Assembly (NCBI GenBank): GCA_028873525.1 | Contig: JAGWIM010000001.1 | Span: 2,068 to 66,067, forward strand | Direction of reading: 5' to 3' | DNA from: Pseudomonadota bacterium | GTDB taxonomy: Bacteria; Pseudomonadota; Alphaproteobacteria; Rickettsiales; SXRF01 | Length of the DNA stretch: 64,000 nucleotides | Shown: piece after piece, positions 1 through 64,000 of the stretch | Position numbering within the stretch: the first letter of the stretch is position 1 | How the letters are laid out: the number at the start of each line of letters is the position of its first letter | Position numbers and translations under genes: made by a program | The notes under the pieces: model-generated | The model's input: the letters and a program-made list of their open reading frames with translations, nothing else | Databases searched by the model: none | Told to the model about the DNA's origin: nothing

Positions 1-27
1 AGGACAAAGGCGATGCGGCGGAGCGTC

Positions 28-972
28 TCAATCATGGTATGCGCTGGTGCGCTTCACCCCCTCGATTTTGGCGAAAAAATCATTCATCAAGGCAAGCGCG
101 CCGTCATCCACCGGCGGCAACCGCCATTTCGAGCGTAGGTACTGCAAAAACGTCCGGCTGGCAAGCGCGCACACGCCTTGCCGGTGCCGTCGTTCTTTCC
201 ACGCCGCCGAAATGCAGCGGCCGTAGAGATTACGGCGCATATCTTCGTCGAGATCGCAAAAATCTTTCAGCATATGGTAACTCGCCAGGAAGCGATCGTG
301 ATTGAGCTGCGAAACGTTGGCTGACAACACGCCTTCCACCCTGGGAATAAGCAGCACCGGCGCTTTCAGCAGAATGATGCGCCGCGCCGTGCGCGCCAGC
401 CTCAGTCCCAGCGATTCGTCCTGGATGAACACGCGCTCGTCGCAGCCGCCGGACGCCAGGAACGTTTCGCGCCGCACCAGTTGCATCATGCGCCGCAGCC
501 GCTGCCGGAACACGAATTCGCGCGGCCTGTCGCTCACCACGTAAGGCGCATTGTCATCCACGCGCCGTCCGACCAGCTTTGCCGCTTCAATATCCGTGCG
601 CTCCCAGCCGCCATGTATGACATCGGCCTGATGCTTCACCAGCAGCGACAGCATGAGGCGCGTGGCATTGGCGGCCAGCACATCGTCGGAGTCAATGAAC
701 TGCAGGTATTTTCCGCGCGCCAGCCTGGCGCCCTGGTTGACGCGGATGCTGGGACCCTTATTCTCGCTGTTTCTTACGATGACCACATTCGGCACGCCGC
801 GCGCGCGCTCCTCGAGCACTTCCAGCGAACGATCGGTGGAAACATCGTCAACGAAAATATATTCCGACGGGATGCCTCCTTCCTGCGTCAGCAGCGAGTC
901 GGCGGTATGCCCGACATACGCCTCTTTATTGTAAACGGTGACGATGTAGCTGACGACAACGTCGCTCGTCAT
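28..972 (-). CDS. glycosyltransferase family 2 protein
   Basis: 314-aa ORF with a GT-A signature (VSYIVTVYNKEAYV, FVDDVSTDRS, IDSDD). Its start overlaps the pyrF stop by 4 nt. Confidence 0.75.
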   Translation of the reverse strand: MTSDVVVSYIVTVYNKEAYVGHTADSLLTQEGGIPSEYIFVDDVSTDRSLEVLEERARGVPNVVIVRNSENKGPSIRVNQGARLARGKYLQFIDSDDVLAANATRLMLSLLVKHQADVIHGGWERTDIEAAKLVGRRVDDNAPYVVSDRPREFVFRQRLRRMMQLVRRETFLASGGCDERVFIQDESLGLRLARTARRIILLKAPVLLIPRVEGVLSANVSQLNHDRFLASYHMLKDFCDLDEDMRRNLYGRCISAAWKERRHRQGVCALASRTFLQYLRSKWRLPPVDDGALALMNDFFAKIEGVKRTSAYHD

Positions 973-1706
973 TTGGTTTCCCCGAGCGACGCAAAAATAT
1001 CGGCCGCCGCCTTCTTCGGATCCTTCGCCGCCGTGATGGGGCGCCCAATCACGAGATAATCCGCGCCTTTTGCCATGGCCTCGGCGGGCGTCATGGTGCG
1101 TTTCTGGTCATCCTTGCCACTGCCTGCCGGGCGGATGCCGGGCACGACTAGGGTAAAATCCGCATCCATTTTTTTTAAACGAGTAACTTCATGCGGTGAA
1201 CAGACAGCTCCATCCAGTCCATAAATATGAGCCATCCTTCCAAGATTCGCCGCATAATCCTCAATGGTAAGTTTTACATCTGACAGGTCATCATTCCAGT
1301 TGCGGCGTAGCAGTTGCTTTATATCGTCTTCTTCAAGACTGGTTAGCACCGTGACGCCGATGACCTTTGGTCTCGAAGGTAATTTAGATGCTTCTTCCTT
1401 TGCCGCTTGAATCATCGCCTCGCCGCCGCTGACATGCACCGTAAGCATAAAAACGTTCAAGCCGTGAAGCGCCCGCACCGCGCCGGCCACCGTGTTGGGA
1501 ATATCATGGAACTTGAGATCGAGAAAAATGGGAAGGCCGGCTTTTTCCATCTCGCGGACGCCCGCCGCGCCTTGGGCGGTGAAGAATTCCAGCCCCAGCT
1601 TCAGCGCGCCGACATGGCCGGAAAGCTGCGCGGCAAGCGCCCGCGCCTGCTCAATATCCGTGGTATCCACGGCGCAGATGATGGGATTGGGACGCGATGT
1701 ATTCAT
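969..1706 (-). CDS. pyrF: orotidine 5'-phosphate decarboxylase
   Basis: 245-aa ORF with PyrF motifs: IFLDLKFHDIPNTV, the KLG block, and C-terminal ADYLVIGRPI. Confidence 0.9.
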   Translation of the reverse strand: MNTSRPNPIICAVDTTDIEQARALAAQLSGHVGALKLGLEFFTAQGAAGVREMEKAGLPIFLDLKFHDIPNTVAGAVRALHGLNVFMLTVHVSGGEAMIQAAKEEASKLPSRPKVIGVTVLTSLEEDDIKQLLRRNWNDDLSDVKLTIEDYAANLGRMAHIYGLDGAVCSPHEVTRLKKMDADFTLVVPGIRPAGSGKDDQKRTMTPAEAMAKGADYLVIGRPITAAKDPKKAAADIFASLGETK

Positions 1707-1915
1707 TGGTTGAATGTTATTGATGAATCAATGGTGCGGTCAAGTTTATTATCAATACCTGGATTTTTTATAAGTTTTCTTTATTTTTCAACAATATTAT
1801 TATTTATCGCCGGTATAATGGCTGCGCAGAAAAATCAACTATTGATTGTAATTGATATACATAAATACTATTATTAGTATATTCCAGCAGCGCCATTGAT
1901 AATGATTCGAGGAGC

Positions 1916-2536
1916 TTGACTTTTATGATGAGCACCGGACTAAAAAAAGCACCTGATCATCTGAAGAACATCCACGTCATGATCGTCGATAATGACCAGA
2001 AGATTATCGCCATCATCGTCAGGGTACTGCAATGTTTCGGATTCAGAAATATATTCGAAGCGCGGGATGGTTTTTCGGCTGTCGAAACGCTGCGTCAGCA
2101 CGACATAGATCTGATCATCACCGATTGGGAACTGCTGCCATTGAAACAACATGACATATACGACTTGCCGTCCAATCCGGTCGTTCGCTCCGATCAATGG
2201 TCGCCGGTTATGCCGAAAGACGGCGCGTGTTTCGTAAAATACATCCGGCTGTCGAAATATTCGCCTAATCCGTTTGTTCCCGTCATTATGGTGACCGGGC
2301 TTGGCTTGCGGGGGCATATCGAATACGCCCGCGATGCCGGCGTGAATGAAATCATCCTCAAGCCGCTCACCATAGAAAATCTCTGTGAGCGCATCAGCAT
2401 GGTCATCGACCGTCCCCGGTGCTTCGTCACCTCTGCGAGCTACAAGGGGCCGTGCCGCAGAAGGGAAAGGGCGGCGTTGAAAGGACAGGCGGAACGCAGG
2501 AAACACGATGTCAAGCTTTTCAAACATACCGCCTGA
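1916..2536 (+). CDS. response regulator receiver protein with an insertion after the phospho-acceptor Asp
   Basis: CheY-like signature: VDND, LIITDWEL (acceptor D), VIMVTG (T), ILKPL (K). About 35 extra residues lie between beta3 and alpha3. C-terminal YKGPCRRR tail. The first in-frame ATG is at 1925. Confidence 0.7.
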   Translation: MTFMMSTGLKKAPDHLKNIHVMIVDNDQKIIAIIVRVLQCFGFRNIFEARDGFSAVETLRQHDIDLIITDWELLPLKQHDIYDLPSNPVVRSDQWSPVMPKDGACFVKYIRLSKYSPNPFVPVIMVTGLGLRGHIEYARDAGVNEIILKPLTIENLCERISMVIDRPRCFVTSASYKGPCRRRERAALKGQAERRKHDVKLFKHTA

Positions 2537-3067
2537 GTGATGACGATGAGCCGGCCGCCACATTCCACCAGCCTTGCGGATAATGGCCGCCCGCACCTGA
2601 TGCCTCGTGACAACGCGCTGCGCCGGAAAATCGGCCGGCACGTTTCGCTAGGGCAGATTTTTACGTTGGAAAGAATGCAGGAATGCCAGCAGATGCTGAA
2701 TACTCTCCAGGCCGATTTTCTGAAGGAAATGGAGGATCATCTCGTCATAATCAGCGATTTATACAGGCAAGCCGAGAATGACTCGGCGTCGGCGACATCC
2801 ATGATCCATGCGGCGACCGACGTGGCTTTTATCATCAAAACAAGAATGGAGGCGCTCGGTTTTCCTTTCGGCTTTGCGGTGGCAAAATCATTGTATGAAT
2901 ACATGCAAGCCGCACCTGCTTATAGTTCCGATGCGCTGATGGTTGTCTGTAAGCATGTCGCCGTGCTCAATATCATCATCAAAGAAAAAATCACCGACGG
3001 CGGCGGCCAGATAGGCGAGGAAATGCTGGATAACCTGAAAAAGCTGGTAAGGAAAGTGGGGTCGTAG
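2537..3067 (+). CDS. hypothetical protein, helical, probably co-transcribed with the receiver gene
   Basis: 176-aa ORF abutting the stop of the receiver gene (TGA then GTG/ATG). I recognise no motif. Confidence 0.4.
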   Translation: MMTMSRPPHSTSLADNGRPHLMPRDNALRRKIGRHVSLGQIFTLERMQECQQMLNTLQADFLKEMEDHLVIISDLYRQAENDSASATSMIHAATDVAFIIKTRMEALGFPFGFAVAKSLYEYMQAAPAYSSDALMVVCKHVAVLNIIIKEKITDGGGQIGEEMLDNLKKLVRKVGS

Positions 3068-3074
3068 CGCCGCA

Positions 3075-4406
3075 TCAGCTTCCCAGCCGGTACACCGTCT
3101 CACCCCCCACCACCGTTCGTATCGCTCTGCCCCTGACCGGCCAGTCGTCGAAGGGCGAGTTAAGTGACTTACTTACAAATTGTTTGGGATCAATCGTCCA
3201 TTTTACATCGAGGTCGATCAGCGTCAGGTCGGCGCGCGCGCCTTTCTTCAAGCGCCCGGCGGGGACGTGGATGATGTCGGCGGGTTTATAGGTCATGGCG
3301 GCGATGACATCGCGCAGCGGCATGATTTTCTTGTGATAAAGGGTGAGCGACAGCGGCAACATGGTTTCGAGGCCCACGATGCCAAACGACGCCGAAGCCA
3401 TCGGCACGCGCTTGCTTTCCTGGTCGTGCGGCGCGTGGTCGGTGGCAATCGCATCAATCGTGCCATCCTTCAGTCCCTCAATAATCGCCAGCCGGTCGCG
3501 CTCGGAGCGCAGCGGCGGGTTCATTTTGGAGAAGGTGCGGTATTCGCCCACCGCTTCGTCGGTCAGCGTGAAATGGTGCGGCGCAGCTTCGGCGGTGACG
3601 CGCAGGCCTTTTTTCTTGGCGCGGCGCACGGCGTCGATGGCTTCGGCGGTGGAAATATGCAGCACATGATATTGCCCGCCGGTAAGCCCGGCGAGGATAA
3701 TATCGCGCTCAACCATCACCGCTTCGGCGGCGTTTGGAATGCCCGCCAGCCCCAGATGCGCTGAAATCTTCCCCTCGTTCATGCAGCCGCCGCAGGAGAG
3801 GTTCAGATCCTCCGCGTGCTGCGCCACCGGCAGGCCGAATTGTTTGGAATAGGCCAGCGCTTTTCGCATCACCCCCGCATTCATCACCGGCAAGCCATCG
3901 TCGGTAAAGCCCACGGCGCCCGCCTCGGCGAGCAGGCCCATCTCGGTCAACTCCTCGCCTTTTTGCCCCTCGGTGATGGCGGCATAGGCACGGACATTGA
4001 CATAGGCTGATTCCAGCGCGCGTTTTTGCATGAAGGACATGACTGCCACGTCGTCGATGACAGGACGCGTGTTAGGCATACAGGCGACCGTCGTCACTCC
4101 GCCCGCCGCCGCAGATTTGCTGCCGGTGGCGATGGTTTCCTTGTATTCCTGCCCCGGCTCGCGGAAATGCACCTGGATGTCGAGCAGCCCCGGCGTCAGC
4201 AGATGACCTTTGCAGTCGATGATCTCCGCGCCGCGCGGCAATTTATCTTTCGTCAGATGTGGCCCGAAATCAGCGATTTTATCGCCAATCGTCAGCAGCC
4301 CGCCCTTTTTATCCAGCCCCGATTCCGGGTCCATCAGCCGCGCATTGACATACGCCACCTTGCGGGTATTTTTGTGGGTGGGAAGGGTGAAGGTTTGTTT
4401 CAGCAT
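3075..4406 (-). CDS. pyrC: dihydroorotase
   Basis: 443-aa ORF. Amidohydrolase metal ligands are visible (DIQVHFREPG, HVLHIST, ATDHAPH). Length matches the PyrC class found next to pyrB. Confidence 0.9.
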   Translation of the reverse strand: MLKQTFTLPTHKNTRKVAYVNARLMDPESGLDKKGGLLTIGDKIADFGPHLTKDKLPRGAEIIDCKGHLLTPGLLDIQVHFREPGQEYKETIATGSKSAAAGGVTTVACMPNTRPVIDDVAVMSFMQKRALESAYVNVRAYAAITEGQKGEELTEMGLLAEAGAVGFTDDGLPVMNAGVMRKALAYSKQFGLPVAQHAEDLNLSCGGCMNEGKISAHLGLAGIPNAAEAVMVERDIILAGLTGGQYHVLHISTAEAIDAVRRAKKKGLRVTAEAAPHHFTLTDEAVGEYRTFSKMNPPLRSERDRLAIIEGLKDGTIDAIATDHAPHDQESKRVPMASASFGIVGLETMLPLSLTLYHKKIMPLRDVIAAMTYKPADIIHVPAGRLKKGARADLTLIDLDVKWTIDPKQFVSKSLNSPFDDWPVRGRAIRTVVGGETVYRLGS

Positions 4407-4532
4407 TTATATTCCTGAATTGAACTTTACCAGCTTTTTCCAATCAATCGCGCCTGATTGGAAATAAAATTTCTCGAGCGTTTCCTTAGTAAATCGATTG
4501 ATAAGATTAGAATATAATCGCGCTTCACTCAT
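4407..4532 (-). CDS. candidate 41-aa small ORF exactly filling the pyrB-pyrC gap
   Basis: Hand translation gives [41 protein letters not shown]. Its ATG overlaps the pyrB TGA (ATGA) and its TAA abuts the pyrC ATG (TAAATG). The segment is AT-rich. It is below the ORF-track length cut-off. Confidence 0.3.
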
Positions 4533-5488
4533 GTCCTTCCTCCCGCCAGCAACTCCAGCACCGCCTGCCGCACGGCGACGCCCATCTCCACCTGCTGCAG
4601 AATCAGGCTGCGGCCAAGGTCATCAGCCAGCCTGGAGTCAATTTCGACGCCACGGTTGATAGGCCCCGGATGCATGATCAGCGCATCCGGTTTGGCGTAA
4701 GAGAGTTTTTCCTCGTCCAGCCCCCAGAAGTGGAAATATTCGCGCATGGACGGCACGAAATTACGCTCCATGCGCTCCATCTGCAACCGCAGCATCATAA
4801 TAATATCGCAATCCTTAAGCCCCTTTCGCATGTCGTGAAACACTTTCGCGCCGAACGATTCGGCGTGCGGCGGCATCAGCGTCGTCGGCCCGATGACGCG
4901 CACTCTTGCGCCCAGCAGATTCAGCAGTTTCATGTTCGAGCGCGCGACGCGCGAGTGCAGAATATCGCCGCAAATGGCCACCGTCAGCCCCTCGATTTTT
5001 TTCTTGTGCTGCAAAATGGTCAGCGCATCGAGAAGCGCCTGCGTCGGATGCTCGTGGCAGCCGTCACCGCCGTTGATGACCGAACAGTTGACCTTCTGCG
5101 CCAGCAGATGCACCGCCCCTGATTCCGGGTGGCGCACCGAGATGAAATCCGGGTGCATGGCGTTGAGCGTCATCGCCGTGTCAATCAGCGTCTCGCCTTT
5201 TTTGGTCGAGGAATTCGACACCGACATGTTGATGACATCCGCGCCGAGGCGCTTGCCCGCCAGTTCGAAGCTGGTGCGCGTGCGTGTGGAATTCTCAAAA
5301 AACAGATTGATAAGCGTGCGCCCTTTGAGGATGGCGTGTTTTTTGTCGGGCTGGCGGTTTTTGGCGATATAGATTCCGGCGAGGTCGAGAACGGCATAGA
5401 CATCGCTGCGCGAAAGCCCGTCGATGCCCAGCAGGTGCCGGTGAGGGAAGGGCTTGGCGGCGGAAGCGGCTTTCATCAAGATAGACAT
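4529..5488 (-). CDS. pyrB: aspartate carbamoyltransferase catalytic subunit
   Basis: ATCase motifs are present ([25 protein letters not shown]). The tracked ORF extends to 5578, but the ATG at 5488 (MSILMKAAS) gives the usual length. Confidence 0.9.
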
Positions 5489-5983
5489 ATATACCGATAA
5501 TGTGCGTTCAGGCAATGCTTGTTGCAAAATGTATATCGTGCAACGTTCGCCATGTATCAAAGCTGGAAACCATCTCAAGCCATTAACAAGGCTATATCGA
5601 CGGAACTTACTTATTCATCACTGCCGGTAATATTGATAAGGTAGACTGTTATTATTCAATCATTATCCTGTACCGCCACTGAGGCCGGCGCAACAAAAAT
5701 GCCTCGAGTCCATACCCATGCCGTGAGCAATGATATAATCTTCCGTGGGGTTAAGAGAGAAAAACCGCTTGATTTCCTGTTATTTACGGGTAAAAATGCG
5801 CGCCTATTTCACTTATAGCACGGCATCCGGCAGCGCGGAGGCTGGAGAATTGCCGTTGTGGCGCAACTGTTTAACCCGAAACGCCGCTGACGTTTCATAA
5901 CGAGTAAGCGGCGGTCAGCGGCCAGCGGTCAGGTAATAAACTGGTCGCTGCCAACTGGCCGCCGGCGACTAAAGAAAGCATTT

Positions 5984-7714
5984 ATGGCTCAGGCAGCACA
6001 GGCAATGAATATGGAAGTGGAAGATTTTGGCGCGTTATTCGAGGAATCCGTCAAAACATCGGGCAAGAACGAAGGTTCGGTCATCACGGGCACGGTGATT
6101 TCCGTGGAAAAGGATACCGTCATCATTGATGTCGGCCTGAAATCGGAAGGCCGCGTTCCTCTGCGCGAATTCCAGGTCGGCAATACCACACCGGAACTGC
6201 GCGCCGGCGATGAAGTCGAAGTGTTCCTGGAGCGCATCGAAAACAAGCATGGCGAAGCGGTCTTAAGCCGCGAAAAAGCGCTGCGCGAGGAAGCCTGGAC
6301 AAAGCTGGAAAAAGCCTGCGCCGACGCCACCCGCGTCGAAGGCGTGATTTTTGGCCGCGTCAAGGGCGGCTTTACCGTGGATATTCAGGGCGCCGTGGCG
6401 TTCCTGCCCGGCTCACAGGTGGACATCCGCCCGATCCGCGATGTCGGCCCGCTGATGCACATCCCGCAGCCGTTCCAGATTCTGAAGATGGACCGGAAGC
6501 GCGGCAATATTGTCGTCTCGCGCCGCGCCGTGCTGGAAGAATCGCGCAGCGAACAGCGCGAGCAACTGCTGGGCAAGATAGCCGAGGGGCAGATACTGGA
6601 CGGCATGGTCAAGAATATCACCGATTACGGCGCGTTCATCGATATGGGCGGCATCGACGGGCTGCTGCACGTCACCGATATTTCCTGGCGGCGCATCGCC
6701 CATCCTTCCGAAGTGCTGCATGTCGGCCAGACCGTGCGCGTGATGGTCACCAAGTTCGACCCGGCCACCAAGCGCGTCAGCCTCGGCATCAAGCAGCTCG
6801 AGGAAAACCCGTGGCAGGGCGCCGATGTCAAATACCCGAATGGCGCCAGGCTGCGCGGCAAAATCACCAATATCACCGATTACGGCGCGTTCGTCGAACT
6901 GGAGCCTGGCATCGAAGGGCTGGTGCACGTATCGGAAATCTCGTGGGTCAAGAAGAGCGCACACCCGTCGAAGCTGGTGTCGGTCAGCCAGGAAGTCAAT
7001 GTCGTGGTACTCGACATTGATGCGTCCAAGCACCGCATTTCCCTGGGCATGAAACAGTGCGAGGACAACCCCTGGGCGGCATACGCCGGCAAAGTCCATG
7101 CCGGCGACACCATTGAAGGCGAAATCCGCAACATCACCGATTTCGGCCTGTTCATCGGGCTGGATGGGGATATTGACGGCCTCATCCACCATTCCGATTT
7201 GAGCTGGAACGAACCTGGCGACGTTGCCATCAAGAATTACAAGAAGGGCGACCGCGTCAAGGCGAAAATACTGGCCATTGACGTGGACAAAGAGCGCGTG
7301 TCTCTCGGCGTCAAGCAGTTGGAGAACGACCCGTTCGAGGCCGAATTCGGCGAAATCCAGAAGGGGGCGACCCTCACCTGCACCGTCACCGAAGTGCAGG
7401 GCGACGGTATCAGCGTTAAGGTCAGCGAGCATATTCAGAGCTTTATCAAGAAGTCCGACCTGGCGCGCGACCGGCAGGACCAGCGCCCCGACCGCTTCGC
7501 CGTCGGCGACCGCGTGGACGTGAAAGTCACCGCGGTGGACAAGACGACGCGCAAGGTCGGCGTTTCCATCAAGGCGCTGGAGGCCGACGAGCACAAGAAA
7601 GCCATCGCCGAATACGGCTCAACCGACAGCGGCGCTTCGCTTGGAGACATCCTGGGCGCGGCGCTGGATGAAGCAAAAACAGAAAAAACGACGAAGAAGA
7701 CGAAAAAGAGCTAG
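5984..7714 (+). CDS. rpsA: 30S ribosomal protein S1
   Basis: 576-aa ORF with six S1 repeats (recurrent ITDYGAFV/DGLLHVSEISW blocks). Ends in TAG at 7712-7714. Confidence 0.95.
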   Translation: MAQAAQAMNMEVEDFGALFEESVKTSGKNEGSVITGTVISVEKDTVIIDVGLKSEGRVPLREFQVGNTTPELRAGDEVEVFLERIENKHGEAVLSREKALREEAWTKLEKACADATRVEGVIFGRVKGGFTVDIQGAVAFLPGSQVDIRPIRDVGPLMHIPQPFQILKMDRKRGNIVVSRRAVLEESRSEQREQLLGKIAEGQILDGMVKNITDYGAFIDMGGIDGLLHVTDISWRRIAHPSEVLHVGQTVRVMVTKFDPATKRVSLGIKQLEENPWQGADVKYPNGARLRGKITNITDYGAFVELEPGIEGLVHVSEISWVKKSAHPSKLVSVSQEVNVVVLDIDASKHRISLGMKQCEDNPWAAYAGKVHAGDTIEGEIRNITDFGLFIGLDGDIDGLIHHSDLSWNEPGDVAIKNYKKGDRVKAKILAIDVDKERVSLGVKQLENDPFEAEFGEIQKGATLTCTVTEVQGDGISVKVSEHIQSFIKKSDLARDRQDQRPDRFAVGDRVDVKVTAVDKTTRKVGVSIKALEADEHKKAIAEYGSTDSGASLGDILGAALDEAKTEKTTKKTKKS

Positions 7715-7721
7715 AGTCGTA

Positions 7722-7964
7722 ATGGAAATAAAGATTGATGTGGATTCCATCCGTGCGTTCGGCTCGGTGGCGCGCGGCGACGCGGGACCGGACAGCGACG
7801 TGGATTTACTGGTGCGCACGCTGCCGGGTTGCGGATTATTCAGAATAGGCGGATTCTATGTGGGATTGGAAGATTTATTGCGCCATAAGGTAGACATCGT
7901 CACGGAAGACAGCATCAGCCCCTATCTGGAATCATCTATTCTTGCTTCCGCCACGCCACTATGA
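7722..7964 (+). CDS. MntA-type nucleotidyltransferase antitoxin
   Basis: 80 aa from the ATG at 7722. Minimal nucleotidyltransferase motif GSVARGDAGPDSDVDLLV (GSx10DxD). Sits directly upstream of a HepT-like ORF. Confidence 0.75.
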   Translation: MEIKIDVDSIRAFGSVARGDAGPDSDVDLLVRTLPGCGLFRIGGFYVGLEDLLRHKVDIVTEDSISPYLESSILASATPL

Positions 7965-8000
7965 AACCGCACCATTCCGACCGCGCAAGGCTCCTGACAT

Positions 8001-8303
8001 ATGCGCGATGCTACCAGACTGATTTTTTCCTATCTGGAAGAAGACCCCGGCCGAGGCTCCCGCACTCGTGACGCAATCATCCGGCAACTGGAGGTTATCG
8101 GCGAAGCATGCAATCATATCGCTCCCCAAATACAAAAGCGCTATCCTCAGATACCGTGGCGTGAAACCGTCGCCATGCGCCACCATTTATCGCATGGCTA
8201 TTTCCAGGTAAAAATAAAGGACGTATGGGAGACAATGGATAATGATCTTCAGCCATTGCAGGAAGCAGTTCTTTCCATGCTGAACGATCCATCAATATTG
8301 TAA
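8001..8303 (+). CDS. HepT-like (DUF86) RNase toxin
   Basis: 100-aa ORF. Rx4HxY motif present as RHHLSHGY. Paired with the upstream MNT gene. Short N-terminus for the family. Confidence 0.75.
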   Translation: MRDATRLIFSYLEEDPGRGSRTRDAIIRQLEVIGEACNHIAPQIQKRYPQIPWRETVAMRHHLSHGYFQVKIKDVWETMDNDLQPLQEAVLSMLNDPSIL

Positions 8304-8325
8304 TCTACACTGCTAAATCAACCCA

Positions 8326-8354
8326 TTGACTTCACATATCTGTTCTGTATTAAT
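8326..8354 (+). promoter_or_regulatory. putative sigma70-type promoter of sppA
   Basis: TTGACT (8326-8331), 16-nt spacer, TATTAA(T) (8348-8354), about 28 nt upstream of the sppA ATG. Pattern match only. Confidence 0.3.
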
Positions 8355-8381
8355 GCCGACGTTCCAATTGCCATTGAATCC

Positions 8382-9299
8382 ATGTCCCTCAACGCTGACA
8401 CCCTTCTCGACCGTCTCTATCTGAAAACCCAGATCACGCGCTGGCGGGTGCTGGCCGTGCTGTTCGCGGTGATTGCCGGGGTGGTCGCCGTGTACCGCTT
8501 TTCGCCCTATTCACCCATCGAAGCGCCTTATGTGGCGCGCCTGTCTTTCGACGGCATCATCGACGACGACCAGAAAACCTACGACCTTATTGACAGCCTG
8601 GGCGACAACGGCAAAGTCAAAGCCGTCATCGTCTGGCTGGACACGCCGGGCGGCAGCGCCGTCGGCGGCGAGGAAACCTTCCTGCGCCTGCGCCAACTTG
8701 CGGAAAAGAAGCCGGTGGTAGCGGTTGAGCGCTCGGTGGCGGCGTCGGCGGGCTACATGGTGGCGCTCGGCGCCGACCGGATTTACGCGCGGCCGGGCAC
8801 CATTACCGGATCCATCGGCGTTCTCATCGAGACGGCGGAGATAACAGACCTGGCCGAAAAACTCGGCATTAAGCCTATTATCATCAAATCCTCGCCGCTG
8901 AAGGCCATGCCATCGCCGTTCGAAAAGGATACGCCGGAGTCCGACACGGTCATCAAGACGGTCATCATGGATTTTTATAACCGCTTCGTCGATATCGTCG
9001 CCGAGCGGCGGCATCTTCCGCGCGACACCGTGCTGAAGCTGGCCGACGGTCGGGTTTACAGCGGCCAGGCGGCGGTGGAGGACAAGCTGGTCGACGCCAT
9101 CGGCGGAGAAAAGGAAGCCATGGACTGGCTGGTCGAAAAACGGCATATCCGCCAGGGACTCGACATCAGGGACGTCGATCCGGAGCAGGAAACCAGCCTG
9201 CTCGACCGGCTGACCCAGAGCATCGCCGGAAATTTTTTCAACAGAAGCAGTGTAACGCTTGACGGGCTGGTTGCGGTGTGGCATCCTCGCCTCCATTAA
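8382..9299 (+). CDS. sppA: signal peptide peptidase SppA (36K type)
   Basis: 305-aa ORF with an N-terminal TM helix and ClpP/crotonase-like blocks (VVWLDTPGGS, SAGYMVALGADRIYA, TGSIGV). Confidence 0.85.
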   Translation: MSLNADTLLDRLYLKTQITRWRVLAVLFAVIAGVVAVYRFSPYSPIEAPYVARLSFDGIIDDDQKTYDLIDSLGDNGKVKAVIVWLDTPGGSAVGGEETFLRLRQLAEKKPVVAVERSVAASAGYMVALGADRIYARPGTITGSIGVLIETAEITDLAEKLGIKPIIIKSSPLKAMPSPFEKDTPESDTVIKTVIMDFYNRFVDIVAERRHLPRDTVLKLADGRVYSGQAAVEDKLVDAIGGEKEAMDWLVEKRHIRQGLDIRDVDPEQETSLLDRLTQSIAGNFFNRSSVTLDGLVAVWHPRLH

Positions 9300-9324
9300 T
9301 CGCTTTAACATCAAGGGCATGTCT

Positions 9325-9621
9325 ATGACCAAATCTGAACTCGTTCTGCGCCTCTCGAAAAAGTATCCGCATCTCTATCAGCGCGACATCGAAGCGCTGG
9401 TCGCCACCATCTTCGACGACATCTCGGAAACGCTGGTCGACGGCGGCCGCGTTGAGCTTCGCGGCTTCGGCGCTTTCTCCATCAGAAAGCGGGAGGCGCG
9501 CAAGGCGCGCAACCCGAAGAACGGGCAGGAAGTGCATATCGGCGCGCGCTTCGCCATCTATTTCCGCACCGGCAAGGAATTGCGCGAACGCATCAACAAA
9601 GCGCCGGTGATGACAAGGTAA
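9325..9621 (+). CDS. ihfB: integration host factor subunit beta
   Basis: MTKSELVLRLSKK...RGFGAFS...NPKNGQEV...GKELRERIN is collinear with IhfB. AAGGG lies 7 nt upstream of the ATG at 9325. An alternative ATG is at 9319. Confidence 0.85.
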   Translation: MTKSELVLRLSKKYPHLYQRDIEALVATIFDDISETLVDGGRVELRGFGAFSIRKREARKARNPKNGQEVHIGARFAIYFRTGKELRERINKAPVMTR

Positions 9622-9715
9622 CTGTTAGTTATTGGTTGCCGGTTGTTAATCGCTGGTTGTTGGTAATTCCGAACTGACAGCTAACGGCTGACAACTAAAT
9701 AACTGGCAACGTGCT

Positions 9716-10033
9716 ATGCTCCGCTTCTTCAAATTTTTTGCCGCGCTCCTGATTGCCGTTGCCTTTGCCGGGTTCGCCGCTGCCAACCGCGGCATGGTTT
9801 CCCTGCGTTTTTTTCCCCTGCCCTACGCCGTGGATATGCCGCAGTTTCTGCTGGCGCTGCTGTGCTTTGCGCTGGGCGCGGCAGCAGGAAGGCTGGCGCT
9901 GGGACTCAGCCTGCACCGCGCCAGGCGGCTGATCAGGCTGGAGCGGCAGCGTGTGGAAGCGCTGGAGCATGAATTGGCGCTGTTGCGCCAGAAGAAACAG
10001 GCCGCCATGCCCGCGATACCGGCGCAATCATGA
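9716..10033 (+). CDS. LapA-domain (DUF1049-like) inner-membrane protein
   Basis: 105 aa, two TM helices and then a coiled basic tail (RLERQRVEALEHELALLRQ). It occupies the ihfB-lapA-trpF position seen in alphaproteobacteria. Confidence 0.6.
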   Translation: MLRFFKFFAALLIAVAFAGFAAANRGMVSLRFFPLPYAVDMPQFLLALLCFALGAAAGRLALGLSLHRARRLIRLERQRVEALEHELALLRQKKQAAMPAIPAQS

Positions 10034-10719
10034 ACGTGAAAGTAAAAATCTGCGGACTGAATGACGAAGCGGCGGTGCAGGCCGCTATCAAGGCCGGCGC
10101 CGACTTTGCCGGCTTTGTTTTTTATCCCGGTTCGCCGCGCCATATCGCTTTGAAGCGCGCGGCGGAATTGAACGCGCTTCTGCCGCCGCGCATCAAAAGC
10201 GCATCGGTGCTGGTCGATCCCGATGACGCGCTGCTGGCGGAAGTGCGGTCGATACTAAAGCCGGACTATGTGCAATTACATGGCAACGAAACGCCACGGC
10301 GCCTGCGGGAGATAAAAAAAACATTCCCCAACATAAAAATCATTAAGGCGATTTCCGTGCACGGCGGCGACGACGTGGCGCAGGCCGGAATGTTTTATGA
10401 TTGTGCGGATATGCTGATGTTTGATGCGGCTAGCTTTCCCGCAGAGCGCAGCGATGCGTTGGAAAGCTGCCGTCCCCGCGAAGGCGGGGACCCAGTTCTT
10501 CCCGGCGGCAACGGCCTTGCATTCGACTGGGTTCTCCTTGCCAGGCGCGAATTGCCGTTGCCATGGTTCCTTTCCGGCGGGTTGACTCCGGAAAATGTCG
10601 CCGATGCCATCCGCATCAGCGGCGCCGGAATGATTGATGTCTCCTCTGGCGTCGAGCGTGAGCGCGGTGTAAAAGATGCGAGCCTGATTGAAGCGTTTAT
10701 CAAAGCGGCAAAAACATGA
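10030..10719 (+). CDS. trpF: phosphoribosylanthranilate isomerase
   Basis: KICGL...[10 protein letters not shown]...QLHG...FDW...SGGLTPENV...DVSSGVE. Carries an extra segment of about 14 aa encoded by a palindromic element at 10472-10491. Confidence 0.85.
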
Positions 10720-11918
10720 AGATAAGCAACACGCAGCCTGATTCCCACGGCCATTTCGGCACTTACGGCGGCCGGTATGTCGCCGAAACGCTGATGCCGC
10801 TCGTCCTCGAAGTCGAGCGCGCATATAACGCGGCGAAAAACGATCCGGAATTCAAGCGCGGGCTGGATTATTATTTTGAGCATTACATCGGCCGCCCGTC
10901 GCCGCTGTATTTTGCCGAGCGGCTGACGAAACACTGCGGCGGCGCCAGGATTTATTTCAAGCGCGACGAGTTGAACCACACCGGCGCGCATAAAATTAAC
11001 AATTGCATCGGCCAGGGGTTGCTGGCCAGACGCCTCGGCAAAAAGCGCATCATCGCCGAAACCGGCGCCGGGCAGCACGGCGTCGCCACCGCCACGGTCT
11101 GCGCGCTGTTCGGGTTGGAATGCATTATTTATATGGGCGCGAAAGACATCGAACGGCAGGCGCCGAACGTGTTTCGCATGAAGCTGCTCGGCGCAAAGGT
11201 CGTGCCGGTCACGTCCGGCAGCAAGACGCTGAAAGACGCGATGAACGAGGCGTTGCGCGACTGGGTGAGCAACGTCGCCACCACCTATTACCTCATCGGC
11301 ACCGCCGCCGGGCCGCACCCCTATCCGGAAATGGTGCGTGATTTCCAGTCCGCCATTGGCAGGGAAACGCGCGAGCAATTGCATAAGGCCGAGGGCAGGC
11401 TGCCCGATACGCTGGTCGCCTGCATCGGCGGCGGCAGCAACGCCATCGGTCTGTTCCACCCGTTCCTGAGCGAGCCGGAGGTGAAGATGATCGGCGTCGA
11501 GGCGGCAGGGCGCGGGCTGGATTCCGGCCAACATGCGGCGTCAATCGCGCGCGGCCAGCCCGGCGTGCTGCATGGCGCGCGCAGCTATCTGTTGCAGACC
11601 GACGATGGCCAGGTGCAGGACGCGCATTCAATTTCCGCCGGGCTGGATTATCCCGGCATCGGCCCGGAACATTCCTGGCTGCATGACACCGGCCGCGTGG
11701 AGTATGTCTCCGCCACCGATGACGAAGCGCTGGCGGCGTTCCAGACCGTTTCAAAACTGGAGGGAATTATTCCGGCGCTGGAACCGGCGCACGCGCTGGC
11801 GCATGTCTTAAAATTCGCGCCGCCGCTTCCCAAAAATCATTTGCTGGTGGTAAACGTCTGCGGCCGCGGCGATAAGGATATTTTCACCGTGGCCAAAGCG
11901 CTGGGGGTGGAGTTGTGA
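10716..11918 (+). CDS. trpB: tryptophan synthase beta chain
   Basis: 400-aa ORF with the PLP-lysine block (HTGAHKINN) and GGGSNAIG. 4-nt overlap with trpF. Confidence 0.95.
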
Positions 11919-12298
11919 TAAAAGATTTTACAAAATGGCATAAAATAAAAACCCTGCTTGAGGGCAAGCAGAAACTTCCTATCTATCAAACCCGCGAAAT
12001 ATGGTGGTGCAGCCTAGGCGCAAATATCGGTCATGAACAGGATGGAAAAAGCGGATTCTATCTTCGGCCAGTGCTTGTCATACGCAAATTCAATCCGCAT
12101 ATCTTCTTTGGGGTGCCACTTACCACGCGGATAAAAGAAAATCCTTATTATCATCGCATTCACTTCAGAGGAAAAGAACAGTGCGTTATGCTCTCGCAAT
12201 TGCGATTGTGGGACAGCAAACGCCTTTCCCAGAAAATGGGAAAATTGCCGGAAGACCAATTTGAGGAAATAAGAAATGCTTTGAAAGGCTTAATGTAA
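11915..12298 (+). CDS. PemK/MazF-like toxin-fold protein, no obvious antitoxin
   Basis: 127 aa. [33 protein letters not shown] and [14 protein letters not shown] resemble the MazF/PemK SH3-like core. The GTG start overlaps the trpB TGA (GTGA). Clearly AT-richer than trpB and trpA. Confidence 0.6.
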
Positions 12299-12299
12299 T

Positions 12300-12319
12300 C
12301 AGCCCCCTTTCGGGGGCTG
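12300..12319 (+). terminator. GC-rich hairpin after the MazF-like ORF
   Basis: CAGCCCCC-TTTC-GGGGGCTG, a perfect 8-bp stem starting 2 nt after the stop. No U-tract follows, so terminator function is uncertain. Confidence 0.4.
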
Positions 12320-12399
12320 CATATGCCTAACGGCAATTTGTGGTTTCATTGTAAGGTAGTTTATGCTGAAAGTCAAATTATTCCAGAAGGAGTAAGTTT

Positions 12400-12567
12400 A
12401 TGAAATTACCACTGCTTACCTATATCCTCTATTTGCTTGGCTTAGGTGTTTTTATGTCGACTATGAAGGAAGGTAACTCGACTGTACAAATGTATGAGAT
12501 GTTGTTTGCTTTCGGCTGTTGGCATACTGGTCGTTTAATCAAAAGGCGTTCTAAAGCAATGAAATAG
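12400..12567 (+). CDS. candidate 55-aa small membrane protein
   Basis: AAGGAG lies 7 nt upstream of the ATG. Translation [21 protein letters not shown]...[17 protein letters not shown] has one hydrophobic helix and a basic tail. AT-rich. Ends 8 nt before the trpA ATG. Confidence 0.3.
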
Positions 12568-12574
12568 CTTAACC

Positions 12575-13375
12575 ATGACCTCCCGCATCGAAAAAACCTT
12601 CGCCAGACTTCGCGCTGAAAAACGCGCGGCGCTGATACCCTTCGTCATGGGTTACGACCCGGATGCGAAAACGTCGGCGGCGGTGCTGGACGCGCTGCCG
12701 GAAGCGGGCGCGGACATCGTTGAAATCGGGATGCCGTTTTCCGATCCCGTAGCCGACGGGCCGGTGATCCAGGCGGCGGGGCTGCGTGCGCTGAAAGCGG
12801 GAGCAACGGTTTCCGGTATCCTGGAACTCGTGCGCGAGTTTCGCAAGAAACATGCAAATACGCCGGTGATTCTGATGGGCTATTTCAATCCGGTCTATCG
12901 CTATGGCTGCGAAAGATTCTGCCAAGATGCAGTAGCGGCTGGGGCGGACGGCATCATTCTGGTGGATTTGCCGCCGGAAGAAGAACAGGAAATGCGGCCG
13001 CATCTTGAGGCGACGGGACTCAAGCTCATCCGCCTCGTCGCTCCAACCAGCGGCGACGACCGCTTGCCGCTGCTGGCCAAATCCGCCAGCGGATTTATCT
13101 ATTATATTTCCATCACCGGCATCACCGGCGCGCAAGCAGCCGATGCGCTGGAACTAAAAACGAAGGTTGACCATCTGCGGAAATTCACCGCGCTGCCGGT
13201 GGCCGTCGGCTTCGGTATCAAAACACCGCGGCAGGCGGCGCAGGCGGCCAGTTGCGCCGATGCGGTGGTGGTGGGCAGCGCGCTGGTGGATGCCGTCGCG
13301 CATCAGAAAGACCGCGCCCACGCCGTCAAGGCGGCCAGCGCTTTTGTCAGGGAACTGGCGGAAGCGCTTGGATAA
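12575..13375 (+). CDS. trpA: tryptophan synthase alpha chain
   Basis: 266-aa ORF with [21 protein letters not shown] and GFGI blocks. Confidence 0.9.
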
Positions 13376-13386
13376 TTCTCAGGCGA

Positions 13387-15940
<2,554 letters not shown>

Positions 15941-17144
15941 GGATCCATTCTCCACTCTCAAGAACTGCGCTTTGCCTTGCATTCCTTCGAATAAAAGCGG
16001 GTCGGTTCCGGTCATCCAGACTTGCGCTCCAATCTGGCAGATTTCCTCGAACAACTCAAGCCTTCTTGTGGCGTCCAAATGGGCGGCGACCTCATCGAGT
16101 AACAGTACCGGAACAACGCCGTGCCATTTCGCCCCCGACTGCGCCTGTGCCAGCACGATGGAGAGCAAAAGCGCCTTCTGTTCGCCGGTGGAACACCGCT
16201 CGGCCGGCATGGATTTTTCGATATGTGTGACGCAGAGGGAGCTTCGGTGCGCGCCGTCCAGCGCGCGACCGGCGGCGGCGTCCCGCCCCCTGTGTTCGCG
16301 GAGCTTTTTCTTGAACCATTCCTCAATCGTAACTGCGGTTTCTCCGCCGGCCAGCCCGTTTTCGATGGCGCCATGAATCTCCAGTTGCGCTTTGGGAAAT
16401 GAGAGCGTCGAGGCGGCAATCGTATGGTTGATATGGTCGCAGGCAAGCAGCCGCGCGCTGGCGATGGCCGCCCCGGTTTCGGCCATGGTGGCTTCCAGCG
16501 CTTCGAGCCAGGCGGCATCGGCCCGATTATCCGCCAGCAATTTATTGCGCTCGCGCATGGCGAAGTCATATTCATTGATGCGCGAGGCATGTTCGGCGTC
16601 GAAACTATAGACCAGCCGGTCGAAGAATCTCCGCCCGGCGGATGTTCCATCGTTGAATAACTGCTCCATCTGCGGCGTCAGCCATATCATCGCCAGATGC
16701 CGCGCCAGTTCAGCTTGCGACCGCGCCGTTTTGCCGTCCATCTTGACGATGCGCTTATCGGTTTCCGCTTCCGGGTCGCGGCCGGTGCCGATCTGTACGC
16801 TACCCTGCATTCCAGTGATATTGGCGGAGACAGCCCAAACGTCCTCAACCGGCGCATCCCCCTTTCCCACGGGGAGGAGGTCGGGGTGAGGGCGGTGATT
16901 CAATTCTGATACTCTCGCCCTTCTTAAGCCCCTCCCCGGCGTCAGCAGCGAAATCGCCTCCAAAATATTGGTTTTCCCGGCGCCGTTACGCCCTGTCAGC
17001 ACCACCGGCGCAGGCGAGATTTCGATATGGGCAGAGGCATAGTTGCGGAAGCAATGGAGAGAGAGGGAGGAGATGGATAACACGTCCCGTGGCGCGCTTT
17101 CCGCCTTCGCAAAAAGCGTCAGCACAGGATCCTGAGACTGCACG

Positions 17145-17179
17145 GGATCCTGCGTAGCCGCTTCGCGGCTCGCAGGATT
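17145..17179. repeat. 35-nt REP-like hairpin (GGATCCTGCG..GCTTCGC..CGCAGGATT family)
   Basis: ggatcctgcgtagccgcttcgcggctcgcaggatt. Lies inside the annotated 5' end of recF, next to the dnaN stop. Confidence 0.6.
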
Positions 17180-17184
17180 ATGGC

Positions 17185-18357
17185 TCATACCCTCATCGGC
17201 ATGATGACGTAGAGCGCGCCGACATCGGCGGTGTCGCGGACGATGGCGGGCGCGGCGCCGTCCGACAGCAGAAACTGCGCGGTGTCGCCCTCGATATTGG
17301 TCATCATATCGAGCAGGTAGCGCGAGTTGAAGCCGATCTCGATCAGCGTCGAGGCATAGGTGACGTCGATTTCCTCCGACGCCGTGCCCTGCTCGGCGCT
17401 GGAGGCCGACAGCGTCAGCTTGCCGTTTTCAATATGAAACTTGATGGCGCGCGATTTCTCCGATGAAATCACCGACACGCGGTCCACCGCTTCGGTGAAG
17501 GATTTGCGGTCGACTTCGAGAATCTTGTCGTTGCCGGAGGGGATGACGCGCTCGTAATCCGGGAAGTTGCCGTCGATGAGCTTCGACACCAGCACGGCAT
17601 TGCCGCAGACGAAGCGGATTTTCGCTTCCGACAGCGACACGCCGACATCGCCGCCGCTTTCCTCGAGCAGTTTTTTCAGCTCGTAAATCGCCTTGCGCGG
17701 CACGATGACGCCGGGCATCCCATCCGCCCCGGCGGGTGTCGCGGTTTCGATGCGCGCCAGCCGGTGGCCGTCGGTGGCGACGGCGCGCAGCGCCTTGGCT
17801 TTGCCGCTGCCGGAGAGGTGCAGGTAAATGCCATTCAGGTAATACCGCGTTTCCTCGGTCGAGATGGCGAAGCTCGGTTTTTCGATGAGCGATTTGCAGT
17901 CGGCGGCTTTCAGCGTGAAGTTAAAGGCCAGATCGCCGTCGGCCATCACCGGAAACTCATCCACCGGCAGGCAGGCCAGCGAGAAGCGCGAATGGCCGCT
18001 CTTGATGGTCACCTTGCTGTCGCCGGAGGAAAGCTCAATCTGCGCGCCTTCGGGGAGCTTGCGCACGATGTCATAAAACGTGTGCGCGGGAACGGTGGTG
18101 GCGCCGTTCTTGCTCACCGTCGCCGGAATTTTTTCGGCGATGGAAATGTCCATGTCGGTGGCGGTGAGGCTGACGCCGTCGCCCCTGGCCTCGATTTTCA
18201 CGTTGGAGAGCACGGCGATGGTGCCGCGCCGTTCGACGACGGATTGCACGTGCCCCAGCGCCTTCAGCAGATGCGCGCGCTCGATGGTGAATTTCATGGC
18301 GGAATCGCCGGCTGCGGCTTCCGGTGCTTTGCTGCGGGTGGCTGTGGCTGTGGTCAT
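17185..18357 (-). CDS. dnaN: DNA polymerase III subunit beta
   Basis: MKFTIERAHLLKAL...PMRV is typical of the sliding clamp. The conserved start is the ATG at 18297. The tracked ORF adds 20 N-terminal residues. Confidence 0.9.
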   Translation of the reverse strand: MTTATATRSKAPEAAAGDSAMKFTIERAHLLKALGHVQSVVERRGTIAVLSNVKIEARGDGVSLTATDMDISIAEKIPATVSKNGATTVPAHTFYDIVRKLPEGAQIELSSGDSKVTIKSGHSRFSLACLPVDEFPVMADGDLAFNFTLKAADCKSLIEKPSFAISTEETRYYLNGIYLHLSGSGKAKALRAVATDGHRLARIETATPAGADGMPGVIVPRKAIYELKKLLEESGGDVGVSLSEAKIRFVCGNAVLVSKLIDGNFPDYERVIPSGNDKILEVDRKSFTEAVDRVSVISSEKSRAIKFHIENGKLTLSASSAEQGTASEEIDVTYASTLIEIGFNSRYLLDMMTNIEGDTAQFLLSDGAAPAIVRDTADVGALYVIMPMRV

Positions 18358-18424
18358 AATTTTCTCCCTGTATTCTTTAATTAATCATTCCTTGGGAAAA
18401 AGGCAATGGATTTAAGAGATGGGA

Positions 18425-19027
18425 TTATATTTCCCTGGCGTGCGGCTTGTTGCCGCGATTATCTAAAATTGCATTTTCACTCATGGCGACTTCAATGGGC
18501 AAAAACATTGTGTCAAGCGCCTTGACCAAGGTAGCAATATTCCTCTTTCCTGACTCCCCTTCGGTGAGCGTATCAAGACGTAGCTGGCGTAACTCATCTG
18601 CCACAAATATGGCTGATATTCCGCTCACGAATAACATGGTGGGTGGCGCAACGTCTTTCAAGGCATCCATAATTCCCTCCGTTTTTGCTTTATTATCACG
18701 CATTCTGTTTCCCAGCCTCGCTGTTACGCCCCTAAAGCCAACGACGGTTGCTGCTAACGCAGCCGCGTTTATAAGCCAGTAGCGGCGATTAATCCTGGAT
18801 TTTCCGAAAACTTCAGCCAATGATTCTTTTTCGTTGTTATCCAGTCCTATGGTGGGGGAGCCATTCATAATGGCCCTGCGTATTTTATCCCAGAACTTCT
18901 CGAATGCATCAAAGCCATGTTTTTCAATGTGAATAGTGATAAAGCGCTTGCCAGAACTATCAGGCATGTTCCGCACATATTCGCAGAATATGTCCTGATT
19001 ACGCTTTTCTTCTTCGCCGGCGCTCAC
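18425..19027 (-). CDS. hypothetical membrane-associated protein inserted between dnaA and dnaN
   Basis: 200-aa ORF, AT-richer than its flanks. The GTG start overlaps the dnaA TGA (GTGA); an alternative ATG is at 18967. Two hydrophobic segments ([30 protein letters not shown]). No motif recognised. Confidence 0.5.
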
Positions 19028-20433
19028 CCCTGCAACATCCGGCTTAAAAGCTCAATATCCTTGGCGAACTCGTTGTCGGCGCCCATCAGCTCGTCGACGC
19101 GCTTCACCGCGTGCATGACGGTGGTGTGGTCCTTGCCGCCGAACCGCCGGCCGATTTCCGGCAGACTCTTGGAGGTGAATTTCTTGGACAGGTACATGGC
19201 GACCTGCCTTGGCCGCGCCACCACGCGCGAGCGCCGCGCCGAGTGCATGTCCGACACCTTGATGTTATAATGCTCGGCGGTGCGTTTCTGGATGTCCTCA
19301 ATGGTGAGTCTCCGGTCGTTTGCGCGCAATAAATCATGCAGCACTTCCTGCGTGGTTTCCAGCGTCACCGGGCGGCCGACCAGCGTTGCGTGCGCCACGA
19401 CGCGGTTCAGCGCGCCTTCCAGCTCGCGCACGTTGGAGGTGATGCGGTGCGCCAGGAATTCCGCCACCTTTTGTGGAATCGTCACGCCTTTCATCCGGTC
19501 AATCTTCGATTGCAAAATACCAAGGCGCAGCTCAAATGTCGTGGCGTGGATGTCGGCCACCAGCCCCCAGCCGAGCCGCGAGCGCACGCGCTCTTCCATG
19601 CCCTCCAAATCGGAGGGACTGCGGTCGCCGGAGAGGATCAACTGCTTGTTCTGGTCGACCAGCGCGTTAAAGGTGTGGAAAAATTCCTCCTGCGTGGCGT
19701 CCTTGCCGCTGATGAACTGCACGTCGTCAATCATCAGCACATCCACCGAGCGGAAATATTCCTTGAAGGCCAGCGCTTCCTTGAAGCGCAGCGCCTTGAT
19801 GAACTGATACATGAATTTTTCCGCCGAGAGATAGAGCACGCGGCGCTGCGGGTTGCTGCGGCGGATGTGCCAGGCGATGGCGTGCATCAGGTGGGTTTTG
19901 CCGAGGCCGACGCCGCCGTAAAGAAACAGCGGATTGCAGCCGGACACCACTTCCGTCGCCTCGGCGACGCGACGCGCCGCGGCATGCGCCAGTTCATTAG
20001 GCTTGCCGACGACGAAATTCTCGAACGTGTAACGCGGGTCAAGCGCCGCCCCTATCTGCACATCGGCCTCCGCAGTAATCGGCGTCTGCCAGTTTCCGGC
20101 GGTGATGACGTTCGACGCGGCAGCCGGCTCAGCGGGGGTAACGGCGGATAGTGCCGGCACGATAATATCAATCGTGTAGTCCGCCGCTTCCGGCTCCTGC
20201 TGCCAGAGGGCGCGAATGTCATCGCCATAATGCGAGGTGATCCATTCGCGCATGAAGCGCGTCGGCACGGAAAGCAGCACGCGACCGTCCTTGCTTCCGG
20301 CGTAACGCAGCGGCTTCAGCCAACTCTTGAACACGGCATCGCCGTACAGGGCGCCCAGTTTGCCGCTGACCCGCTCCCATACGAGCGCCAGCGTATCCTT
20401 GACTTTTTCCTGCCCTGCCGTTGCTAATGCCAT
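19024..20433 (-). CDS. dnaA: chromosomal replication initiator protein DnaA
   Basis: 469-aa ORF with AAA+ Walker A ([13 protein letters not shown]), Walker B (LMIDDVQF) and the domain IV block ([11 protein letters not shown]). Confidence 0.95.
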
Positions 20434-20509
20434 AATGTCGTCCTTTTGAAGTCAAAGAAAGAGCGTTCCGCCCTTTGGGGACGGCCGGGTTATTCCTGTA
20501 ATGGGGTGA

Positions 20510-20776
20510 TTAAGCGGCGAGCTTCTTGATGCGCGCCGACAACCGGCTCATCTTGCGCGACGCCGTGCCCAGCTTGACCACGCCTTTGCTGACGCCTTGC
20601 ATCAGTTCCGGCTGGGCTTCCCTGAGCGCCGCCTGCGCTGCCGTTTTATTTCCGGAGGCGATGGCGGTTTCGACTTTCTTAAGCGACGCTTTGATGACGC
20701 GCATACGCGATTGGTTGAGCGCCGTGCGCGTCGCCGTCTGGCGGATGCGTTTTTCTGCGGATTTATGGTTGGCCAT
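20510..20776 (-). CDS. rpsT: 30S ribosomal protein S20
   Basis: 88-aa ORF starting [13 protein letters not shown]. Confidence 0.9.
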
Positions 20777-21009
20777 AACAATTCCCGTTGACTAAAAAAA
20801 CTTGTTTCCCGAAAACACCGTTTGCATGTTGAGTTGAGTTTTTTCGTATGCCGCAAATCAGTGATAGGACTGCCGACACTAATGACGTTTTTTTGTTCGG
20901 TCAAGCGCTATTCTTGTAGCAGGAATATTTTTTATCGGCGCCCGGAGAACCCCAGATTTACTGGTATTTTTGCACATCGCCGGCAGCGGTACGGCGGCCT
21001 GCTTCATGC

Positions 21010-21849
21010 TTATTTCTGGCAGGTTTTGCAAAAGAAGGTTGAGCGCCCGCCCTGGCGGATAAGAAAAATTCTTTGATGGCAAACCGGGCAGGATTTTCCC
21101 TCGCGGCCATAAACACGAAACCGATGCTGAAAAAACCCCTCCTCGCCGGAGACGTGCCGGAAGTCGCGGAGGGACGATCCACCGGAGGCGATAGCCTCCT
21201 TCAGCACCTGCCGCACGGCGCCCGCTATTTTTGCCGCGTGATCCGCCGCCTTGTGCGAGGGCTTGCGTGGATCGACGCCGGCGAGAAATAACGCCTCGCT
21301 GGCGTAGATATTCCCCACGCCGGCCACCAGCGCCTGATCCATCAGCGCTGTTTTGACGGGGCCTTTGCGTTTTGCCAGCGCCGCTTTGAGATATTCCGGC
21401 GAAAACCCCTTCCGAAGCGGCTCCGGCCCGGTACCGGCAAACAGCTTGTGCGCCGCCAGTGCGCTCTTTTTCGCAACCGTCATCAGCCCGAACCGCCGCG
21501 GATCATTAAAGATAAGCGCCCGACCGTCTTTGAAGGTAAAAACCACATGGTCATGTTTACCCTCACTCCGCGCCGCCGCTTCGCAACCCACAGGATGACG
21601 GGCAATTAAAAACCGCCCGCTCATGCCCAGATGCGCGATGATCGCGTCATCGGAATCAAGGTTGAATACAAGATATTTGGCGCGCCGCTTGACCCGCAGG
21701 ATTTTCCGTCCGGCCAGCGCCCGCGCAAAACCATCTGGAAACGGCGCGCGCAAATCCTTGCGGCGCAGCATAACGCTTTCGATGACGGCATTTTCAAGCG
21801 CCGCATCCAGGCCGCGCCGCACGGTTTCGACTTCGGGTAATTCAGGCAT
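21010..21849 (-). CDS. mutM: formamidopyrimidine-DNA glycosylase
   Basis: [15 protein letters not shown]-terminus, H2TH region, and a C-terminal zinc finger (CPVCHQRI...FFCKTCQ). Confidence 0.9.
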
Positions 21850-21893
21850 GTTCCTGCTTTCGCACCGGCCACAATACTTGTATAAGCGTTTTC

Positions 21894-22634
21894 ATGTCCA
21901 GAAATACCACCTCTTTCGGTTTCAAAACCGTCGATGAAGATGAGAAACCGGCGCTGGTGCGCGGCGTGTTCGACGCGGTGGCTTCGCGCTACGACCTCAT
22001 GAACGACCTGATGAGCGGCGGATTGCATCGCTGGTGGAAGCGCGAGATGGTGGCGTGGCTGAATCCGCAGACAAACTGGCGCGTTCTCGACGTCGCCGGC
22101 GGCACAGGCGATATCGCCTTTCGCATATTAAGCCATGCGAAATGCCACGTCACTGTCTGCGACATCAACCAGCAGATGCTCAATGAAGGGCGCAACCGCG
22201 CCATCGACCGCAATATCCTGCATGACATCGAATGGCTGTGCGCCGACGCTGAATCGCTGCCGGTACCCGATAGCTCGTTTGATGCCTATAGCATCGCGTT
22301 TGGCATCCGCAACGTCACGCATATCGACCGCGCATTGCGCGAGGCCTACCGCGCGCTGAAACCCGGCGGCCGGTTTTTGTGCCTCGAATTTTCGCGTCCG
22401 GCGCACGACTGGATGCAGAAATGCTATGACGCTTATTCGTTTAACGTCATCCCGAAAATCGGCGAATGGGTCACCGGCAACGGCGATCCCTATAAATACC
22501 TCGTCGAAAGCATCCGCAAATTCCCGCCGCAGGAAGAATTCGCCACGCTCATGCGCGATGCCGGTTTCGGCAATGTGCAATACCGCAATCTCACACAAGG
22601 CGTCGTCGCCATGCATTCCGGGCGGAGGTTGTAA
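21894..22634 (+). CDS. ubiE: ubiquinone/menaquinone biosynthesis C-methyltransferase UbiE
   Basis: 246-aa ORF with [13 protein letters not shown], the SAM motif LDVAGGTGD, and FGIRNV. Confidence 0.9.
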
Positions 22635-22661
22635 TGCAGAATCCATCCGCAAATATTTATC

Positions 22662-22766
22662 CCCTCCCCCCTTGTGGGGGAGGGTTAGGGAGGGGGGGCG
22701 TCTTAGAAAAAGATTTTTCATTTAGATACCCCTTCCCCCTGCCCCCCTCCCACCAGGGGAGGGGGA
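22662..22766. repeat. pair of C/G-homopolymer hairpins (CCCTCCCCC..GGGGGAGGG type) flanking an AT-rich spacer
   Basis: ccctccccc-cttgt-gggggaggg at 22662-22684 and cccctccc-acca-ggggaggg near 22745-22766, directly upstream of the ubiB ATG. Related hairpins occur at 51082-51102 and about 51176-51199. Confidence 0.5.
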
Positions 22767-22767
22767 A

Positions 22768-24252
22768 ATGTTGAGGTCCGTCCGCAACAGCTTCCGCCTC
22801 ATTTCCATCGCGCTGATACTGGCGTCGGAGTTCGCCGTGCCGTCACGCCGCCGCAAGGGCGAGCGGCTGGCGCGCGCGCTGGAGCGGCTCGGCCCGGCGT
22901 TCATCAAACTCGGGCAGGCGCTCTCCACCCGCTCCGACCTCGTCGGCGAGCAGATGGCGGAAGACCTGGGCGGCCTGCGCGACCGGCTGCCCCCCTTCCC
23001 CGCTGCCGTCGCCGTCGCCACCGTCGAGGGCGATCTGAAAGCGCCGATTGATTCCCTGTACAGGCGCTTCGACGCCGTGCCGGTCGCCGCCGCCTCCATC
23101 GCGCAGGTGCACCGCGCCGTCACCGCAGACGGCCGCGATGTCGCCGTGAAAATTCTGCGCCCGCGCATCGAAGCGGCCTTCGCGCGCGACATGGACGTAT
23201 TTTTCTGGCTGGCGGAAATGATGAACCATCGTCCGCGCTGGCGCCGCCTCAAGCCGCTGGAGGTCGTGCGCACATTGCGGGAATCCGTGTTCTTCGAGCT
23301 TGATCTGCGGTTCGAGGCGGCCGCCGCTTCGGAGCTTGCCGACAACATCAAACATCACGAGCCGGGATTGCGCGTGCCCGCCGTAGACTGGAACCGCACC
23401 TCGCGGCGCGTGCTGACGATTGAATGGATTGACGGCATCCCGCTGGGCGATGTCGAAGCCATCCGGCGCAGCGGCTTCGACACGGACGCGGTGCTGGCCA
23501 AGGCGGCGCGCAGCCTGTTTTCGCAGGTATTCATCGACGGGTTTTTTCACGCCGATCTGCATCCGGGCAATCTGTTCGTCGATAAAAACGGCGACGTGGC
23601 GGCGGTGGATTTCGGCATCATGGGGCGGCTCGACCGCAACTCGCGCATGTACATGGCGGGCATCCTGCGCGGCTTCCTCACCGGCGATTACCGCCAGGTC
23701 GCCGAGATGCATTTCGCCGCCGGCTATGTGCCGCCGAATAAATCCGTCGAGGCCTTCGCGCAGGCCTGCATGGCGGTCGCGCGCCCGATCACCGGCAAGC
23801 CGCAGAACGAGATTTCGGTGGCGCGGCTGCTTGGCCAGATGTTTGCCATCGCCGCCGAATTTGAAATGGAAACGCAGCCGCAACTATTGCTCCTGCAGAA
23901 AACCATGATGGTCACCGAAGGCGTCGGGCGAATGCTGAATCCAACGCTTAACATCTGGGAGCTGGCGCGGCCATTGATTGAAGAATGGGCGGCAGAACAT
24001 TTCGGCCCGGCCGGAAAAATGAAAGATGCGGCGCGGCAGGGCTACGACACCGCCAGAAAATTCCCCGCCATGCTGCATTACATGGAAAACACCTTGAAAA
24101 ATTTTGGCGACGCGCAGGGCATCCGCCTGCATCCACTGTCCATCGCCGCGCTCGATGCCCACCGCCGCACCGCGCAGACAAGCTGGCTCATCCTCGGCTG
24201 GGCGGCGCTCATCGCCGCGGCGGTGTTAGGAGCGATGTGGGTGATGAAATGA
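22768..24252 (+). CDS. ubiB: ubiquinone biosynthesis regulatory protein kinase UbiB (ABC1 family)
   Basis: 494-aa ORF with FIKLGQALSTR, AAASIAQVH, HADLHPGN and a C-terminal TM helix. Confidence 0.85.
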   Translation: MLRSVRNSFRLISIALILASEFAVPSRRRKGERLARALERLGPAFIKLGQALSTRSDLVGEQMAEDLGGLRDRLPPFPAAVAVATVEGDLKAPIDSLYRRFDAVPVAAASIAQVHRAVTADGRDVAVKILRPRIEAAFARDMDVFFWLAEMMNHRPRWRRLKPLEVVRTLRESVFFELDLRFEAAAASELADNIKHHEPGLRVPAVDWNRTSRRVLTIEWIDGIPLGDVEAIRRSGFDTDAVLAKAARSLFSQVFIDGFFHADLHPGNLFVDKNGDVAAVDFGIMGRLDRNSRMYMAGILRGFLTGDYRQVAEMHFAAGYVPPNKSVEAFAQACMAVARPITGKPQNEISVARLLGQMFAIAAEFEMETQPQLLLLQKTMMVTEGVGRMLNPTLNIWELARPLIEEWAAEHFGPAGKMKDAARQGYDTARKFPAMLHYMENTLKNFGDAQGIRLHPLSIAALDAHRRTAQTSWLILGWAALIAAAVLGAMWVMK

Positions 24253-24452
24253 AAACCTTTGCCAGGAACGACAAATGGCCCATGATCCTTCTCAAAAAGA
24301 ATATTTTGCTATTCGTCTAGGCGTAATAAAATTTTGGAATACAGGTAGCTTTAGTCACCGTACCCGGCTATGACCCGGCCCCTGAATTATTAGCACATAG
24401 CGATTTTCGTTATCCTATTAGCTGGCCTACGCCATAATCAGCCGAGACTACG

Positions 24453-25472
24453 CTATTTCTTAAGAGCTATAAGCACCCCACCCCATTTCCTCGCTGTCGC
24501 CGCGAAGTCGTAGCGCTGCACGGTCTGCCAGCCGTTTTCGGCGAGTTGAGCCGCCAGCGCCGGTTGCGTCACCAGTGTTGCTAATGCTTCCGCCAGTGCA
24601 GGCGCATCATCACGCGGCACGATGATTCCGTCCACGCCATGCGTGAGCATCGCCGCCGGGCCGGGCGCGTTGGTAGCAACAATCGGCACGCCGTGCGCCA
24701 GCGCCTCCAGCACCACCATCGGGAAACTATCCTGCCGCGACGGGATGCACAGAATATCGATCCGGTTATAAAACCTGGTCTTGTCTTCAATCCATCCCGG
24801 CCACTCAACGTTCGCACCAATCCCAAGTTCCCCGGCCAGCGATTTCAGTTTTGCCGATTCTTCTCCGTCACCGGCGGCAACCGCCTTGAAGGCAATGCCG
24901 CGCTGCCGAATCTCGCCAAGCGCCTTGAGCAATACATCGAAGCCTTTTTCCGGCGACAGGCGGCCAATCGCGCCGATGACCGGCGGCCTCCGCCGTGGCC
25001 GCGCAACCGGTTTCTGCGGCAGGCGGATGAGGTTCGGAATCACTTCGATGCGCCCTTTGTAACCGGCAGCCAGAAAATGTTTTTTCATATGTTCCGAAAG
25101 TACAACCAGCACATCGGCGCGCATCGCACGCGCCGTTTTGTAGCTATGGCTGACGCCGACAACCGGAACGCCAAGTCCCTGCGCCGCAAAGGAAAGCAGC
25201 GTGATGGCGCGGGCATTATGCGCGACGATGATGTCCGGCTTGATCTGTTTCAGCAGCCGCCGCACGCGGAAAGCGGCGAAGACATCGTAAAATCCGAGCG
25301 GCGTCAGCGGCAGCGCGCGCGCGTGTTTCGCGGCGGCGGCGCGGTAGGGCGCATCGGCGCGCAGCAACTGCGTCACCTTATGCCCTTCCGAGACCAGCGC
25401 CTCCGTGGTATTGATGTAAGACTGCTCGAGGCCACCTAAGACAGGGGTAAACAGGGCGTGGAGGATGTGCAT
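24453..25472 (-). CDS. glycosyltransferase family 4 (GT-B, RfaG-like)
   Basis: 339-aa ORF with GRLSPEKG and the E-x7-E region (PSRQDSFPMVVLEALAHGVPIV). Confidence 0.75.
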   Translation of the reverse strand: MHILHALFTPVLGGLEQSYINTTEALVSEGHKVTQLLRADAPYRAAAAKHARALPLTPLGFYDVFAAFRVRRLLKQIKPDIIVAHNARAITLLSFAAQGLGVPVVGVSHSYKTARAMRADVLVVLSEHMKKHFLAAGYKGRIEVIPNLIRLPQKPVARPRRRPPVIGAIGRLSPEKGFDVLLKALGEIRQRGIAFKAVAAGDGEESAKLKSLAGELGIGANVEWPGWIEDKTRFYNRIDILCIPSRQDSFPMVVLEALAHGVPIVATNAPGPAAMLTHGVDGIIVPRDDAPALAEALATLVTQPALAAQLAENGWQTVQRYDFAATARKWGGVLIALKK

Positions 25473-25710
25473 CTGGCGACCGTGGATGGGGTTAAATCAG
25501 CCCGGAAAAATAGCAAATAAATGGGAAATAAACAGGGGGAAAATCAAAAATAATAGGAAAATAATGCAAAACAAATAGAAAAAAATGCCTTTTCATTCCT
25601 TGAATTTCCGCTGACCGAAAATGGCCGGCCATGCCCGTCGCAGGAGCGTGTAAAGCCTCCCCAAAAAAACTCCCTTAAAAAAAATCCTTCCTGAAATCTT
25701 AGAAATACCC

Positions 25711-25740
25711 CTTGAAACCGCGCCGCTTCGTCGCTATATC
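25711..25740 (+). promoter_or_regulatory. putative RpoH (sigma32)-type heat-shock promoter of groESL
   Basis: CTTGAAA (25711-25717), 16-nt spacer, CTATATC (25734-25740). This matches the alphaproteobacterial sigma32 consensus CTTG-N17-CYTATNT. It lies 91 nt upstream of the groES ATG. Confidence 0.45.
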
Positions 25741-25830
25741 AGCGTGCACTGCGGAGTCGGTGGGATTGCAAGCGCACCCCCGCCGTCGCCCGCAAAAATT
25801 TTAGCAAGCAACCCTGTAGGAGAATAAACT

Positions 25831-26145
25831 ATGAAAATCAGACCGTTAGGTGATCGCCTCGTCGTCGAGCGCATTGAACAGGATACCAAAACCGCCGGCG
25901 GCATCATCATCCCCGATACCGCCAAGGAAAAGCCCAAGTAGGGCAAGGTCATCGCTGTCGGATCAGGCAAAAAAGATAAGGACGGCAAGCGCTTACCGAT
26001 TGACGTCGAAGTCGGCGACATCGTGCTGTTCACGCAATGGGCCGGCAACGAAGTCAAGATTGAGGGCACGGAATACCTGATTTTACAGGAAGAAAACGTG
26101 CTCGGCATTGTCGAGAGCGGCCATTCCAAGAGGAAAGCTGCCTGA
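25831..26145 (+). pseudogene. groES: co-chaperonin GroES with an in-frame TAG at codon 37 (25939-25941)
   Basis: RBS TAGGAG, then [94 protein letters not shown]. GroES-like on both sides of the stop, all in one frame. Confidence 0.85.
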
Positions 26146-26260
26146 ATATCGATCCTGTGAGCCGCGCAGGCGGTTGCACAGTATCTGAAAATATATTTAT
26201 TAACCAAGACCCTGCGTAACCGCTACCGCGGTTCGCAGGATTAAAAAAGGAGTAAAAACC

Positions 26261-27922
26261 ATGTCAGCCAAAGAATTACGCTACGGTTCGGACGCGCGCG
26301 AGCAGATCATCATCGGCGCGGAAAAACTTGCCCGCGCCGTGAAAGCAACGCTGGGGCCGCGCGGCCGCAACGTCGTCATCGAGAAATCTTTCGGCGCGCC
26401 GCGCATAACCAAGGACGGTGTCTCGGTCGCCAAGGAAATCACGCTGGCCAACAAGTTCCAGAACATGGGCGCGCAGATGCTGCGCGAGGTCGCCAGTAAG
26501 TCGTCTGACTTAGCGGGTGACGGCACGACCACGGCCACGGTGCTGGCGCAAGCCATCTTCACCGAAGGCAGCAAGGCGGTAGCCGCCGGACTCAACCCGA
26601 TGGACCTGAAGCGCGGCATTGAAAAAGCCGTCGAAGCCGTCGTCGAGGAAATCAGGAAGAAAAGCAAGACTGTAAGCTCGAAGGCCGAATGGGCGCAGGT
26701 GGCGACCATTTCCGCCAACGGCGACAAGGAAGTCGGCCAGAAAATCGCCGAGGCGATGGAAAAAGTCGGCAAGGAAGGCGTCATCACGGTGGAAGAGGCC
26801 AAAGGCCTTGAGTTCGAGCTGGATACCGTCGAAGGAATGCAGTTCGATCGCGGTTATCTTTCCCCCTATTTCGTCACCAACGCCGAAAAAATGGTGGTCG
26901 AGCTGGAGAATCCCTATATCCTGATTTTTGAGAAGAAATTGTCGGGATTACAGCCGATGCTGCCGCTGCTTGAAGCGGTGGTGCAGCAACAGCGCCCGCT
27001 GCTCATCATCGCGGAGGACGTTGAAGGCGAAGCGCTGGCCACTCTCGTCGTCAACAAGCTGCGCGGCGGGCTGAAAGTGGCCGCCGTGAAAGCGCCGGGC
27101 TTCGGCGACCGCCGCAAGGCCATGCTCGATGACATCGCCATCTTAACCGCCGGCGAAGTCATCAGCGAAGACCTCGGCATCAAGCTGGAAAGCGTCACGG
27201 TCAAGAGCCTTGGCCGCGCCAAGAAGATCGTCATCGACAAGGACAACACCACCATCGTTGACGGCGCCGGAAAGAAAGACGACATCGGCGCGCGCTGCAA
27301 GCAGCTTCGCGCGCAGATTGAGGAAACCACCTCGGACTATGACCGTGAGAAGCTGCAGGAACGCCTGGCCAAGCTGGCCGGCGGCGTTGCCGTGCTGAAG
27401 GTCGGCGGATCGTCGGAAATCGAGGTGAAGGAGCGCAAGGATCGTGTTGACGACGCCCTGCATGCCACCCGCGCTGCGGTTGAAGAAGGCATCGTGCCGG
27501 GCGGCGGCTCTACGCTGCTTTACTGCTCGCGCCTTCTCGAGAAAATCCGCTGTGAGAACGACGACCAGAAAGCCGGCGTCGCCATTGTCAAGCGCGCGCT
27601 GCAGGCGCCGCTGCGGCAGATTGTCGAGAATGCGGGCTTAGACGGCGCGGTGGTCGCCGGCAAGCTGCTGGAATCCGCCGATACCAGCTTCGGTTTCGAC
27701 GCGCAGAAACTCGAATACTGCGACCTGATCAAGGCCGGCATCATCGACCCGACAAAGGTTGTGCGCACGGCGTTGCAGGGCGCGGCTTCGGTCGCCTCTC
27801 TCCTCATCACCACGGAAGCCATCATCGCCGATGTTCCGGACGATAAAAAGTCCGGCGGCGGCAGCGGCGGCGGCATGGGTGGAATGGGCGGCATGGGCGG
27901 CATGGGGGACATGGATTTCTAG
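26261..27922 (+). CDS. groEL: chaperonin GroEL
   Basis: 553-aa ORF with [12 protein letters not shown] and a C-terminal [14 protein letters not shown] tail. Ends in TAG. Confidence 0.97.
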
Positions 27923-27982
27923 CCTGATCCCGCGCAGGCCGGCGCAAGCCGGCACGTTGCGGGATTCTGTTAACCTTCTAAA

Positions 27983-28012
27983 GAGGCAGGAGAAATCCTG
28001 CCTCTTTTTTTT
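27983..28012 (+). terminator. rho-independent terminator of groESL
   Basis: GAGGCAGG-AGAAAT-CCTGCCTC followed by eight T residues. Confidence 0.75.
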
Positions 28013-28147
28013 GTTATTCAGCATACGGCCACCGCAGCGGGTGCCGGGCTATTTCTTCACGGAAACTTCACAATCCGCGCATTAAAAATATGGTAAAGTA
28101 AAGACAATCGGAAGGTGTGTCTTCACCCGTGCCTGTTCGCTGCGGCC

Positions 28148-28169
28148 TGAATTCCATATGAATTCCAAG
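28148..28169 (+). promoter_or_regulatory. 11-bp-phased direct repeat TGAATTCCATA / TGAATTCCAAG
   Basis: Two tandem 11-nt units about 100 nt upstream of the 28265 ORF. Related to TGACAATTCCA/TGACAATTCCG at 60961-60982. Confidence 0.3.
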
Positions 28170-28264
28170 GTCATCCGGGAGAACGCAAGGCTCGGTCGCT
28201 CCAGGATTTTCTGCGAAAATCCGGGTGATGACGACATCTTCAATCTTGATGGCAGACGTGGTTT

Positions 28265-29254
28265 ATGAGAGATTTAGATACTGAAAAACAAAAAGAACTA
28301 CAAAAACAACCGGCGCCGGGCGCTTCGGATGCGCCTGAAAAGCCGTTTATTTCCGCCGGGTGGCGTGTGCATAATGAACTCACCTACCGTGTCGTGGACT
28401 GGCTTGCCAATTCGGCCATCGGCGTCAGCTTCGCCTACTGGTCGGCGCGCACGAAAAGCGGCGCGACATATTTCGGCAAACCGGTCGGCAATTTTTTTCA
28501 GCGCATTCTCAGACCTCTGCTCAAAAACGAAAAGGCAGTCGAGGAAGGCGCGAAATGGGGCAGCATGTTCGCCAGCATCATGGCAGGCGGCACGGCCATC
28601 ATCCCGCCGCTGATGGCGCTGGAAAACAAGAAGGTCAAAAAATCCGTCATCCGCCGTCTCGATGAAAAAATCTACGGCAAGGAGACGGTGGAGAATGACC
28701 CGAAATTCGAGGAATCCTATTGCCGCATCGACGAGGAGCCGAAAAAAGGCTTCGTCACCGGCATGGCGGCGCGCATGATCGCCATTGCGCCGCTGATTAC
28801 CGTGGCCTCCCTGCCGGCGACCAACAAGCCGCTGATCAAATACATGTACGATCCGATCGGCAGGGGCAGTAAATGGCTGGTGGGCAAGATCGGCATCAAG
28901 CCGGGCAAAATGCTGGCCGAAGGAGCCATGGAGCGCATCGAGGGCGACCCCGGCATCCCTAAAAAATTTCAATCCAACTGGGACTTTTTACACCGCACTA
29001 TCGGGTTTGATTTCGGCCTGACGATTTTCTACTCCATCTTCCATGAAATCGCTTACAAAGCGCTGGCGGCGCTGGGAGTGGAGAAGGAAGAATTGCACAT
29101 CGAATCGGCCATCGCCGGGCCAAGCGCGCCTGCGCCGCCCTGCCCGCCGCCGTTTGCGCCGCACCAGAAACTTGCGCCGCCGCCCGCCTCCTATACCGAA
29201 AAACTCGCTGCCGAGGAGCGCGGCGCGCCAATACAGCCGGGAGTGTCCGCATGA
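28265..29254 (+). CDS. hypothetical polytopic membrane protein, paralogue 1 of 3
   Basis: 329 aa. Shares collinear blocks with the next two ORFs, for example MAGGTAIIPPLMALENKKVKKSVIRRLDEKIYG. Pro/Ala-rich C-terminal tail. Confidence 0.55.
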   Translation: MRDLDTEKQKELQKQPAPGASDAPEKPFISAGWRVHNELTYRVVDWLANSAIGVSFAYWSARTKSGATYFGKPVGNFFQRILRPLLKNEKAVEEGAKWGSMFASIMAGGTAIIPPLMALENKKVKKSVIRRLDEKIYGKETVENDPKFEESYCRIDEEPKKGFVTGMAARMIAIAPLITVASLPATNKPLIKYMYDPIGRGSKWLVGKIGIKPGKMLAEGAMERIEGDPGIPKKFQSNWDFLHRTIGFDFGLTIFYSIFHEIAYKALAALGVEKEELHIESAIAGPSAPAPPCPPPFAPHQKLAPPPASYTEKLAAEERGAPIQPGVSA

Positions 29255-29511
29255 CCGCCGTTTCCGGCATACCTCTGAAATAAAGCCGGCGGCGGGCTGC
29301 CGCACGTCGCAGCGTGAAAAAATAAGGACGGACAGGATGTTCGTTGGCAGGGAGGTGGGCGTGGCAAGGTAATGGCGTTCTTATTTTCTCATTGTACATC
29401 AAAGTATTGTTATTTCGTCATCAAACTTTCACACTACTGTTCCCTTTTTCATGCTAGAAATAAGGATGGGATACCGGGTTTTGCAGCCATCACCGGGATA
29501 TGAGATATTAA

Positions 29512-30546
29512 ATGATTGATATAAAAGAACAAAATGATGAAATACCCCCGGCACAGGCGGCTGCGGGGATGCCGGTCGCCGTGGATTGCGATGATCCCAA
29601 CCGGCCCAAGCCACAGATGAGCCTGGGCGAAAAACGCTACAACAACTTAGTGTACCGGGGGATGAACTACTGGTTAAATCTCGGTATTTCGCTGGCCGTT
29701 ACCGATTTCTTCGTGCACGGGCGCGGGAAAGGGTTCTTCGATAGCAACGTTAAACGCATCAGCAAGGGCTTGACCGCAACCGGGCTGAGAGCACGGGTAG
29801 CCAAACGCACTGCCGAAATCATGCTGGGAACCTTTACGCTCAACAGCGGCGGGAACATCCTTCTTATCCCGACGAAATTGCTTGAAGACCGCAAGCGCCC
29901 GTTTGTGCATTGGCTCAATAAAAAAATGGGCGTCAGCCAGATCGCGCCTGACGGTCACGAGGAAACGTCCGATGAAATCTACATCGAACAGGAGCAACCC
30001 CGGCAAAGCTGGGGGCGCATGGTGTGGCGGCGCACATTGGGGTGGGCGGCGACGACTATCGCCGGGCTTGGCATCGACACTGCGCTGGCGCAGAAATTGC
30101 CGGTGCCGCAGGGGATAAACGGCGACACGATTACTCACGTAAACGGACAGAAAATCTTCACTGACGCCATGGTCAAGGGCGGCAGCGCCGTGCTTAATTC
30201 CGGGTTCATTCCGGGCGGAAAAGCCGTCGCCGCCAGCCCGGCCGCGCAACGCTACATGGGCTATGCCGCGCTGGACTGGATATATACCATCATCACCTCG
30301 AAAATCCTGCATATGACCAACGGCGCGCACAAGGAAAGAGAACCCGGGGAAATCAACGATGAATGCTCGCCGCCCGCACCTGTGGACAAGCAGCCGCCGG
30401 CCTACGATCTGCAACCCCAGGCGGCGCCGGAGAGCGGGCCGGCGCAACCCGCCGGGTTCCAGAATCGCCTGGGAGCAAAGCCGCGGAAAAGCCATGCGGC
30501 GCAGGTGGCCGCGCCGCCGGAGGATGGCGTGACGCTGGGGGCTTAA
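29512..30546 (+). CDS. hypothetical polytopic membrane protein, paralogue 2 of 3
   Basis: 344 aa. LNSGGNILLIPTKLLEDRKRPFVHWLNKKMG and EQPRQSWGRMVWRRTLGWA blocks. Pro/Gln/Ala-rich tail. Confidence 0.55.
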   Translation: MIDIKEQNDEIPPAQAAAGMPVAVDCDDPNRPKPQMSLGEKRYNNLVYRGMNYWLNLGISLAVTDFFVHGRGKGFFDSNVKRISKGLTATGLRARVAKRTAEIMLGTFTLNSGGNILLIPTKLLEDRKRPFVHWLNKKMGVSQIAPDGHEETSDEIYIEQEQPRQSWGRMVWRRTLGWAATTIAGLGIDTALAQKLPVPQGINGDTITHVNGQKIFTDAMVKGGSAVLNSGFIPGGKAVAASPAAQRYMGYAALDWIYTIITSKILHMTNGAHKEREPGEINDECSPPAPVDKQPPAYDLQPQAAPESGPAQPAGFQNRLGAKPRKSHAAQVAAPPEDGVTLGA

Positions 30547-31520
30547 TGAGCAACACACCGATAATCGCCGCATTGCCGAAAGAACCGCCTCCCACGGAAA
30601 CTTCCGGCGTCGCTGATTTACCCAAAACCACCGGAGAAAAATTTTACGATGGCCTGCAGTTCACCGTAGGCAAGGCCATGATCGTGGTGATCACGGCGGC
30701 GCTGGCCAATGTCGCAAAATATGGCAGGGATAGTTATGGCCCCGTGCCGAATTACCTGAAAAAATTCCAGGGATGGTTTCACCGCACATTGCTCACCAAC
30801 TCCACCCTGCCTTTGGGCGGCAAGGGAGAATTCGCCGAACGCGCCGCCAACGCCGCCACCAATACCATGGTCGTGTGCCATGGCGGCAATGCCTTCGCGC
30901 CGGTTATGAAATGGATGGAAAACAACCGTGAGGACATCGCCAATTTTATCAACCGGCGCTGGGGCAAGCCGGGCGAAACGGAGATTGCCCACGAACGGTT
31001 GAAGAACAATCCGCACCAGACCTGGGGAGATATTTTCAAGGGACGCATGGCCGCGTGGGGACTTGTTTTTGGCGGTTTCATGAGCATAGACGCGATCATC
31101 GGCAAGGATAAAAAAACCGGGCTGTATCATTTCGATAAATACGAAGAATGGTTCGGACGAAAGCTGGCCGGTTTCAGCAAGACCGGCAAGGACATCGCTC
31201 AAATTTCCGTCGGCACGGCGCTAAGCCGGGCGCAGGAAGCGAACAAGTTCTACCGCTTTGGCAAGGTGACGGCGCTGGATCTCTATGCCACGAGCGCCGC
31301 CATCGTCATCTGGAATTTCGTCAGCCGCCTTTCCGCAAAAAAACGCCATGAACAAAACAGGCGCATATCGGCGGAGGGCGCGCCGGCGGAAAAAGACGAC
31401 GCCGGAACCATGCCCGCATCCGCCGACGCCAGGCGTTTCAGCGATTTCCCGTCCCGCGCCGGCAGTTTTTCCAACGCCGTCCGCAGTGACCAGCCCGCCG
31501 CGCTATCGCCTTCCCTTTAA
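30546..31520 (+). CDS. hypothetical polytopic membrane protein, paralogue 3 of 3
   Basis: 324 aa from the ATG at 30546, which overlaps the stop of paralogue 2 (TAATG). VCHGGNAFAPVMKWMENNREDIANFINRRWG and NNPHQTWGDIFKGRMAAWG blocks. The tracked ORF start at 30363 lies inside paralogue 2. Confidence 0.55.
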   Translation: MSNTPIIAALPKEPPPTETSGVADLPKTTGEKFYDGLQFTVGKAMIVVITAALANVAKYGRDSYGPVPNYLKKFQGWFHRTLLTNSTLPLGGKGEFAERAANAATNTMVVCHGGNAFAPVMKWMENNREDIANFINRRWGKPGETEIAHERLKNNPHQTWGDIFKGRMAAWGLVFGGFMSIDAIIGKDKKTGLYHFDKYEEWFGRKLAGFSKTGKDIAQISVGTALSRAQEANKFYRFGKVTALDLYATSAAIVIWNFVSRLSAKKRHEQNRRISAEGAPAEKDDAGTMPASADARRFSDFPSRAGSFSNAVRSDQPAALSPSL

Positions 31521-31598
31521 TAAAAACACTGGCTATAATGGCACATTGCAATTAATGGGTAGTTTGAAATAGCCGATTAACCAGCAACTACCGGCCGC

Positions 31599-33476
31599 AT
31601 GAGACATTCCTGGACACAGCCGTCGCTCTCGCGTGATTTCGCCCTGCTGGCGACAGCGGTGTTGTTTCTTCTCTGCCTGGTGTCGGCCTGGGTAACTTAT
31701 GCCACCTATGCCCAGTATGGCGCGCGCATCGCCAGCGATCTCGATAAGCAATCCATCCGTATCGAATACGCGCTGGGCGATGAGATGGAAAATGCCAGTT
31801 ACCTGCTGACGGCGCTGGGCAGGGACATCGTTCTCGACCCGGACCGCAACCTGACCGCTCTCGCGCAGATACTTAAATCCTTCGATAGCCGCGAATCGAC
31901 TTACACCCTGTTTTCCTGGGTGACGCCCAAGCATTACCTCGTCATCAGCAGCAGCAAGGGCGTGCTCGATTCTCCCATTGATGTGTCCGACCGTGATTAT
32001 ATTAAAAAAATGACCGAGCCATGGAAAATGGTCATAGGCCAACCGGTCCGGGGGCGCGCCTCGGAGCACTGGGTAATCCCGCTGGCGATGGGACTGACCG
32101 ACAATACCGGCAAATTTATCGGCACGCTTCTGATCAGCATTGATATTCGCGCGCTGGTCGATCACATAGGCGCGCTGGTGCGGCACGACGGGATCAGCTT
32201 TTCCATCGTTAACCGGAGCGCCGCGCTGGAGCCTCTGCTGGCCGGCGACAGCGCCTTCATCAGCCATTATTTTCCGGCGAACATATTGCCGGGAGTCAAC
32301 CTGGCGCAGCACCCCAGCGGTCTCATCGCGCAAGGCAGCCTGTTCCTCGGCACCGGCAATTACGCCTGCTGGCGCGCCCTGCAAAAATACCCTTATGTCG
32401 TGCTGCTGGGCTACGATACGCGCTTCAGCGATAAAATGGTGCGTGGCATGTTGTGGTCGCGCCTGGAGGAATTGCTGTTGATTTCAGGATTCCTGGTGCT
32501 GGTGCTGTGGGTGATCCGCGCGCGGCTGATTAAACCGGTGCAGGATATGACGATGGCGGCGGCGGCAGTGGCGCGCGGCGAAGCCTGCGCGTCGCCGTCC
32601 GGCGGCGGGCCGGTGGAAATCGAAGCGCTGGCGACGCAGATTTACCGCATCAGCGAATATATCAACGAGAGCAAGCGCGTTCACGACGAACTGCACAACA
32701 AAATTTTTACGCTGGGGAAAGCCCGCGCACGCGCCGAGTTGGACAAACGCGGCAAATCGGAATTCGTGGTCTGGATATGCCAGGAATTGCAGACGCCGCT
32801 GACGCATCTTGTCGGCTTCGCGCAGGTGATGAAAGACCAGCTTTACGGCCCCATCGAAAACCGCAAATACCGCCAATATGCCTCCGACATCCACGGCACC
32901 GGAGCCGCAATGCTGGAAACGCTGCACGAGTTGATGACGCTGGCCAAGGCCGAAACCGATACCCTCCGCCTGGTGGAAAAACCGGTGGAACTCGCGGGTG
33001 TCATCAATAAGGCGCTGCGCTTTACCGCCGATAAGCTTGAAGCTGGCAAACTCAACGTCAAGGTAAAATTCCCCGACCCGGCGCCAAGGCTGGTTGCCGA
33101 CGAGTTCCGCCTTCAGCAGATCATCGTCAACCTGCTGCTCTACGCGCTGGGGCAGGCGCGCCCTGAGAGCACGCTGCTGCTGGAGGCGCGCGTCGTCAAT
33201 GAAAACCGTGACAAAACATTTTTCGCGGTGATCATCACTCCAGGCGATGCCCCGCTATCGCCGGAAGAGATGACGGCCATCGCCGAGCGGGCGATGTTCT
33301 CGCCGCATCCGTCGCCGCGTCACGCCGACGAGACGGAGGCAGATTTAAGTCTGGAACTGGCGAAGGCGCTGACTGCGCTGCATCGCGGCGTTATCGATAT
33401 CGTGCGTCTGGCCGATGGCCAGCTTGCCATCGCCGTCCTCTTCGCCGGAAACCGCATTCGTTTCGTGGACGGATGA
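31599..33476 (+). CDS. Cache-domain sensor histidine-kinase homologue with degenerate catalytic motifs (pseudokinase candidate)
   Basis: 625 aa: TM, a periplasmic Cache-like region, TM, then DHp and CA. The H-box reads CQELQTPL (Gln codon at 32781-32783 where His is expected). The N-box reads NLLLYALGQA. No recognisable G1/G2 boxes. Confidence 0.7.
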   Translation: MRHSWTQPSLSRDFALLATAVLFLLCLVSAWVTYATYAQYGARIASDLDKQSIRIEYALGDEMENASYLLTALGRDIVLDPDRNLTALAQILKSFDSRESTYTLFSWVTPKHYLVISSSKGVLDSPIDVSDRDYIKKMTEPWKMVIGQPVRGRASEHWVIPLAMGLTDNTGKFIGTLLISIDIRALVDHIGALVRHDGISFSIVNRSAALEPLLAGDSAFISHYFPANILPGVNLAQHPSGLIAQGSLFLGTGNYACWRALQKYPYVVLLGYDTRFSDKMVRGMLWSRLEELLLISGFLVLVLWVIRARLIKPVQDMTMAAAAVARGEACASPSGGGPVEIEALATQIYRISEYINESKRVHDELHNKIFTLGKARARAELDKRGKSEFVVWICQELQTPLTHLVGFAQVMKDQLYGPIENRKYRQYASDIHGTGAAMLETLHELMTLAKAETDTLRLVEKPVELAGVINKALRFTADKLEAGKLNVKVKFPDPAPRLVADEFRLQQIIVNLLLYALGQARPESTLLLEARVVNENRDKTFFAVIITPGDAPLSPEEMTAIAERAMFSPHPSPRHADETEADLSLELAKALTALHRGVIDIVRLADGQLAIAVLFAGNRIRFVDG

Positions 33477-33583
33477 AATGGCGCGCGGCATCGACCCTTG
33501 CCAGAGCACCGGAAATAATGTGCCTTTTATCGGAAACGCTATTATTTTTTCACGCTCAACGCGGCAGGACATGGACATTCTTG

Positions 33584-34402
33584 TTACCCATGCTCCGCCA
33601 CCGCTGCCGGTGCGGTGACCATATGCAGGCCTATCTCCTGCAGCGCAAATTGCCCGCGTTCGCTTAAGTCAGCGATGAACTTGAACTGCTCGCGCGCTTC
33701 CATGGGGTAGGCTTTGAGCTTGTAATAAAGCCCGAACGGCAAGTGCTTCATGACGACGACGATGGGGCGGTCGAGATGGAGATAGACACTCGTCATCGCC
33801 ACATCGAACAAGGCCTGGCGGGCAAGTGTATTATCGTGATCGGGGTGGACATAAAAGATGGCAAAGCAGAGTAAATCATGCGCGCCGCTGGTGGCGTTGG
33901 AGAGCTGGCCGTGCCAGAGCGTGCTGTGCGGAACGGTGATGTCGTTGGCATCGATGGTGCGGATCAGCACCGTGCGCATACCCAGATGCACGACCTCGCC
34001 ATATGTTTCGCCGATCTGTATCCAGTCACCGACGCGGTAAGGCCGCTCGAACATGAAGATGATTCCGGCGATCAGGCAACTGATGTAATCCTTGATGGCG
34101 AAACCAATGGCCAGTGCCGAAGCGCCGACCAGCGCCAGCACGTTTTCGCGCGTCGGCGTGATGACGATGGGCACAATCATCGATAGCGCTATGAGAATAA
34201 TGACAAGCCGCAGAAACGGAATCCACGGCAGCGCGTAAAACCGCTCATCGGGGCGGAACAGGCCGGTGATGAACGGCACCAGGCGGCGGATAATCTCGTA
34301 GGCGATCCATGCGCCGGCGATAATCGACAGAATATGGATCGGCTCGTAGCCTTCCCATTCGCGCAACATGTCTATCCAATGTTCGGTCATGATGTCCTCC
34401 AT
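33584..34402 (-). CDS. mechanosensitive ion channel (MscS family) protein
   Basis: 272 aa, three N-terminal TM helices, then FERPYRVGDWIQIGETYGEVVHLGMRTVLIRT, typical of the MscS beta-domain. Confidence 0.8.
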   Translation of the reverse strand: MEDIMTEHWIDMLREWEGYEPIHILSIIAGAWIAYEIIRRLVPFITGLFRPDERFYALPWIPFLRLVIILIALSMIVPIVITPTRENVLALVGASALAIGFAIKDYISCLIAGIIFMFERPYRVGDWIQIGETYGEVVHLGMRTVLIRTIDANDITVPHSTLWHGQLSNATSGAHDLLCFAIFYVHPDHDNTLARQALFDVAMTSVYLHLDRPIVVVMKHLPFGLYYKLKAYPMEAREQFKFIADLSERGQFALQEIGLHMVTAPAAVAEHG

Positions 34403-34432
34403 AAATCCTGTAATTACCGAAGATGCTGCACG

Positions 34433-34467
34433 GGATCCTGCGCTGGCGCTTCGCGTCCCGCAGGATT
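34433..34467. repeat. 35-nt REP-like hairpin (same family as 17145-17179)
   Basis: ggatcctgcgctggcgcttcgcgtcccgcaggatt, intergenic between the 260-aa ORF and the MscS gene. Confidence 0.6.
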
Positions 34468-34472
34468 AATGC

Positions 34473-35255
34473 TCAGGCAACCCAAAATTCAACTTTCTCC
34501 AATTGCCTGCGGATACCGGCATAATGCTTCGGGCTAACGCGCCATGCGCCGTCTTCCTCGAAGGCCAGTTGCCGCCCGCGCAGATCGGAGAGCGTCTTGA
34601 ATATCTGCGTGGCGCGGAACGGCAGAAGCTGCGGCAATACGGAAACCACCATACCGTCATGCACCAGCAACGTGTGCAGAACGTACGCCTGCAGGCGTGA
34701 ATCCCTGGCGCGCGGAGTAATGTCGGGAGTGCCGGCGGATTCGGCGCAATGCGCCATCAGCGGCGCGGCGGTGACGGCATCGGGGCAGAGCGAATCCATC
34801 TGTACCGCTTGCCGCAGATATTTCCATGCCCAGGCATCGCAGCCGATGACCAGCCTGCACGGCTTCGCCCACACGGTTTCCACCAAAGCGCGCGCCAATC
34901 GGATTCCCCGGAAATGGCGCAGAAAACAGCGCTCCAAAGAGGGAATAACAAAAATAACATCGCCGGGATTTTGTAATTCTGGCCAAAGCTCGGCGGTTCC
35001 ATTGAGCAAAGTCTCAACAGGCGGCGGCTCGAGCACCCGTGCGCCGCGCTCTTTCGCCCAGCCATGCAGCAACTGCCCGGCGTTGCCGAACAATCCGGCC
35101 ACCGCCTGCGGGAATCCGGCATATGGCGCTTCACCACCCAGGCCGCACATATAGCCATCGAACGCCCGCACCGCCAGCTTCCAGTCGACAGGCGATAACC
35201 GTTCGGACGGCGGATATTGCGCCAGCGGTTTGAACGTCCATGATGATTCGATCAT
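34473..35255 (-). CDS. hypothetical protein
   Basis: 260-aa ORF with host-like composition, preceded by an AT-rich segment (35256-35375). No motif recognised. Confidence 0.45.
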   Translation of the reverse strand: MIESSWTFKPLAQYPPSERLSPVDWKLAVRAFDGYMCGLGGEAPYAGFPQAVAGLFGNAGQLLHGWAKERGARVLEPPPVETLLNGTAELWPELQNPGDVIFVIPSLERCFLRHFRGIRLARALVETVWAKPCRLVIGCDAWAWKYLRQAVQMDSLCPDAVTAAPLMAHCAESAGTPDITPRARDSRLQAYVLHTLLVHDGMVVSVLPQLLPFRATQIFKTLSDLRGRQLAFEEDGAWRVSPKHYAGIRRQLEKVEFWVA

Positions 35256-35598
35256 ATTTTTCTATGCTTCCGAATAGCAACCTATAGTAGAAAAATAAAA
35301 AATCAACTACAAATAAAAGTTGTATATGAACAAGATGTACATATTGTCGGTTGTCTTTATCGGGGAGTGCCAATCCATGAAACCTGCCTTAACCGCCAGT
35401 GCCGTCGCGACGTTGTGCTTTAGCGCGGCGGAAGCCAAACGCCGCGCACGCCCGGCGCTCGGAAACGCGCCAACGCCGATGTGATGACCAGAGCGGCATC
35501 GGGCTTGGCGTTAAACCACTTGATGAAACCAGCCGTCTCTTTTTCCAGGCGGTCATAGGTAGGCGCTTCGTAATGCGCCTTCTCGCGGCCTGTAAGTG

Positions 35599-35675
35599 TG
35601 GCGCACCCGGAGCGACTCGAACGCCCGACCCTCAGATTCGTAGTCTGATGCTCTATCCAACTGAGCTACGGGTGC
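35599..35675 (-). tRNA. tRNA-Arg (anticodon ACG)
   Basis: The reverse complement folds as a cloverleaf: acceptor GCACCCG/CGGGTGC, anticodon stem TCAGA/TCTGA with loop CTACGAA, T-arm GTTCGAGTC, encoded CCA. 77 nt. Confidence 0.9.
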
Positions 35676-35855
35676 AATATACGATTGCCGAATATACCGG
35701 CAAAGGCTTGACGAAGGGTGGAAAGCTAGCCAACGCGCGGCGAAAAGACAAGAGATTTGTTAAAGCGGCGCGCCGGCTTCCCATATCCGCATTGACGGCG
35801 GCGCTCCCATCATTTACCCTTTGGGCATTCGGTTTCAATCATCAGGAGAGTCGTT

Positions 35856-36311
35856 ATGGCATTCCGCACCCGCAGCATTATTATCCCGTTGTTCCTGGCT
35901 TTATGCGCGTTGCCGCCGGCAGCCCGTGCCGACATCGGCTCCGTTGGCGGCCTCGGTCCGACAGATGCCCCTCAGGATGGCGGAAGACATGGCGTCCGCA
36001 CGCCACCCGTCAGCGAAACGCCGCTGCTCGTCATCCGCTTCAACCACTTCGTCTATTTTGAGCGCGCGCTTAAGGAAGCGGTCGACAGCACGCAGCAAGT
36101 CAAGCCCGGCGCGTCGTATCGCCTGGTGAATTCCATTCCCGCCGGCAACAATCCGTCGCAGACCCAGCGCCTCAGCCAGCAGGCACCGGCTAATCTCCAG
36201 GCGGTGACGGACCAGATGAAGGCAGACGGTGTGCCGGAATCGAAGATTCGCGTCGAAACGGTAAGCGGCGACCCGGGCGGCGTTCAGGAAATTGATATTT
36301 TCGTTGAGTAA
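35856..36311 (+). CDS. hypothetical secreted protein
   Basis: 151 aa with a signal-peptide-like N-terminus (MAFRTRSIIIPLFLALCALPPAARA). Confidence 0.45.
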   Translation: MAFRTRSIIIPLFLALCALPPAARADIGSVGGLGPTDAPQDGGRHGVRTPPVSETPLLVIRFNHFVYFERALKEAVDSTQQVKPGASYRLVNSIPAGNNPSQTQRLSQQAPANLQAVTDQMKADGVPESKIRVETVSGDPGGVQEIDIFVE

Positions 36312-36315
36312 GAGA

Positions 36316-36441
36316 TCAACCCTGCCGCGCCTTGAAGCGCGGGTTTTTCTTATTGATGACGTAGACGCGGCCTTTACGGCGCACGACGCGGCAGTTTTTA
36401 TCGCGCTTTTTGGCGCATTTGAGCGAGCTGAGCACTTTCAT
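36316..36441 (-). CDS. rpmJ: 50S ribosomal protein L36
   Basis: Hand translation gives [41 protein letters not shown] (41 aa). Below the ORF-track cut-off. Confidence 0.85.
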
Positions 36442-36471
36442 GGCGGTTTTCCTTACGAATGAGGCGCTTTT

Positions 36472-38385
36472 CTAGCCCGAAACGCGGGCTTCTGTCAACG
36501 GAATTCCTCCTGAACTTTTCTTGAGCCGCAGCAAATCGTCCTCGACGGCGGCGCTGCGGGCGCCGCAGAACAACTCGCCATGCACGGTTTTCTCCCAGAA
36601 ATGCGGTTTTACAATCAGTTGCCATAAGGCCTTGTAGCTGGCCAGGGAATGCAGCAGCAGGTAGAGCGGGTAAAGCAGGGCGGCGGCGGCCATCCGCCGG
36701 CGCGATCTCCGGTAAAACAGGGCGCAAAACAGCGCGGAGTACCATTGGGTGAACAGGCTGAGCAGCAGGTTGGCCGAGGTCAGCCAGCCCAGCCACTGCG
36801 GGAATACCGGGCTATGCCGCATTAATCCGCCCAGCCACAGCAGTGGCAGCGCCCACAGAATCGGCGCGGTCAGGAAGGCAAAGCCCGGCAGGCCGACGAA
36901 ACACTGGAAGCCGAGAAACCCTTTCCAGCCGAGATTGCGCCATAGCTTCCCTGGATGCCGCATATGCACCAGCCAGGTCTGCATGTAACCTTTTATCCAG
37001 CGCGACCGCTGGTTAAGCCATGCCCCCGGCGCACGCGGCGCTTCCTCCATGGTGAAGGAGTCGAGCATGACGGTCTTGAAGCCCTGCGCCGCCAGCCGCG
37101 TGCCGAGGTCGGCGTCTTCGGTGACGTTGAACGGATCCCATTCGCCCAAATCCTTCAGGCGGGCGAGCGATATGTGGTTGCTGGTGCCGCCGAGCGGGAT
37201 GGGAATGCCCAGGCGTTCCAGCCCGTACAGCAGGAAATGAAACAGCACGGTATATTCCAGCGAAAAAAAGCGCGTCAGCCAGTTGTCATCGGCGTTATAG
37301 TAATTCAGCCGCGCCTGCAGGCAAGCGACGTCAGGCGGCAGCGCACGGAACGCCAGCACGGCTTTCTTGAGCTGGAAACGTTCGGGGCGGTCATCGGCAT
37401 CGAACACGGTGACGAACTCGCCGCGCGCGAAACGCAGGGCGTAGTTACAGGCTTTGGGTTTGGTGCGGAGCGCCGACGGCGGCACACGGACGATGTCGAA
37501 ATGATAATGCGGCTTCAGCGCCATCGCGGCGTTGAGCGTTTCCGTATCGTCGGCTTCGATCGCCAGCTTGATGTCGAGCTTGGACGCCGGGTAATCGAGG
37601 CGTTGCATGGCCTCCAGCAGTTTGGGCAGTGACGCCGCCTCGCGGTACATCGGCACCAGCACGGTATAAACCGGCAGCCTGTGCTCGTCGAGCGCCGCCA
37701 ACTGCGGCTGCCAGTCTTTAGCGGGCGGCACGCACATGCCGGTGATAAAAATGCCGCCCTTGAACAACATGGTTGTGCCGTAAACGAGGTGACAAAGCGC
37801 AATCAGCGCCAGTATCACCGCCAGCGGGTGGAAGACGATGCCCGCCGCCGCCAGCGGCAGCAAGGCATAGAGCAGGTGTTTCTGGCGCGGCCACAGCGTC
37901 AAACGCGCCGAGGCCTGCGGCAGGTTTTCCCAGAGCGACAGGCGGCTTACCGTCTCCAGCGCCTGTCCGAACTGCGCCTCCACCGTGCGCCTGATGTCAA
38001 ACGGCGAGGTAATGCCTATGCGCGTGCCGTAGCCGAAGCGGCGCTTTGCCCATGCCGCCACTTCCTCCGATGGTTCACAGGCGGCGATGGTAACGCAGCC
38101 GTTCTGACGCCGCCAGGGGATGGCGCGCAGCCGTAAATAGGTATCGGCCTCGGCCTGATGCAGCAGCGACGGGTCGGGCACATCTTTCAGCAAATCAAGG
38201 AAGGGCAGGCCGTGATGGTCGGCGACGGCGCGGTAGAGCGCCAGGTAACCGGCAGCGCCCTGGCCGATAAGAATATCGCCCAGCCGCCCGCCGCTTTTCT
38301 GCTGGAGCGAGAGCATATGCGCCAACTGCACCTCGGTGATGACGTAGCTTCGCAACAGGATTTCACCCAGCGGCAACGGGCGCAT
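36472..38385 (-). CDS. processive family-2 glycosyltransferase (polysaccharide synthase-like) with an MshEN/GspE-N-like N-terminal domain
   Basis: D,D,D and Q(R/Q)xRW signature (VFDADD, TEDADLG, QRSRW), multiple TM helices, and N-terminal LGEILLRSYVITEVQLAHMLSLQQ...RLGDILIGQG. The ATG at 38385 overlaps the upstream stop (TGATG). The tracked GTG start is at 38400. Confidence 0.7.
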   Translation of the reverse strand: MRPLPLGEILLRSYVITEVQLAHMLSLQQKSGGRLGDILIGQGAAGYLALYRAVADHHGLPFLDLLKDVPDPSLLHQAEADTYLRLRAIPWRRQNGCVTIAACEPSEEVAAWAKRRFGYGTRIGITSPFDIRRTVEAQFGQALETVSRLSLWENLPQASARLTLWPRQKHLLYALLPLAAAGIVFHPLAVILALIALCHLVYGTTMLFKGGIFITGMCVPPAKDWQPQLAALDEHRLPVYTVLVPMYREAASLPKLLEAMQRLDYPASKLDIKLAIEADDTETLNAAMALKPHYHFDIVRVPPSALRTKPKACNYALRFARGEFVTVFDADDRPERFQLKKAVLAFRALPPDVACLQARLNYYNADDNWLTRFFSLEYTVLFHFLLYGLERLGIPIPLGGTSNHISLARLKDLGEWDPFNVTEDADLGTRLAAQGFKTVMLDSFTMEEAPRAPGAWLNQRSRWIKGYMQTWLVHMRHPGKLWRNLGWKGFLGFQCFVGLPGFAFLTAPILWALPLLWLGGLMRHSPVFPQWLGWLTSANLLLSLFTQWYSALFCALFYRRSRRRMAAAALLYPLYLLLHSLASYKALWQLIVKPHFWEKTVHGELFCGARSAAVEDDLLRLKKSSGGIPLTEARVSG

Positions 38386-39200
38386 CAGAACGATCTCCAC
38401 AGCGCGAATAACACGCCGCTGCCGGTGCCGGTGTTTTTTCCCGCCACGTCATCGAAGCCGCCGAACTGGAACGACAGGTCGTTTTGCCAGCGGTACACCG
38501 CCGAGAGCTGGAGCCGCACAAGATCGTAATCGTTGGCCGGCGAATTGGTGAAATCGGCCACATGGGACGCCACCGTGCGCCAGGTCATGAAGGCTTGCGG
38601 CATGACCATCCATCTCGGAGCGACGCCGATGCCGAGCGTACCATTCAGCCTCGCCTGGTCGTGCGGCGCGCCGAAGCGGTGACGGTACTGCGTATCGAGG
38701 TTGGCGAAATGGCTGAGTCCCCAGGCCGAAAAACCATACCCCGCCGACAAGCCAAGCCCGGCATCTGGCGACGACCCGCCCAGCGGCGGCTGCGCGTCCG
38801 AGGGTTCGGGGCTGGGCAGCTTGATCATCGGTTCGGCGGAGACGACAAAGCCGTTTTGCTGCCACAGGCGCGTACGCAGGAAAAATTCGCTGTCGCCAAG
38901 ATTCCAGTTGGTGTGTGACGGGCCGCCCGCCGCGCCATCCTGATGCGCACGGTCGAAGAGCAGGTTGGCGCCGAGGGTAAGGCTGTCGCTAAGTCCATAC
39001 TCCAAATAAGGATTGAGTTCGTATTTGCCGTAATCCGGCTGCGATTGCTTACGGCCCGCGTTATCGAAGTAGCCACCGGCGTTATAAGTGCTGGCGGTGA
39101 TGATGAATAACCCGTTGCCCGCGGCTTGTGTCCACGCGCCGGCCATGGCATCGCAGCTACCCAGGGCAAGAATACATGCGATAGGCGTTACGAAGCGCAT
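38385..39200 (-). CDS. putative outer-membrane beta-barrel protein
   Basis: 271 aa with a signal peptide (MRFVTPIACILALGSCDAMA), alternating amphipathic strands rich in aromatic and Gly residues, and a C-terminal ...LFALWRSF ending in Phe. Confidence 0.55.
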   Translation of the reverse strand: MRFVTPIACILALGSCDAMAGAWTQAAGNGLFIITASTYNAGGYFDNAGRKQSQPDYGKYELNPYLEYGLSDSLTLGANLLFDRAHQDGAAGGPSHTNWNLGDSEFFLRTRLWQQNGFVVSAEPMIKLPSPEPSDAQPPLGGSSPDAGLGLSAGYGFSAWGLSHFANLDTQYRHRFGAPHDQARLNGTLGIGVAPRWMVMPQAFMTWRTVASHVADFTNSPANDYDLVRLQLSAVYRWQNDLSFQFGGFDDVAGKNTGTGSGVLFALWRSF

Positions 39201-39274
39201 ATTTTCCCTCTACGCGGGAGACTGTAGCGAACCGGGGTGGTTGTTTCAAGCGGGGGTGGGTAAAACAGCAAGCC

Positions 39275-40069
39275 TTATTCCAGCCCTTTTAGTTCCAGCA
39301 TCACCTGGTCATCCGTCAAATCCAGCGTGAGCGGCGTGACGGTGACGTAGCCTTCCTGCAGCAAATCGATGTCGGTTCCCGGCGCGTCGGCGCAATCTTC
39401 GCGCTCGCCGCCGATCCAGAAATAGGGGCGCCCCTTGGGGTCGATGCGCCCGGTCAGCCGCACGCTGACCAGCCGCTTGCCCTGGCGGCAGACGCGCACG
39501 CCCTTCACCTCCTCCGGCGGACATTCAGGGAAATTGACGTTGATAACCACGTCCCCCGGCCAGCCGGTCTTTATCAGCTTTTTAATCAGCGGCGGCGCAT
39601 GGCGCTGCGCTGTCCGCCAGTGCATCTTGCCGTTATCGGCGCCGAGCAGGCTGAGGGCGATGGATGGCACGCCGAGTATCGCCCCTTCCATCGCCGCCGC
39701 CACCGTACCCGAATAGGTCACGTCGTCGCCGACATTCGACCCGCGGTTGACGCCGGAGAGGATTAAATGGACGTGGTTCGCGGTTCGAGTCGAGAGTCGC
39801 GTAAGGTTGGTCGCGCGACTCGTACTTGGTATAATCTCCTTCAACCCCAGCAGCACGCAATCGGTCGGCGTGCCGGAGACGGCGAAGCGCCGCGGCGCGA
39901 TTTTCCGCGCGCGCACCGGCAGGTGCAGCGTCAGCGAATGGCTGGCGCCGCTTTGCTCAACCTCCGGCGCCACCACCCACACGTCTTTGGAAAGCGCGCG
40001 GGCGATGTTCTCCAGCACCTTGAGGCCCGGCGCGTGGATGCCGTCGTCGTTGGTAACGAGGATTCTCAT
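39275..40069 (-). CDS. surE: 5'/3'-nucleotidase SurE
   Basis: MRILVTNDDGIHAPG...SGVNRGSNVGDDVTYSGTVAAAMEG. The tracked ORF adds 10 residues (MDPRLRGDDN) read from a palindromic repeat. About 16 extra aa lie before the SGVNRG block. Confidence 0.85.
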   Translation of the reverse strand: MRILVTNDDGIHAPGLKVLENIARALSKDVWVVAPEVEQSGASHSLTLHLPVRARKIAPRRFAVSGTPTDCVLLGLKEIIPSTSRATNLTRLSTRTANHVHLILSGVNRGSNVGDDVTYSGTVAAAMEGAILGVPSIALSLLGADNGKMHWRTAQRHAPPLIKKLIKTGWPGDVVINVNFPECPPEEVKGVRVCRQGKRLVSVRLTGRIDPKGRPYFWIGGEREDCADAPGTDIDLLQEGYVTVTPLTLDLTDDQVMLELKGLE

Positions 40070-40072
40070 GTT

Positions 40073-40097
40073 GTCATCCCCGCGAAGGCGGGGATCC
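40073..40097. repeat. half-element of the GTCATCCCCGCGAAGGCGGGGATCC palindromic family
   Basis: gtcatccccgcgaaggcggggatcc between serS and surE. Confidence 0.6.
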
Positions 40098-40115
40098 ATG
40101 TCCCAGCAAACACAA

Positions 40116-41399
40116 TCATCCGATACTCTTCAATCCGCCCATATAGGGAACTAAAGCATCGGGTATCGCTATCGTACCATTTTCTTGCTGATAATTCTCC
40201 AGTATCGCCACCATCGTGCGGCCAATCGGCAGGCCGGAGCCGTTCAGCGTATGCACGAATTCGTTGCCCCCTTTATTATTTTTCTGGCCGCCCTTGGGCT
40301 TGAACCGCGCCTTCATGCGCCGCGCCTGGAACGCGCCGCAGTTGGAGCAGCTCGAAATCTCGCGGTACGCCCCCTGCCCCGGCAGCCAGACTTCGATGTC
40401 GCAGGTTTTTTCCGCCGAAAATCCCATATCGCCGGTGCATAGCAGCATGACGCGGTAATGCAGCCCGAGTTTTTTAAGAATCGCCTCGGCGCAGGCTGTC
40501 ATCCGTTCATGCTCTTCCTTCGATTTATCGGGGTGGGTGATGGACACCATCTCGACCTTGGAAAACTGGTGCTGGCGAATCATGCCGCGCGTATCCTTGC
40601 CCGCCGCGCCTGCCTCCGAGCGGAAACACGGCGTATAGGCGGTAAACCGCAGCGGCAGTTTTTCCTCATCGAGGATTGAATCGGCGACGAGGTTGGTAAG
40701 AGGAACTTCAGCGGTGGGGATGAGCCAATATCCATCGGTGGTTTTGAATAAATCCTCGCCGAATTTAGGCAATTGCCCCGTGCCATAGACGGCATTGTCG
40801 CGCACCAGAAACGGTGGCACAATTTCAGTATAACCGGCTTGCGTATTCATATCCAAAAAGAAACTCGCCAGCGCCCGTTCCATCCGCGCCAACGCACCTT
40901 TCAAGACAACAAATCGCGAGCCGGAGATTTTCGCCGCCGACTCAAAATCCATCAACCCCAGCGCTTCGCCGAGATCAAAATGTTCCTTGGGTTTGAAAGA
41001 AAGTTCCGGCTTTTTGCCCCACTCGCGTATTTGCTTATTATCCTTCTCACTCTCACCTTCGGGCACATCCTCGGCGGGGATGTTGGGGAGCTTTTCCAAC
41101 AACTCTTCTGCTCCACCTACACCCTCAAAAGCCGCATTTTGTGCAAATTCATCAAGTTCTTTTTTGATATAAGCAGCTTCTTGCAAAGTCGACGTGATAT
41201 CCTCACCTTTGGCTTTAGCCATACCAATTCGCTTTGCAATGGCATTATGCTTGGCTTGCAATTCCTGAAAAGACGTTTGCAAGTGCCGGTCTTCCGCATC
41301 TAGTTCCAAAATTTCTTTTGATTGCGGCTCCAGCCCGCGCTTTTCCATCGCGGCATCGAACGCCTCCGGGTTGGCGCGGATAAATTTTATATCGTGCAT
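40116..41399 (-). CDS. serS: serine--tRNA ligase
   Basis: 427-aa ORF with an N-terminal coiled-coil arm and class II motifs ([15 protein letters not shown]). Confidence 0.95.
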
Positions 41400-41402
41400 A
41401 AT

Positions 41403-41849
41403 TTACTCGCCGCGTGAAACAATATCGGGTCCGCCGGATTCAAGCGCCGCAATGAACGCGCCCCGAACGCGGTAGAAAAAACGTTTCGGCAATCGCCCAT
41501 AGACAATAGTTTCCGCATCGCCTCCTGCCGCCATGCGCAAATCCGGCCCCGGCCAGGTAAAGCGATTGGCTTCCGTCAGCATAACCCATGAGCGCATATC
41601 ATCAAGACCAAGCCGGCGTTTCATATCGGCGGGAATTTCCATCGCCGATTCAGCCTGCGAAAGCGAAGGCGGCGTATGCGTAATCGGCAGTACGGTGACA
41701 ATGTCTTTTCCTTCTTCATTTTTGACCAACAGTACAATGGCGCACGGGCGATCCTTCACGCCCTCTTCCTGCCCGCGCTCATGCTCGGCATTCCACAAGT
41801 AGAAATAGCGGATGACGTACGCTTCTTGCGGTTGCGGGAACAAAATCAC
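41403..41849 (-). CDS. putative toxin partner of the Phd/YefM antitoxin (MazF/PemK-fold-like)
   Basis: 148 aa. 4-nt overlap with the upstream antitoxin ORF. YFYLWNAEHERGQEEGVKDRPCAIVLLV resembles the MazF-type ...RPAVVL strand. Family assignment is uncertain. Confidence 0.5.
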   Translation of the reverse strand: MILFPQPQEAYVIRYFYLWNAEHERGQEEGVKDRPCAIVLLVKNEEGKDIVTVLPITHTPPSLSQAESAMEIPADMKRRLGLDDMRSWVMLTEANRFTWPGPDLRMAAGGDAETIVYGRLPKRFFYRVRGAFIAALESGGPDIVSRGE

Positions 41850-42103
41850 TCACCCCATTCATGGTCGAGACCTTCCGCCTCGAGAGCCGCTTGCGCTTTC
41901 TTCAAATCCTCAATATCCTTCTCGGTGAAATCGGCCGGCGTCATCACCTGCCGGTCGCGGCGCTTAAGGCGCTGGTATTCTTCCGTTGACATAAACACAA
42001 TGCGCCCGCGGCCGTTTTTGGTCATCGTCACCGGCTCGACCAGCGCCTTATCCGTATAAAGACCAAAATTACGCTGAAATTCTACTGAAGATACGGTTTC
42101 CAT
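41846..42103 (-). CDS. Phd/YefM-family antitoxin
   Basis: 85 aa. The N-terminus METVSSVEFQRNFGLYTDKALVEPVTMTKNGRGRIVFMSTEEYQRL matches the Phd/YefM pattern. RBS GGAGG. Confidence 0.7.
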   Translation of the reverse strand: METVSSVEFQRNFGLYTDKALVEPVTMTKNGRGRIVFMSTEEYQRLKRRDRQVMTPADFTEKDIEDLKKAQAALEAEGLDHEWGE

Positions 42104-42117
42104 AATTCCTCCATAAG

Positions 42118-42149
42118 CTATGTATTATACATAGTATACGTATACTATG
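42118..42149. promoter_or_regulatory. overlapping palindromes: candidate operator/promoter of the Phd-toxin operon
   Basis: Perfect 20-bp palindrome CATAGTATACGTATACTATG (42130-42149) overlapping the 17-bp palindrome CTATGTATTATACATAG (42118-42134). They lie 15-46 nt upstream of the antitoxin ATG and overlap the tatC stop. Confidence 0.5.
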
Positions 42150-42906
42150 TAGGTATGTCAACAGGCTTTCCCATATTCCTGCACACGAAAATCGATATTT
42201 CATACAACAGGTACAGCGGAACCGAAAGCGCAATCTGGCTGAAAATGTCCGGCGGGGTAATGAAAGCGGCTATGGTAACGATAATCACCACCGCATAGCG
42301 CCGCCCGCGCTTCAGCGTCTCCAGCGACAGAATACCCGCCCGCACCAGCAGCACCAGCACCACCGGCAATTGGAACGACAGGCCGAAAGCGATAATCAGG
42401 TGCATGGCGATGTTGAGGTAATCGCCGACGCGCGCCTCCAGTTGAATGGGCAGCGCGCCGAGGATGGCCGGACTTTCAAAACTCAGGAAAAACCGCCACG
42501 CCGCCGGAAAAATCACGTAATAAGCAAACGCCGCGCCGCCGATAAACAACAGCGGCGAAGCAACAAGATAGGGGATGAACGCCCGCCGCTCGCGCTGGTA
42601 AAGCCCAGGCGCAAGGAATCGGTAAAGCTGCATTGCGATCACCGGAAACGACAGCATAAATCCGCCAAACACCGCCAGTTTCAGGTAAGCGAGAAAAGGC
42701 TCGGTCAGGCTGGTATAAATCAGCCGCCGGTGCTCAGGATTAGGGAACGCTTCGGCCAGCGGCCGCACGAGAATGGCGTAAATATCGCCCGCCACCAGGT
42801 AACATAAAACCGTCGCTGCGAGAAACGCCAGCAGGCAGACAACCAGGCGGCGGCGCAGCTCAATCAGGTGGTCGATGATGGGTTGCCGGGGGAGGTCGAT
42901 GGTCAT
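42145..42906 (-). CDS. tatC: twin-arginine translocase subunit TatC
   Basis: 253 aa with six TM helices. HLIELRRRL N-terminus and a TPPD block. Confidence 0.9.
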   Translation of the reverse strand: MTIDLPRQPIIDHLIELRRRLVVCLLAFLAATVLCYLVAGDIYAILVRPLAEAFPNPEHRRLIYTSLTEPFLAYLKLAVFGGFMLSFPVIAMQLYRFLAPGLYQRERRAFIPYLVASPLLFIGGAAFAYYVIFPAAWRFFLSFESPAILGALPIQLEARVGDYLNIAMHLIIAFGLSFQLPVVLVLLVRAGILSLETLKRGRRYAVVIIVTIAAFITPPDIFSQIALSVPLYLLYEISIFVCRNMGKPVDIPT

Positions 42907-42944
42907 GGGGCAAAGATAACATACTGATTAAATTATCAAACGGC

Positions 42945-42964
42945 AATTGTCATTAAATTGTCAT
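42945..42964. promoter_or_regulatory. tandem direct repeat AATTGTCAT-TA-AATTGTCAT (11-bp phase)
   Basis: Lies in the divergent region between the tatC start (42906) and the 43044 ORF. The reverse complement, TGACAATT x2, matches the core of 60961-60982. Confidence 0.35.
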
Positions 42965-43043
42965 ACGCGAATCTCTAATATTCGTGCTATCGTATAAGAC
43001 AGTGTTATTATTTAATTTCTAGCCCAAATAAGGGGTGCTTGTC

Positions 43044-43511
43044 ATGCCATTCAGAAACGGCAAAATTGCAGGTGTGCTCAATAACAGTGATTCAAGCACC
43101 AATGAGATGAGTTATGTCGATATGCACGACCTGCATCCTGATAACGTGCAGGCTGCGCAGGTGCATGGCGCAGTAGATGGTGCTATGTCAGGCGCAACGT
43201 TAGCAGCCATACCAGCAGCACTGATGTCGTTTGGAACCGAAACTGTAATTGAGGAAGGAGCCGAGCATCTTCACTTCAACCTCAAAAATGGGAAGATTGG
43301 TGCTGCAATTATTGCATTAGGTGCTGTTGTAATGGGCGCAGTTCGTTCGTTTACTGCCAAGAAAGAAGCTGAAACCCATAACGCATGGTCTGAGCGTGTC
43401 TTATCGCGCATGGAACAGCGGGAAGCAGTTGAGGCTGAGGCTAAACATGCCGCCGCTGTTATAACTCAGCGTGAACAAGCTGCACAGGGTACGCAGCAAG
43501 CAGGTAAATAA
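43044..43511 (+). CDS. hypothetical Gly/Ala-zipper membrane protein
   Basis: 155 aa from the ATG at 43044 (AAGGGG 8 nt upstream); the tracked GTG is at 43035. AT-richer than its flanks. Has GAVDGAMSGATLAAIPAALMSFG and IGAAIIALGAVVMGAV segments and an Ala/Glu/Gln-rich tail. Confidence 0.4.
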   Translation: MPFRNGKIAGVLNNSDSSTNEMSYVDMHDLHPDNVQAAQVHGAVDGAMSGATLAAIPAALMSFGTETVIEEGAEHLHFNLKNGKIGAAIIALGAVVMGAVRSFTAKKEAETHNAWSERVLSRMEQREAVEAEAKHAAAVITQREQAAQGTQQAGK

Positions 43512-43535
43512 CCAACAAGAGATGCAAACATTTAA

Positions 43536-44268
43536 GGGTCAAGACTACTTGAGCGGGTTATTACGGAGTAATGATAACAGTATTTTATAGATGTTGTCAT
43601 TACGATGATTATAGCGGAACTCGGTTTCTTTAAGATGCAGGTAGAAGGTTGATTTCGCCATACCCCTGAACTTTGCAAGTCGTACTTTTGCGATACCCCA
43701 GAAGCCTTCAATGCCATTGACATGAGTGTGCCCTCTGGCGAATTCATCCTTGCCGTGATCGACCCGGAAGTGGCCGTAGCCAATGTCTACCAAGCCGTTA
43801 TATCCTCTCCAGCCGTCCGAGTTGACAACGGACTCCGCCGCCACCTTTCCTCGGATAATGGCTTGCAGCGTTGATTTGGAGCAATCCGGCACGATCTCGG
43901 TGTACACATGGCCGTTGCGTTCGTAGATGCCAAACACCGTGGTTTTGCCGTAAGCGCCTCGGCCACGCTTGCCCTTCACCCGGCGAGCACCGAACCATGA
44001 TTCGTCCACTTCCACCGTGCCGCTGAATGGAAATTGTTCCTCGCAATAGGCGGCAATGTGCTCACGAATGCCTTGCAGATACCGATTCACCGTGTTGCGA
44101 TTCAGCCCCGTCAGATAGGCAATTTGCGTTGCCATCAGGTCAGCCGAAAACAGCTTAACCAACATCCGAAATTGCTTCTCTGAAATGCGGGAACGAAATT
44201 TATACTTGCTCTTCTGCGCCATCACTAGCTTGTAGCATACTTCCTATATGCTCAAGTAGTCTTGACCC
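43536..44268 (-). mobile_element. IS1595-family insertion sequence (733 bp), apparently intact
   Basis: Perfect 19-bp terminal inverted repeats GGGTCAAGACTACTTGAGC (43536-43554 and 44250-44268). 8-bp direct target duplication ACATTTAA (43528-43535 and 44269-44276). Single transposase ORF. Confidence 0.85.
43545..44225 (-). CDS. IS1595-family (ISXO2-like) DDE transposase
   Basis: 226 aa. VEVDESWFGARRVKGKRGRGAYGKTTVFGIYERNGHVYTEIVPDCS...DGWRGYNGL...HVNGIEGFWGIAKVRLAKFRG is characteristic. An ATG is at 44222. Confidence 0.85.
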   Translation of the reverse strand: MMAQKSKYKFRSRISEKQFRMLVKLFSADLMATQIAYLTGLNRNTVNRYLQGIREHIAAYCEEQFPFSGTVEVDESWFGARRVKGKRGRGAYGKTTVFGIYERNGHVYTEIVPDCSKSTLQAIIRGKVAAESVVNSDGWRGYNGLVDIGYGHFRVDHGKDEFARGHTHVNGIEGFWGIAKVRLAKFRGMAKSTFYLHLKETEFRYNHRNDNIYKILLSLLRNNPLK

Positions 44269-44276
44269 ACATTTAA

Positions 44277-44558
44277 TTATGCCTCTTCTTTCTTCTTCGG
44301 CATTTCATATATCTCGTACATTTTACCATCATCGCCACGGATCATTTTAACGTCGTGTTTGAATTCCTCAGCGGACTCATTGAGTCCCGCTTCGCGGCCC
44401 AGCTCATCAAAAGACTGCCGCACTTCATTGCCCAGTTGCCGCACGCCGCGCATCGCTTTGGCAACGCCGCGCAGCACCGCCGGCAATTCCTTCGGCCCGA
44501 TGAACACGACGGCGACGATGACAATCAGCGCCAGCTCAGCGAATGAGAAATCGAACAT
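44277..44558 (-). CDS. tatB: twin-arginine translocase subunit TatB
   Basis: 93 aa. MFDFSFAELALIVIVAVVFIGPKELP N-terminus followed by an amphipathic helix. Confidence 0.75.
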   Translation of the reverse strand: MFDFSFAELALIVIVAVVFIGPKELPAVLRGVAKAMRGVRQLGNEVRQSFDELGREAGLNESAEEFKHDVKMIRGDDGKMYEIYEMPKKKEEA

Positions 44559-44569
44559 AGCACTCCCTT

Positions 44570-44705
44570 GTCATCCCCGCGCAGGCGGGGATCCAGTAGC
44601 GCCGCGCGTGTCCGCCGAAGCCTTGGCGAAGGCGGATCTGCGGCGCGGAAGAATCTATACCACGCCTACGGCGCTTTGCTGGATTCCCGCCTTCGCGGGA
44701 ATGAC
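44570..44705. repeat. 136-bp MITE-like element with hairpin termini
   Basis: gtcatccccgcgcaggcggggatccag ... ctggattcccgccttcgcgggaatgac. Fills the tatA-tatB spacer. Same ends as 50685-50789. Confidence 0.65.
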
Positions 44706-44709
44706 AATA

Positions 44710-44880
44710 TTATGGTTTATCCTTCGGCTCGGCGTTGCCTTCTTCCTCCCCCTTAAGCCCCTCGCGCAGGTTACGGATGCCCTTGCCGACGTCGCCCATC
44801 ACCTTGGGCAGCCTTCCGGCGCCGAAAATAACCAGCACGACGATTAAAATAAGCAGCAGATGCAAGAAACTCAGTCCCAT
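44710..44880 (-). CDS. tatA: twin-arginine translocase subunit TatA
   Basis: Hand translation gives MGLSFLHLLLILIVVLVIFGAGRLPKVMGDVGKGIRNLREGLKGEEEGNAEPKDKP (56 aa). Below the ORF-track cut-off. Confidence 0.8.
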   Translation of the reverse strand: MGLSFLHLLLILIVVLVIFGAGRLPKVMGDVGKGIRNLREGLKGEEEGNAEPKDKP

Positions 44881-44904
44881 TGTTTTTTCCTTTCCACAAA
44901 AATC

Positions 44905-44997
44905 GGATGACCGGATAACCGGATTTGATGATACAGTAATATCATAATAAAAAATAAAAAATCATTTTTATCCGGTCGTCCGGTTATCCGGTCATCC
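44905..44997 (-). terminator. 19-bp perfect inverted repeat with a 55-nt AT-rich loop: candidate terminator of the M50 protease gene, upstream of tatA
   Basis: GGATGACCGGATAACCGGA (44905-44923) pairs with TCCGGTTATCCGGTCATCC (44979-44997). On the minus-strand transcript the second arm is followed by GATTTTTG. The right arm overlaps the protease stop codon. Confidence 0.45.
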
Positions 44998-45666
44998 TCT
45001 TACCGCCCCGTTCCCCGTCAGCCATAATATCTTCTCGATGAGTCCAAACACCGGCGCCGCCAGCGCGCTTTGCAGCAGGTTAACGCCAAAAAGCGGCGGT
45101 ACCATCAGCACAAGCAGCACGATGGCGATGCCCCGGCGCTCCAGCCGGTCGAACAGCCGCCTCGCCCCGCCGGTCAGCAGCGATGCCAGCACCCGCCCGC
45201 CGTCCAGCGGCAGAATCGGGATCATATTGAACACCGCCAGCGCGCAGTTAGCCATCACCGAAATGTCGAGGCTCTTAAACAGGAGGGGCGCCCGCTCCGG
45301 CACCACCAGCATGTCCAGGTGCATGAGCAGCCCGCTGACGAGCGCAAGGCAGATATTCGTTCCCGGCCCGGCCGCCGCCGTCATCAACATGCCAAGGCGC
45401 GGCGGGCGCAGGCGGTAAAAATTGACCGGCACCGGCTTGGCATAGCCGAAAATAAACGGCGCGTGCGTGAAAAACAGCAGACCGGGAAGAATCACCGTGC
45501 CGAACCTGTCGATATGCCTGAGCGGATTGAACGTCACGCGCCCCAGCAGCCGCGCCGTATTATCGCCGTAGCGCTCGGCCATCCAGCCGTGCGCCGCCTC
45601 ATGCAGCGTCACCGCCAGCACCACCGGCACCACCCACGCCAGTGCATCGGAAAACCAGTTCATCAC
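44992..45666 (-). CDS. site-2 protease family (peptidase M50) zinc metalloprotease
   Basis: 224 aa, polytopic, with HEAAHG (HExxH) in the first TM region and PILPLDGG. Confidence 0.75.
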   Translation of the reverse strand: MMNWFSDALAWVVPVVLAVTLHEAAHGWMAERYGDNTARLLGRVTFNPLRHIDRFGTVILPGLLFFTHAPFIFGYAKPVPVNFYRLRPPRLGMLMTAAAGPGTNICLALVSGLLMHLDMLVVPERAPLLFKSLDISVMANCALAVFNMIPILPLDGGRVLASLLTGGARRLFDRLERRGIAIVLLVLMVPPLFGVNLLQSALAAPVFGLIEKILWLTGNGAVRG

Positions 45667-46688
45667 GCTTTCTCAGACAGCAATCGGCCGACCGTTTCAC
45701 GCGCCTCCGCCGCATCGAACGGCGCGGGCAGGCCGACTGACCGCATCGCCGCCTCGGCGCGCGCGCGCGATCCATCCGCCAACGGCGTTACGCCCTCGGC
45801 GACAGCAATCATTTCCTTCATTTCGCCGTTGCAGTGCAGTACAATGTCGCAGCCGGCGGCCAGCGCCTCGCGCGTGCAGCGGGCAACGCCGCCGTGCAGC
45901 GCCTTCATCGAAATGTCGTCCGACATCAAAAGCCCCTGAAAGCCGATGTCCTCGCGAATGAGATCAATCACTTTCGGCGATAAGGTCGCCATACGATCAC
46001 CGTCGATGGCGGCATAAACGACATGCGCCGTCATGCCCATCGGCAAATTGGCCAGCGCCGCGAACGGGGCGAAGTCGGTGGCACGCAACGTATCCGGCGG
46101 CGTCTGCACCACCGGCAATTCTTTGTGACTGTCGGCCTGCGCCCGCCCGTGACCGGGAATGTGCTTGAGCACCGGCACGATGCCGCCGTCCATCAATCCG
46201 GTGGCTTGCGCCCGCGCCAGGCAAATGACCTGTTCGGGATCATGCCCGAAGGCGCGGTCGCCGATGACATCGTGCGCGCCCCTCACCGGCACATCGGCCA
46301 CCGGCGCGCAATTGACGGTGATGCCCAGCGCATATAAATCCTGCGCAATGAGCCGGGCATTAAGATAAACGGCGCGGCGGGCAGCTTCGCGGTCACGCCC
46401 GTAAAGCGCCGCAAACGCCCCGGCGGAAGGATATTCCGGCCAGTGCGGCGGTTTGAGGCGGGCTACGCGCCCACCTTCCTGGTCGATAAGAATCGGCAGC
46501 CGCTCGCGACCACTGACCTCGCGCAGGTCGCGTACCAGTTTTTTGACCTGCTGCGGCGATTCGCAGTTGCGGGCGAACAGGATGTAGCCATATGGGTTGA
46601 CCTCGGAAAAAAGCCGCTGTTCGCCGGAAGTCAGGCGATGGCCGCTCATGCCGTAAATGACGGCGGCAGGGGCATGGGGCATAATCAA
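45663..46688 (-). CDS. nagZ: beta-N-acetylhexosaminidase
   Basis: 341 aa, GH3 N-terminal domain blocks (IDQEGGRV, KHIPGHG, MSDDISM). Confidence 0.85.
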   Translation of the reverse strand: MIMPHAPAAVIYGMSGHRLTSGEQRLFSEVNPYGYILFARNCESPQQVKKLVRDLREVSGRERLPILIDQEGGRVARLKPPHWPEYPSAGAFAALYGRDREAARRAVYLNARLIAQDLYALGITVNCAPVADVPVRGAHDVIGDRAFGHDPEQVICLARAQATGLMDGGIVPVLKHIPGHGRAQADSHKELPVVQTPPDTLRATDFAPFAALANLPMGMTAHVVYAAIDGDRMATLSPKVIDLIREDIGFQGLLMSDDISMKALHGGVARCTREALAAGCDIVLHCNGEMKEMIAVAEGVTPLADGSRARAEAAMRSVGLPAPFDAAEARETVGRLLSEKA

Positions 46689-47500
46689 TGCACCGGAACG
46701 ATGCAGGCCTGATGGCTTGCCGCCAGTTTTTTGCAGAACGATCCGGCTTCAGCGTTAGTGGAAAACCCGCCGAGGCGCAGGCGGTAATAAACGCCGCGCT
46801 TGCCGAGATTGGCCTTGATGAAAACCGCGTCCTTGCTGGAGAGCCAGGCGTGCTTCTTCTGCATCGCCCGCCAGGCGTCACTGGCTTCCCGTTCCGAGCG
46901 ATAGGCGCCAAGCTGCACCTGGACACCGGCGGCGACCGGCGCTTTTTTCACCGGATGAGAAATCTCGGCAGGCTTCTTTTCCGGTACGGCACGGGGTTTG
47001 GCCGACACCGGCATGGGGGTGATAATCTGCGGCCCGGGAGCAGCGGACGGCGCTTCCTTCCCCTCAGCCGCGGCAGCTACTTTTGTTTCCACGGCGGCGG
47101 ACGGGACGGATGGTTCGGATGCGTCCGGCAACTTGTTATTAATCCAGGCGGCAGTGCCTTTATCCGCAGGCGCCGGTTCTTCCGGCGGCGGCAACACGCG
47201 TTCGACCTTGGGCGGCACCGGCGCGCCATTGAAAGTCTCGAAAATCGTTTTGTCCTGATCGGGGAATTGCATCCCGCCCGGATCGCTCGGCTTTTCCTTG
47301 ATTGGCGTTTTATCGGCCTCGACCACCAGCAGGTCGTCGTTCTTCAGCGACTGCATTCCGGCATGATAGGCATACCAGGCCAGCGCCACGAACCCCGACA
47401 CCACGGCGAACACCACCGCCGCCGGCAGCCAGCGCGCCGTCGGGCTGGAGTTATCGTCATCGACGATAATCAGATCTTTGACATTGTCCTCTTCCTGCAT
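46685..47500 (-). CDS. SPOR domain-containing protein
   Basis: The ATG at 47500 shares one nt with the argS stop (TGATG). One TM helix, a Pro/Ala-rich linker, and a C-terminal SPOR-like block (VQVQLGAYRSEREASDAW...YYRLRLGGFSTNAEAGSFC). Confidence 0.7.
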   Translation of the reverse strand: MQEEDNVKDLIIVDDDNSSPTARWLPAAVVFAVVSGFVALAWYAYHAGMQSLKNDDLLVVEADKTPIKEKPSDPGGMQFPDQDKTIFETFNGAPVPPKVERVLPPPEEPAPADKGTAAWINNKLPDASEPSVPSAAVETKVAAAAEGKEAPSAAPGPQIITPMPVSAKPRAVPEKKPAEISHPVKKAPVAAGVQVQLGAYRSEREASDAWRAMQKKHAWLSSKDAVFIKANLGKRGVYYRLRLGGFSTNAEAGSFCKKLAASHQACIVPVH

Positions 47501-49254
47501 CAGCGCATTTCCTCCACCGGCTCTACGCCCAATACCATTAAACCGGATGCAATGACAAGCGAAACGGCACAAGCCAGTACAATCCGCGCTGCCGTCAGCC
47601 CGATATTGTCCTCCACCAGAAAGCGCCGGGCCGGGTCGTCGTTACCGGCGGTCCACAGCCCGTGGAAGGCCGCCGCCAGCTCCTGGAGATAAAAGGCGAC
47701 GCGGTGCGGCTCCAGGCTCAGCGCCGCCTGTTCGACCAGCCGCGGCCAATTGCACATCAGGCGCATCAGCGCCAGTTCCTCCGGCCCGGAAAGATTCGCC
47801 AGCAATCCGGGCGCCGGCGCGGAAGCCATCGTCATGGCGTCCGGCATATCGGCTTTCGCGCGGCGGATGACCGAGCGGGCGCGGGCATGGGCGTACTGCA
47901 CGTAATAGACCGGGTTGTCGCGCGACTGCTCCATGACCCTGGTGAAATCGAAGTCGAGCGGCGCATCGTTCTTGCGCGTCAGCATGATGAAGCGGAACAC
48001 GTCCCTGCCAACCTCATCCACCACTTCGCGCACGGTAACGAACGTCCCGGCGCGCTTGGACATTTTCAGCGGCTCGCCGCCCCGCATGAACTTGACGAGT
48101 TGGCACAGCTTCACTTCAAGCGTCACCTTACCATCCGACAATGCCTGCACCGCCGCTTTGATACGCTTGGCATACCCGCCGTGGTCGGCGCCCAGCACGT
48201 CGATCAGCAAATCGAAGCCGCGCTTGCATTTATCGAAATGGTAGGCGATGTCGGGCGCGAAATAGGTCCAGCTGCCGTCGGATTTTTTCACCGGCCTATC
48301 GCAATCGTCGCCAAATCGCGTCGAGCGGAATAAGGTCTGTTCACGCGGCTCCCAGTCTTCCGGCGTTTTGCCCTTGGGCGGCTCCAGCACGCCTTTGTAG
48401 ATCAGCCCCTTGCCCTCTAACATAGCAATGGCCTTATCCACCTCCCCCACTTCCGTGATGGCTCGCTCCGAGGAAAACACGTTATGTTTGATGCCAAGTG
48501 CAGCTAAATCGTCTTTGATTAAATCCATCATGGCACCGATGGTAAAACTCCGTATTTCTGGCAACCATTTTTCCATTGGTTCATCAGCAAACGTTGCTCC
48601 ATATTTTTCCCTCAATGCCTTTCCCACAGGAATAAGATACTCACCCGGATAAAGGCCGTCGGTCATTGCTCCTGCGGGTTTGCCTAATGCTTCTTCGTAA
48701 CGGACATACGCCGACTCGGCGAGCTTATCCACCTGCGCGCCGGCATCGTTGATGTAATATTCCTTGGTAACTTCGTAGCCGGCTTTTTCCAGCAGCGTCG
48801 TCAGCGCATCGCCATAGACCGCGCCGCGCCCATGTCCGACATGCAATGGCCCGGTGGGATTGGCCGAGACATACTCGACATTGACGCGCCGCCCCTGCCC
48901 CATGTCCGAATTGCCATAATCGACGCCGGTTTCGATGATGCCGAACAGCGTTTCCTGCCAGATGGAAGGCGCCAGCGTCAGGTTGATAAACCCCGGCCCG
49001 GCAATTTCGGCCTTGGTGACACACGGCAGCGCTTTGATGCGCTCCAGCAACAGTGCGGCAATCTCTTTCGGGTTGCCCTTCACCTGCGCCGCGATGATCA
49101 AGGCGGCGTTGGTGGCGATTTCGCCATGCGCCTCCTCTTTCGACGGCATCGCCTCGACGGCTTTCGCATCGGCCCCGGCGGACAGCCTGCCCTCCGCCTT
49201 CAACGCTTCAATAACTATATGAAGTTCACGTTCTATCTTTTTGTAGATATTCAT
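47500..49254 (-). CDS. argS: arginine--tRNA ligase
   Basis: 584-aa ORF with a class I HIGH-type motif ([12 protein letters not shown]) and an MSKRAG (KMSKS-like) motif. Confidence 0.95.
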
Positions 49255-49256
49255 TT

Positions 49257-49283
49257 ATCCCCGCACCTGTTGCGGGGTCTGGT
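49257..49283. repeat. 27-nt hairpin element ATCCCCGCACCTGTTGCGGGGTCTGGT
   Basis: Lies immediately 5' of the argS start codon. A 26/27-identical copy is at 63906-63932, inside acs. Confidence 0.6.
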
Positions 49284-49354
49284 CTTCAGAAACCGCTCAT
49301 CCCGCCAATATATCATGTAATCCTTAAAACCGGCCCCCGCAATGAATGCGGGGC

Positions 49355-50593
49355 TTACCCTCCCCAGCTCCGCGCCTGCACGTCAAACACGCGGCGGTAT
49401 TCGTCGAGGGCAAAGCGGTCGGTCATGCCGGCGAGGTAATCAGCGACGATGGTGGCGGTGGTGGCGCTCTTCGGGCCGCCGCCGGCCAGCCTGCGCCAGG
49501 CGGTCGGCAGGCATTGCGGCTCGTTTAAGAAAAACTGGAACAATTCGCGCACCACGCGCCGCGCTTTGCTCGCCATGCGGTTGACCTTGTAATGGCGGTA
49601 CATATGTTCCATGAGGAATTCCTTGAGCTTGAGATTGGCTTCCTGCATTTCGGCGGAAAACGCCACCAGCGGCTTGCCCAGCGTGCGGATGTCGTCGGGT
49701 TTTTCGATATGCTCGGCGTCGATGTTTCGTCGCGTTTCATCGATGAGGTCGGTAACCATGCGGTTAATGAGGCGGCGGATAACCTCGTGCGTCAGGCGCG
49801 GCTGCTCGATGCCAGGATAGTGGCTGCGCACCTCGCGGAAAATCACTCCGACGCTTTCGACTTCCTGGATGTCCTCCAGCGAGAACAATCCGGCGCGCAG
49901 GCCGTCGTCGATGTCATGATTATTATAAGCGATGTCGTCGGACAGCGAGGCCACCTGCGCCTCGCCGCCGGCAAAACTCTCGAGGTCGAGATCGTGCCGC
50001 GCATTATATTCGGCGATGGCGCGCGGCAGCGTCGGCGGCACCGGCTTGCCCAGCAATTTGCCGAACAGCGAGGCGCTGGTGCGTTTGATTAAGGGGCCGT
50101 TATGCTTGGCGATGCCCTCGAGCGTTTCCCAGGTCAGGTTCAACCCGTCGAACTCGGCGTAGCGCTGCTCCAGGCTGGTCACGATGCGCAGGCAATGGGC
50201 GTTGTGGTCGAACCCGCCGAACGGCTCCATCATCTCGGCGAGCGATTCCTCCCCCGCATGGCCGAACGGCGTGTGGCCGATGTCGTGCGCCAGCGCCAGC
50301 GTCTCGGCGAGGTCTTCGTTGAGGCCGAGCGACCGGCTGATGCCGCGCGCCATCTGCGAAACCTCCAGGCTATGCGTCAGCCGCGTGCGGTAATGGTCGC
50401 CCTCGTGGTTGACGAAGACCTGCGTCTTGTATTCGAGGCGGCGGAAGGCGGTGGAATGGATGATGCGGTCGCGGTCGCGCTGGAAGCAGGAGCGCGTGTT
50501 GCTCTCCTCCTCCGGGTGCAGCCGCCCGCGTCCGGCCTCGGGATGGCAGGCGTATTGCGCCAGCCCGTCTTTAGATGGGACAGATTCGTTCAT
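49355..50593 (-). CDS. dgt: deoxyguanosinetriphosphate triphosphohydrolase-like protein
   Basis: 412 aa, HD-domain blocks (FQRDRDRIIHS, RTRLTHSLEV, AHDIGHTPFGH). Confidence 0.85.
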   Translation of the reverse strand: MNESVPSKDGLAQYACHPEAGRGRLHPEEESNTRSCFQRDRDRIIHSTAFRRLEYKTQVFVNHEGDHYRTRLTHSLEVSQMARGISRSLGLNEDLAETLALAHDIGHTPFGHAGEESLAEMMEPFGGFDHNAHCLRIVTSLEQRYAEFDGLNLTWETLEGIAKHNGPLIKRTSASLFGKLLGKPVPPTLPRAIAEYNARHDLDLESFAGGEAQVASLSDDIAYNNHDIDDGLRAGLFSLEDIQEVESVGVIFREVRSHYPGIEQPRLTHEVIRRLINRMVTDLIDETRRNIDAEHIEKPDDIRTLGKPLVAFSAEMQEANLKLKEFLMEHMYRHYKVNRMASKARRVVRELFQFFLNEPQCLPTAWRRLAGGGPKSATTATIVADYLAGMTDRFALDEYRRVFDVQARSWGG

Positions 50594-50684
50594 AAGGCGT
50601 TAAGGCTTAGCGAAAGACAGGCGCGGTGGCAAGGATATTTCCCCGCCGTCCGCCTCCACTCTTTGTCATCCCCGTCTTTAATCC

Positions 50685-50789
50685 GTCATTCCCGCGCAGG
50701 CGGGAATCCAGCAAAGCGCCATGGGCGCGGTATAAACCCTTCTGCGCCGCAGACGCGGCGCACTGGATTCCCGCTTTCGCGGGGATGAC
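50685..50789. repeat. 105-bp MITE-like element (same family as 44570-44705)
   Basis: gtcattcccgcgcaggcgggaatccag ... cactggattcccgctttcgcggggatgac. Partial copies flank it at 50664-50684 and 50800-50808. Confidence 0.65.
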
Positions 50790-51245
50790 AAAATAAATGG
50801 GAATGACAAAATTCCCCCTTCCCGACCACATTTTCCTATGAGACTCTTGGCCTACACCCGGGTTACTGCGCGGCGGAATTTACGGGGCGTTGCCCCGCAA
50901 AATCACCACTATGATTTTGCGCCAATGCCATGAGAAGGTGTGCCAAGGCCCTCGCTCACCGTATCGTCCGCGTTTTTATTCCAAAACGCTTGGCCGCAAG
51001 GGGCGCTGAAGATCCCCCGACCCTCACCCCCGTCGCAAATCCAGGGGTTTCTGCCGTGAGCCGGCTCACACTACGTAATTTCCCTCTCCCATCGGGAGAG
51101 GGTGTCCACCGAAGCCCGAAAGGCGAAGGCGGGCGGGCGAGGGCATCGCCGGTGGCGCACCCCCCCTCGCCCTTACCCCTCTCCCGGCGGGAGAGAGGAA
51201 CAAACCCGCTTGTTTTTCCGGCGGTTTTAACCCATATTATAAGAC

Positions 51246-51620
51246 ATGCAGCCGCATGAACATCTGGTCGCGCCCGCGCCGCCGCCCGCTTTCACGCTGA
51301 CGGACAGCGCGAGTGCGCGCATCAACGCGCTTAAAGCATCGGAACGCAAGCCGAATCTTCGTTTCCGCATTACGGTCAAAGGTGGCGGCTGTTCCGGCTT
51401 CCAGTATGATTTCGCGCTCGATGACGGCGCGCCCGCGGCCGAAGACATGATTTTCGCGCATAATGGCGCCGAAGTCATCGTGGATAATGTTTCGCTCGGC
51501 ATCATCGGCGGCAGCGTGCTGGATTATACGGAAGATTTATCCAGCGCCGGCTTCTCCATCAAAAATCCCCACGCCACCGCCAAATGCGGCTGCGGCAATA
51601 GCTTCGCGGTGACGCTTTGA
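51246..51620 (+). CDS. erpA: iron-sulfur cluster insertion protein ErpA (HesB/IscA family)
   Basis: 124 aa with GGGCSGFQY and a C-terminal CGCGNSF. Confidence 0.8.
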   Translation: MQPHEHLVAPAPPPAFTLTDSASARINALKASERKPNLRFRITVKGGGCSGFQYDFALDDGAPAAEDMIFAHNGAEVIVDNVSLGIIGGSVLDYTEDLSSAGFSIKNPHATAKCGCGNSFAVTL

Positions 51621-54505
51621 TGCGCTTCCTCTTGCTAAAGAATCTGGCAATAAAGCAATATTATTTTCTGACCACAGGGCTGTTTATCCTTGCGATTACA
51701 CTGAAAGCTGCTCTGATCAATCTTCGATCATCGGATTTCCAGCATTTTCTAATATATTGGGTGCATTTTCCCCAGACTCACGGCCTGTTACATGCCTACG
51801 CACAGGGATTTTCCAATTATGCCCCGCTCTATACTTATATGCTCGGCATTGCCGGTTGGCTTTTTCCCTCTCTACGAACACTCTATCTGGTGAAAGGCGT
51901 GACGTTCGCCGGCGAAGCCTTCGCCGGCCTGTATCTCTACCGGCTTATGGACTGGTACCGGCAACGTGAAGGATACACGCCGGTTACGCCACTTATCGGC
52001 GCCATATTGCTCCTGCTGTCTCCTTCCGTATTGGTCAACGGCGCGGACGTGGGGCAATGCGATATATGGTGGGTAGCGTTCCTGCTGGCAGCATTGTATT
52101 ACATTATAAACGATCGACCCCTGCCCACTCTGATATATTGTGGGTTAGCGCTCGCCTTCAAGCCGCAATCGCTGTTTCTCTCGCCGCTGTTTCTGGTGCT
52201 GGTCATCAAAGGCCGCGTTCCATGGAAACTGGCATGGGTGCCGCTGGCCGTCTATGTCGCCACCTGTATTCCCGCATGGCTGGAAGGCAGGTCGCTATAT
52301 GATCTATTAATGATTTATCCCAGTCAGGCTATGGAAGGCGATCTCAACAGCAACGCCCCAAATATCTATCTGCTATCGCTCCAAATGTCCTCGGTATTAA
52401 AAGCACAACTTGGCATATTGGTGGGCCTGGCGCTGGCACTAGCTTTCATATTTGTCACCTGCCTGCGGTGGAAGCTCCCGTTCACGCTGACGCAATACAC
52501 GCTGCTGGCTACTCTGAGCGCCGCCATGCTGCCCTTCGTGCTGCCGCACATGCATGACCGTTATTTCTTCGCCGCCGATATCCTGTCACTGCTGCTGGCC
52601 TGCCTTAATCCACGCTGGTGCATACTTACCCTACTGTTCCAAAGCGCATCCATATTGGCGCCACCCGATTATCAAACGCATCTTTCAATTTTTCATAACC
52701 ATAATACTGCCTTACGGCTCGGCCTGGGTATGAACGCGGCAGCGCTTGCCATATTGTTTTATCTATGCATAAAACACGTGTGGACAAATCAACACCGTTG
52801 TCGTTCTGACATATGGATTCGCGTGCCGCTCGCCTCTTCCATAACCCTTACGCTTGCCAGCTGGATATGCGTGCTGCTGCTGTGGTCTTTTACGCCCGTT
52901 ACGCTTGCCAACATTACCACCACGCATGCGGGGAGCGGCGGCATCGCCAGCGTTTCATTTTCTTATTTCCCCGGTCAGTCGGGCGTTCTCCGCATCGTGC
53001 CTTCGGCTGATGTCCGCCCCAGCCAGTGGCCGGGCGTGCCGGATATCCGCAAGACCGCCTGCCTCAAGGAAATCACCATCAACGGCAATCCTGTCAGCCA
53101 TGGCTTTTCAGGCTGCTACGGCGACGCGGTGACCATGGATTTCTCTCCCTACCTGCATTACGGCGCCAATCAGCTGCAGGTGACATTCAGCGCCACGGGA
53201 AGCAACCCTGATGTCGCCGTCTATAGCATGCGCTCAACGCCGGAGATGCTGGCCATTCTCTATTATCTCTGCTTCGGCCTGCTGATGCACCGGATATTGC
53301 GTGCTGACCGGAAGGCGTTGCGGAACAGCGTCCATCCCATCCAGATAACCCTGCTGGCTGTCGGTCTGGCCGTCGCGTGGTGGGCGCGATCTCCCTTGAT
53401 GGACGTCACCTCCAACGACTACCGCGCCTTCATCGATCGCTGGTTATTCGTCATACGCTATTATCCCGGCATCCATTACGCAGCCAGCGGCTCGAATTAC
53501 ACCCCCTTTTACATTTATATGATGGGGGTATTCGACCGCCTGTTTCCTACCCTCGCTATGCTCCACGCCGTCAAATGGCTGAGCTTCCTCGGCGATGTGT
53601 TTGCGGGATTCTGGCTGTGGCGCATTATCGCACTCTGCAACCATCATCCACTCCTGCCGCCCGCCGCCGTGACGCTGCTGTGGCTGGCGCCATCGGTGGT
53701 GCTGAACAGCACCGCCATGGCACAGTGCGACAGCTGGTGGGTGGGCATGCTGCTGGCCGCCATGTATTATGTGGGTAAACAACGGCCTTCCATGGCATTA
53801 TTTTGGGGCGGCATGGCCTTTGCCTTCAAGCTGCAGGCCGTCTTCCTTGCGCCGCTGCTGCTGATACTGGTGCTGGAAGGCATCGTGCCATGGAAAAAGC
53901 TATGGATACTACCCGCCGCCTATCTCTTAATCTGCCTGCCCGCGTGGATGGAGGGTGTGCCGATGTCTAAATTACTTCTGGTGTACTGGCGACAGTTTCA
54001 TACTTACGGTAATATCACCGAAACAGGCAATATCTATGTCTGGCTGCCGCTGCATTATTCCTATGAAACCATGCGCGATGCGGGACTCATTTTTTCCGCT
54101 GCTGCCGCCGCCGGGCTGGTGACCTGGACGCACCGGCGCTGGCCACGGCAGCCGACGCCCATCCATTATCTGCTGCTGGCGGCGCTTTTTTCCACACTGA
54201 TGCCGTTCATCCTGCCGAAGATGATCAACCGCTATTTCCTCGCCGGCGACGTGTTGACGCTGGTCATCGCCACCTTAAGGCCGTGCTGGTTTCTGCCGGC
54301 GCTGCTCATGCAATGCGCTTCTATCCTCACCTTCCAGAGCTGGCAGCTTGATGTAGCCCAGCGCCTGACCGGCCTTGATGACTGGAGCCGTTTCCGCATC
54401 GCCGCCGTGCTGTATGCAGCGGCGATTGCATTATTGCTATGGCTGTGCCAGCGTTATGTGTGGAAACTCGAACCCACCGGCGGAAATGGCACATGCCGAG
54501 AATAA
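51620..54505 (+). CDS. tandem-duplicated GT-C-fold membrane glycosyltransferase (two modules joined by a soluble linker domain)
   Basis: About 960 aa. Module 1 and module 2 share SNY(A/T)P(L/F)Y, QCD(I/S)WWV, FK(P/L)Q..FL.PL and PAW(L/M)EG blocks. A non-membrane, beta-rich segment is encoded around 52908-53240. The ATG at 51620 overlaps the erpA TGA. Confidence 0.6.
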   Translation: MRFLLLKNLAIKQYYFLTTGLFILAITLKAALINLRSSDFQHFLIYWVHFPQTHGLLHAYAQGFSNYAPLYTYMLGIAGWLFPSLRTLYLVKGVTFAGEAFAGLYLYRLMDWYRQREGYTPVTPLIGAILLLLSPSVLVNGADVGQCDIWWVAFLLAALYYIINDRPLPTLIYCGLALAFKPQSLFLSPLFLVLVIKGRVPWKLAWVPLAVYVATCIPAWLEGRSLYDLLMIYPSQAMEGDLNSNAPNIYLLSLQMSSVLKAQLGILVGLALALAFIFVTCLRWKLPFTLTQYTLLATLSAAMLPFVLPHMHDRYFFAADILSLLLACLNPRWCILTLLFQSASILAPPDYQTHLSIFHNHNTALRLGLGMNAAALAILFYLCIKHVWTNQHRCRSDIWIRVPLASSITLTLASWICVLLLWSFTPVTLANITTTHAGSGGIASVSFSYFPGQSGVLRIVPSADVRPSQWPGVPDIRKTACLKEITINGNPVSHGFSGCYGDAVTMDFSPYLHYGANQLQVTFSATGSNPDVAVYSMRSTPEMLAILYYLCFGLLMHRILRADRKALRNSVHPIQITLLAVGLAVAWWARSPLMDVTSNDYRAFIDRWLFVIRYYPGIHYAASGSNYTPFYIYMMGVFDRLFPTLAMLHAVKWLSFLGDVFAGFWLWRIIALCNHHPLLPPAAVTLLWLAPSVVLNSTAMAQCDSWWVGMLLAAMYYVGKQRPSMALFWGGMAFAFKLQAVFLAPLLLILVLEGIVPWKKLWILPAAYLLICLPAWMEGVPMSKLLLVYWRQFHTYGNITETGNIYVWLPLHYSYETMRDAGLIFSAAAAAGLVTWTHRRWPRQPTPIHYLLLAALFSTLMPFILPKMINRYFLAGDVLTLVIATLRPCWFLPALLMQCASILTFQSWQLDVAQRLTGLDDWSRFRIAAVLYAAAIALLLWLCQRYVWKLEPTGGNGTCRE

Positions 54506-55719
54506 AAACATTTTCCCCGTCTTTTTTCATCATTCTGGCGCTATATCTGCTGGCGGTCTGCCTAAAAATATACCTCATCGATTACAGGTCGGACGATTAC
54601 AATGGATATGTAATTTACTGGATGTCCTATATCCGCGAGCATGGCATGGCGCATGCCTATGGCACGCGTTTTTCCAATTATGCCCCTCTTTATACTTACC
54701 TGCTGGGCATCTTCAGTCTGCTCTCGCCTTATTTAAGCACGCTTTACATCGTAAAAACCGTCACGTTTGCCGGGGAAGCGGTCGCCGTTTATTACGTCTA
54801 TGAAATGGTCGCGCTGCACCAACGCCAGACGCAGGGCAGCACAGACATATCCCTGCCGCCGGGCATCGCTGCTGTATCGGTGATACTATTGCCAACCGTG
54901 CTGGCCAACGGCGCATGGTTCGGGCAGTGCGATATCTGGTACACCGTATGCCTGCTGGCGTTCGTATTTTACCTGTCATGCGGGGGAAAATACAAAGCGC
55001 TGATCGCTTACGGACTGTCTTTCTCGTTCAAACCCCAGGCGATATTCCTGACGCCGCTTTTGCTGTTCTGCCTGCTGGAGCGCAAAATCCGCTGGTGGGA
55101 GATAGCGATTATTCCCGGCGTGTACATCCTGACCTGCGTTCCCGCTTGGCTGGAAGGCCGCCCGTTCATGGAACTGCTCTTTAATTACTGGCCTCAGCTG
55201 TTCAACTGGAATATGCATCAGCAGGCGTGGACGGCCTCGTTCATGGCGGCCAATATTTTCATTTACCTGCCCGACATCAGCCGGGGCTGGGTTGCCTACG
55301 GCGGGTTGTTTCTTGCCGCTTGTGCAGGAGGGAGCATTGCCTGGGTCAGCCACCGCCGCCGGCACGATGAAAATTCCCTGCTGGCGATGATATTGCTGGC
55401 CACGCTTTTCGCCGCGCTCATGCCCTATCTGCTTCCCCGCCAGCTCGGCCGTTATTTTTTTGCCGCGGATATTTTTTCCTTCCTGCTGGCAGCCTTGAGG
55501 CCGCGCTGGTTTTTCATCGCCGCGATGTTCCAGTATGCCTCTCTGGCCGCCACGCTCTATAACGTTTCGCTTCCATGGATATGGCCGCATTATTCAGGGA
55601 TAGCCCGCCTGAAAACCGCCATGTGGATAAACGCCGCCGCGATTGCCATGCTCTCTTGGCTCTGTTACCAACATATCTGGAAGCGCAATCCATTACCGCT
55701 GGCGAACACAAGCGAATGA
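54493..55719 (+). CDS. GT-C-fold membrane glycosyltransferase (third paralogous module)
   Basis: 408 aa from the ATG at 54493, overlapping the previous ORF by 13 nt. Same motif series (SDDYNGY, FSNYAPLYTY, GQCDIWY, FSFKPQAIFLTPL, PAWLEG). Confidence 0.6.
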   Translation: MPRIKTFSPSFFIILALYLLAVCLKIYLIDYRSDDYNGYVIYWMSYIREHGMAHAYGTRFSNYAPLYTYLLGIFSLLSPYLSTLYIVKTVTFAGEAVAVYYVYEMVALHQRQTQGSTDISLPPGIAAVSVILLPTVLANGAWFGQCDIWYTVCLLAFVFYLSCGGKYKALIAYGLSFSFKPQAIFLTPLLLFCLLERKIRWWEIAIIPGVYILTCVPAWLEGRPFMELLFNYWPQLFNWNMHQQAWTASFMAANIFIYLPDISRGWVAYGGLFLAACAGGSIAWVSHRRRHDENSLLAMILLATLFAALMPYLLPRQLGRYFFAADIFSFLLAALRPRWFFIAAMFQYASLAATLYNVSLPWIWPHYSGIARLKTAMWINAAAIAMLSWLCYQHIWKRNPLPLANTSE

Positions 55720-55723
55720 CATC

Positions 55724-56656
55724 ATGACCACCCCCCTCCTCTCCATCGTCGTTCCCTGCTATAACGAGGAAGGAAGTATCGCCGCGCTTGCAGCACGGCT
55801 GGATGCAGTCCTGGGTGATTACAAAACGCAAGGTACGGAAATCCTCCTGGTCGATGACGGCTCGGCTGACGGCACATGGCCGGCCATTGAAAAGCTCTGT
55901 GCGAAAGATGCCGGCGTTATCGGCGTCCGGCTGTCGCGCAATTTCGGGCACCAGATGGCGCTGGCCTGCGGGCTGGATCATGCGCGCGGGCGGCGCGTGC
56001 TGGTCATCGACGCCGATCTGCAGGACCCGCCGGAACTGCTCCCCGCCATGATCAAAAAAATGGACGAAGGATTTGATGTCGTTTATGGCAAGCGCCGGTC
56101 GCGGCAAGGCGAAGGCGGTTTTAAGAAAGCCTCGGCCTGGGTCTATTACCGGCTGCTGGGGCGCCTGAGCGAGGTGCCGATTCCGCCGGAGGCCGGCGAT
56201 TTCCGGCTGATGAGCCGCCGCGCGGTGGATGCGCTCATCGCGCTGCCGGAGCGCATCCGCTTCACGCGCGGGCTGGTGGCGTGGCTCGGCTTCCGTCAGG
56301 CCGCCGTCGAATATACGCGGGAAGCGCGCCATGCCGGAGAGACGCATTACCCGCTGCGCGCCATGCTGCGTTTCGCGAATGAGGGCATCACCAGTTTCTC
56401 AACGCGCCCGCTGCAACTGGCGACATGGCTGGGGCTGCTCATGATGATGGTCAGCATCGGCCTGCTGGGTTATGTTTTCCTGTCGTGGCTGCTGTTCGAT
56501 ACGGTGCGCGGCTGGACCAGCCTGGCCGCCATTTTCCTGCTGTCGCAGGCGGCGCAATGGCTGATGCTGGGCATCATCGGCAATTACCTCGCCGTCATGT
56601 TCCGTGAAGTAAAAGCGCGGCCGCTGTACCTGATAGACCGGACGCTCAACCGATGA
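55724..56656 (+). CDS. polyprenyl-phosphate glycosyltransferase (GtrB/ArnC-like GT2)
   Basis: 310 aa from the ATG at 55724. LSIVVPCYNEEGSI, LVDDGSADGT, RNFGHQ, IDADLQDPPE, plus two C-terminal TM helices. Confidence 0.8.
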   Translation: MTTPLLSIVVPCYNEEGSIAALAARLDAVLGDYKTQGTEILLVDDGSADGTWPAIEKLCAKDAGVIGVRLSRNFGHQMALACGLDHARGRRVLVIDADLQDPPELLPAMIKKMDEGFDVVYGKRRSRQGEGGFKKASAWVYYRLLGRLSEVPIPPEAGDFRLMSRRAVDALIALPERIRFTRGLVAWLGFRQAAVEYTREARHAGETHYPLRAMLRFANEGITSFSTRPLQLATWLGLLMMMVSIGLLGYVFLSWLLFDTVRGWTSLAAIFLLSQAAQWLMLGIIGNYLAVMFREVKARPLYLIDRTLNR

Positions 56657-57555
56657 CTATTTCCATCGCCGCCTGGAATGTGAATTCGGTCAAGGCGCGG
56701 ATTGTGCATATGCTGGACTGGCTGAAACAGGACGCGCCGGACATCGCGCTGCTGCAGGAAACCAAATGCGTTGATGACGCTTTTCCGAAAATGGAAATCG
56801 AAGACCTGGGTTACAACCTCGCGCTGTTCGGCGAAAAAACCTATAACGGCGTCGCCATCCTCTCCAAATTTCCGCTGGAGGATATAAGGCGCGGCCTGCC
56901 GGGAGATAGCGGCGATGCCCAGGCACGGTATATTGAAGCAGTCGTCAGCCTGCCACGGGTAACGGGCGCCGGGTGCCGGGTGTCAGATAAAAAAGGCATT
57001 CCTTCCGTCACCCCGCAGGCACTCCGCGTCGCCTCCGTCTATGTGCCCAACGGGCAGGATGCGGCGTCGGAAAAATTTCAGTACAAGCTGCGCTTTTTAG
57101 ACCGCCTGCGCGCGCATATGCAAACGCTGCTCGCCTATGACGAAATGCTGGTCATCGGCGGCGACTATAATATCGCCCCCGAAAATGCCGACGTGCACGA
57201 CCCGAAAGCCTGGGAAGGCAGCGTGCTGACGCATGAGGAAGTGCGGCGCAGGTTTCGCGGGATTTTGCATCTGGGGATGTACGATGCCGGCGTGGTGCCG
57301 GGCGCCGGGTGCCGGGTGTCAGATAAAAAAGCGGTTTCCAGTCCGGCACCTCTCTACACCTGGTGGGACTACCGCAATAATGCGTTCGCGCGCGATGATG
57401 GCCTGCGCATCGACCACCTGCTGCTGTCGTCGCAGGCGGCAGACGCGCTCAGCGGCTGGCGCGTTGAAAAAAAACTCCGCGGGCTGGACAAGGCGTCGGA
57501 TCACGCGCCGGTGGTTATAATCCTGCGCGAGCGAAGCGAGGCACAGGATCTTTAG
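56653..57555 (+). CDS. xth: exodeoxyribonuclease III
   Basis: AWNVNS...LQETK...YNGVAILS...GGDYNI...YTWWDYR...RIDHLL...SDHAPV. About 40 aa longer than usual because of two in-frame repeat insertions. Confidence 0.85.
   Translation: MTISIAAWNVNSVKARIVHMLDWLKQDAPDIALLQETKCVDDAFPKMEIEDLGYNLALFGEKTYNGVAILSKFPLEDIRRGLPGDSGDAQARYIEAVVSLPRVTGAGCRVSDKKGIPSVTPQALRVASVYVPNGQDAASEKFQYKLRFLDRLRAHMQTLLAYDEMLVIGGDYNIAPENADVHDPKAWEGSVLTHEEVRRRFRGILHLGMYDAGVVPGAGCRVSDKKAVSSPAPLYTWWDYRNNAFARDDGLRIDHLLLSSQAADALSGWRVEKKLRGLDKASDHAPVVIILRERSEAQDL
56965..56995 (+). repeat. 31-nt repeat copy 1 inside xth
   Basis: ggcgccgggtgccgggtgtcagataaaaaag, in frame, encoding GAGCRVSDKK. Confidence 0.9.
57301..57331 (+). repeat. 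31-nt repeat copy 2 inside xth
   Basis: Identical 31-mer, 336 nt downstream of copy 1 and in the same codon phase. Confidence 0.9.
57519..57550. repeat. REP-like hairpin (inverted orientation) forming the xth 3' end
   Basis: aatcctgcgcgagcgaagcgaggcacaggatc encodes ...ILRERSEAQDL directly before the stop. Confidence 0.55.
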
Positions 57556-57666
57556 CCGTGGAGAGAAATCCTGCGCTGACGCCCCTGGCTGCGCCGTTGG
57601 CTTCCGGGCAATCGGCATTTTTGGAGCAAGGCTTCGCCAAGGCGGGGGCGTCCCGCAGGATAGTCA

Positions 57667-59058
57667 CTACCATCCCTTCGGCACCGCGCCTGGCGCTACC
57701 TTCACCTGATTGCGGCCGTTGTGCTTGGCCGCGTAGAGCGCTTCGTCGGCGCGCTTGAGCAGGCCTTCTCCGGAATCTCCGTCCGGATGCAGGCTGGCGA
57801 TGCCGATGGAAACGGTTTTCTTGATGGTTTCGCCGCCTGCATTGATTTTGAACACGGCGCTCTCGACGATGTCGCGCATGCGGTTGCCGGCGCCCACCGC
57901 CGCCTGCGGGTCGGTCTCCGGCATCAGCATGACAAACTCCTCGCCGCCGAAACGCGCCGCCAGGTCGGTCGAACGCGAGGCGTGGATGATAAGATCCGCG
58001 AGTTGCTTGAGCACCAGGTCGCCGGCATCATGGCCATAGGCATCGTTGACGTCCTTGAAATGATCCATGTCCATGATCATCAGCGCCAGATGCTTGCCGT
58101 TTTTTAACGCCTGCTTGACCATGTTGCCAAGGTGGGTGCCCAGGTAATGGCGGTTGTAGAGACCGGTGAGGCCATCGGTAATCGCCATGGAAATGCTTTT
58201 CTGGTAATTTGACTTCAGCGCTTCCTGGTATTTTTTGCGGCGTATCTGCGTGCGCACGCGCGCCGTCAGTTCGTTCTTGTCCACCGGCACCGGCAGATAA
58301 TCGTTGATCCCCATCTCCAGCGCCTTGAGCATGAGGCGCTGGTCATCCTCGTCGACGAAGACGAGAATCGGCACGGCGCGCGTCTGCTCGTGGCTTTTTA
58401 TCTGCGAGGCGAGGCGAAGGCCGTCGACGTCGGTCAACAGCGTGCTGATGAGGATAGCGTCGAAGTTGGCTTCGGCCGCCCTGGCCGGCGCCTGCTCCGG
58501 ATCCTGTATCCATTCCACCGCGTAGGTTTTGCTCAGGCGTTCGACGATCTGCTTGCCCTGCACGTTGTCGTCCTCGACCAGCAGGATGCACGCGCCCGAC
58601 ACATCGGACACGAAGAGGTTGTTCTCGCCGGTCTGGATGCCCATCTCGGTGCTGGTTTTATCGCGCAGGCGCAGCTCGTCGAGCAGCGTCTTGATGCGCA
58701 CCAGCGAGCGCACGCGCGCGAACAGCGCCATGTCGTTGATCGGCTTGCTGAGAAAATCGTCGGCGCCGGATTCCAGCCCCTTGAGCCGGTCGGATTTTTC
58801 CGACAGCGCCGTCACCATCACCACCGGGATGTGCGACAACTCGGCGTCTTCCTTGATTTTCCTGCAGGTCTCGAAGCCGTCCATGCCCGGCATCATGATG
58901 TCGAGCAGGATAAGATCGGGCTTGTGCGCCTTGGCCTCCTTGATCGCTTCAAAACCGTCCCTGGCTGGAATAACGTCGTAATATTCGCTGGCGAGCTTGG
59001 CCTCCAGCAACTTGATATTGGCCGGTACATCGTCAACGACGAGAATCTGGGCGGTCAT
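57667..59058 (-). CDS. pleD: PleD-type response regulator / diguanylate cyclase
   Basis: MTAQILVVDDVPANIKLLEAKL...: two receiver domains plus GGDEF (RFGGEEF) with an RxxD I-site (RSTD). The ATG at 59058 is preferred; the tracked ORF start at 59091 is read from repeat sequence. Confidence 0.85.
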   Translation of the reverse strand: MTAQILVVDDVPANIKLLEAKLASEYYDVIPARDGFEAIKEAKAHKPDLILLDIMMPGMDGFETCRKIKEDAELSHIPVVMVTALSEKSDRLKGLESGADDFLSKPINDMALFARVRSLVRIKTLLDELRLRDKTSTEMGIQTGENNLFVSDVSGACILLVEDDNVQGKQIVERLSKTYAVEWIQDPEQAPARAAEANFDAILISTLLTDVDGLRLASQIKSHEQTRAVPILVFVDEDDQRLMLKALEMGINDYLPVPVDKNELTARVRTQIRRKKYQEALKSNYQKSISMAITDGLTGLYNRHYLGTHLGNMVKQALKNGKHLALMIMDMDHFKDVNDAYGHDAGDLVLKQLADLIIHASRSTDLAARFGGEEFVMLMPETDPQAAVGAGNRMRDIVESAVFKINAGGETIKKTVSIGIASLHPDGDSGEGLLKRADEALYAAKHNGRNQVKVAPGAVPKGW

Positions 59059-59111
59059 GCTTTCATCCTGTGCGCCACGAAGCGGCCGCACGGGACACCC
59101 CTCCGTTGCAC

Positions 59112-59145
59112 GGGATTCTCAGCCTCGCTTCGCTCACGCAGGATT
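59112..59145. repeat. REP-like hairpin in the divK-pleD spacer
   Basis: gggattctcagcctcgcttcgctcacgcaggatt. An oppositely oriented relative lies at 59065-59096. Confidence 0.5.
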
Positions 59146-59149
59146 ACAA

Positions 59150-59530
59150 TCATGCCACTTCCTCTTCGCCTAGAAACTTTCGCACCGTGTTGAGGAACGG
59201 CACGATGGAGATCGGCTTGGAGATGTAGGCCTCGCAGCCGGCGGAGAGAATTTTTTCCTCGTCATCCTTCATGGCGAACGCGGTGACGGCGATGATGGGG
59301 ATGTTGCGGATGGCGTCATCGGATTTAAGGCGGCGCATCACGTCCAGCCCGGAAATTTCGGGAAGCTGGATGTCCATCAGGATGAGGTCGGGACGCTCGC
59401 TTTTGGTGAGCGAAACGGCCTCGATACCTTCCTTGGTTTCGATGGTCTCGTATCCATGCGCCGTCAGCAGATCGCGAAACAGCTTGAGATTGAGGTCGTT
59501 ATCCTCGACGATGAGTATTCGTTTCTTCAT
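59150..59530 (-). CDS. divK: DivK-type single-domain response regulator
   Basis: 126 aa. [22 protein letters not shown]...[13 protein letters not shown]...[10 protein letters not shown]...YISKPI. Directly upstream of pleD, as in Caulobacter. Confidence 0.8.
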
Positions 59531-59634
59531 GACTCGCGGGTAGCGTTGCGGTAGTTTTTTAAGGTATGATTCCGAGAACTAACGTCATTGTAAGCGCCCA
59601 ATCATTAAAATTATGTTTATTCGGCCAGGTTTTT

Positions 59635-60159
59635 ATGCCCATCACGCTTGACGGCCAGAATCTTCATCCGGCTACGGAACTGATGCTGGAGGCGCTGGAA
59701 TGGCTGCACGAACGCCATGACGCGGCAACCGCGCTCGACCTGGGCTGCGGCGGCGGCATCCTGTCGGCGCTGGCGGCCAGCGTCTGGGGGGCCAGGGTGC
59801 TGGCGGCGGACATCGCCGCAAAAGCCGTGGAGGATACCCGGAAAAACATGGCGGCGCACGGCCTGGAGCGCCTGGTGACGGCGGTTCGCAGCGACGGGTT
59901 CTCCGCGCCGGAAATACGGGCGAACGCGCCCTACGACCTCATTTTCATTAACCTGCTGGCCGAGCCGATTGTGCGCTGGGCCGGCGATGTCAAGTCGCAT
60001 CTGGCTGAAAACGGGGTGGCGGCGCTGGGTGGCATCCTCGCCTGGCAGGCCGAGGGCGCGGCATTGGCCTATACAGGCTTAGGTTTTGAAATTATTAATG
60101 AATTTGCCAGACCGCCGTGGTACGCCTGCCTGCTGCGCGCGCCGGCGGCGCGGCATTAA
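59635..60159 (+). CDS. class I SAM-dependent methyltransferase, PrmA C-terminal-domain-like (short form)
   Basis: 174 aa from the ATG at 59635. LDLGCGGGILSALAA...VLAADI motif I/II. Lacks the N-terminal PrmA domain. Confidence 0.55.
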   Translation: MPITLDGQNLHPATELMLEALEWLHERHDAATALDLGCGGGILSALAASVWGARVLAADIAAKAVEDTRKNMAAHGLERLVTAVRSDGFSAPEIRANAPYDLIFINLLAEPIVRWAGDVKSHLAENGVAALGGILAWQAEGAALAYTGLGFEIINEFARPPWYACLLRAPAARH

Positions 60160-60162
60160 CCA

Positions 60163-60188
60163 CATTGTCACAAAAACTTAACTTGAGA
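60163..60188 (+). promoter_or_regulatory. conserved upstream block ACATTGTCACAAAAACTTAACTTGAG
   Basis: Matches 61006-61031 (CCATTGTCACAAAAGCTTCATTTGAG). Within the 24-nt core that starts at ATTGTCAC, 21/24 positions are identical. TTGAGA-N17-TATACT follows at 60183-60211. Confidence 0.4.
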
Positions 60189-60243
60189 CCGCTGTCCTGT
60201 AACCTTATACTTCAGGGAGCGTTAAAAAGCTGGAGTGGTTTTT

Positions 60244-60945
60244 ATGGGCTACCGCGAATCATATGGCGCATCGGGTTTCGGCCCTTTGGGGTGGGTTGGT
60301 TCGTTTTTTACGAACTTCTTTCCGTCCTATAGGGAAACCCCAAGGGGCCAACAAGCAACAGACCTGAACAAACGGCTTGGTGATATTGCAAACGAACCAA
60401 AGATTCTTGATGCTCAACTGAGAGCCGAACGTGCCAAACAACGTATAAGAGATAACGATGCACGCGCACGATACGCGTACCAACGACAACAGCATGGTGA
60501 TGCGGATGGCGGCGCATCATTTTCAGGGCAAGGCGAACAGTCCGGCATGGGGGTGCTCGGCACGGGAACGGTAGTCGCCGCCGCGCTGGCCGGCTTCGGC
60601 CTCGTATATAAACTGGCTTCCAGCCTGTTTGAAGGCGTCCCGCTGCTGGTCGCCTCGGCCTTCGCCGCCGTCGGTTTCGGCATACTTGGCAAAAAAACCT
60701 ATGATGCGGTTGCCGGCACGTTTCAGAACAAGGCGCCCGCGCTCGCATCGGGGGAAAATACGGAACCGGCACCATCCGTACCCGGACATGAAAAATCAGC
60801 GACGCACGGTGTCACCGCCGCTGCGATGGCAGATGTAAACCTTGCACAAAGCGGAAAATTAGCATCTCCCGCCACGCCGCCGCCCAAGAATCCTATTACC
60901 TCCTCCGTACCCCAAAAAAGCACCTCTGGCTTCCAACTTGGCTGA
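60244..60945 (+). CDS. hypothetical Gly-zipper membrane protein with a Pro-rich tail
   Basis: 233 aa from the ATG at 60244 (GGAG 8 nt upstream). Central GTGTVVAAALAGFGLVY / LLVASAFAAVGFGILG helices and a C-terminal P/S/T-rich tail. Confidence 0.45.
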   Translation: MGYRESYGASGFGPLGWVGSFFTNFFPSYRETPRGQQATDLNKRLGDIANEPKILDAQLRAERAKQRIRDNDARARYAYQRQQHGDADGGASFSGQGEQSGMGVLGTGTVVAAALAGFGLVYKLASSLFEGVPLLVASAFAAVGFGILGKKTYDAVAGTFQNKAPALASGENTEPAPSVPGHEKSATHGVTAAAMADVNLAQSGKLASPATPPPKNPITSSVPQKSTSGFQLG

Positions 60946-60960
60946 ATTTTTACGGAACTG

Positions 60961-60982
60961 TGACAATTCCATGACAATTCCG
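60961..60982 (+). promoter_or_regulatory. 11-bp-phased direct repeat TGACAATTCCA / TGACAATTCCG
   Basis: Two tandem units 115 nt upstream of the 61097 ORF. The inverted core ATTGTCAC follows at 61008-61015. Confidence 0.4.
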
Positions 60983-61005
60983 GGGTAAAATGGCGCCGTG
61001 GCCGC

Positions 61006-61031
61006 CCATTGTCACAAAAGCTTCATTTGAG
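61006..61031 (+). promoter_or_regulatory. conserved upstream block CCATTGTCACAAAAGCTTCATTTGAG
   Basis: Second copy of the block at 60163-60188, 66 nt upstream of the 61097 ATG. Confidence 0.4.
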
Positions 61032-61096
61032 GGAAACGGTTAAGTATGGGAGAATGAAGACAGGTTAAATAACACGGTGAATGAAAGAGTACCATT

Positions 61097-62836
61097 ATGC
61101 CCGCTGAAAAAAAATCCGCGCCTGCCGCCATCACTCCCGCTGATGACAATGACCAGGACGGCAAAAGCAATCCCGTCAGTAATAATATGGTCTCCGGAAT
61201 GCTGGCGCTGGCGGCGGGCGCGATTGCGTTCTTCGCCGGCGGCGAGGTCATCGGCCTGATCGGCGCGCTGATCATCGCCGCGATTGCATTCTTCATCGGC
61301 AGCGCGTTGGGGCTGGACAAGGGCGGCTTCTTCGCCAGCAAACCTGTCGCGCCCGCCGCGCCGCCCACACCCGATACACCAGCCGCTGCTCCTGCTGCTG
61401 CTACTGAGGCTACGACTGCCGCTGCCGATAAAGCCGCTGCCGATAAAGCCGCTGCCGACAAGGCCGCTGCCGCTAAGGCCGCTGCCGACAAGGCCGCTGC
61501 CGACAAGGCCGCTGCCGACAAGGCCGCTGCCGACAAGGCCGCTGCCGATAAAGCCGCTGCCGCTAAGGCCGCTGCCGCTAAGGCCGCTGCCGACAAGGCC
61601 GCTGCCGACAAGGCCGCTGCCGATAAAGCCGCTGCCGCTAAGGCCGCTGCCGATAAAGCCGCTGCCGACAAGGCCGCTGCCGATTATGATGATGCCAGGA
61701 ATATTAAGCTGACCAATCCTGAGGGCAGCGTGCGGCGGCTGGTGACGTTTAATGTGCCGGATAACAATGGTAACGTTATCGCAACCATAACCGGACAGGT
61801 ATCAGGTGTGTCCGGCGGTCTTCAGTTCACACCCCAAACAGTACAGACTCCACTAACTGCGAGTACTGACAAGCCCGTCGTGGAAGCAATCGGGTATAAA
61901 CATGCGATAAAGATAGGGGAAGATAATATTCTGCATATTGAAAATGCGAATATCAAAGAACAGTTTGCAGGTATGATCAGGGTAATAAACAATACTGCTG
62001 TCAAGCAACGTGAGCATGAACAGAAAGTCTCTAATGATGAACGTGAAGCTCAAGAACGCCAGGATCGTGCTGACTATATCGCCATTCTAAAACAACAACC
62101 AGAGTGGACAAATATTGTAACTACACCCATACCGAAAACCACCAGTACCACCGTAGATTTTGATGTCAAATTCGTCTTCAAGGATACGATAAAAGAATAT
62201 CACGTCAGTGCTACGCACGAAGGAAAAAGCCATCAATTAAAAATCAATAACGTTTCACACCACGAACGTAACATTATTACGGATCCCCTTTACATCAATT
62301 GTCCCAACGGACTATCAGATGTAAACCCACAGAATACCAAGCTTACCAATATGTTCCAGAAATTGGCAGCGCAGGAAGAAGAAAATGCGAAAACTGCCGC
62401 TGCTGCGAAAACTGCTGCTCCTGCTGCTGCCGCTAAGGCCGCCGCCGCCGCTGCCCCGGCTAAGCCACCTGAAACCGCAGTGAACGATGGTGACAAGCAA
62501 CTTTCTGATGAATTCTTGAATAGTTTCAAAACTAGGCTATACAAACCTCGTTTTGCTTCAGAAAATACTGCCCCGGCTACGGGATCTACCGAGAAAAAGA
62601 ATAACGGCGCTTCGACACCGAGTCCTGACTTGAATATGATAATGACGGCTCTCAGTAGGCCCGTCACTATCATGCCTCTCCCGCAGTTAATACAGGGAGT
62701 TGGTGCTGGAGTGACAAGCGCAGTTCAACTGGCCTGGGAGCAAGTCAGCGCGGGCAGCAGTCAAACCCCGGCAGGAAGCCCAACAGTTAAAAACCCTCCG
62801 GGCAATAAGAAATCCCCTCCGCCACATACACCTTGA
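61097..62836 (+). CDS. hypothetical membrane-anchored repeat protein ((A)3-4(D/A)K repeats)
   Basis: 579 aa: N-terminal Gly-zipper TM region, about 17 AAADK/AAAAK pentapeptides, an AT-rich central region with no recognisable motif, a second Ala-rich stretch and a Pro-rich C-terminus. Confidence 0.55.
   Translation: MPAEKKSAPAAITPADDNDQDGKSNPVSNNMVSGMLALAAGAIAFFAGGEVIGLIGALIIAAIAFFIGSALGLDKGGFFASKPVAPAAPPTPDTPAAAPAAATEATTAAADKAAADKAAADKAAAAKAAADKAAADKAAADKAAADKAAADKAAAAKAAAAKAAADKAAADKAAADKAAAAKAAADKAAADKAAADYDDARNIKLTNPEGSVRRLVTFNVPDNNGNVIATITGQVSGVSGGLQFTPQTVQTPLTASTDKPVVEAIGYKHAIKIGEDNILHIENANIKEQFAGMIRVINNTAVKQREHEQKVSNDEREAQERQDRADYIAILKQQPEWTNIVTTPIPKTTSTTVDFDVKFVFKDTIKEYHVSATHEGKSHQLKINNVSHHERNIITDPLYINCPNGLSDVNPQNTKLTNMFQKLAAQEEENAKTAAAAKTAAPAAAAKAAAAAAPAKPPETAVNDGDKQLSDEFLNSFKTRLYKPRFASENTAPATGSTEKKNNGASTPSPDLNMIMTALSRPVTIMPLPQLIQGVGAGVTSAVQLAWEQVSAGSSQTPAGSPTVKNPPGNKKSPPPHTP
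61418..61684 (+). repeat. 15-bp tandem repeat GCCGCTGCCGA(Y)AA(R), about 17.8 copies, coding
   Basis: Direct reading. Units differ only at GAT/GAC/GCT and AAA/AAG positions. The mirror ORF on the minus strand (61012-61671) is an artefact of the repeat. Confidence 0.9.
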
Positions 62837-62847
62837 GCGCAGCGCGA

Positions 62848-64000
62848 TTATCCTTTCCTCCCCTTCACCAGTTCCTCCACAATCTCCGGGTTGGTGAGGG
62901 TGGAGGTGTCGCCCAGCTTGTCGAATTCGCCCTCGGCGATTTTACGCAGAATGCGGCGCATGATTTTGCCTGATCGTGTCTTGGGCAGCGCCGGCGTGAA
63001 ATGAATGTGGTCGGGCGTGGCGATCGGGCTGATGGTTTTTCGCACATGCTGCACCAGTTCGCCACGCAGCGCGTCGCTGTGCTCAATGCCGGCATTCAGC
63101 GTGACATAGGCGTAAATCCCCTGCCCCTTGAGGTCGTGCGGGAAGCCGACCACCGCCGCCTCCGCCACCTGCGGATGCGCCGCCAGCGCGCTTTCGATTT
63201 CCGCCGTGCCGAGCCGGTGGCCGGACACGTTGATGACATCGTCCACCCGGCCGGTAATCCAGTAGTAGCCGTCCTTGTCGCGCCGCGCGCCGTCGCCGGT
63301 GAAATAGAGGCCACTGAATTGCGAGAAATAAGTCTGCTCGAAACGCGCGTGGTCGCCGTAAATCGTGCGCGCCTGCCCCGGCCAGGAATCGGAGATGGCA
63401 AGCATCCCCTCGCACGCGCCTTTCAGCATTTTTCCCGACGGATCGACGACGGCGGGTTTCACGCCGAAAAACGGCAGCGTCGCCGAGCCGGGTTTCAGCG
63501 CCGTCGCACCCGGCAGCGGCGTTATCATATGGCCGCCGGTTTCGGTCTGCCACCAGGTGTCGATCACCGGGCAGCGCCCGTCGCCGACGACGCGCCAGTA
63601 CCACAGCCACGCTTCGGGGTTAATCGGCTCGCCGACGCTGGCCAGCACACGCAGGGACGCGCGCGAATGTTGCTTCACCGGCGCATCGCCCTCGCGCATC
63701 AGCGCGCGGATGGCGGTGGGCGCGGTATAGAAAATCGTCACCTTGTGCCGGTCGACAATCTGCCAGAACCGACCCCAGTCGGGATAGTTCGGCACGCCCT
63801 CGTACATCACGCTGGTCGCGCCGTTTAAGAGCGGCCCGTAAACGATATAGGTATGCCCGGTCACCCAGCCGACATCGGCGGTGCACCAGAAAATATCCCC
63901 TTCCAATCCCCGCACTTGTTGCGGGGTCTGGTGCGCTTCGGGAACCGTACCACGCAATGCGCCCGCTTGCACGGGCTTATGCGGAGATGGTGGCGCATGG
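62848..64000 (-). CDS. acs: acetyl-CoA synthetase (C-terminal part; the ORF runs off the window)
   Basis: [49 protein letters not shown]. The frame stays open to position 64000. Confidence 0.9.
63906..63932. repeat. 27-nt hairpin element inside the acs coding sequence
   Basis: atccccgcacttgttgcggggtctggt, 26/27 identical to 49257-49283. Read in frame as HQTPQQVRG. Confidence 0.6.

What the first reader, a model, noticed from the sequence alone, without database searches (positions are those of the whole stretch)
25831..26145. groES carries an in-frame amber codon while groEL and the heat-shock promoter look intact
From the ATG at 25831 (RBS TAGGAG) the frame reads a normal GroES N-terminus up to ...[12 protein letters not shown]. 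It then reads TAG (25939-25941) and continues in the same frame with GKVIAVGSGKK...GDIVLFTQWAGNEVKIEGTEYLILQEENVLGIVE to the TGA at 26143-26145. The stop occupies the position of the Q/E in the conserved AKEKPxxG(E/K)V segment, so a single CAG-to-TAG transition explains it. TAG is a true terminator elsewhere in the window: rpsA ends at 7712-7714 and groEL at 27920-27922, both at canonical lengths. Three explanations remain. It could be a base-call or assembly error. It could be a very recent inactivation tolerated because another groES copy exists. Or it could be translational read-through or suppression of an essential gene.
Basis: partly seen in the sequence, partly recalled or inferred. Interest (0 to 1): 0.65.

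Follow-up and report, generated by a model that had tools for sequence, protein, structure and literature searches.

The report
Lone amber codon in groES: probable error
The in-frame TAG in groES is really in this sequence, but the only other public assembly of the same genome matches at 51,148 of 51,149 compared bases and reads CAG (Gln) there, so it is most likely a one-base error or a very recent private mutation, not a recoding signal.

Summary
groES (25831-26145, +) has TAG at 25939-25941, at codon 37, and is otherwise a full-length 104-codon Cpn10 gene. It sits behind a conserved sigma-32-type promoter and in front of an intact groEL.

Seven contigs of the NCBI MAG GCA_028873305.1 cover 51,149 nt (80%) of the window. 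They differ from it at one base only: 25939, T in the window and C in the MAG. The MAG's GroES (MDE3038816.1) is intact.

All sequenced relatives have CAG at this codon. Gln fills the position in 102 of the 108 closest GroES proteins. None of the other 165 groES loci fetched has a stop inside the domain. Codons 38-104 show strong purifying selection (dN/dS 0.07-0.22) and carry no second lesion.

TAG is an ordinary terminator in this genome. There is no RNA structure after the stop and no suppressor tRNA in the window.

Most likely this is a base-call, consensus or editing error. Less likely it is a very recent nonsense allele. Programmed read-through has no support. Interest is low.

The parts
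25708..25741 (+). sigma-32 (RpoH)-type heat-shock promoter candidate: CCCCTTGAAA (25708-25717), a 16-nt spacer, then CTATATCA (25734-25741)
   Evidence: Read directly. Both boxes are invariant in an alignment with three relatives whose surrounding intergenic DNA has diverged. That this matches the alphaproteobacterial heat-shock promoter consensus is from my own knowledge. No CIRCE element occurs anywhere in the window.
25817..25822 (+). groES ribosome-binding site TAGGAG, 8 nt before the ATG
   Evidence: The GGAG core is conserved in relatives.
25831..26145 (+). groES (Cpn10), 104 codons, interrupted at codon 37
   Evidence: The sister-assembly gene is annotated PF00166, co-chaperone GroES.
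25939..25941 (+). in-frame TAG (amber) in place of CAG (Gln37); base 25939 is T here and C in GCA_028873305.1
   Evidence: Searches show this is the single mismatch in 3,140 nt. One search shows CAG in the MAG, in a relative with 94% amino-acid identity and in two relatives with 80% amino-acid identity.
26151..26242 (+). long hairpin filling the 115-nt groES-groEL spacer; not part of the amber question, but part of the operon
   Evidence: -52.3 kcal/mol, z = -9.27, and 0 of 200 shuffles fold as well. Relatives have spacers of only 24-29 nt.
26247..26252 (+). groEL's own ribosome-binding site AAGGAG, 8 nt before the ATG
26261..27922 (+). groEL (Cpn60), 553 aa, intact, ends in TAG
   Evidence: It is identical to the MAG protein.
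27980..28017 (+). intrinsic-terminator-like hairpin plus T run after groEL
   Evidence: 12-pair stem followed by TTTTTTGTTAT.

Best explanation
The TAG is a private one-base C-to-T change of the Gln37 codon (CAG) that exists only in this copy of the sequence. Most likely it is not biological. It could be a base-call, consensus or polishing error, or some other alteration of the record. In that case the organism's groES is the intact 104-codon gene seen in the sister assembly.

Taken literally, translation would stop after 36 residues, which cover the first strand and the mobile loop only. That product lacks the beta-barrel and would be a dead co-chaperonin. groEL has its own RBS and would still be translated.

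Shown here:
- the base difference;
- that CAG is the ancestral state;
- that there are no other differences or lesions;
- that TAG works as a normal stop in this genome.

Inferred: that the T is an error rather than a real minority or recent allele.
For: 1. Seven contigs of NCBI MAG GCA_028873305.1 map to the window as follows:
- 716-18222
- 22598-25295
- 25292-28431
- 28510-33961
- 39107-45298
- 45278-55576
- 57610-63495
That is 51,149 non-redundant nt with no indel and a single mismatch, at 25939. The MAG gene is annotated as an intact GroES.

2. Codon 37 is CAG in every relative whose DNA was fetched. The residue is Q in 102 of the 108 closest proteins. Of the 166 groES loci fetched from public collections, none has a stop inside the domain.

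3. Codons 38-104 are identical to the intact copy. Against relatives they give dN/dS of 0.066 and 0.22. That part of the gene has therefore been translated throughout its history and shows no decay.

4. A lone, maximally disruptive change in a normally essential gene, inside otherwise identical DNA, fits an error better than a variant that rose to consensus under selection (inference). Only about 4% of random substitutions here give a stop. But this window reached me because it has a stop, so that rarity does not argue against an error.
Against: No reads are available, so I cannot say which assembly is right. Agreement of the MAG with all homologues shows that C is ancestral, not that T is false.

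The window's assembly is otherwise error-free over 51 kb, with no indels, so it is not a generally sloppy sequence.

G:C-to-A:T transitions are also the commonest real spontaneous mutations (my own knowledge).

I could not establish whether the window and the MAG come from the same sample or the same reads.
Confidence: 0.68

Rival explanations
1. This is a real, very recent nonsense allele: a strain or sub-population in which this groES copy has just been knocked out. It would be tolerated because the genome carries a second groES or groESL elsewhere, or it would be a transient deleterious variant caught by the consensus of one sample.
For: Two assemblies disagree at exactly one base, as expected for a new mutation in a clonal population. 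C-to-T is the commonest class of spontaneous mutation, and many Alphaproteobacteria carry several groESL operons (both points are my own knowledge, not tested here). groEL keeps its own RBS and a 115-nt spacer, so losing groES translation need not abolish GroEL.
Against: There is no second groES or groEL in the 64-kb window. The locus is the conserved syntenic copy (ubiE-ubiB-GT4-...-groES-groEL). It has the conserved heat-shock promoter, so it looks like the main housekeeping copy. There is no other lesion and no relaxation of constraint. No other substitution occurs in 51 kb, so the event would have to be extremely young.
Confidence: 0.25
2. The amber is real and is decoded. Read-through by a Gln-inserting suppressor tRNA, or by near-cognate tRNA-Gln(CUG), would restore wild-type Gln37 and yield full-length GroES at reduced level.
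For: UAG is one step from CAG, and the classic amber suppressor supE inserts Gln (my own knowledge), so read-through would rebuild the native protein exactly. The downstream frame is perfectly intact.
Against: The stop is absent from a genome identical at all other 51,148 compared bases and from all relatives, so nothing suggests a selected recoding site. RNA after the stop folds no better than shuffles (z = -0.74). There is no Rfam match. The only tRNA in the window is Arg-ACG. TAG ends 12 of 60 long ORFs, including rpsA, groEL and tatC, which an efficient amber suppressor would damage. The following base is G, which is not a notably leaky context in E. coli (my own knowledge).
Confidence: 0.05
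3. TAG is a sense codon in this organism, through a genetic-code change or pyrrolysine.
For: Only the in-frame TAG itself.
Against: TAG terminates conserved genes at their canonical lengths, and no other conserved gene in the window needs TAG read as sense. The sister assembly encodes Gln with CAG here.
Confidence: 0.01

Closest known systems
Apparent pseudogenes caused by single-base errors in draft or metagenome assemblies
   Same: One isolated substitution breaks an otherwise perfect, highly conserved, strongly constrained gene. A second assembly of the same genome and all homologues have the sense codon.
   Different: Errors are usually diagnosed from reads, which I do not have. The rest of the window shows no other discrepancy in 51 kb, so there is no general signature of poor quality.
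Redundant groESL operons of Alphaproteobacteria (for example the multiple copies in Bradyrhizobium and Sinorhizobium; my own knowledge)
   Same: In such genomes individual groES/groEL copies can be lost without lethality, which is the only way a real null here could persist.
   Different: No paralogue was seen in the window. This copy is the syntenic one driven by the sigma-32-type promoter. Copy number in this genome is unknown.
Amber suppression by tRNA-Gln (supE-type), or near-cognate read-through of UAG (my own knowledge)
   Same: The codon is UAG derived from CAG, so Gln insertion would recreate the native protein.
   Different: No suppressor tRNA was found, the stop is not conserved, there is no stimulatory structure, and TAG is used widely as a terminator.

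Membership tests
GroES / Cpn10 co-chaperonin gene (PF00166) | Full-length Cpn10 domain | tested here: met
   The read-through product is 100% identical to P0001, which carries PF00166 over its 104 aa. There are 8,000 homologues with E <= 0.001.
GroES / Cpn10 co-chaperonin gene (PF00166) | Lies immediately upstream of groEL in one operon | tested here: met
   groEL at 26261-27922, promoter candidate at 25708-25741, terminator at 27980-28017. The same arrangement is seen in relatives.
GroES / Cpn10 co-chaperonin gene (PF00166) | Uninterrupted reading frame | tested here: not met
   TAG at codon 37 in the window. The frame is uninterrupted in the sister assembly.
Programmed stop-codon read-through / recoding site | The stop codon is conserved at the same position in orthologues | tested here: not met
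   CAG in the MAG that matches at every other compared base, and in all relatives aligned. None of the other 165 groES loci has a stop inside the domain.
Programmed stop-codon read-through / recoding site | A stimulatory RNA structure or motif 3' of the stop | tested here: not met
   The fold of 25930-26050 gives z = -0.74, with 43 of 200 shuffles folding as well. No Rfam hit comes near its threshold.
Programmed stop-codon read-through / recoding site | A cognate suppressor tRNA or other decoding machinery in the genome | not testable with these tools
   Only tRNA-Arg(ACG) is found in the window.
Reassigned TAG codon / pyrrolysine | TAG avoided as a terminator and recurring in frame in conserved genes | tested here: not met
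   TAG ends rpsA, groEL and tatC, and 12 of 60 long ORFs. Gene lengths are canonical.
Decaying pseudogene | Several disabling lesions and/or relaxed constraint (dN/dS approaching 1) | tested here: not met
   There is one lesion only. Downstream codons are identical to the intact copy. dN/dS is 0.066 and 0.22 against relatives.
Decaying pseudogene | A functional paralogue that makes the loss tolerable | not testable with these tools
   None in the window.

The most novel reading that the evidence does not exclude
The T is real and fixed in a lineage whose only groES carries an amber codon. Cells would survive because UAG is read as Gln, by a suppressor or near-cognate tRNA-Gln. That would regenerate wild-type GroES and would be a natural case of an essential chaperone gene depending on stop-codon suppression.
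Probability: 0.03. Interest if true: 0.6.

Novelty: not a real feature. Interest (0 to 1): 0.07.

Why it matters
If it is an error, the value is practical. A single wrong base turns an essential, universally conserved gene into an apparent pseudogene. That would mislead annotation, completeness and essential-gene scoring, and pseudogene counts for this genome. It also shows that comparison with a sister assembly settles such cases cheaply.

If the T were real, it would bear on groES redundancy or natural amber suppression. Nothing found here points that way.

Tried and rejected
1. Exact-pattern scans with N at the variable base (42 nt around the site) found nothing in genome contigs or metagenome contigs. 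So there is no third assembly of this strain and no route to the window's source record.

They returned only distant relatives, with best identity 65% and 70%. These served only as a base rate for in-frame stops and for residue 37.

3. Exact look-ups found neither the two peptides that a gene caller could emit from the amber allele (36 aa and 40 aa) nor any other contig encoding them.

4. My own six-frame screen for other stop-interrupted ORFs in the window was too noisy: 70 candidates, mostly antisense frames, and it missed groES itself. I rely instead on the identity to annotated intact MAG genes.

5. The CIRCE operator search with 3 mismatches gave 0 hits. The Rfam search gave only chance-level hits.

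6. Literature searches produced nothing that bears on the question. The MAG accession prefix gave 0 papers. 'groES + premature stop codon + pseudogene' gave 18 papers (10 listed); judging from the 10 listed titles and abstracts (none was opened), they are unrelated symbiont or pathogen genome papers.

7. Three look-ups of window proteins failed: 28265-29251, 39278-40099 and 19027-20433. The likely reason is that those genes are split, missing or start differently in the fragmented MAG.

8. A genetic-code change was considered and rejected from stop-codon usage.

Full report
**The observation**

- An ATG at 25831 is preceded by TAGGAG at 25817-25822.
- It opens a frame that reads [36 protein letters not shown].
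- The frame then meets TAG at 25939-25941.
- It continues in the same frame as GKVIAVGSGKKDKDGKRLPIDVEVGDIVLFTQWAGNEVKIEGTEYLILQEENVLGIVESGHSKRKAA to TGA at 26143-26145.

groEL follows at 26261-27922 (553 aa, ending in TAG). It has its own AAGGAG, and a terminator-like hairpin follows at 27980-28017.

**What the gene is**

With codon 37 read as Gln, the product is 100% identical to an annotated 104-aa co-chaperone GroES (P0001 = MDE3038816.1, PF00166). It has thousands of homologues.

The amber falls on a conserved residue.
- It is Q in 102 of the 108 closest GroES proteins, with K in 5 and H in 1.
- It is E in 94, Q in 68 and K in 4 of 166 groES loci fetched from genome and metagenome collections.
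- None of the other 165 loci has a stop inside the domain.

**The decisive comparison**

Looking up the window's own proteins by exact sequence led each time to one assembly, the NCBI MAG GCA_028873305.1 ('Pseudomonadota bacterium'). It is much more fragmented than the window. Seven of its contigs map onto the window:

| MAG contig | Locus | Window range | Identity |
|---|---|---|---|
| JAGWKI010000017 | L003 | 716-18222 | 100% |
| ...211 | L002 | 22598-25295 | 100% |
| ...192 | L001 | 25292-28431 | one mismatch |
| ...133 | L091 | 28510-33961 | 100% |
| ...117 | L090 | 39107-45298 | 100% |
| ...067 | L004 | 45278-55576 | 100% |
| ...126 | L092 | 57610-63495 | 100% |

This gives 51,149 non-redundant bases, 80% of the window, with no indel and exactly one mismatch. 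That mismatch is window 25939, T in the window and C in the MAG. So the MAG reads CAG (Gln) and encodes an intact GroES.

That condition is met. One caveat remains: I cannot tell whether the two assemblies derive from the same reads.

**History of the codon**

DNA of the nearest relatives has CAG at codon 37 throughout. The relatives are an ENA contig with 94% protein identity, and GCA_964469525.1 and a Logan contig with 80%.

Downstream of the stop the window is identical to the intact MAG gene. Against the relatives the constraint is strong:

| Codons | dN/dS vs 94% relative | dN/dS vs 80% relative |
|---|---|---|
| 38-104 | 0.066 | 0.22 |
| 1-36 | 0 | 0.01 |

The whole frame, including the part after the amber, has therefore been translated and constrained until now. 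The TAG is younger than any other substitution in 51 kb. This is not a decaying pseudogene.

**Is TAG decoded?**

Nothing says so.
- TAG terminates rpsA, groEL and tatC at their annotated lengths, and it ends 12 of 60 long ORFs. The code is standard, and an efficient amber suppressor would be costly.
- The only tRNA in the window is Arg-ACG.
- The 120 nt after the stop fold no better than shuffles (z = -0.74).
- Rfam gives only chance-level hits.
- A recoding site would be expected to be conserved. This one is absent from a genome identical at every other compared base.

**Surroundings**

The operon looks fully functional.
- CCCCTTGAAA (25708-25717), a 16-nt spacer and CTATATCA (25734-25741) are invariant among relatives whose flanking intergenic DNA has diverged. 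To my knowledge this matches the alphaproteobacterial sigma-32 heat-shock promoter type.
- No CIRCE operator is present.
- The neighbourhood fpg-ubiE-ubiB-GT4-...-groES-groEL is syntenic with a relative. This is therefore the ancestral housekeeping copy, not a spare.
- No second groES or groEL lies in the window.

**Weighing the explanations**

A literal reading gives a 36-residue fragment. It has the first strand and the mobile loop but no beta-barrel, so by inference from GroES structure it is inactive.

For a gene that is essential in model bacteria, a null allele should not become the consensus of a population unless a paralogue exists. An error needs no such help.

About 4% of random substitutions in this gene create a stop. 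That rarity does not argue against an error, because the window was selected for having a stop.

My estimates:
- non-biological error (base call, consensus, polishing or later alteration of the record): about 0.68;
- real, very recent nonsense allele tolerated by redundancy or caught transiently: about 0.25;
- suppression or read-through: about 0.05;
- code change: about 0.01.

What I cannot do is see reads or the rest of the genome. Exact-pattern scans of the genome and metagenome collections found neither allele. Protein-seeded scans returned only distant relatives.

**Verdict**

The interesting readings are not supported. This is best filed as an artefact, or at most an ephemeral private mutation, in an otherwise ordinary groESL operon.

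Noticed in passing
window 26146-26260 (hairpin 26151-26242): The groES-groEL spacer is 115 nt and folds into one long, very stable hairpin (-52.3 kcal/mol, z = -9.27). Relatives have spacers of only 24-29 nt, so about 90 nt of palindromic DNA was inserted between the two genes in this lineage. It is also present in the MAG. It might be a transcript-processing or stabilising element, or a small palindromic mobile element. It is not repeated elsewhere in the window.
   Followed up: partly
window 13387-20433, minus strand: The cluster dnaA (19024-20433, Pfam-confirmed), a 200-aa ORF with no Pfam hit (18425-19027), dnaN, recF and gyrB lies only about 5 kb from groESL. The window therefore probably spans the chromosomal origin region, yet the cumulative GC skew shows no clear turning point there.
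   Followed up: partly
window 43035-44225: An IS1595-family transposase gene (43545-44225, minus strand) and an adjacent low-GC3 ORF (43035-43511, GC3 0.41) sit between the tatA/tatB-like genes and tatC. This looks like an insertion splitting the tat operon.
   Followed up: no
window 7722-8303; 11915-12298; 41403-42103: Three small toxin-antitoxin-like modules are interspersed among housekeeping genes. They are a nucleotidyltransferase/HepT pair after rpsA, a PemK-type toxin wedged between trpB and trpA, and a Phd/YefM antitoxin with a 147-aa partner that has no Pfam hit, next to serS.
   Followed up: no
window 51617-55719: Two consecutive large membrane-protein ORFs of 962 aa and about 426 aa have no Pfam hit. 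They share recurring motifs (for example ...NYAPLYTY...FKPQ...), and the 962-aa protein itself looks like an internal duplication.
   Followed up: no
window 61097-62836: A 579-aa protein has its only Pfam hit to PF07382 (HC2, a histone-H1-like nucleoprotein). Its GC3 is unusually low for this genome (0.51).
   Followed up: no
MAG contig ends at window 25292-25295 and 45278-45298: Adjacent contigs of GCA_028873305.1 overlap by 4 nt and 21 nt where the window is continuous. The gaps 18223-22597, 28432-28509, 33962-39106 and 55577-57609 are not covered by any of the seven MAG contigs retrieved. The window therefore comes from a more contiguous assembly of the same strain, which none of the searchable collections holds.
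   Followed up: partly
tools: The exact GroEL sequence was found on a contig by the look-up of encoding contigs, but the listing of cluster members reported it as 'not in the collection'. These are minor tool inconsistencies and do not affect the conclusions.
   Followed up: no

Follow-up and report, generated by a model that had tools for sequence, protein, structure and literature searches.

Which regulator, if any, acts on the phased DNA repeats that stand upstream of three orphan membrane-protein genes in this genome, and how are the repeats related to one another? We addressed this question in the 64,000-nucleotide stretch of DNA that contains them, referred to here as the window. The genes dnaA, dnaN, recF and gyrB, at 13.4 to 20.4 kb of the window, place it in the replication-origin region of an alphaproteobacterium, and groEL, tatC and, at 57.7 to 59.5 kb, divK-pleD are also present. 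Short contigs of the NCBI metagenome-assembled genome (MAG) GCA_028873305.1 were 100% identical to the window. The three open reading frames (ORFs) of interest, named by their start positions 43044, 60244 and 61097, have GC3 values of 0.41 to 0.53, compared to 0.7 to 0.8 for the housekeeping genes. A Pfam search with their products returned no family except a low-complexity HC2 match, and a homologue search with the 233-aa product of 60244 recovered only itself, which a "Pseudomonadota bacterium" MAG lists simply as a hypothetical protein. An RNA-family search of the window found one tRNA and nothing near the four elements analyzed below, sites A to D (B and C being the boxes of the gene 2 and gene 1 promoters). 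The genes concerned are as follows:

42145 to 42906, minus strand: tatC, which adjoins site D.
43044 to 43511, plus strand: the 43044 ORF, encoding an orphan 155-aa protein with Gly/Ala-rich hydrophobic segments.
60244 to 60945, plus strand: gene 1, whose 233-aa product has a charged N-terminal part, a Gly-zipper transmembrane (TM) hairpin and a Pro-rich tail.
61097 to 62836, plus strand: gene 2, whose 579-aa product has a bilobed hydrophobic hairpin at its N terminus, an (AAADK)n repeat and Pro-rich ends.

A first-pass annotation of this DNA had quoted five strings as motifs shared by such genes, and all five lie where it had placed them. The 11-bp-phased direct repeat that it reported upstream of gene 2 is real: at 60961-60982, the 11-mers TGACAATTCCA and TGACAATTCCG are identical at 10 of 11 positions. 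The actual repeat unit, however, is TTGTCAY in 11-bp phase, and perfect TTGTCAY-N4-TTGTCAY dimers occur twice in the window:

60960 to 60977, minus strand: site A, a perfect Pho-type dimer, TTGTCAT-GGAA-TTGTCAC (14/14 positions).
42947 to 42964, plus strand: site D, a perfect Pho-type dimer, TTGTCAT-TAAA-TTGTCAT (14/14 positions).

None of 300 dinucleotide shuffles of the window produced a 14/14 dimer, and dimers of at least 13/14 averaged 0.04 per shuffle. The 8-mer TGACAATT as such is not overrepresented (4 copies, compared to 1.9 expected; 4 or more were reached in 14 of 100 shuffles), but all four copies fall into two pairs phased at 11 bp. The string AATTGTCATTAAATTGTCAT at 42945-64, between tatC and the 43044 ORF, had been described as the same core in the same phase and proved to be one of the perfect dimers, site D. 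A further pair that had been grouped with these, TGAATTCCATA/TGAATTCCAAG at 28148-69 (site E), lacks a GTCA core and is a repeat at chance level; tandem 11-mers with at least 9/11 identity numbered 9 in the window and 5.6 ± 2.4 in shuffles. The triplet of paralogues said to follow it did not hold up either, as two of its members are only weakly similar (21% over 104 aa) and no evidence links the triplet to the motif. We also considered the 12 intergenic TTGTCAY copies as a single regulon and rejected this since 5 of the 12 lie in a MITE-like element with GC hairpins. The termini of that element (TTGTCATCCCCGCG...) differ from sites A to D, and a reading of sites A to D as mobile-element terminal repeats failed for both these termini and those of the local IS1595 copy. 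In the window, the elements are limited to three genes, 43044, 60244 and 61097.

Direct repeats spaced by one helical turn are of the kind bound by winged-helix regulators of the OmpR/PhoB family, as had been proposed, and the sequence of the dimers fits the Pho box. In Escherichia coli, the Pho box comprises two 7-nt CTGTCAT repeats with a 4-nt spacer, giving 11-nt units (PMC4415409), and the PhoB ChIP-seq motif from an alphaproteobacterium is YGTCAYR, twice, with an A-rich 4-nt spacer (bioRxiv 10.1101/741363). Both site A (spacer GGAA) and site D (spacer TAAA) consist of two 7-nt TGTCA-type direct repeats with a 4-nt A/T-rich spacer and an 11-bp period, as Pho box promoters do; the consensus sequences used for this comparison, from E. 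coli and from alphaproteobacterial ChIP-seq, may differ from that of the host's own PhoB. We scanned one genome per species with AATTGTCAYNNAATTGTCAY, the 20-nt pattern common to A and D, and obtained at least 119 loci, many with 3 or 4 in-phase units. Among the 119 matches listed, 6 had a PstS gene and 8 a gene for a PhoB-type response regulator directly downstream (TGTCA pointing to the gene); in the opposite orientation, 1 of the 119 matches listed had a response regulator gene. NCBIfam equivalog scores exceeded the cutoff for PstS in L039, L116 and L006 and for PhoB in L066 and L108, and Pfam agreed. In the pstS and phoB promoters, the box is followed at 10 nt by the −10 element (TATCAT in L039, TATAGT in L066), and the same spacing occurs at L054 (TATAAT) and L074 (CATAAT), where no Pho gene was recognized downstream. 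The position upstream of pstS or phoB that is expected of a Pho box was thus found in other genomes only; phoB and phoR, looked for in the 64-kb window, were absent from it. The new common regulator postulated in the first-pass annotation is unneeded, since the dimers are sequence-identical to the classical Pho box and the same pattern precedes pstS and phoB elsewhere.

Site D also resembles PhoB promoters in its orientation and its −10 spacing. It points toward the 43044 ORF and is followed by a candidate −10 element:

42976 to 42981, plus strand: candidate −10 TAATAT, read from the sequence, 11 nt after site D.

With its pair of TTGTCAT units in 11-bp phase, a −10 element 11 nt downstream and no −35 element, the site reproduces the layout in which a Pho box replaces the −35 element, with the −10 about 10 bp away. 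By layout, site D is a canonical PhoB promoter, at which PhoB would be predicted to bind. On the other strand, 41 bp separate site D from the tatC start codon downstream of it. The 43044 ORF sits inserted between tatB and tatC, has a GC3 of 0.41 and belongs to no Pfam family. In the relative L175, tatB and tatC are adjacent, and both the orphan gene and site D are missing, which ties site D to the orphan gene inserted here. Next to the ORF, at 43536-44268, is a copy of IS1595; its inverted repeats, at 43536-54 and 44250-68, exclude site D from the insertion sequence.

The second class of element consists of two 26-nt blocks, at 61006-31 and 60163-88, upstream of gene 2 and gene 1. Their reported near-identity stood (22 of 26 bases), but their tie to the dimers at sites A and D is confined to one shared half-site, which in relatives reads TGTAAC as often as TGTCAC. 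The 20-nt core TGTMACAAAARCTTMAYTTG occurs twice in the window at up to 3 mismatches, compared to 0.01 expected. Each block forms part of a module, distinct from the perfect dimers, with a TGT(C/A)AC-AAAA-nCTT(A/C)AY box followed by TTG (−35), 17 nt and a −10 element:

61009 to 61026, plus strand: box B, TTGTCAC-AAAA-GCTTCAT, the promoter-proximal box of the 61097 gene.
61027 to 61055, plus strand: predicted sigma-70 promoter of the 61097 gene, TTGAGG (61027-32), N17, GAGAAT (61050-55).
60165 to 60182, plus strand: box C, TTGTCAC-AAAA-ACTTAAC, the promoter-proximal box of the 60244 gene.
60183 to 60211, plus strand: predicted sigma-70 promoter of the 60244 gene, TTGAGA, N17, TATACT (60206-11).

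The 60244 promoter has 10 of 12 consensus matches. In both promoters the −10 element starts 23 nt after the box (box B for 61097, box C for 60244), a distance 13 bp greater than that of a classical Pho box, and a −35 element is retained. Compared to the Pho consensus, boxes B and C match at 10 to 11 of 14 positions, with agreement only in the first half-site and the AAAA spacer; the first half of box B is a perfect Pho half-site and its second half is weak. Site A lies 32 bp upstream of box B, starting at −50 relative to the block, and is inverted relative to gene 2. Its center is about 60 bp upstream of the −35 element, and 72 nt separate its promoter-proximal end from the −10 element of gene 2. 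The −35-replacing layout of the Pho box, which site D fits, is therefore not that of site A (inverted) or of boxes B and C (23 nt, with a TTG −35). We also tried TGTAAC/CTTAAC as the −35 element of an ECF sigma factor and discarded it, as the aligned promoters have no conserved CGT-type −10 at 16 to 17 nt.

Relatives of the locus were reached through homologues of the neighboring prmA-like gene and then by synteny. The order divK-pleD, prmA-like gene, gene 1, gene 2, acs is conserved in L126, L124, L129, L132 and L130. Positional orthologues of gene 1 were found in L124, L126, L129 and L132 (17 to 26% identity) and those of gene 2 in L124, L126, L129, L130 and L132. The gene 1 and gene 2 relatives share only 17 to 26% identity, yet they retain the Gly-zipper TM hairpin and the Pro-rich tails, and the association of the elements with orphan membrane proteins of this kind, noted in the first-pass annotation, is kept in them. 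In these five syntenic relatives, the block is the sole conserved stretch upstream, with the pattern (T)GT(C/A)AC-AAAA-nn-TT(A/C)A(C/T)-TTG. Box C is kept before gene 1 in L124, L126, L129 and L132, and box B before gene 2 in L124, L129 and L132; all 10 aligned orthologous promoters have the TTGnnn-N17-nAnnnT layout. The blocks at 60163 and 61006 are nearly identical because they are homologous, functionally constrained promoters of two adjacent genes, and not, as had been suggested, because unlinked genes were recruited independently.

A metagenome scan with the 20-mer yielded 115 distinct instances, 66 of which have a −10 element at 16 to 18 nt. The proteins encoded downstream are mostly without a Pfam family, and a Gly-zipper-like hydrophobic segment is encoded in 27 of the 49 promoter-like instances that have a downstream ORF. 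No pst, pho or flagellar genes were found downstream of the block among the instances examined, and the block never preceded pst or pho genes within the loci of the clade. In the retrieved loci, pst and pho genes were seen only in L156 and L189, both outside the clade. L156 is an unrelated pho locus encoding a PhoB-like response regulator, a PhoR-like kinase, a porin, PstS and PstC. In it, the block sequence TGTAACAAAAACTTCACTTG precedes the porin gene, and CTGTAAC-GCGA-CTGTAAC-AAAA precedes pstS; TGTAAC-AAAA is therefore usable as a Pho half-site. One block-carrying metagenome locus, L225, which may lie outside the clade, encodes a PhoB equivalog (341 bits, cutoff 296), with no clear box in the region upstream of its phoB. 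A GC-hairpin repeat in L225 resembles the MITE-like element of the window.

We then compared the arrangement of dimers and blocks over 830 kb of block-carrying metagenome loci. Pho-type dimers of at least 12/14 occur at 0.775 per kb in the 160 bp upstream of the block, compared to 0.119 per kb, a 6.5-fold enrichment. Of the 14 upstream dimers, 10 are in reverse orientation. Dimer starts cluster at −49 to −51, −39 to −40 and −30, that is, in steps of about one helical turn, and the spacers read YAAA. Reverse dimers 30, 40 or 50 bp upstream of the gene 2 block were found in L129, L141, L148, L157, L173, L188, L191, L213 and L245. In loci that carry two blocks, including the window, it is invariably the gene 2 block, the second of the two, that has the reverse dimer in front of it. 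A reverse trimer (TTGTCAT-CTGG-CTGTTAT-AAAA-CTGTAAT) is present in L129, and L175 extends the first half of the block into a forward array (TTGTCAC-AATG-GTGTCAC-AAAA-GCTTAAC); an array is also present in L130. In about 1 Mb of relatives' loci, 7 of the 13 dimers of at least 13/14 adjoin block genes; the neighbors of the other strong dimers are housekeeping or unannotated genes, with no further Pho genes among them. We considered that site A might instead serve a leftward PhoB promoter, antisense to gene 1, and rejected this, as nine homologues showed no conserved −10 at 10 or 23 nt. Since the reverse dimer has no conserved −10 in its own direction, it most likely acts on the gene 2 promoter.

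Taken together, these data lead us to propose, with moderate confidence, that the motifs are putative operator sites for a winged-helix regulator of the OmpR/PhoB family, most probably phosphorylated PhoB. What the analysis shows is the sequences themselves, with their statistics, conservation and layout; which protein binds them, whether it activates or represses and to what signal it responds is our inference. In the model that we favor, the regulator would bind the high-affinity distal dimer (site A) together with the weaker proximal box. In the 60244 and 61097 promoters, the 18-bp box, composed of a TGTCAC-AAAA half and a weaker nCTTMAY half, abuts the TTG of the −35 element, and from this position just upstream of the −35 the bound regulator would recruit RNA polymerase. 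The arrangement departs from that of known PhoB promoters in that the dimer of the 61097 gene is inverted and distal and the proximal boxes are 23 nt rather than 10 nt from a −10 element accompanied by a −35. The targets also differ from those of the Pho regulon, as they are clade-specific orphan membrane proteins rather than phosphate-acquisition genes.

Both departures have a parallel within the same regulator family. In Salmonella, the optimal position of a PhoP box is 23 nt upstream of the −10 element, and reverse-oriented PhoP boxes activate from 27, 37 or 48 nt, in layouts typical of horizontally acquired genes (PMC3335776). In common with PhoP architectures III to V, the promoters described here have a direct-repeat box immediately 5' of the −35, at a distance of 23 nt from the −10; both systems have additional reverse boxes upstream at helically spaced positions. 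The Salmonella layouts are found at horizontally acquired genes; the targets here have low GC3. The half-site differs (TGTTTA for PhoP, TGTCAY here), as do the regulator and the signal, and the reverse boxes lie further upstream here, at 52 to 72 nt from the −10.

The main alternative, possible if somewhat doubtful, is that the sites belong to another envelope regulator of the OmpR family, such as CenR (TGA-N8-TGA), in which case site D would serve tatC on the minus strand. The GTCAC/GTGAC core is nearly palindromic, so the other strand of Pho-type sites fits TGA-N8-TGA. In Rhodobacter sphaeroides, CenR sites read T(G/C)AC-N7-(G)TGA, 28 of 31 are directly upstream of the −35 and co-directional with the gene, and envelope or periplasmic proteins are the products of 29 of the 31 target units (PMC9275681). 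On the strand of the gene, site A reads GTGACAATTCCATGACAA, that is, TGAC-N7-TGAC, and the blocks read TCAC-N7-T(A/C)AY; all would thus be co-directional, with the proximal box directly upstream of the −35. The 11-bp direct repeats, their position at boxes B and C and their association with envelope-protein genes all agree with the CenR operator, and the CenR layout accommodates A, B and C without an anomaly of orientation (PMC9275681). A listed CenR site, TCACAAATGCATTAC, agrees with the block 15-mer TCACAAAAGCTTAAC in 12 of 15 bases, dimers with TGAC pointing to the gene are the rule before gene 2 blocks (10 of 14), the targets are membrane proteins, and tatC, 41 bp from site D, has no Shine-Dalgarno sequence. 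TGA-N8-TGA itself is present at site A on the plus strand (TGACAATTCCATGAC) and at site D on the minus strand (TGACAATTTAATGAC). This motif, however, is of low information and much less specific than the Pho box, and a Pho box in reverse will always fit it. In the blocks the sequence is TCA-N8-T(A/C)A, a partial fit, in which the second half (TAA or TCA) makes a poor TGA. Site A, although co-directional, lies about 60 bp upstream of the −35, and the position of site D depends on a putative tatC promoter. The extended units (YYGTCAY with a YAAA spacer) match the Pho box and not the listed CenR sites, the tatB-tatC pair of L175, which lacks such a site, indicates that site D arrived with the orphan gene and speaks against a link to tatC, and no cenR gene was seen in the window or the retrieved loci.

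It is unlikely, in our estimation, that the block and the phased reverse dimer serve a dedicated, uncharacterized OmpR-family regulator (CenR-like or a PhoB paralogue) of the rapidly diversifying Gly-zipper/Pro-rich membrane-protein family found beside divK-pleD across an uncultured alphaproteobacterial lineage. PmrA boxes, which are bound by an OmpR-family regulator, have one-turn phase and the half-site cTTAATatT, and precede Dot/Icm effector genes in Legionella and Coxiella. Like them, the elements described here are OmpR-family one-turn repeats before many fast-evolving orphan genes, but the half-site differs, and there is no sign here of a secretion system or a host-associated lifestyle. 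If a dedicated regulator did exist, the genes would form an envelope or host-interaction regulon analogous to the PmrA-controlled effector sets.

We regard it as quite improbable that the blocks are simply a conserved strong constitutive promoter, made up of an UP-like A-tract and a −35 and inherited along with the gene family, and that the dimers are nonfunctional or incidental PhoB-like sites. The proximal UP subsite corresponds to positions of about −46 to −43, which is where the AAAA of the block falls, and the near-identity of boxes B and C could be explained by common descent of adjacent promoters. In addition, many PhoB sites are inert or species-specific, and many of those in E. coli are transcriptionally inert (PMC10294691). 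An A-tract does not account for the conservation, which reaches past it to TGTMAC and TTMAY despite diverged flanks and 17 to 26% coding identity. Pho-type dimers recur at fixed helical offsets upstream of the block in many independent loci, and the extension of the box into in-register forward arrays in some relatives argues further against a constitutive promoter.

The blocks are very improbable as CtrA boxes (TTAA-N7-TTAAC) that would tie the genes to the divK-pleD cell-cycle module adjoining them in all syntenic loci: although several relatives read GTAA-N7-TTAAC, overlapping the −35 region, the first base is always G and not T in the 10 orthologous promoters, the blocks of the window (GTCA-N7-TTAAC and GTCA-N7-TTCAT) have 2 and 4 mismatches, sites A and D contain no TTAA, and the window shows no enrichment of CtrA-like boxes at a limit of 1 mismatch (3, compared to 5 expected; none perfect). 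The ChvI/BvrR operator (TTGC-N3-GCAA in Caulobacter, GCC-N8-GCC in Sinorhizobium meliloti; PMC9731502) was dismissed because its pattern is absent from sites A to D.

We return to the reading in which PhoB is the most probable regulator. The type of regulator is known; what is new is the set of target genes and the promoter layout, not a new class of regulator. The novelty is modest and consists of a conserved composite promoter before a fast-evolving pair of Gly-zipper membrane-protein genes in an uncultured alphaproteobacterial lineage. If confirmed, the composite layout would mean that an architecture described to date for Salmonella PhoP also occurs with PhoB-type boxes. Synteny, combined with the conserved 20-nt promoter module, allows gene pairs to be recognized as orthologous even when their divergence (17 to 26% identity) defeats sequence search. 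The elements also provide a testable regulatory handle on genes otherwise without annotation. They predict that the three orphan membrane proteins respond to a two-component signal, most likely phosphate limitation, and, if PhoB is indeed the regulator, their genes would be phosphate-starvation-responsive.

tatB and tatC, which are contiguous in L175, a relative that lacks the orphan 43044 ORF, are split in the window by an IS1595-family insertion together with that orphan gene. The insertion has inverted repeats of ~19 bp (GGGTCAAGACTACTTGAGC), and a type II toxin-antitoxin pair (41403-42103) lies immediately 3′ of tatC. The elements of this part of the window, with a second copy of one of them farther downstream, are as follows:

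41403-41849, minus strand, PemK-like toxin (weak match)
41846-42103, minus strand, PhdYeFM antitoxin
43536-44268, IS1595-family insertion, between tatB and the 43044 ORF
43545-44225, minus strand, IS1595-family transposase
44565-44710 and 50660-50812, MITE-like element (~145 bp), two copies
44900-44990, long palindrome of 8-bp-period units, GGATGACCGGATAACCGGAT ... ATCCGGTCGTCCGGTTATCCGGTCATCC

The palindrome sits between tatA and an M50 peptidase gene, and a related one, GGATGACT x5 / GAGTCATC, is found in L175 (2860-2960) between tatB and tatC. The termini of the MITE-like element are inverted, GC-rich hairpins (TTGTCATCCCCGCGCAGGCGGGGATCCAG ... CTGGATTCCCGCCTTCGCGGGAATGACAA), and of the 12 TTGTCAY heptamers in the intergenic DNA of the window, 5 lie within its two copies. 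A hairpin similar to these termini, GCCTGCCTTCGCAGGCATGACG, was also found 5′ of the conserved 20-nt promoter block in the metagenome locus L225.

Elsewhere in the window, the following were recorded:

35602-35675, minus strand, tRNA gene, the sole match at the Rfam gathering threshold
51617-54505, orphan ORF of 962 aa, no Pfam family
54976-55590, orphan ORF of 204 aa, no Pfam family

The two large orphan ORFs have an Fe-S assembly gene on one side and a GT2/Exo_endo_phos pair on the other, and the 962-aa gene is absent at the corresponding position in the syntenic relatives L126 and L129. The 579-aa protein contains ~20 tandem AAADK/AAAAK pentapeptide repeats (61390-61690), which account both for its spurious Pfam HC2 match and for a long antisense ORF (61012-61671, minus strand).

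TCGTCAT-CAAA-CTTTCAC (29415-29432; Pho-type dimer score, 12/14) may be a weak additional site. It is oriented toward the 29512 ORF, 80 nt 5′ of it, and resembles the canonical site TCGTCATCAAATTGTCAC of locus L161; no −10 element was found 10 nt from it.

In L156 (5900-8035), a pho locus of an unrelated GC-rich organism with TGTAAC-type Pho boxes, pstS is preceded by CTGTAAC-GCGA-CTGTAAC-AAAA and a Porin_5 gene by the exact 20-nt block. The same dimer as in the window, in the form AATTGTCAY-N2-AATTGTCAY, occurs in five Bacteroidota loci (L038, L045, L104, L013, and L022). There the genes 3′ of it are not pstS but encode T9SS cargo proteins (Por_Secre_tail), multihaem cytochromes, and, in L104, a cysteine protease of the papain family (Peptidase_C1) on which a T9SS tail was not detected. 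The Bacteroidota dimer may mark a Bacteroidota PhoB regulon or may be the site of another regulator.
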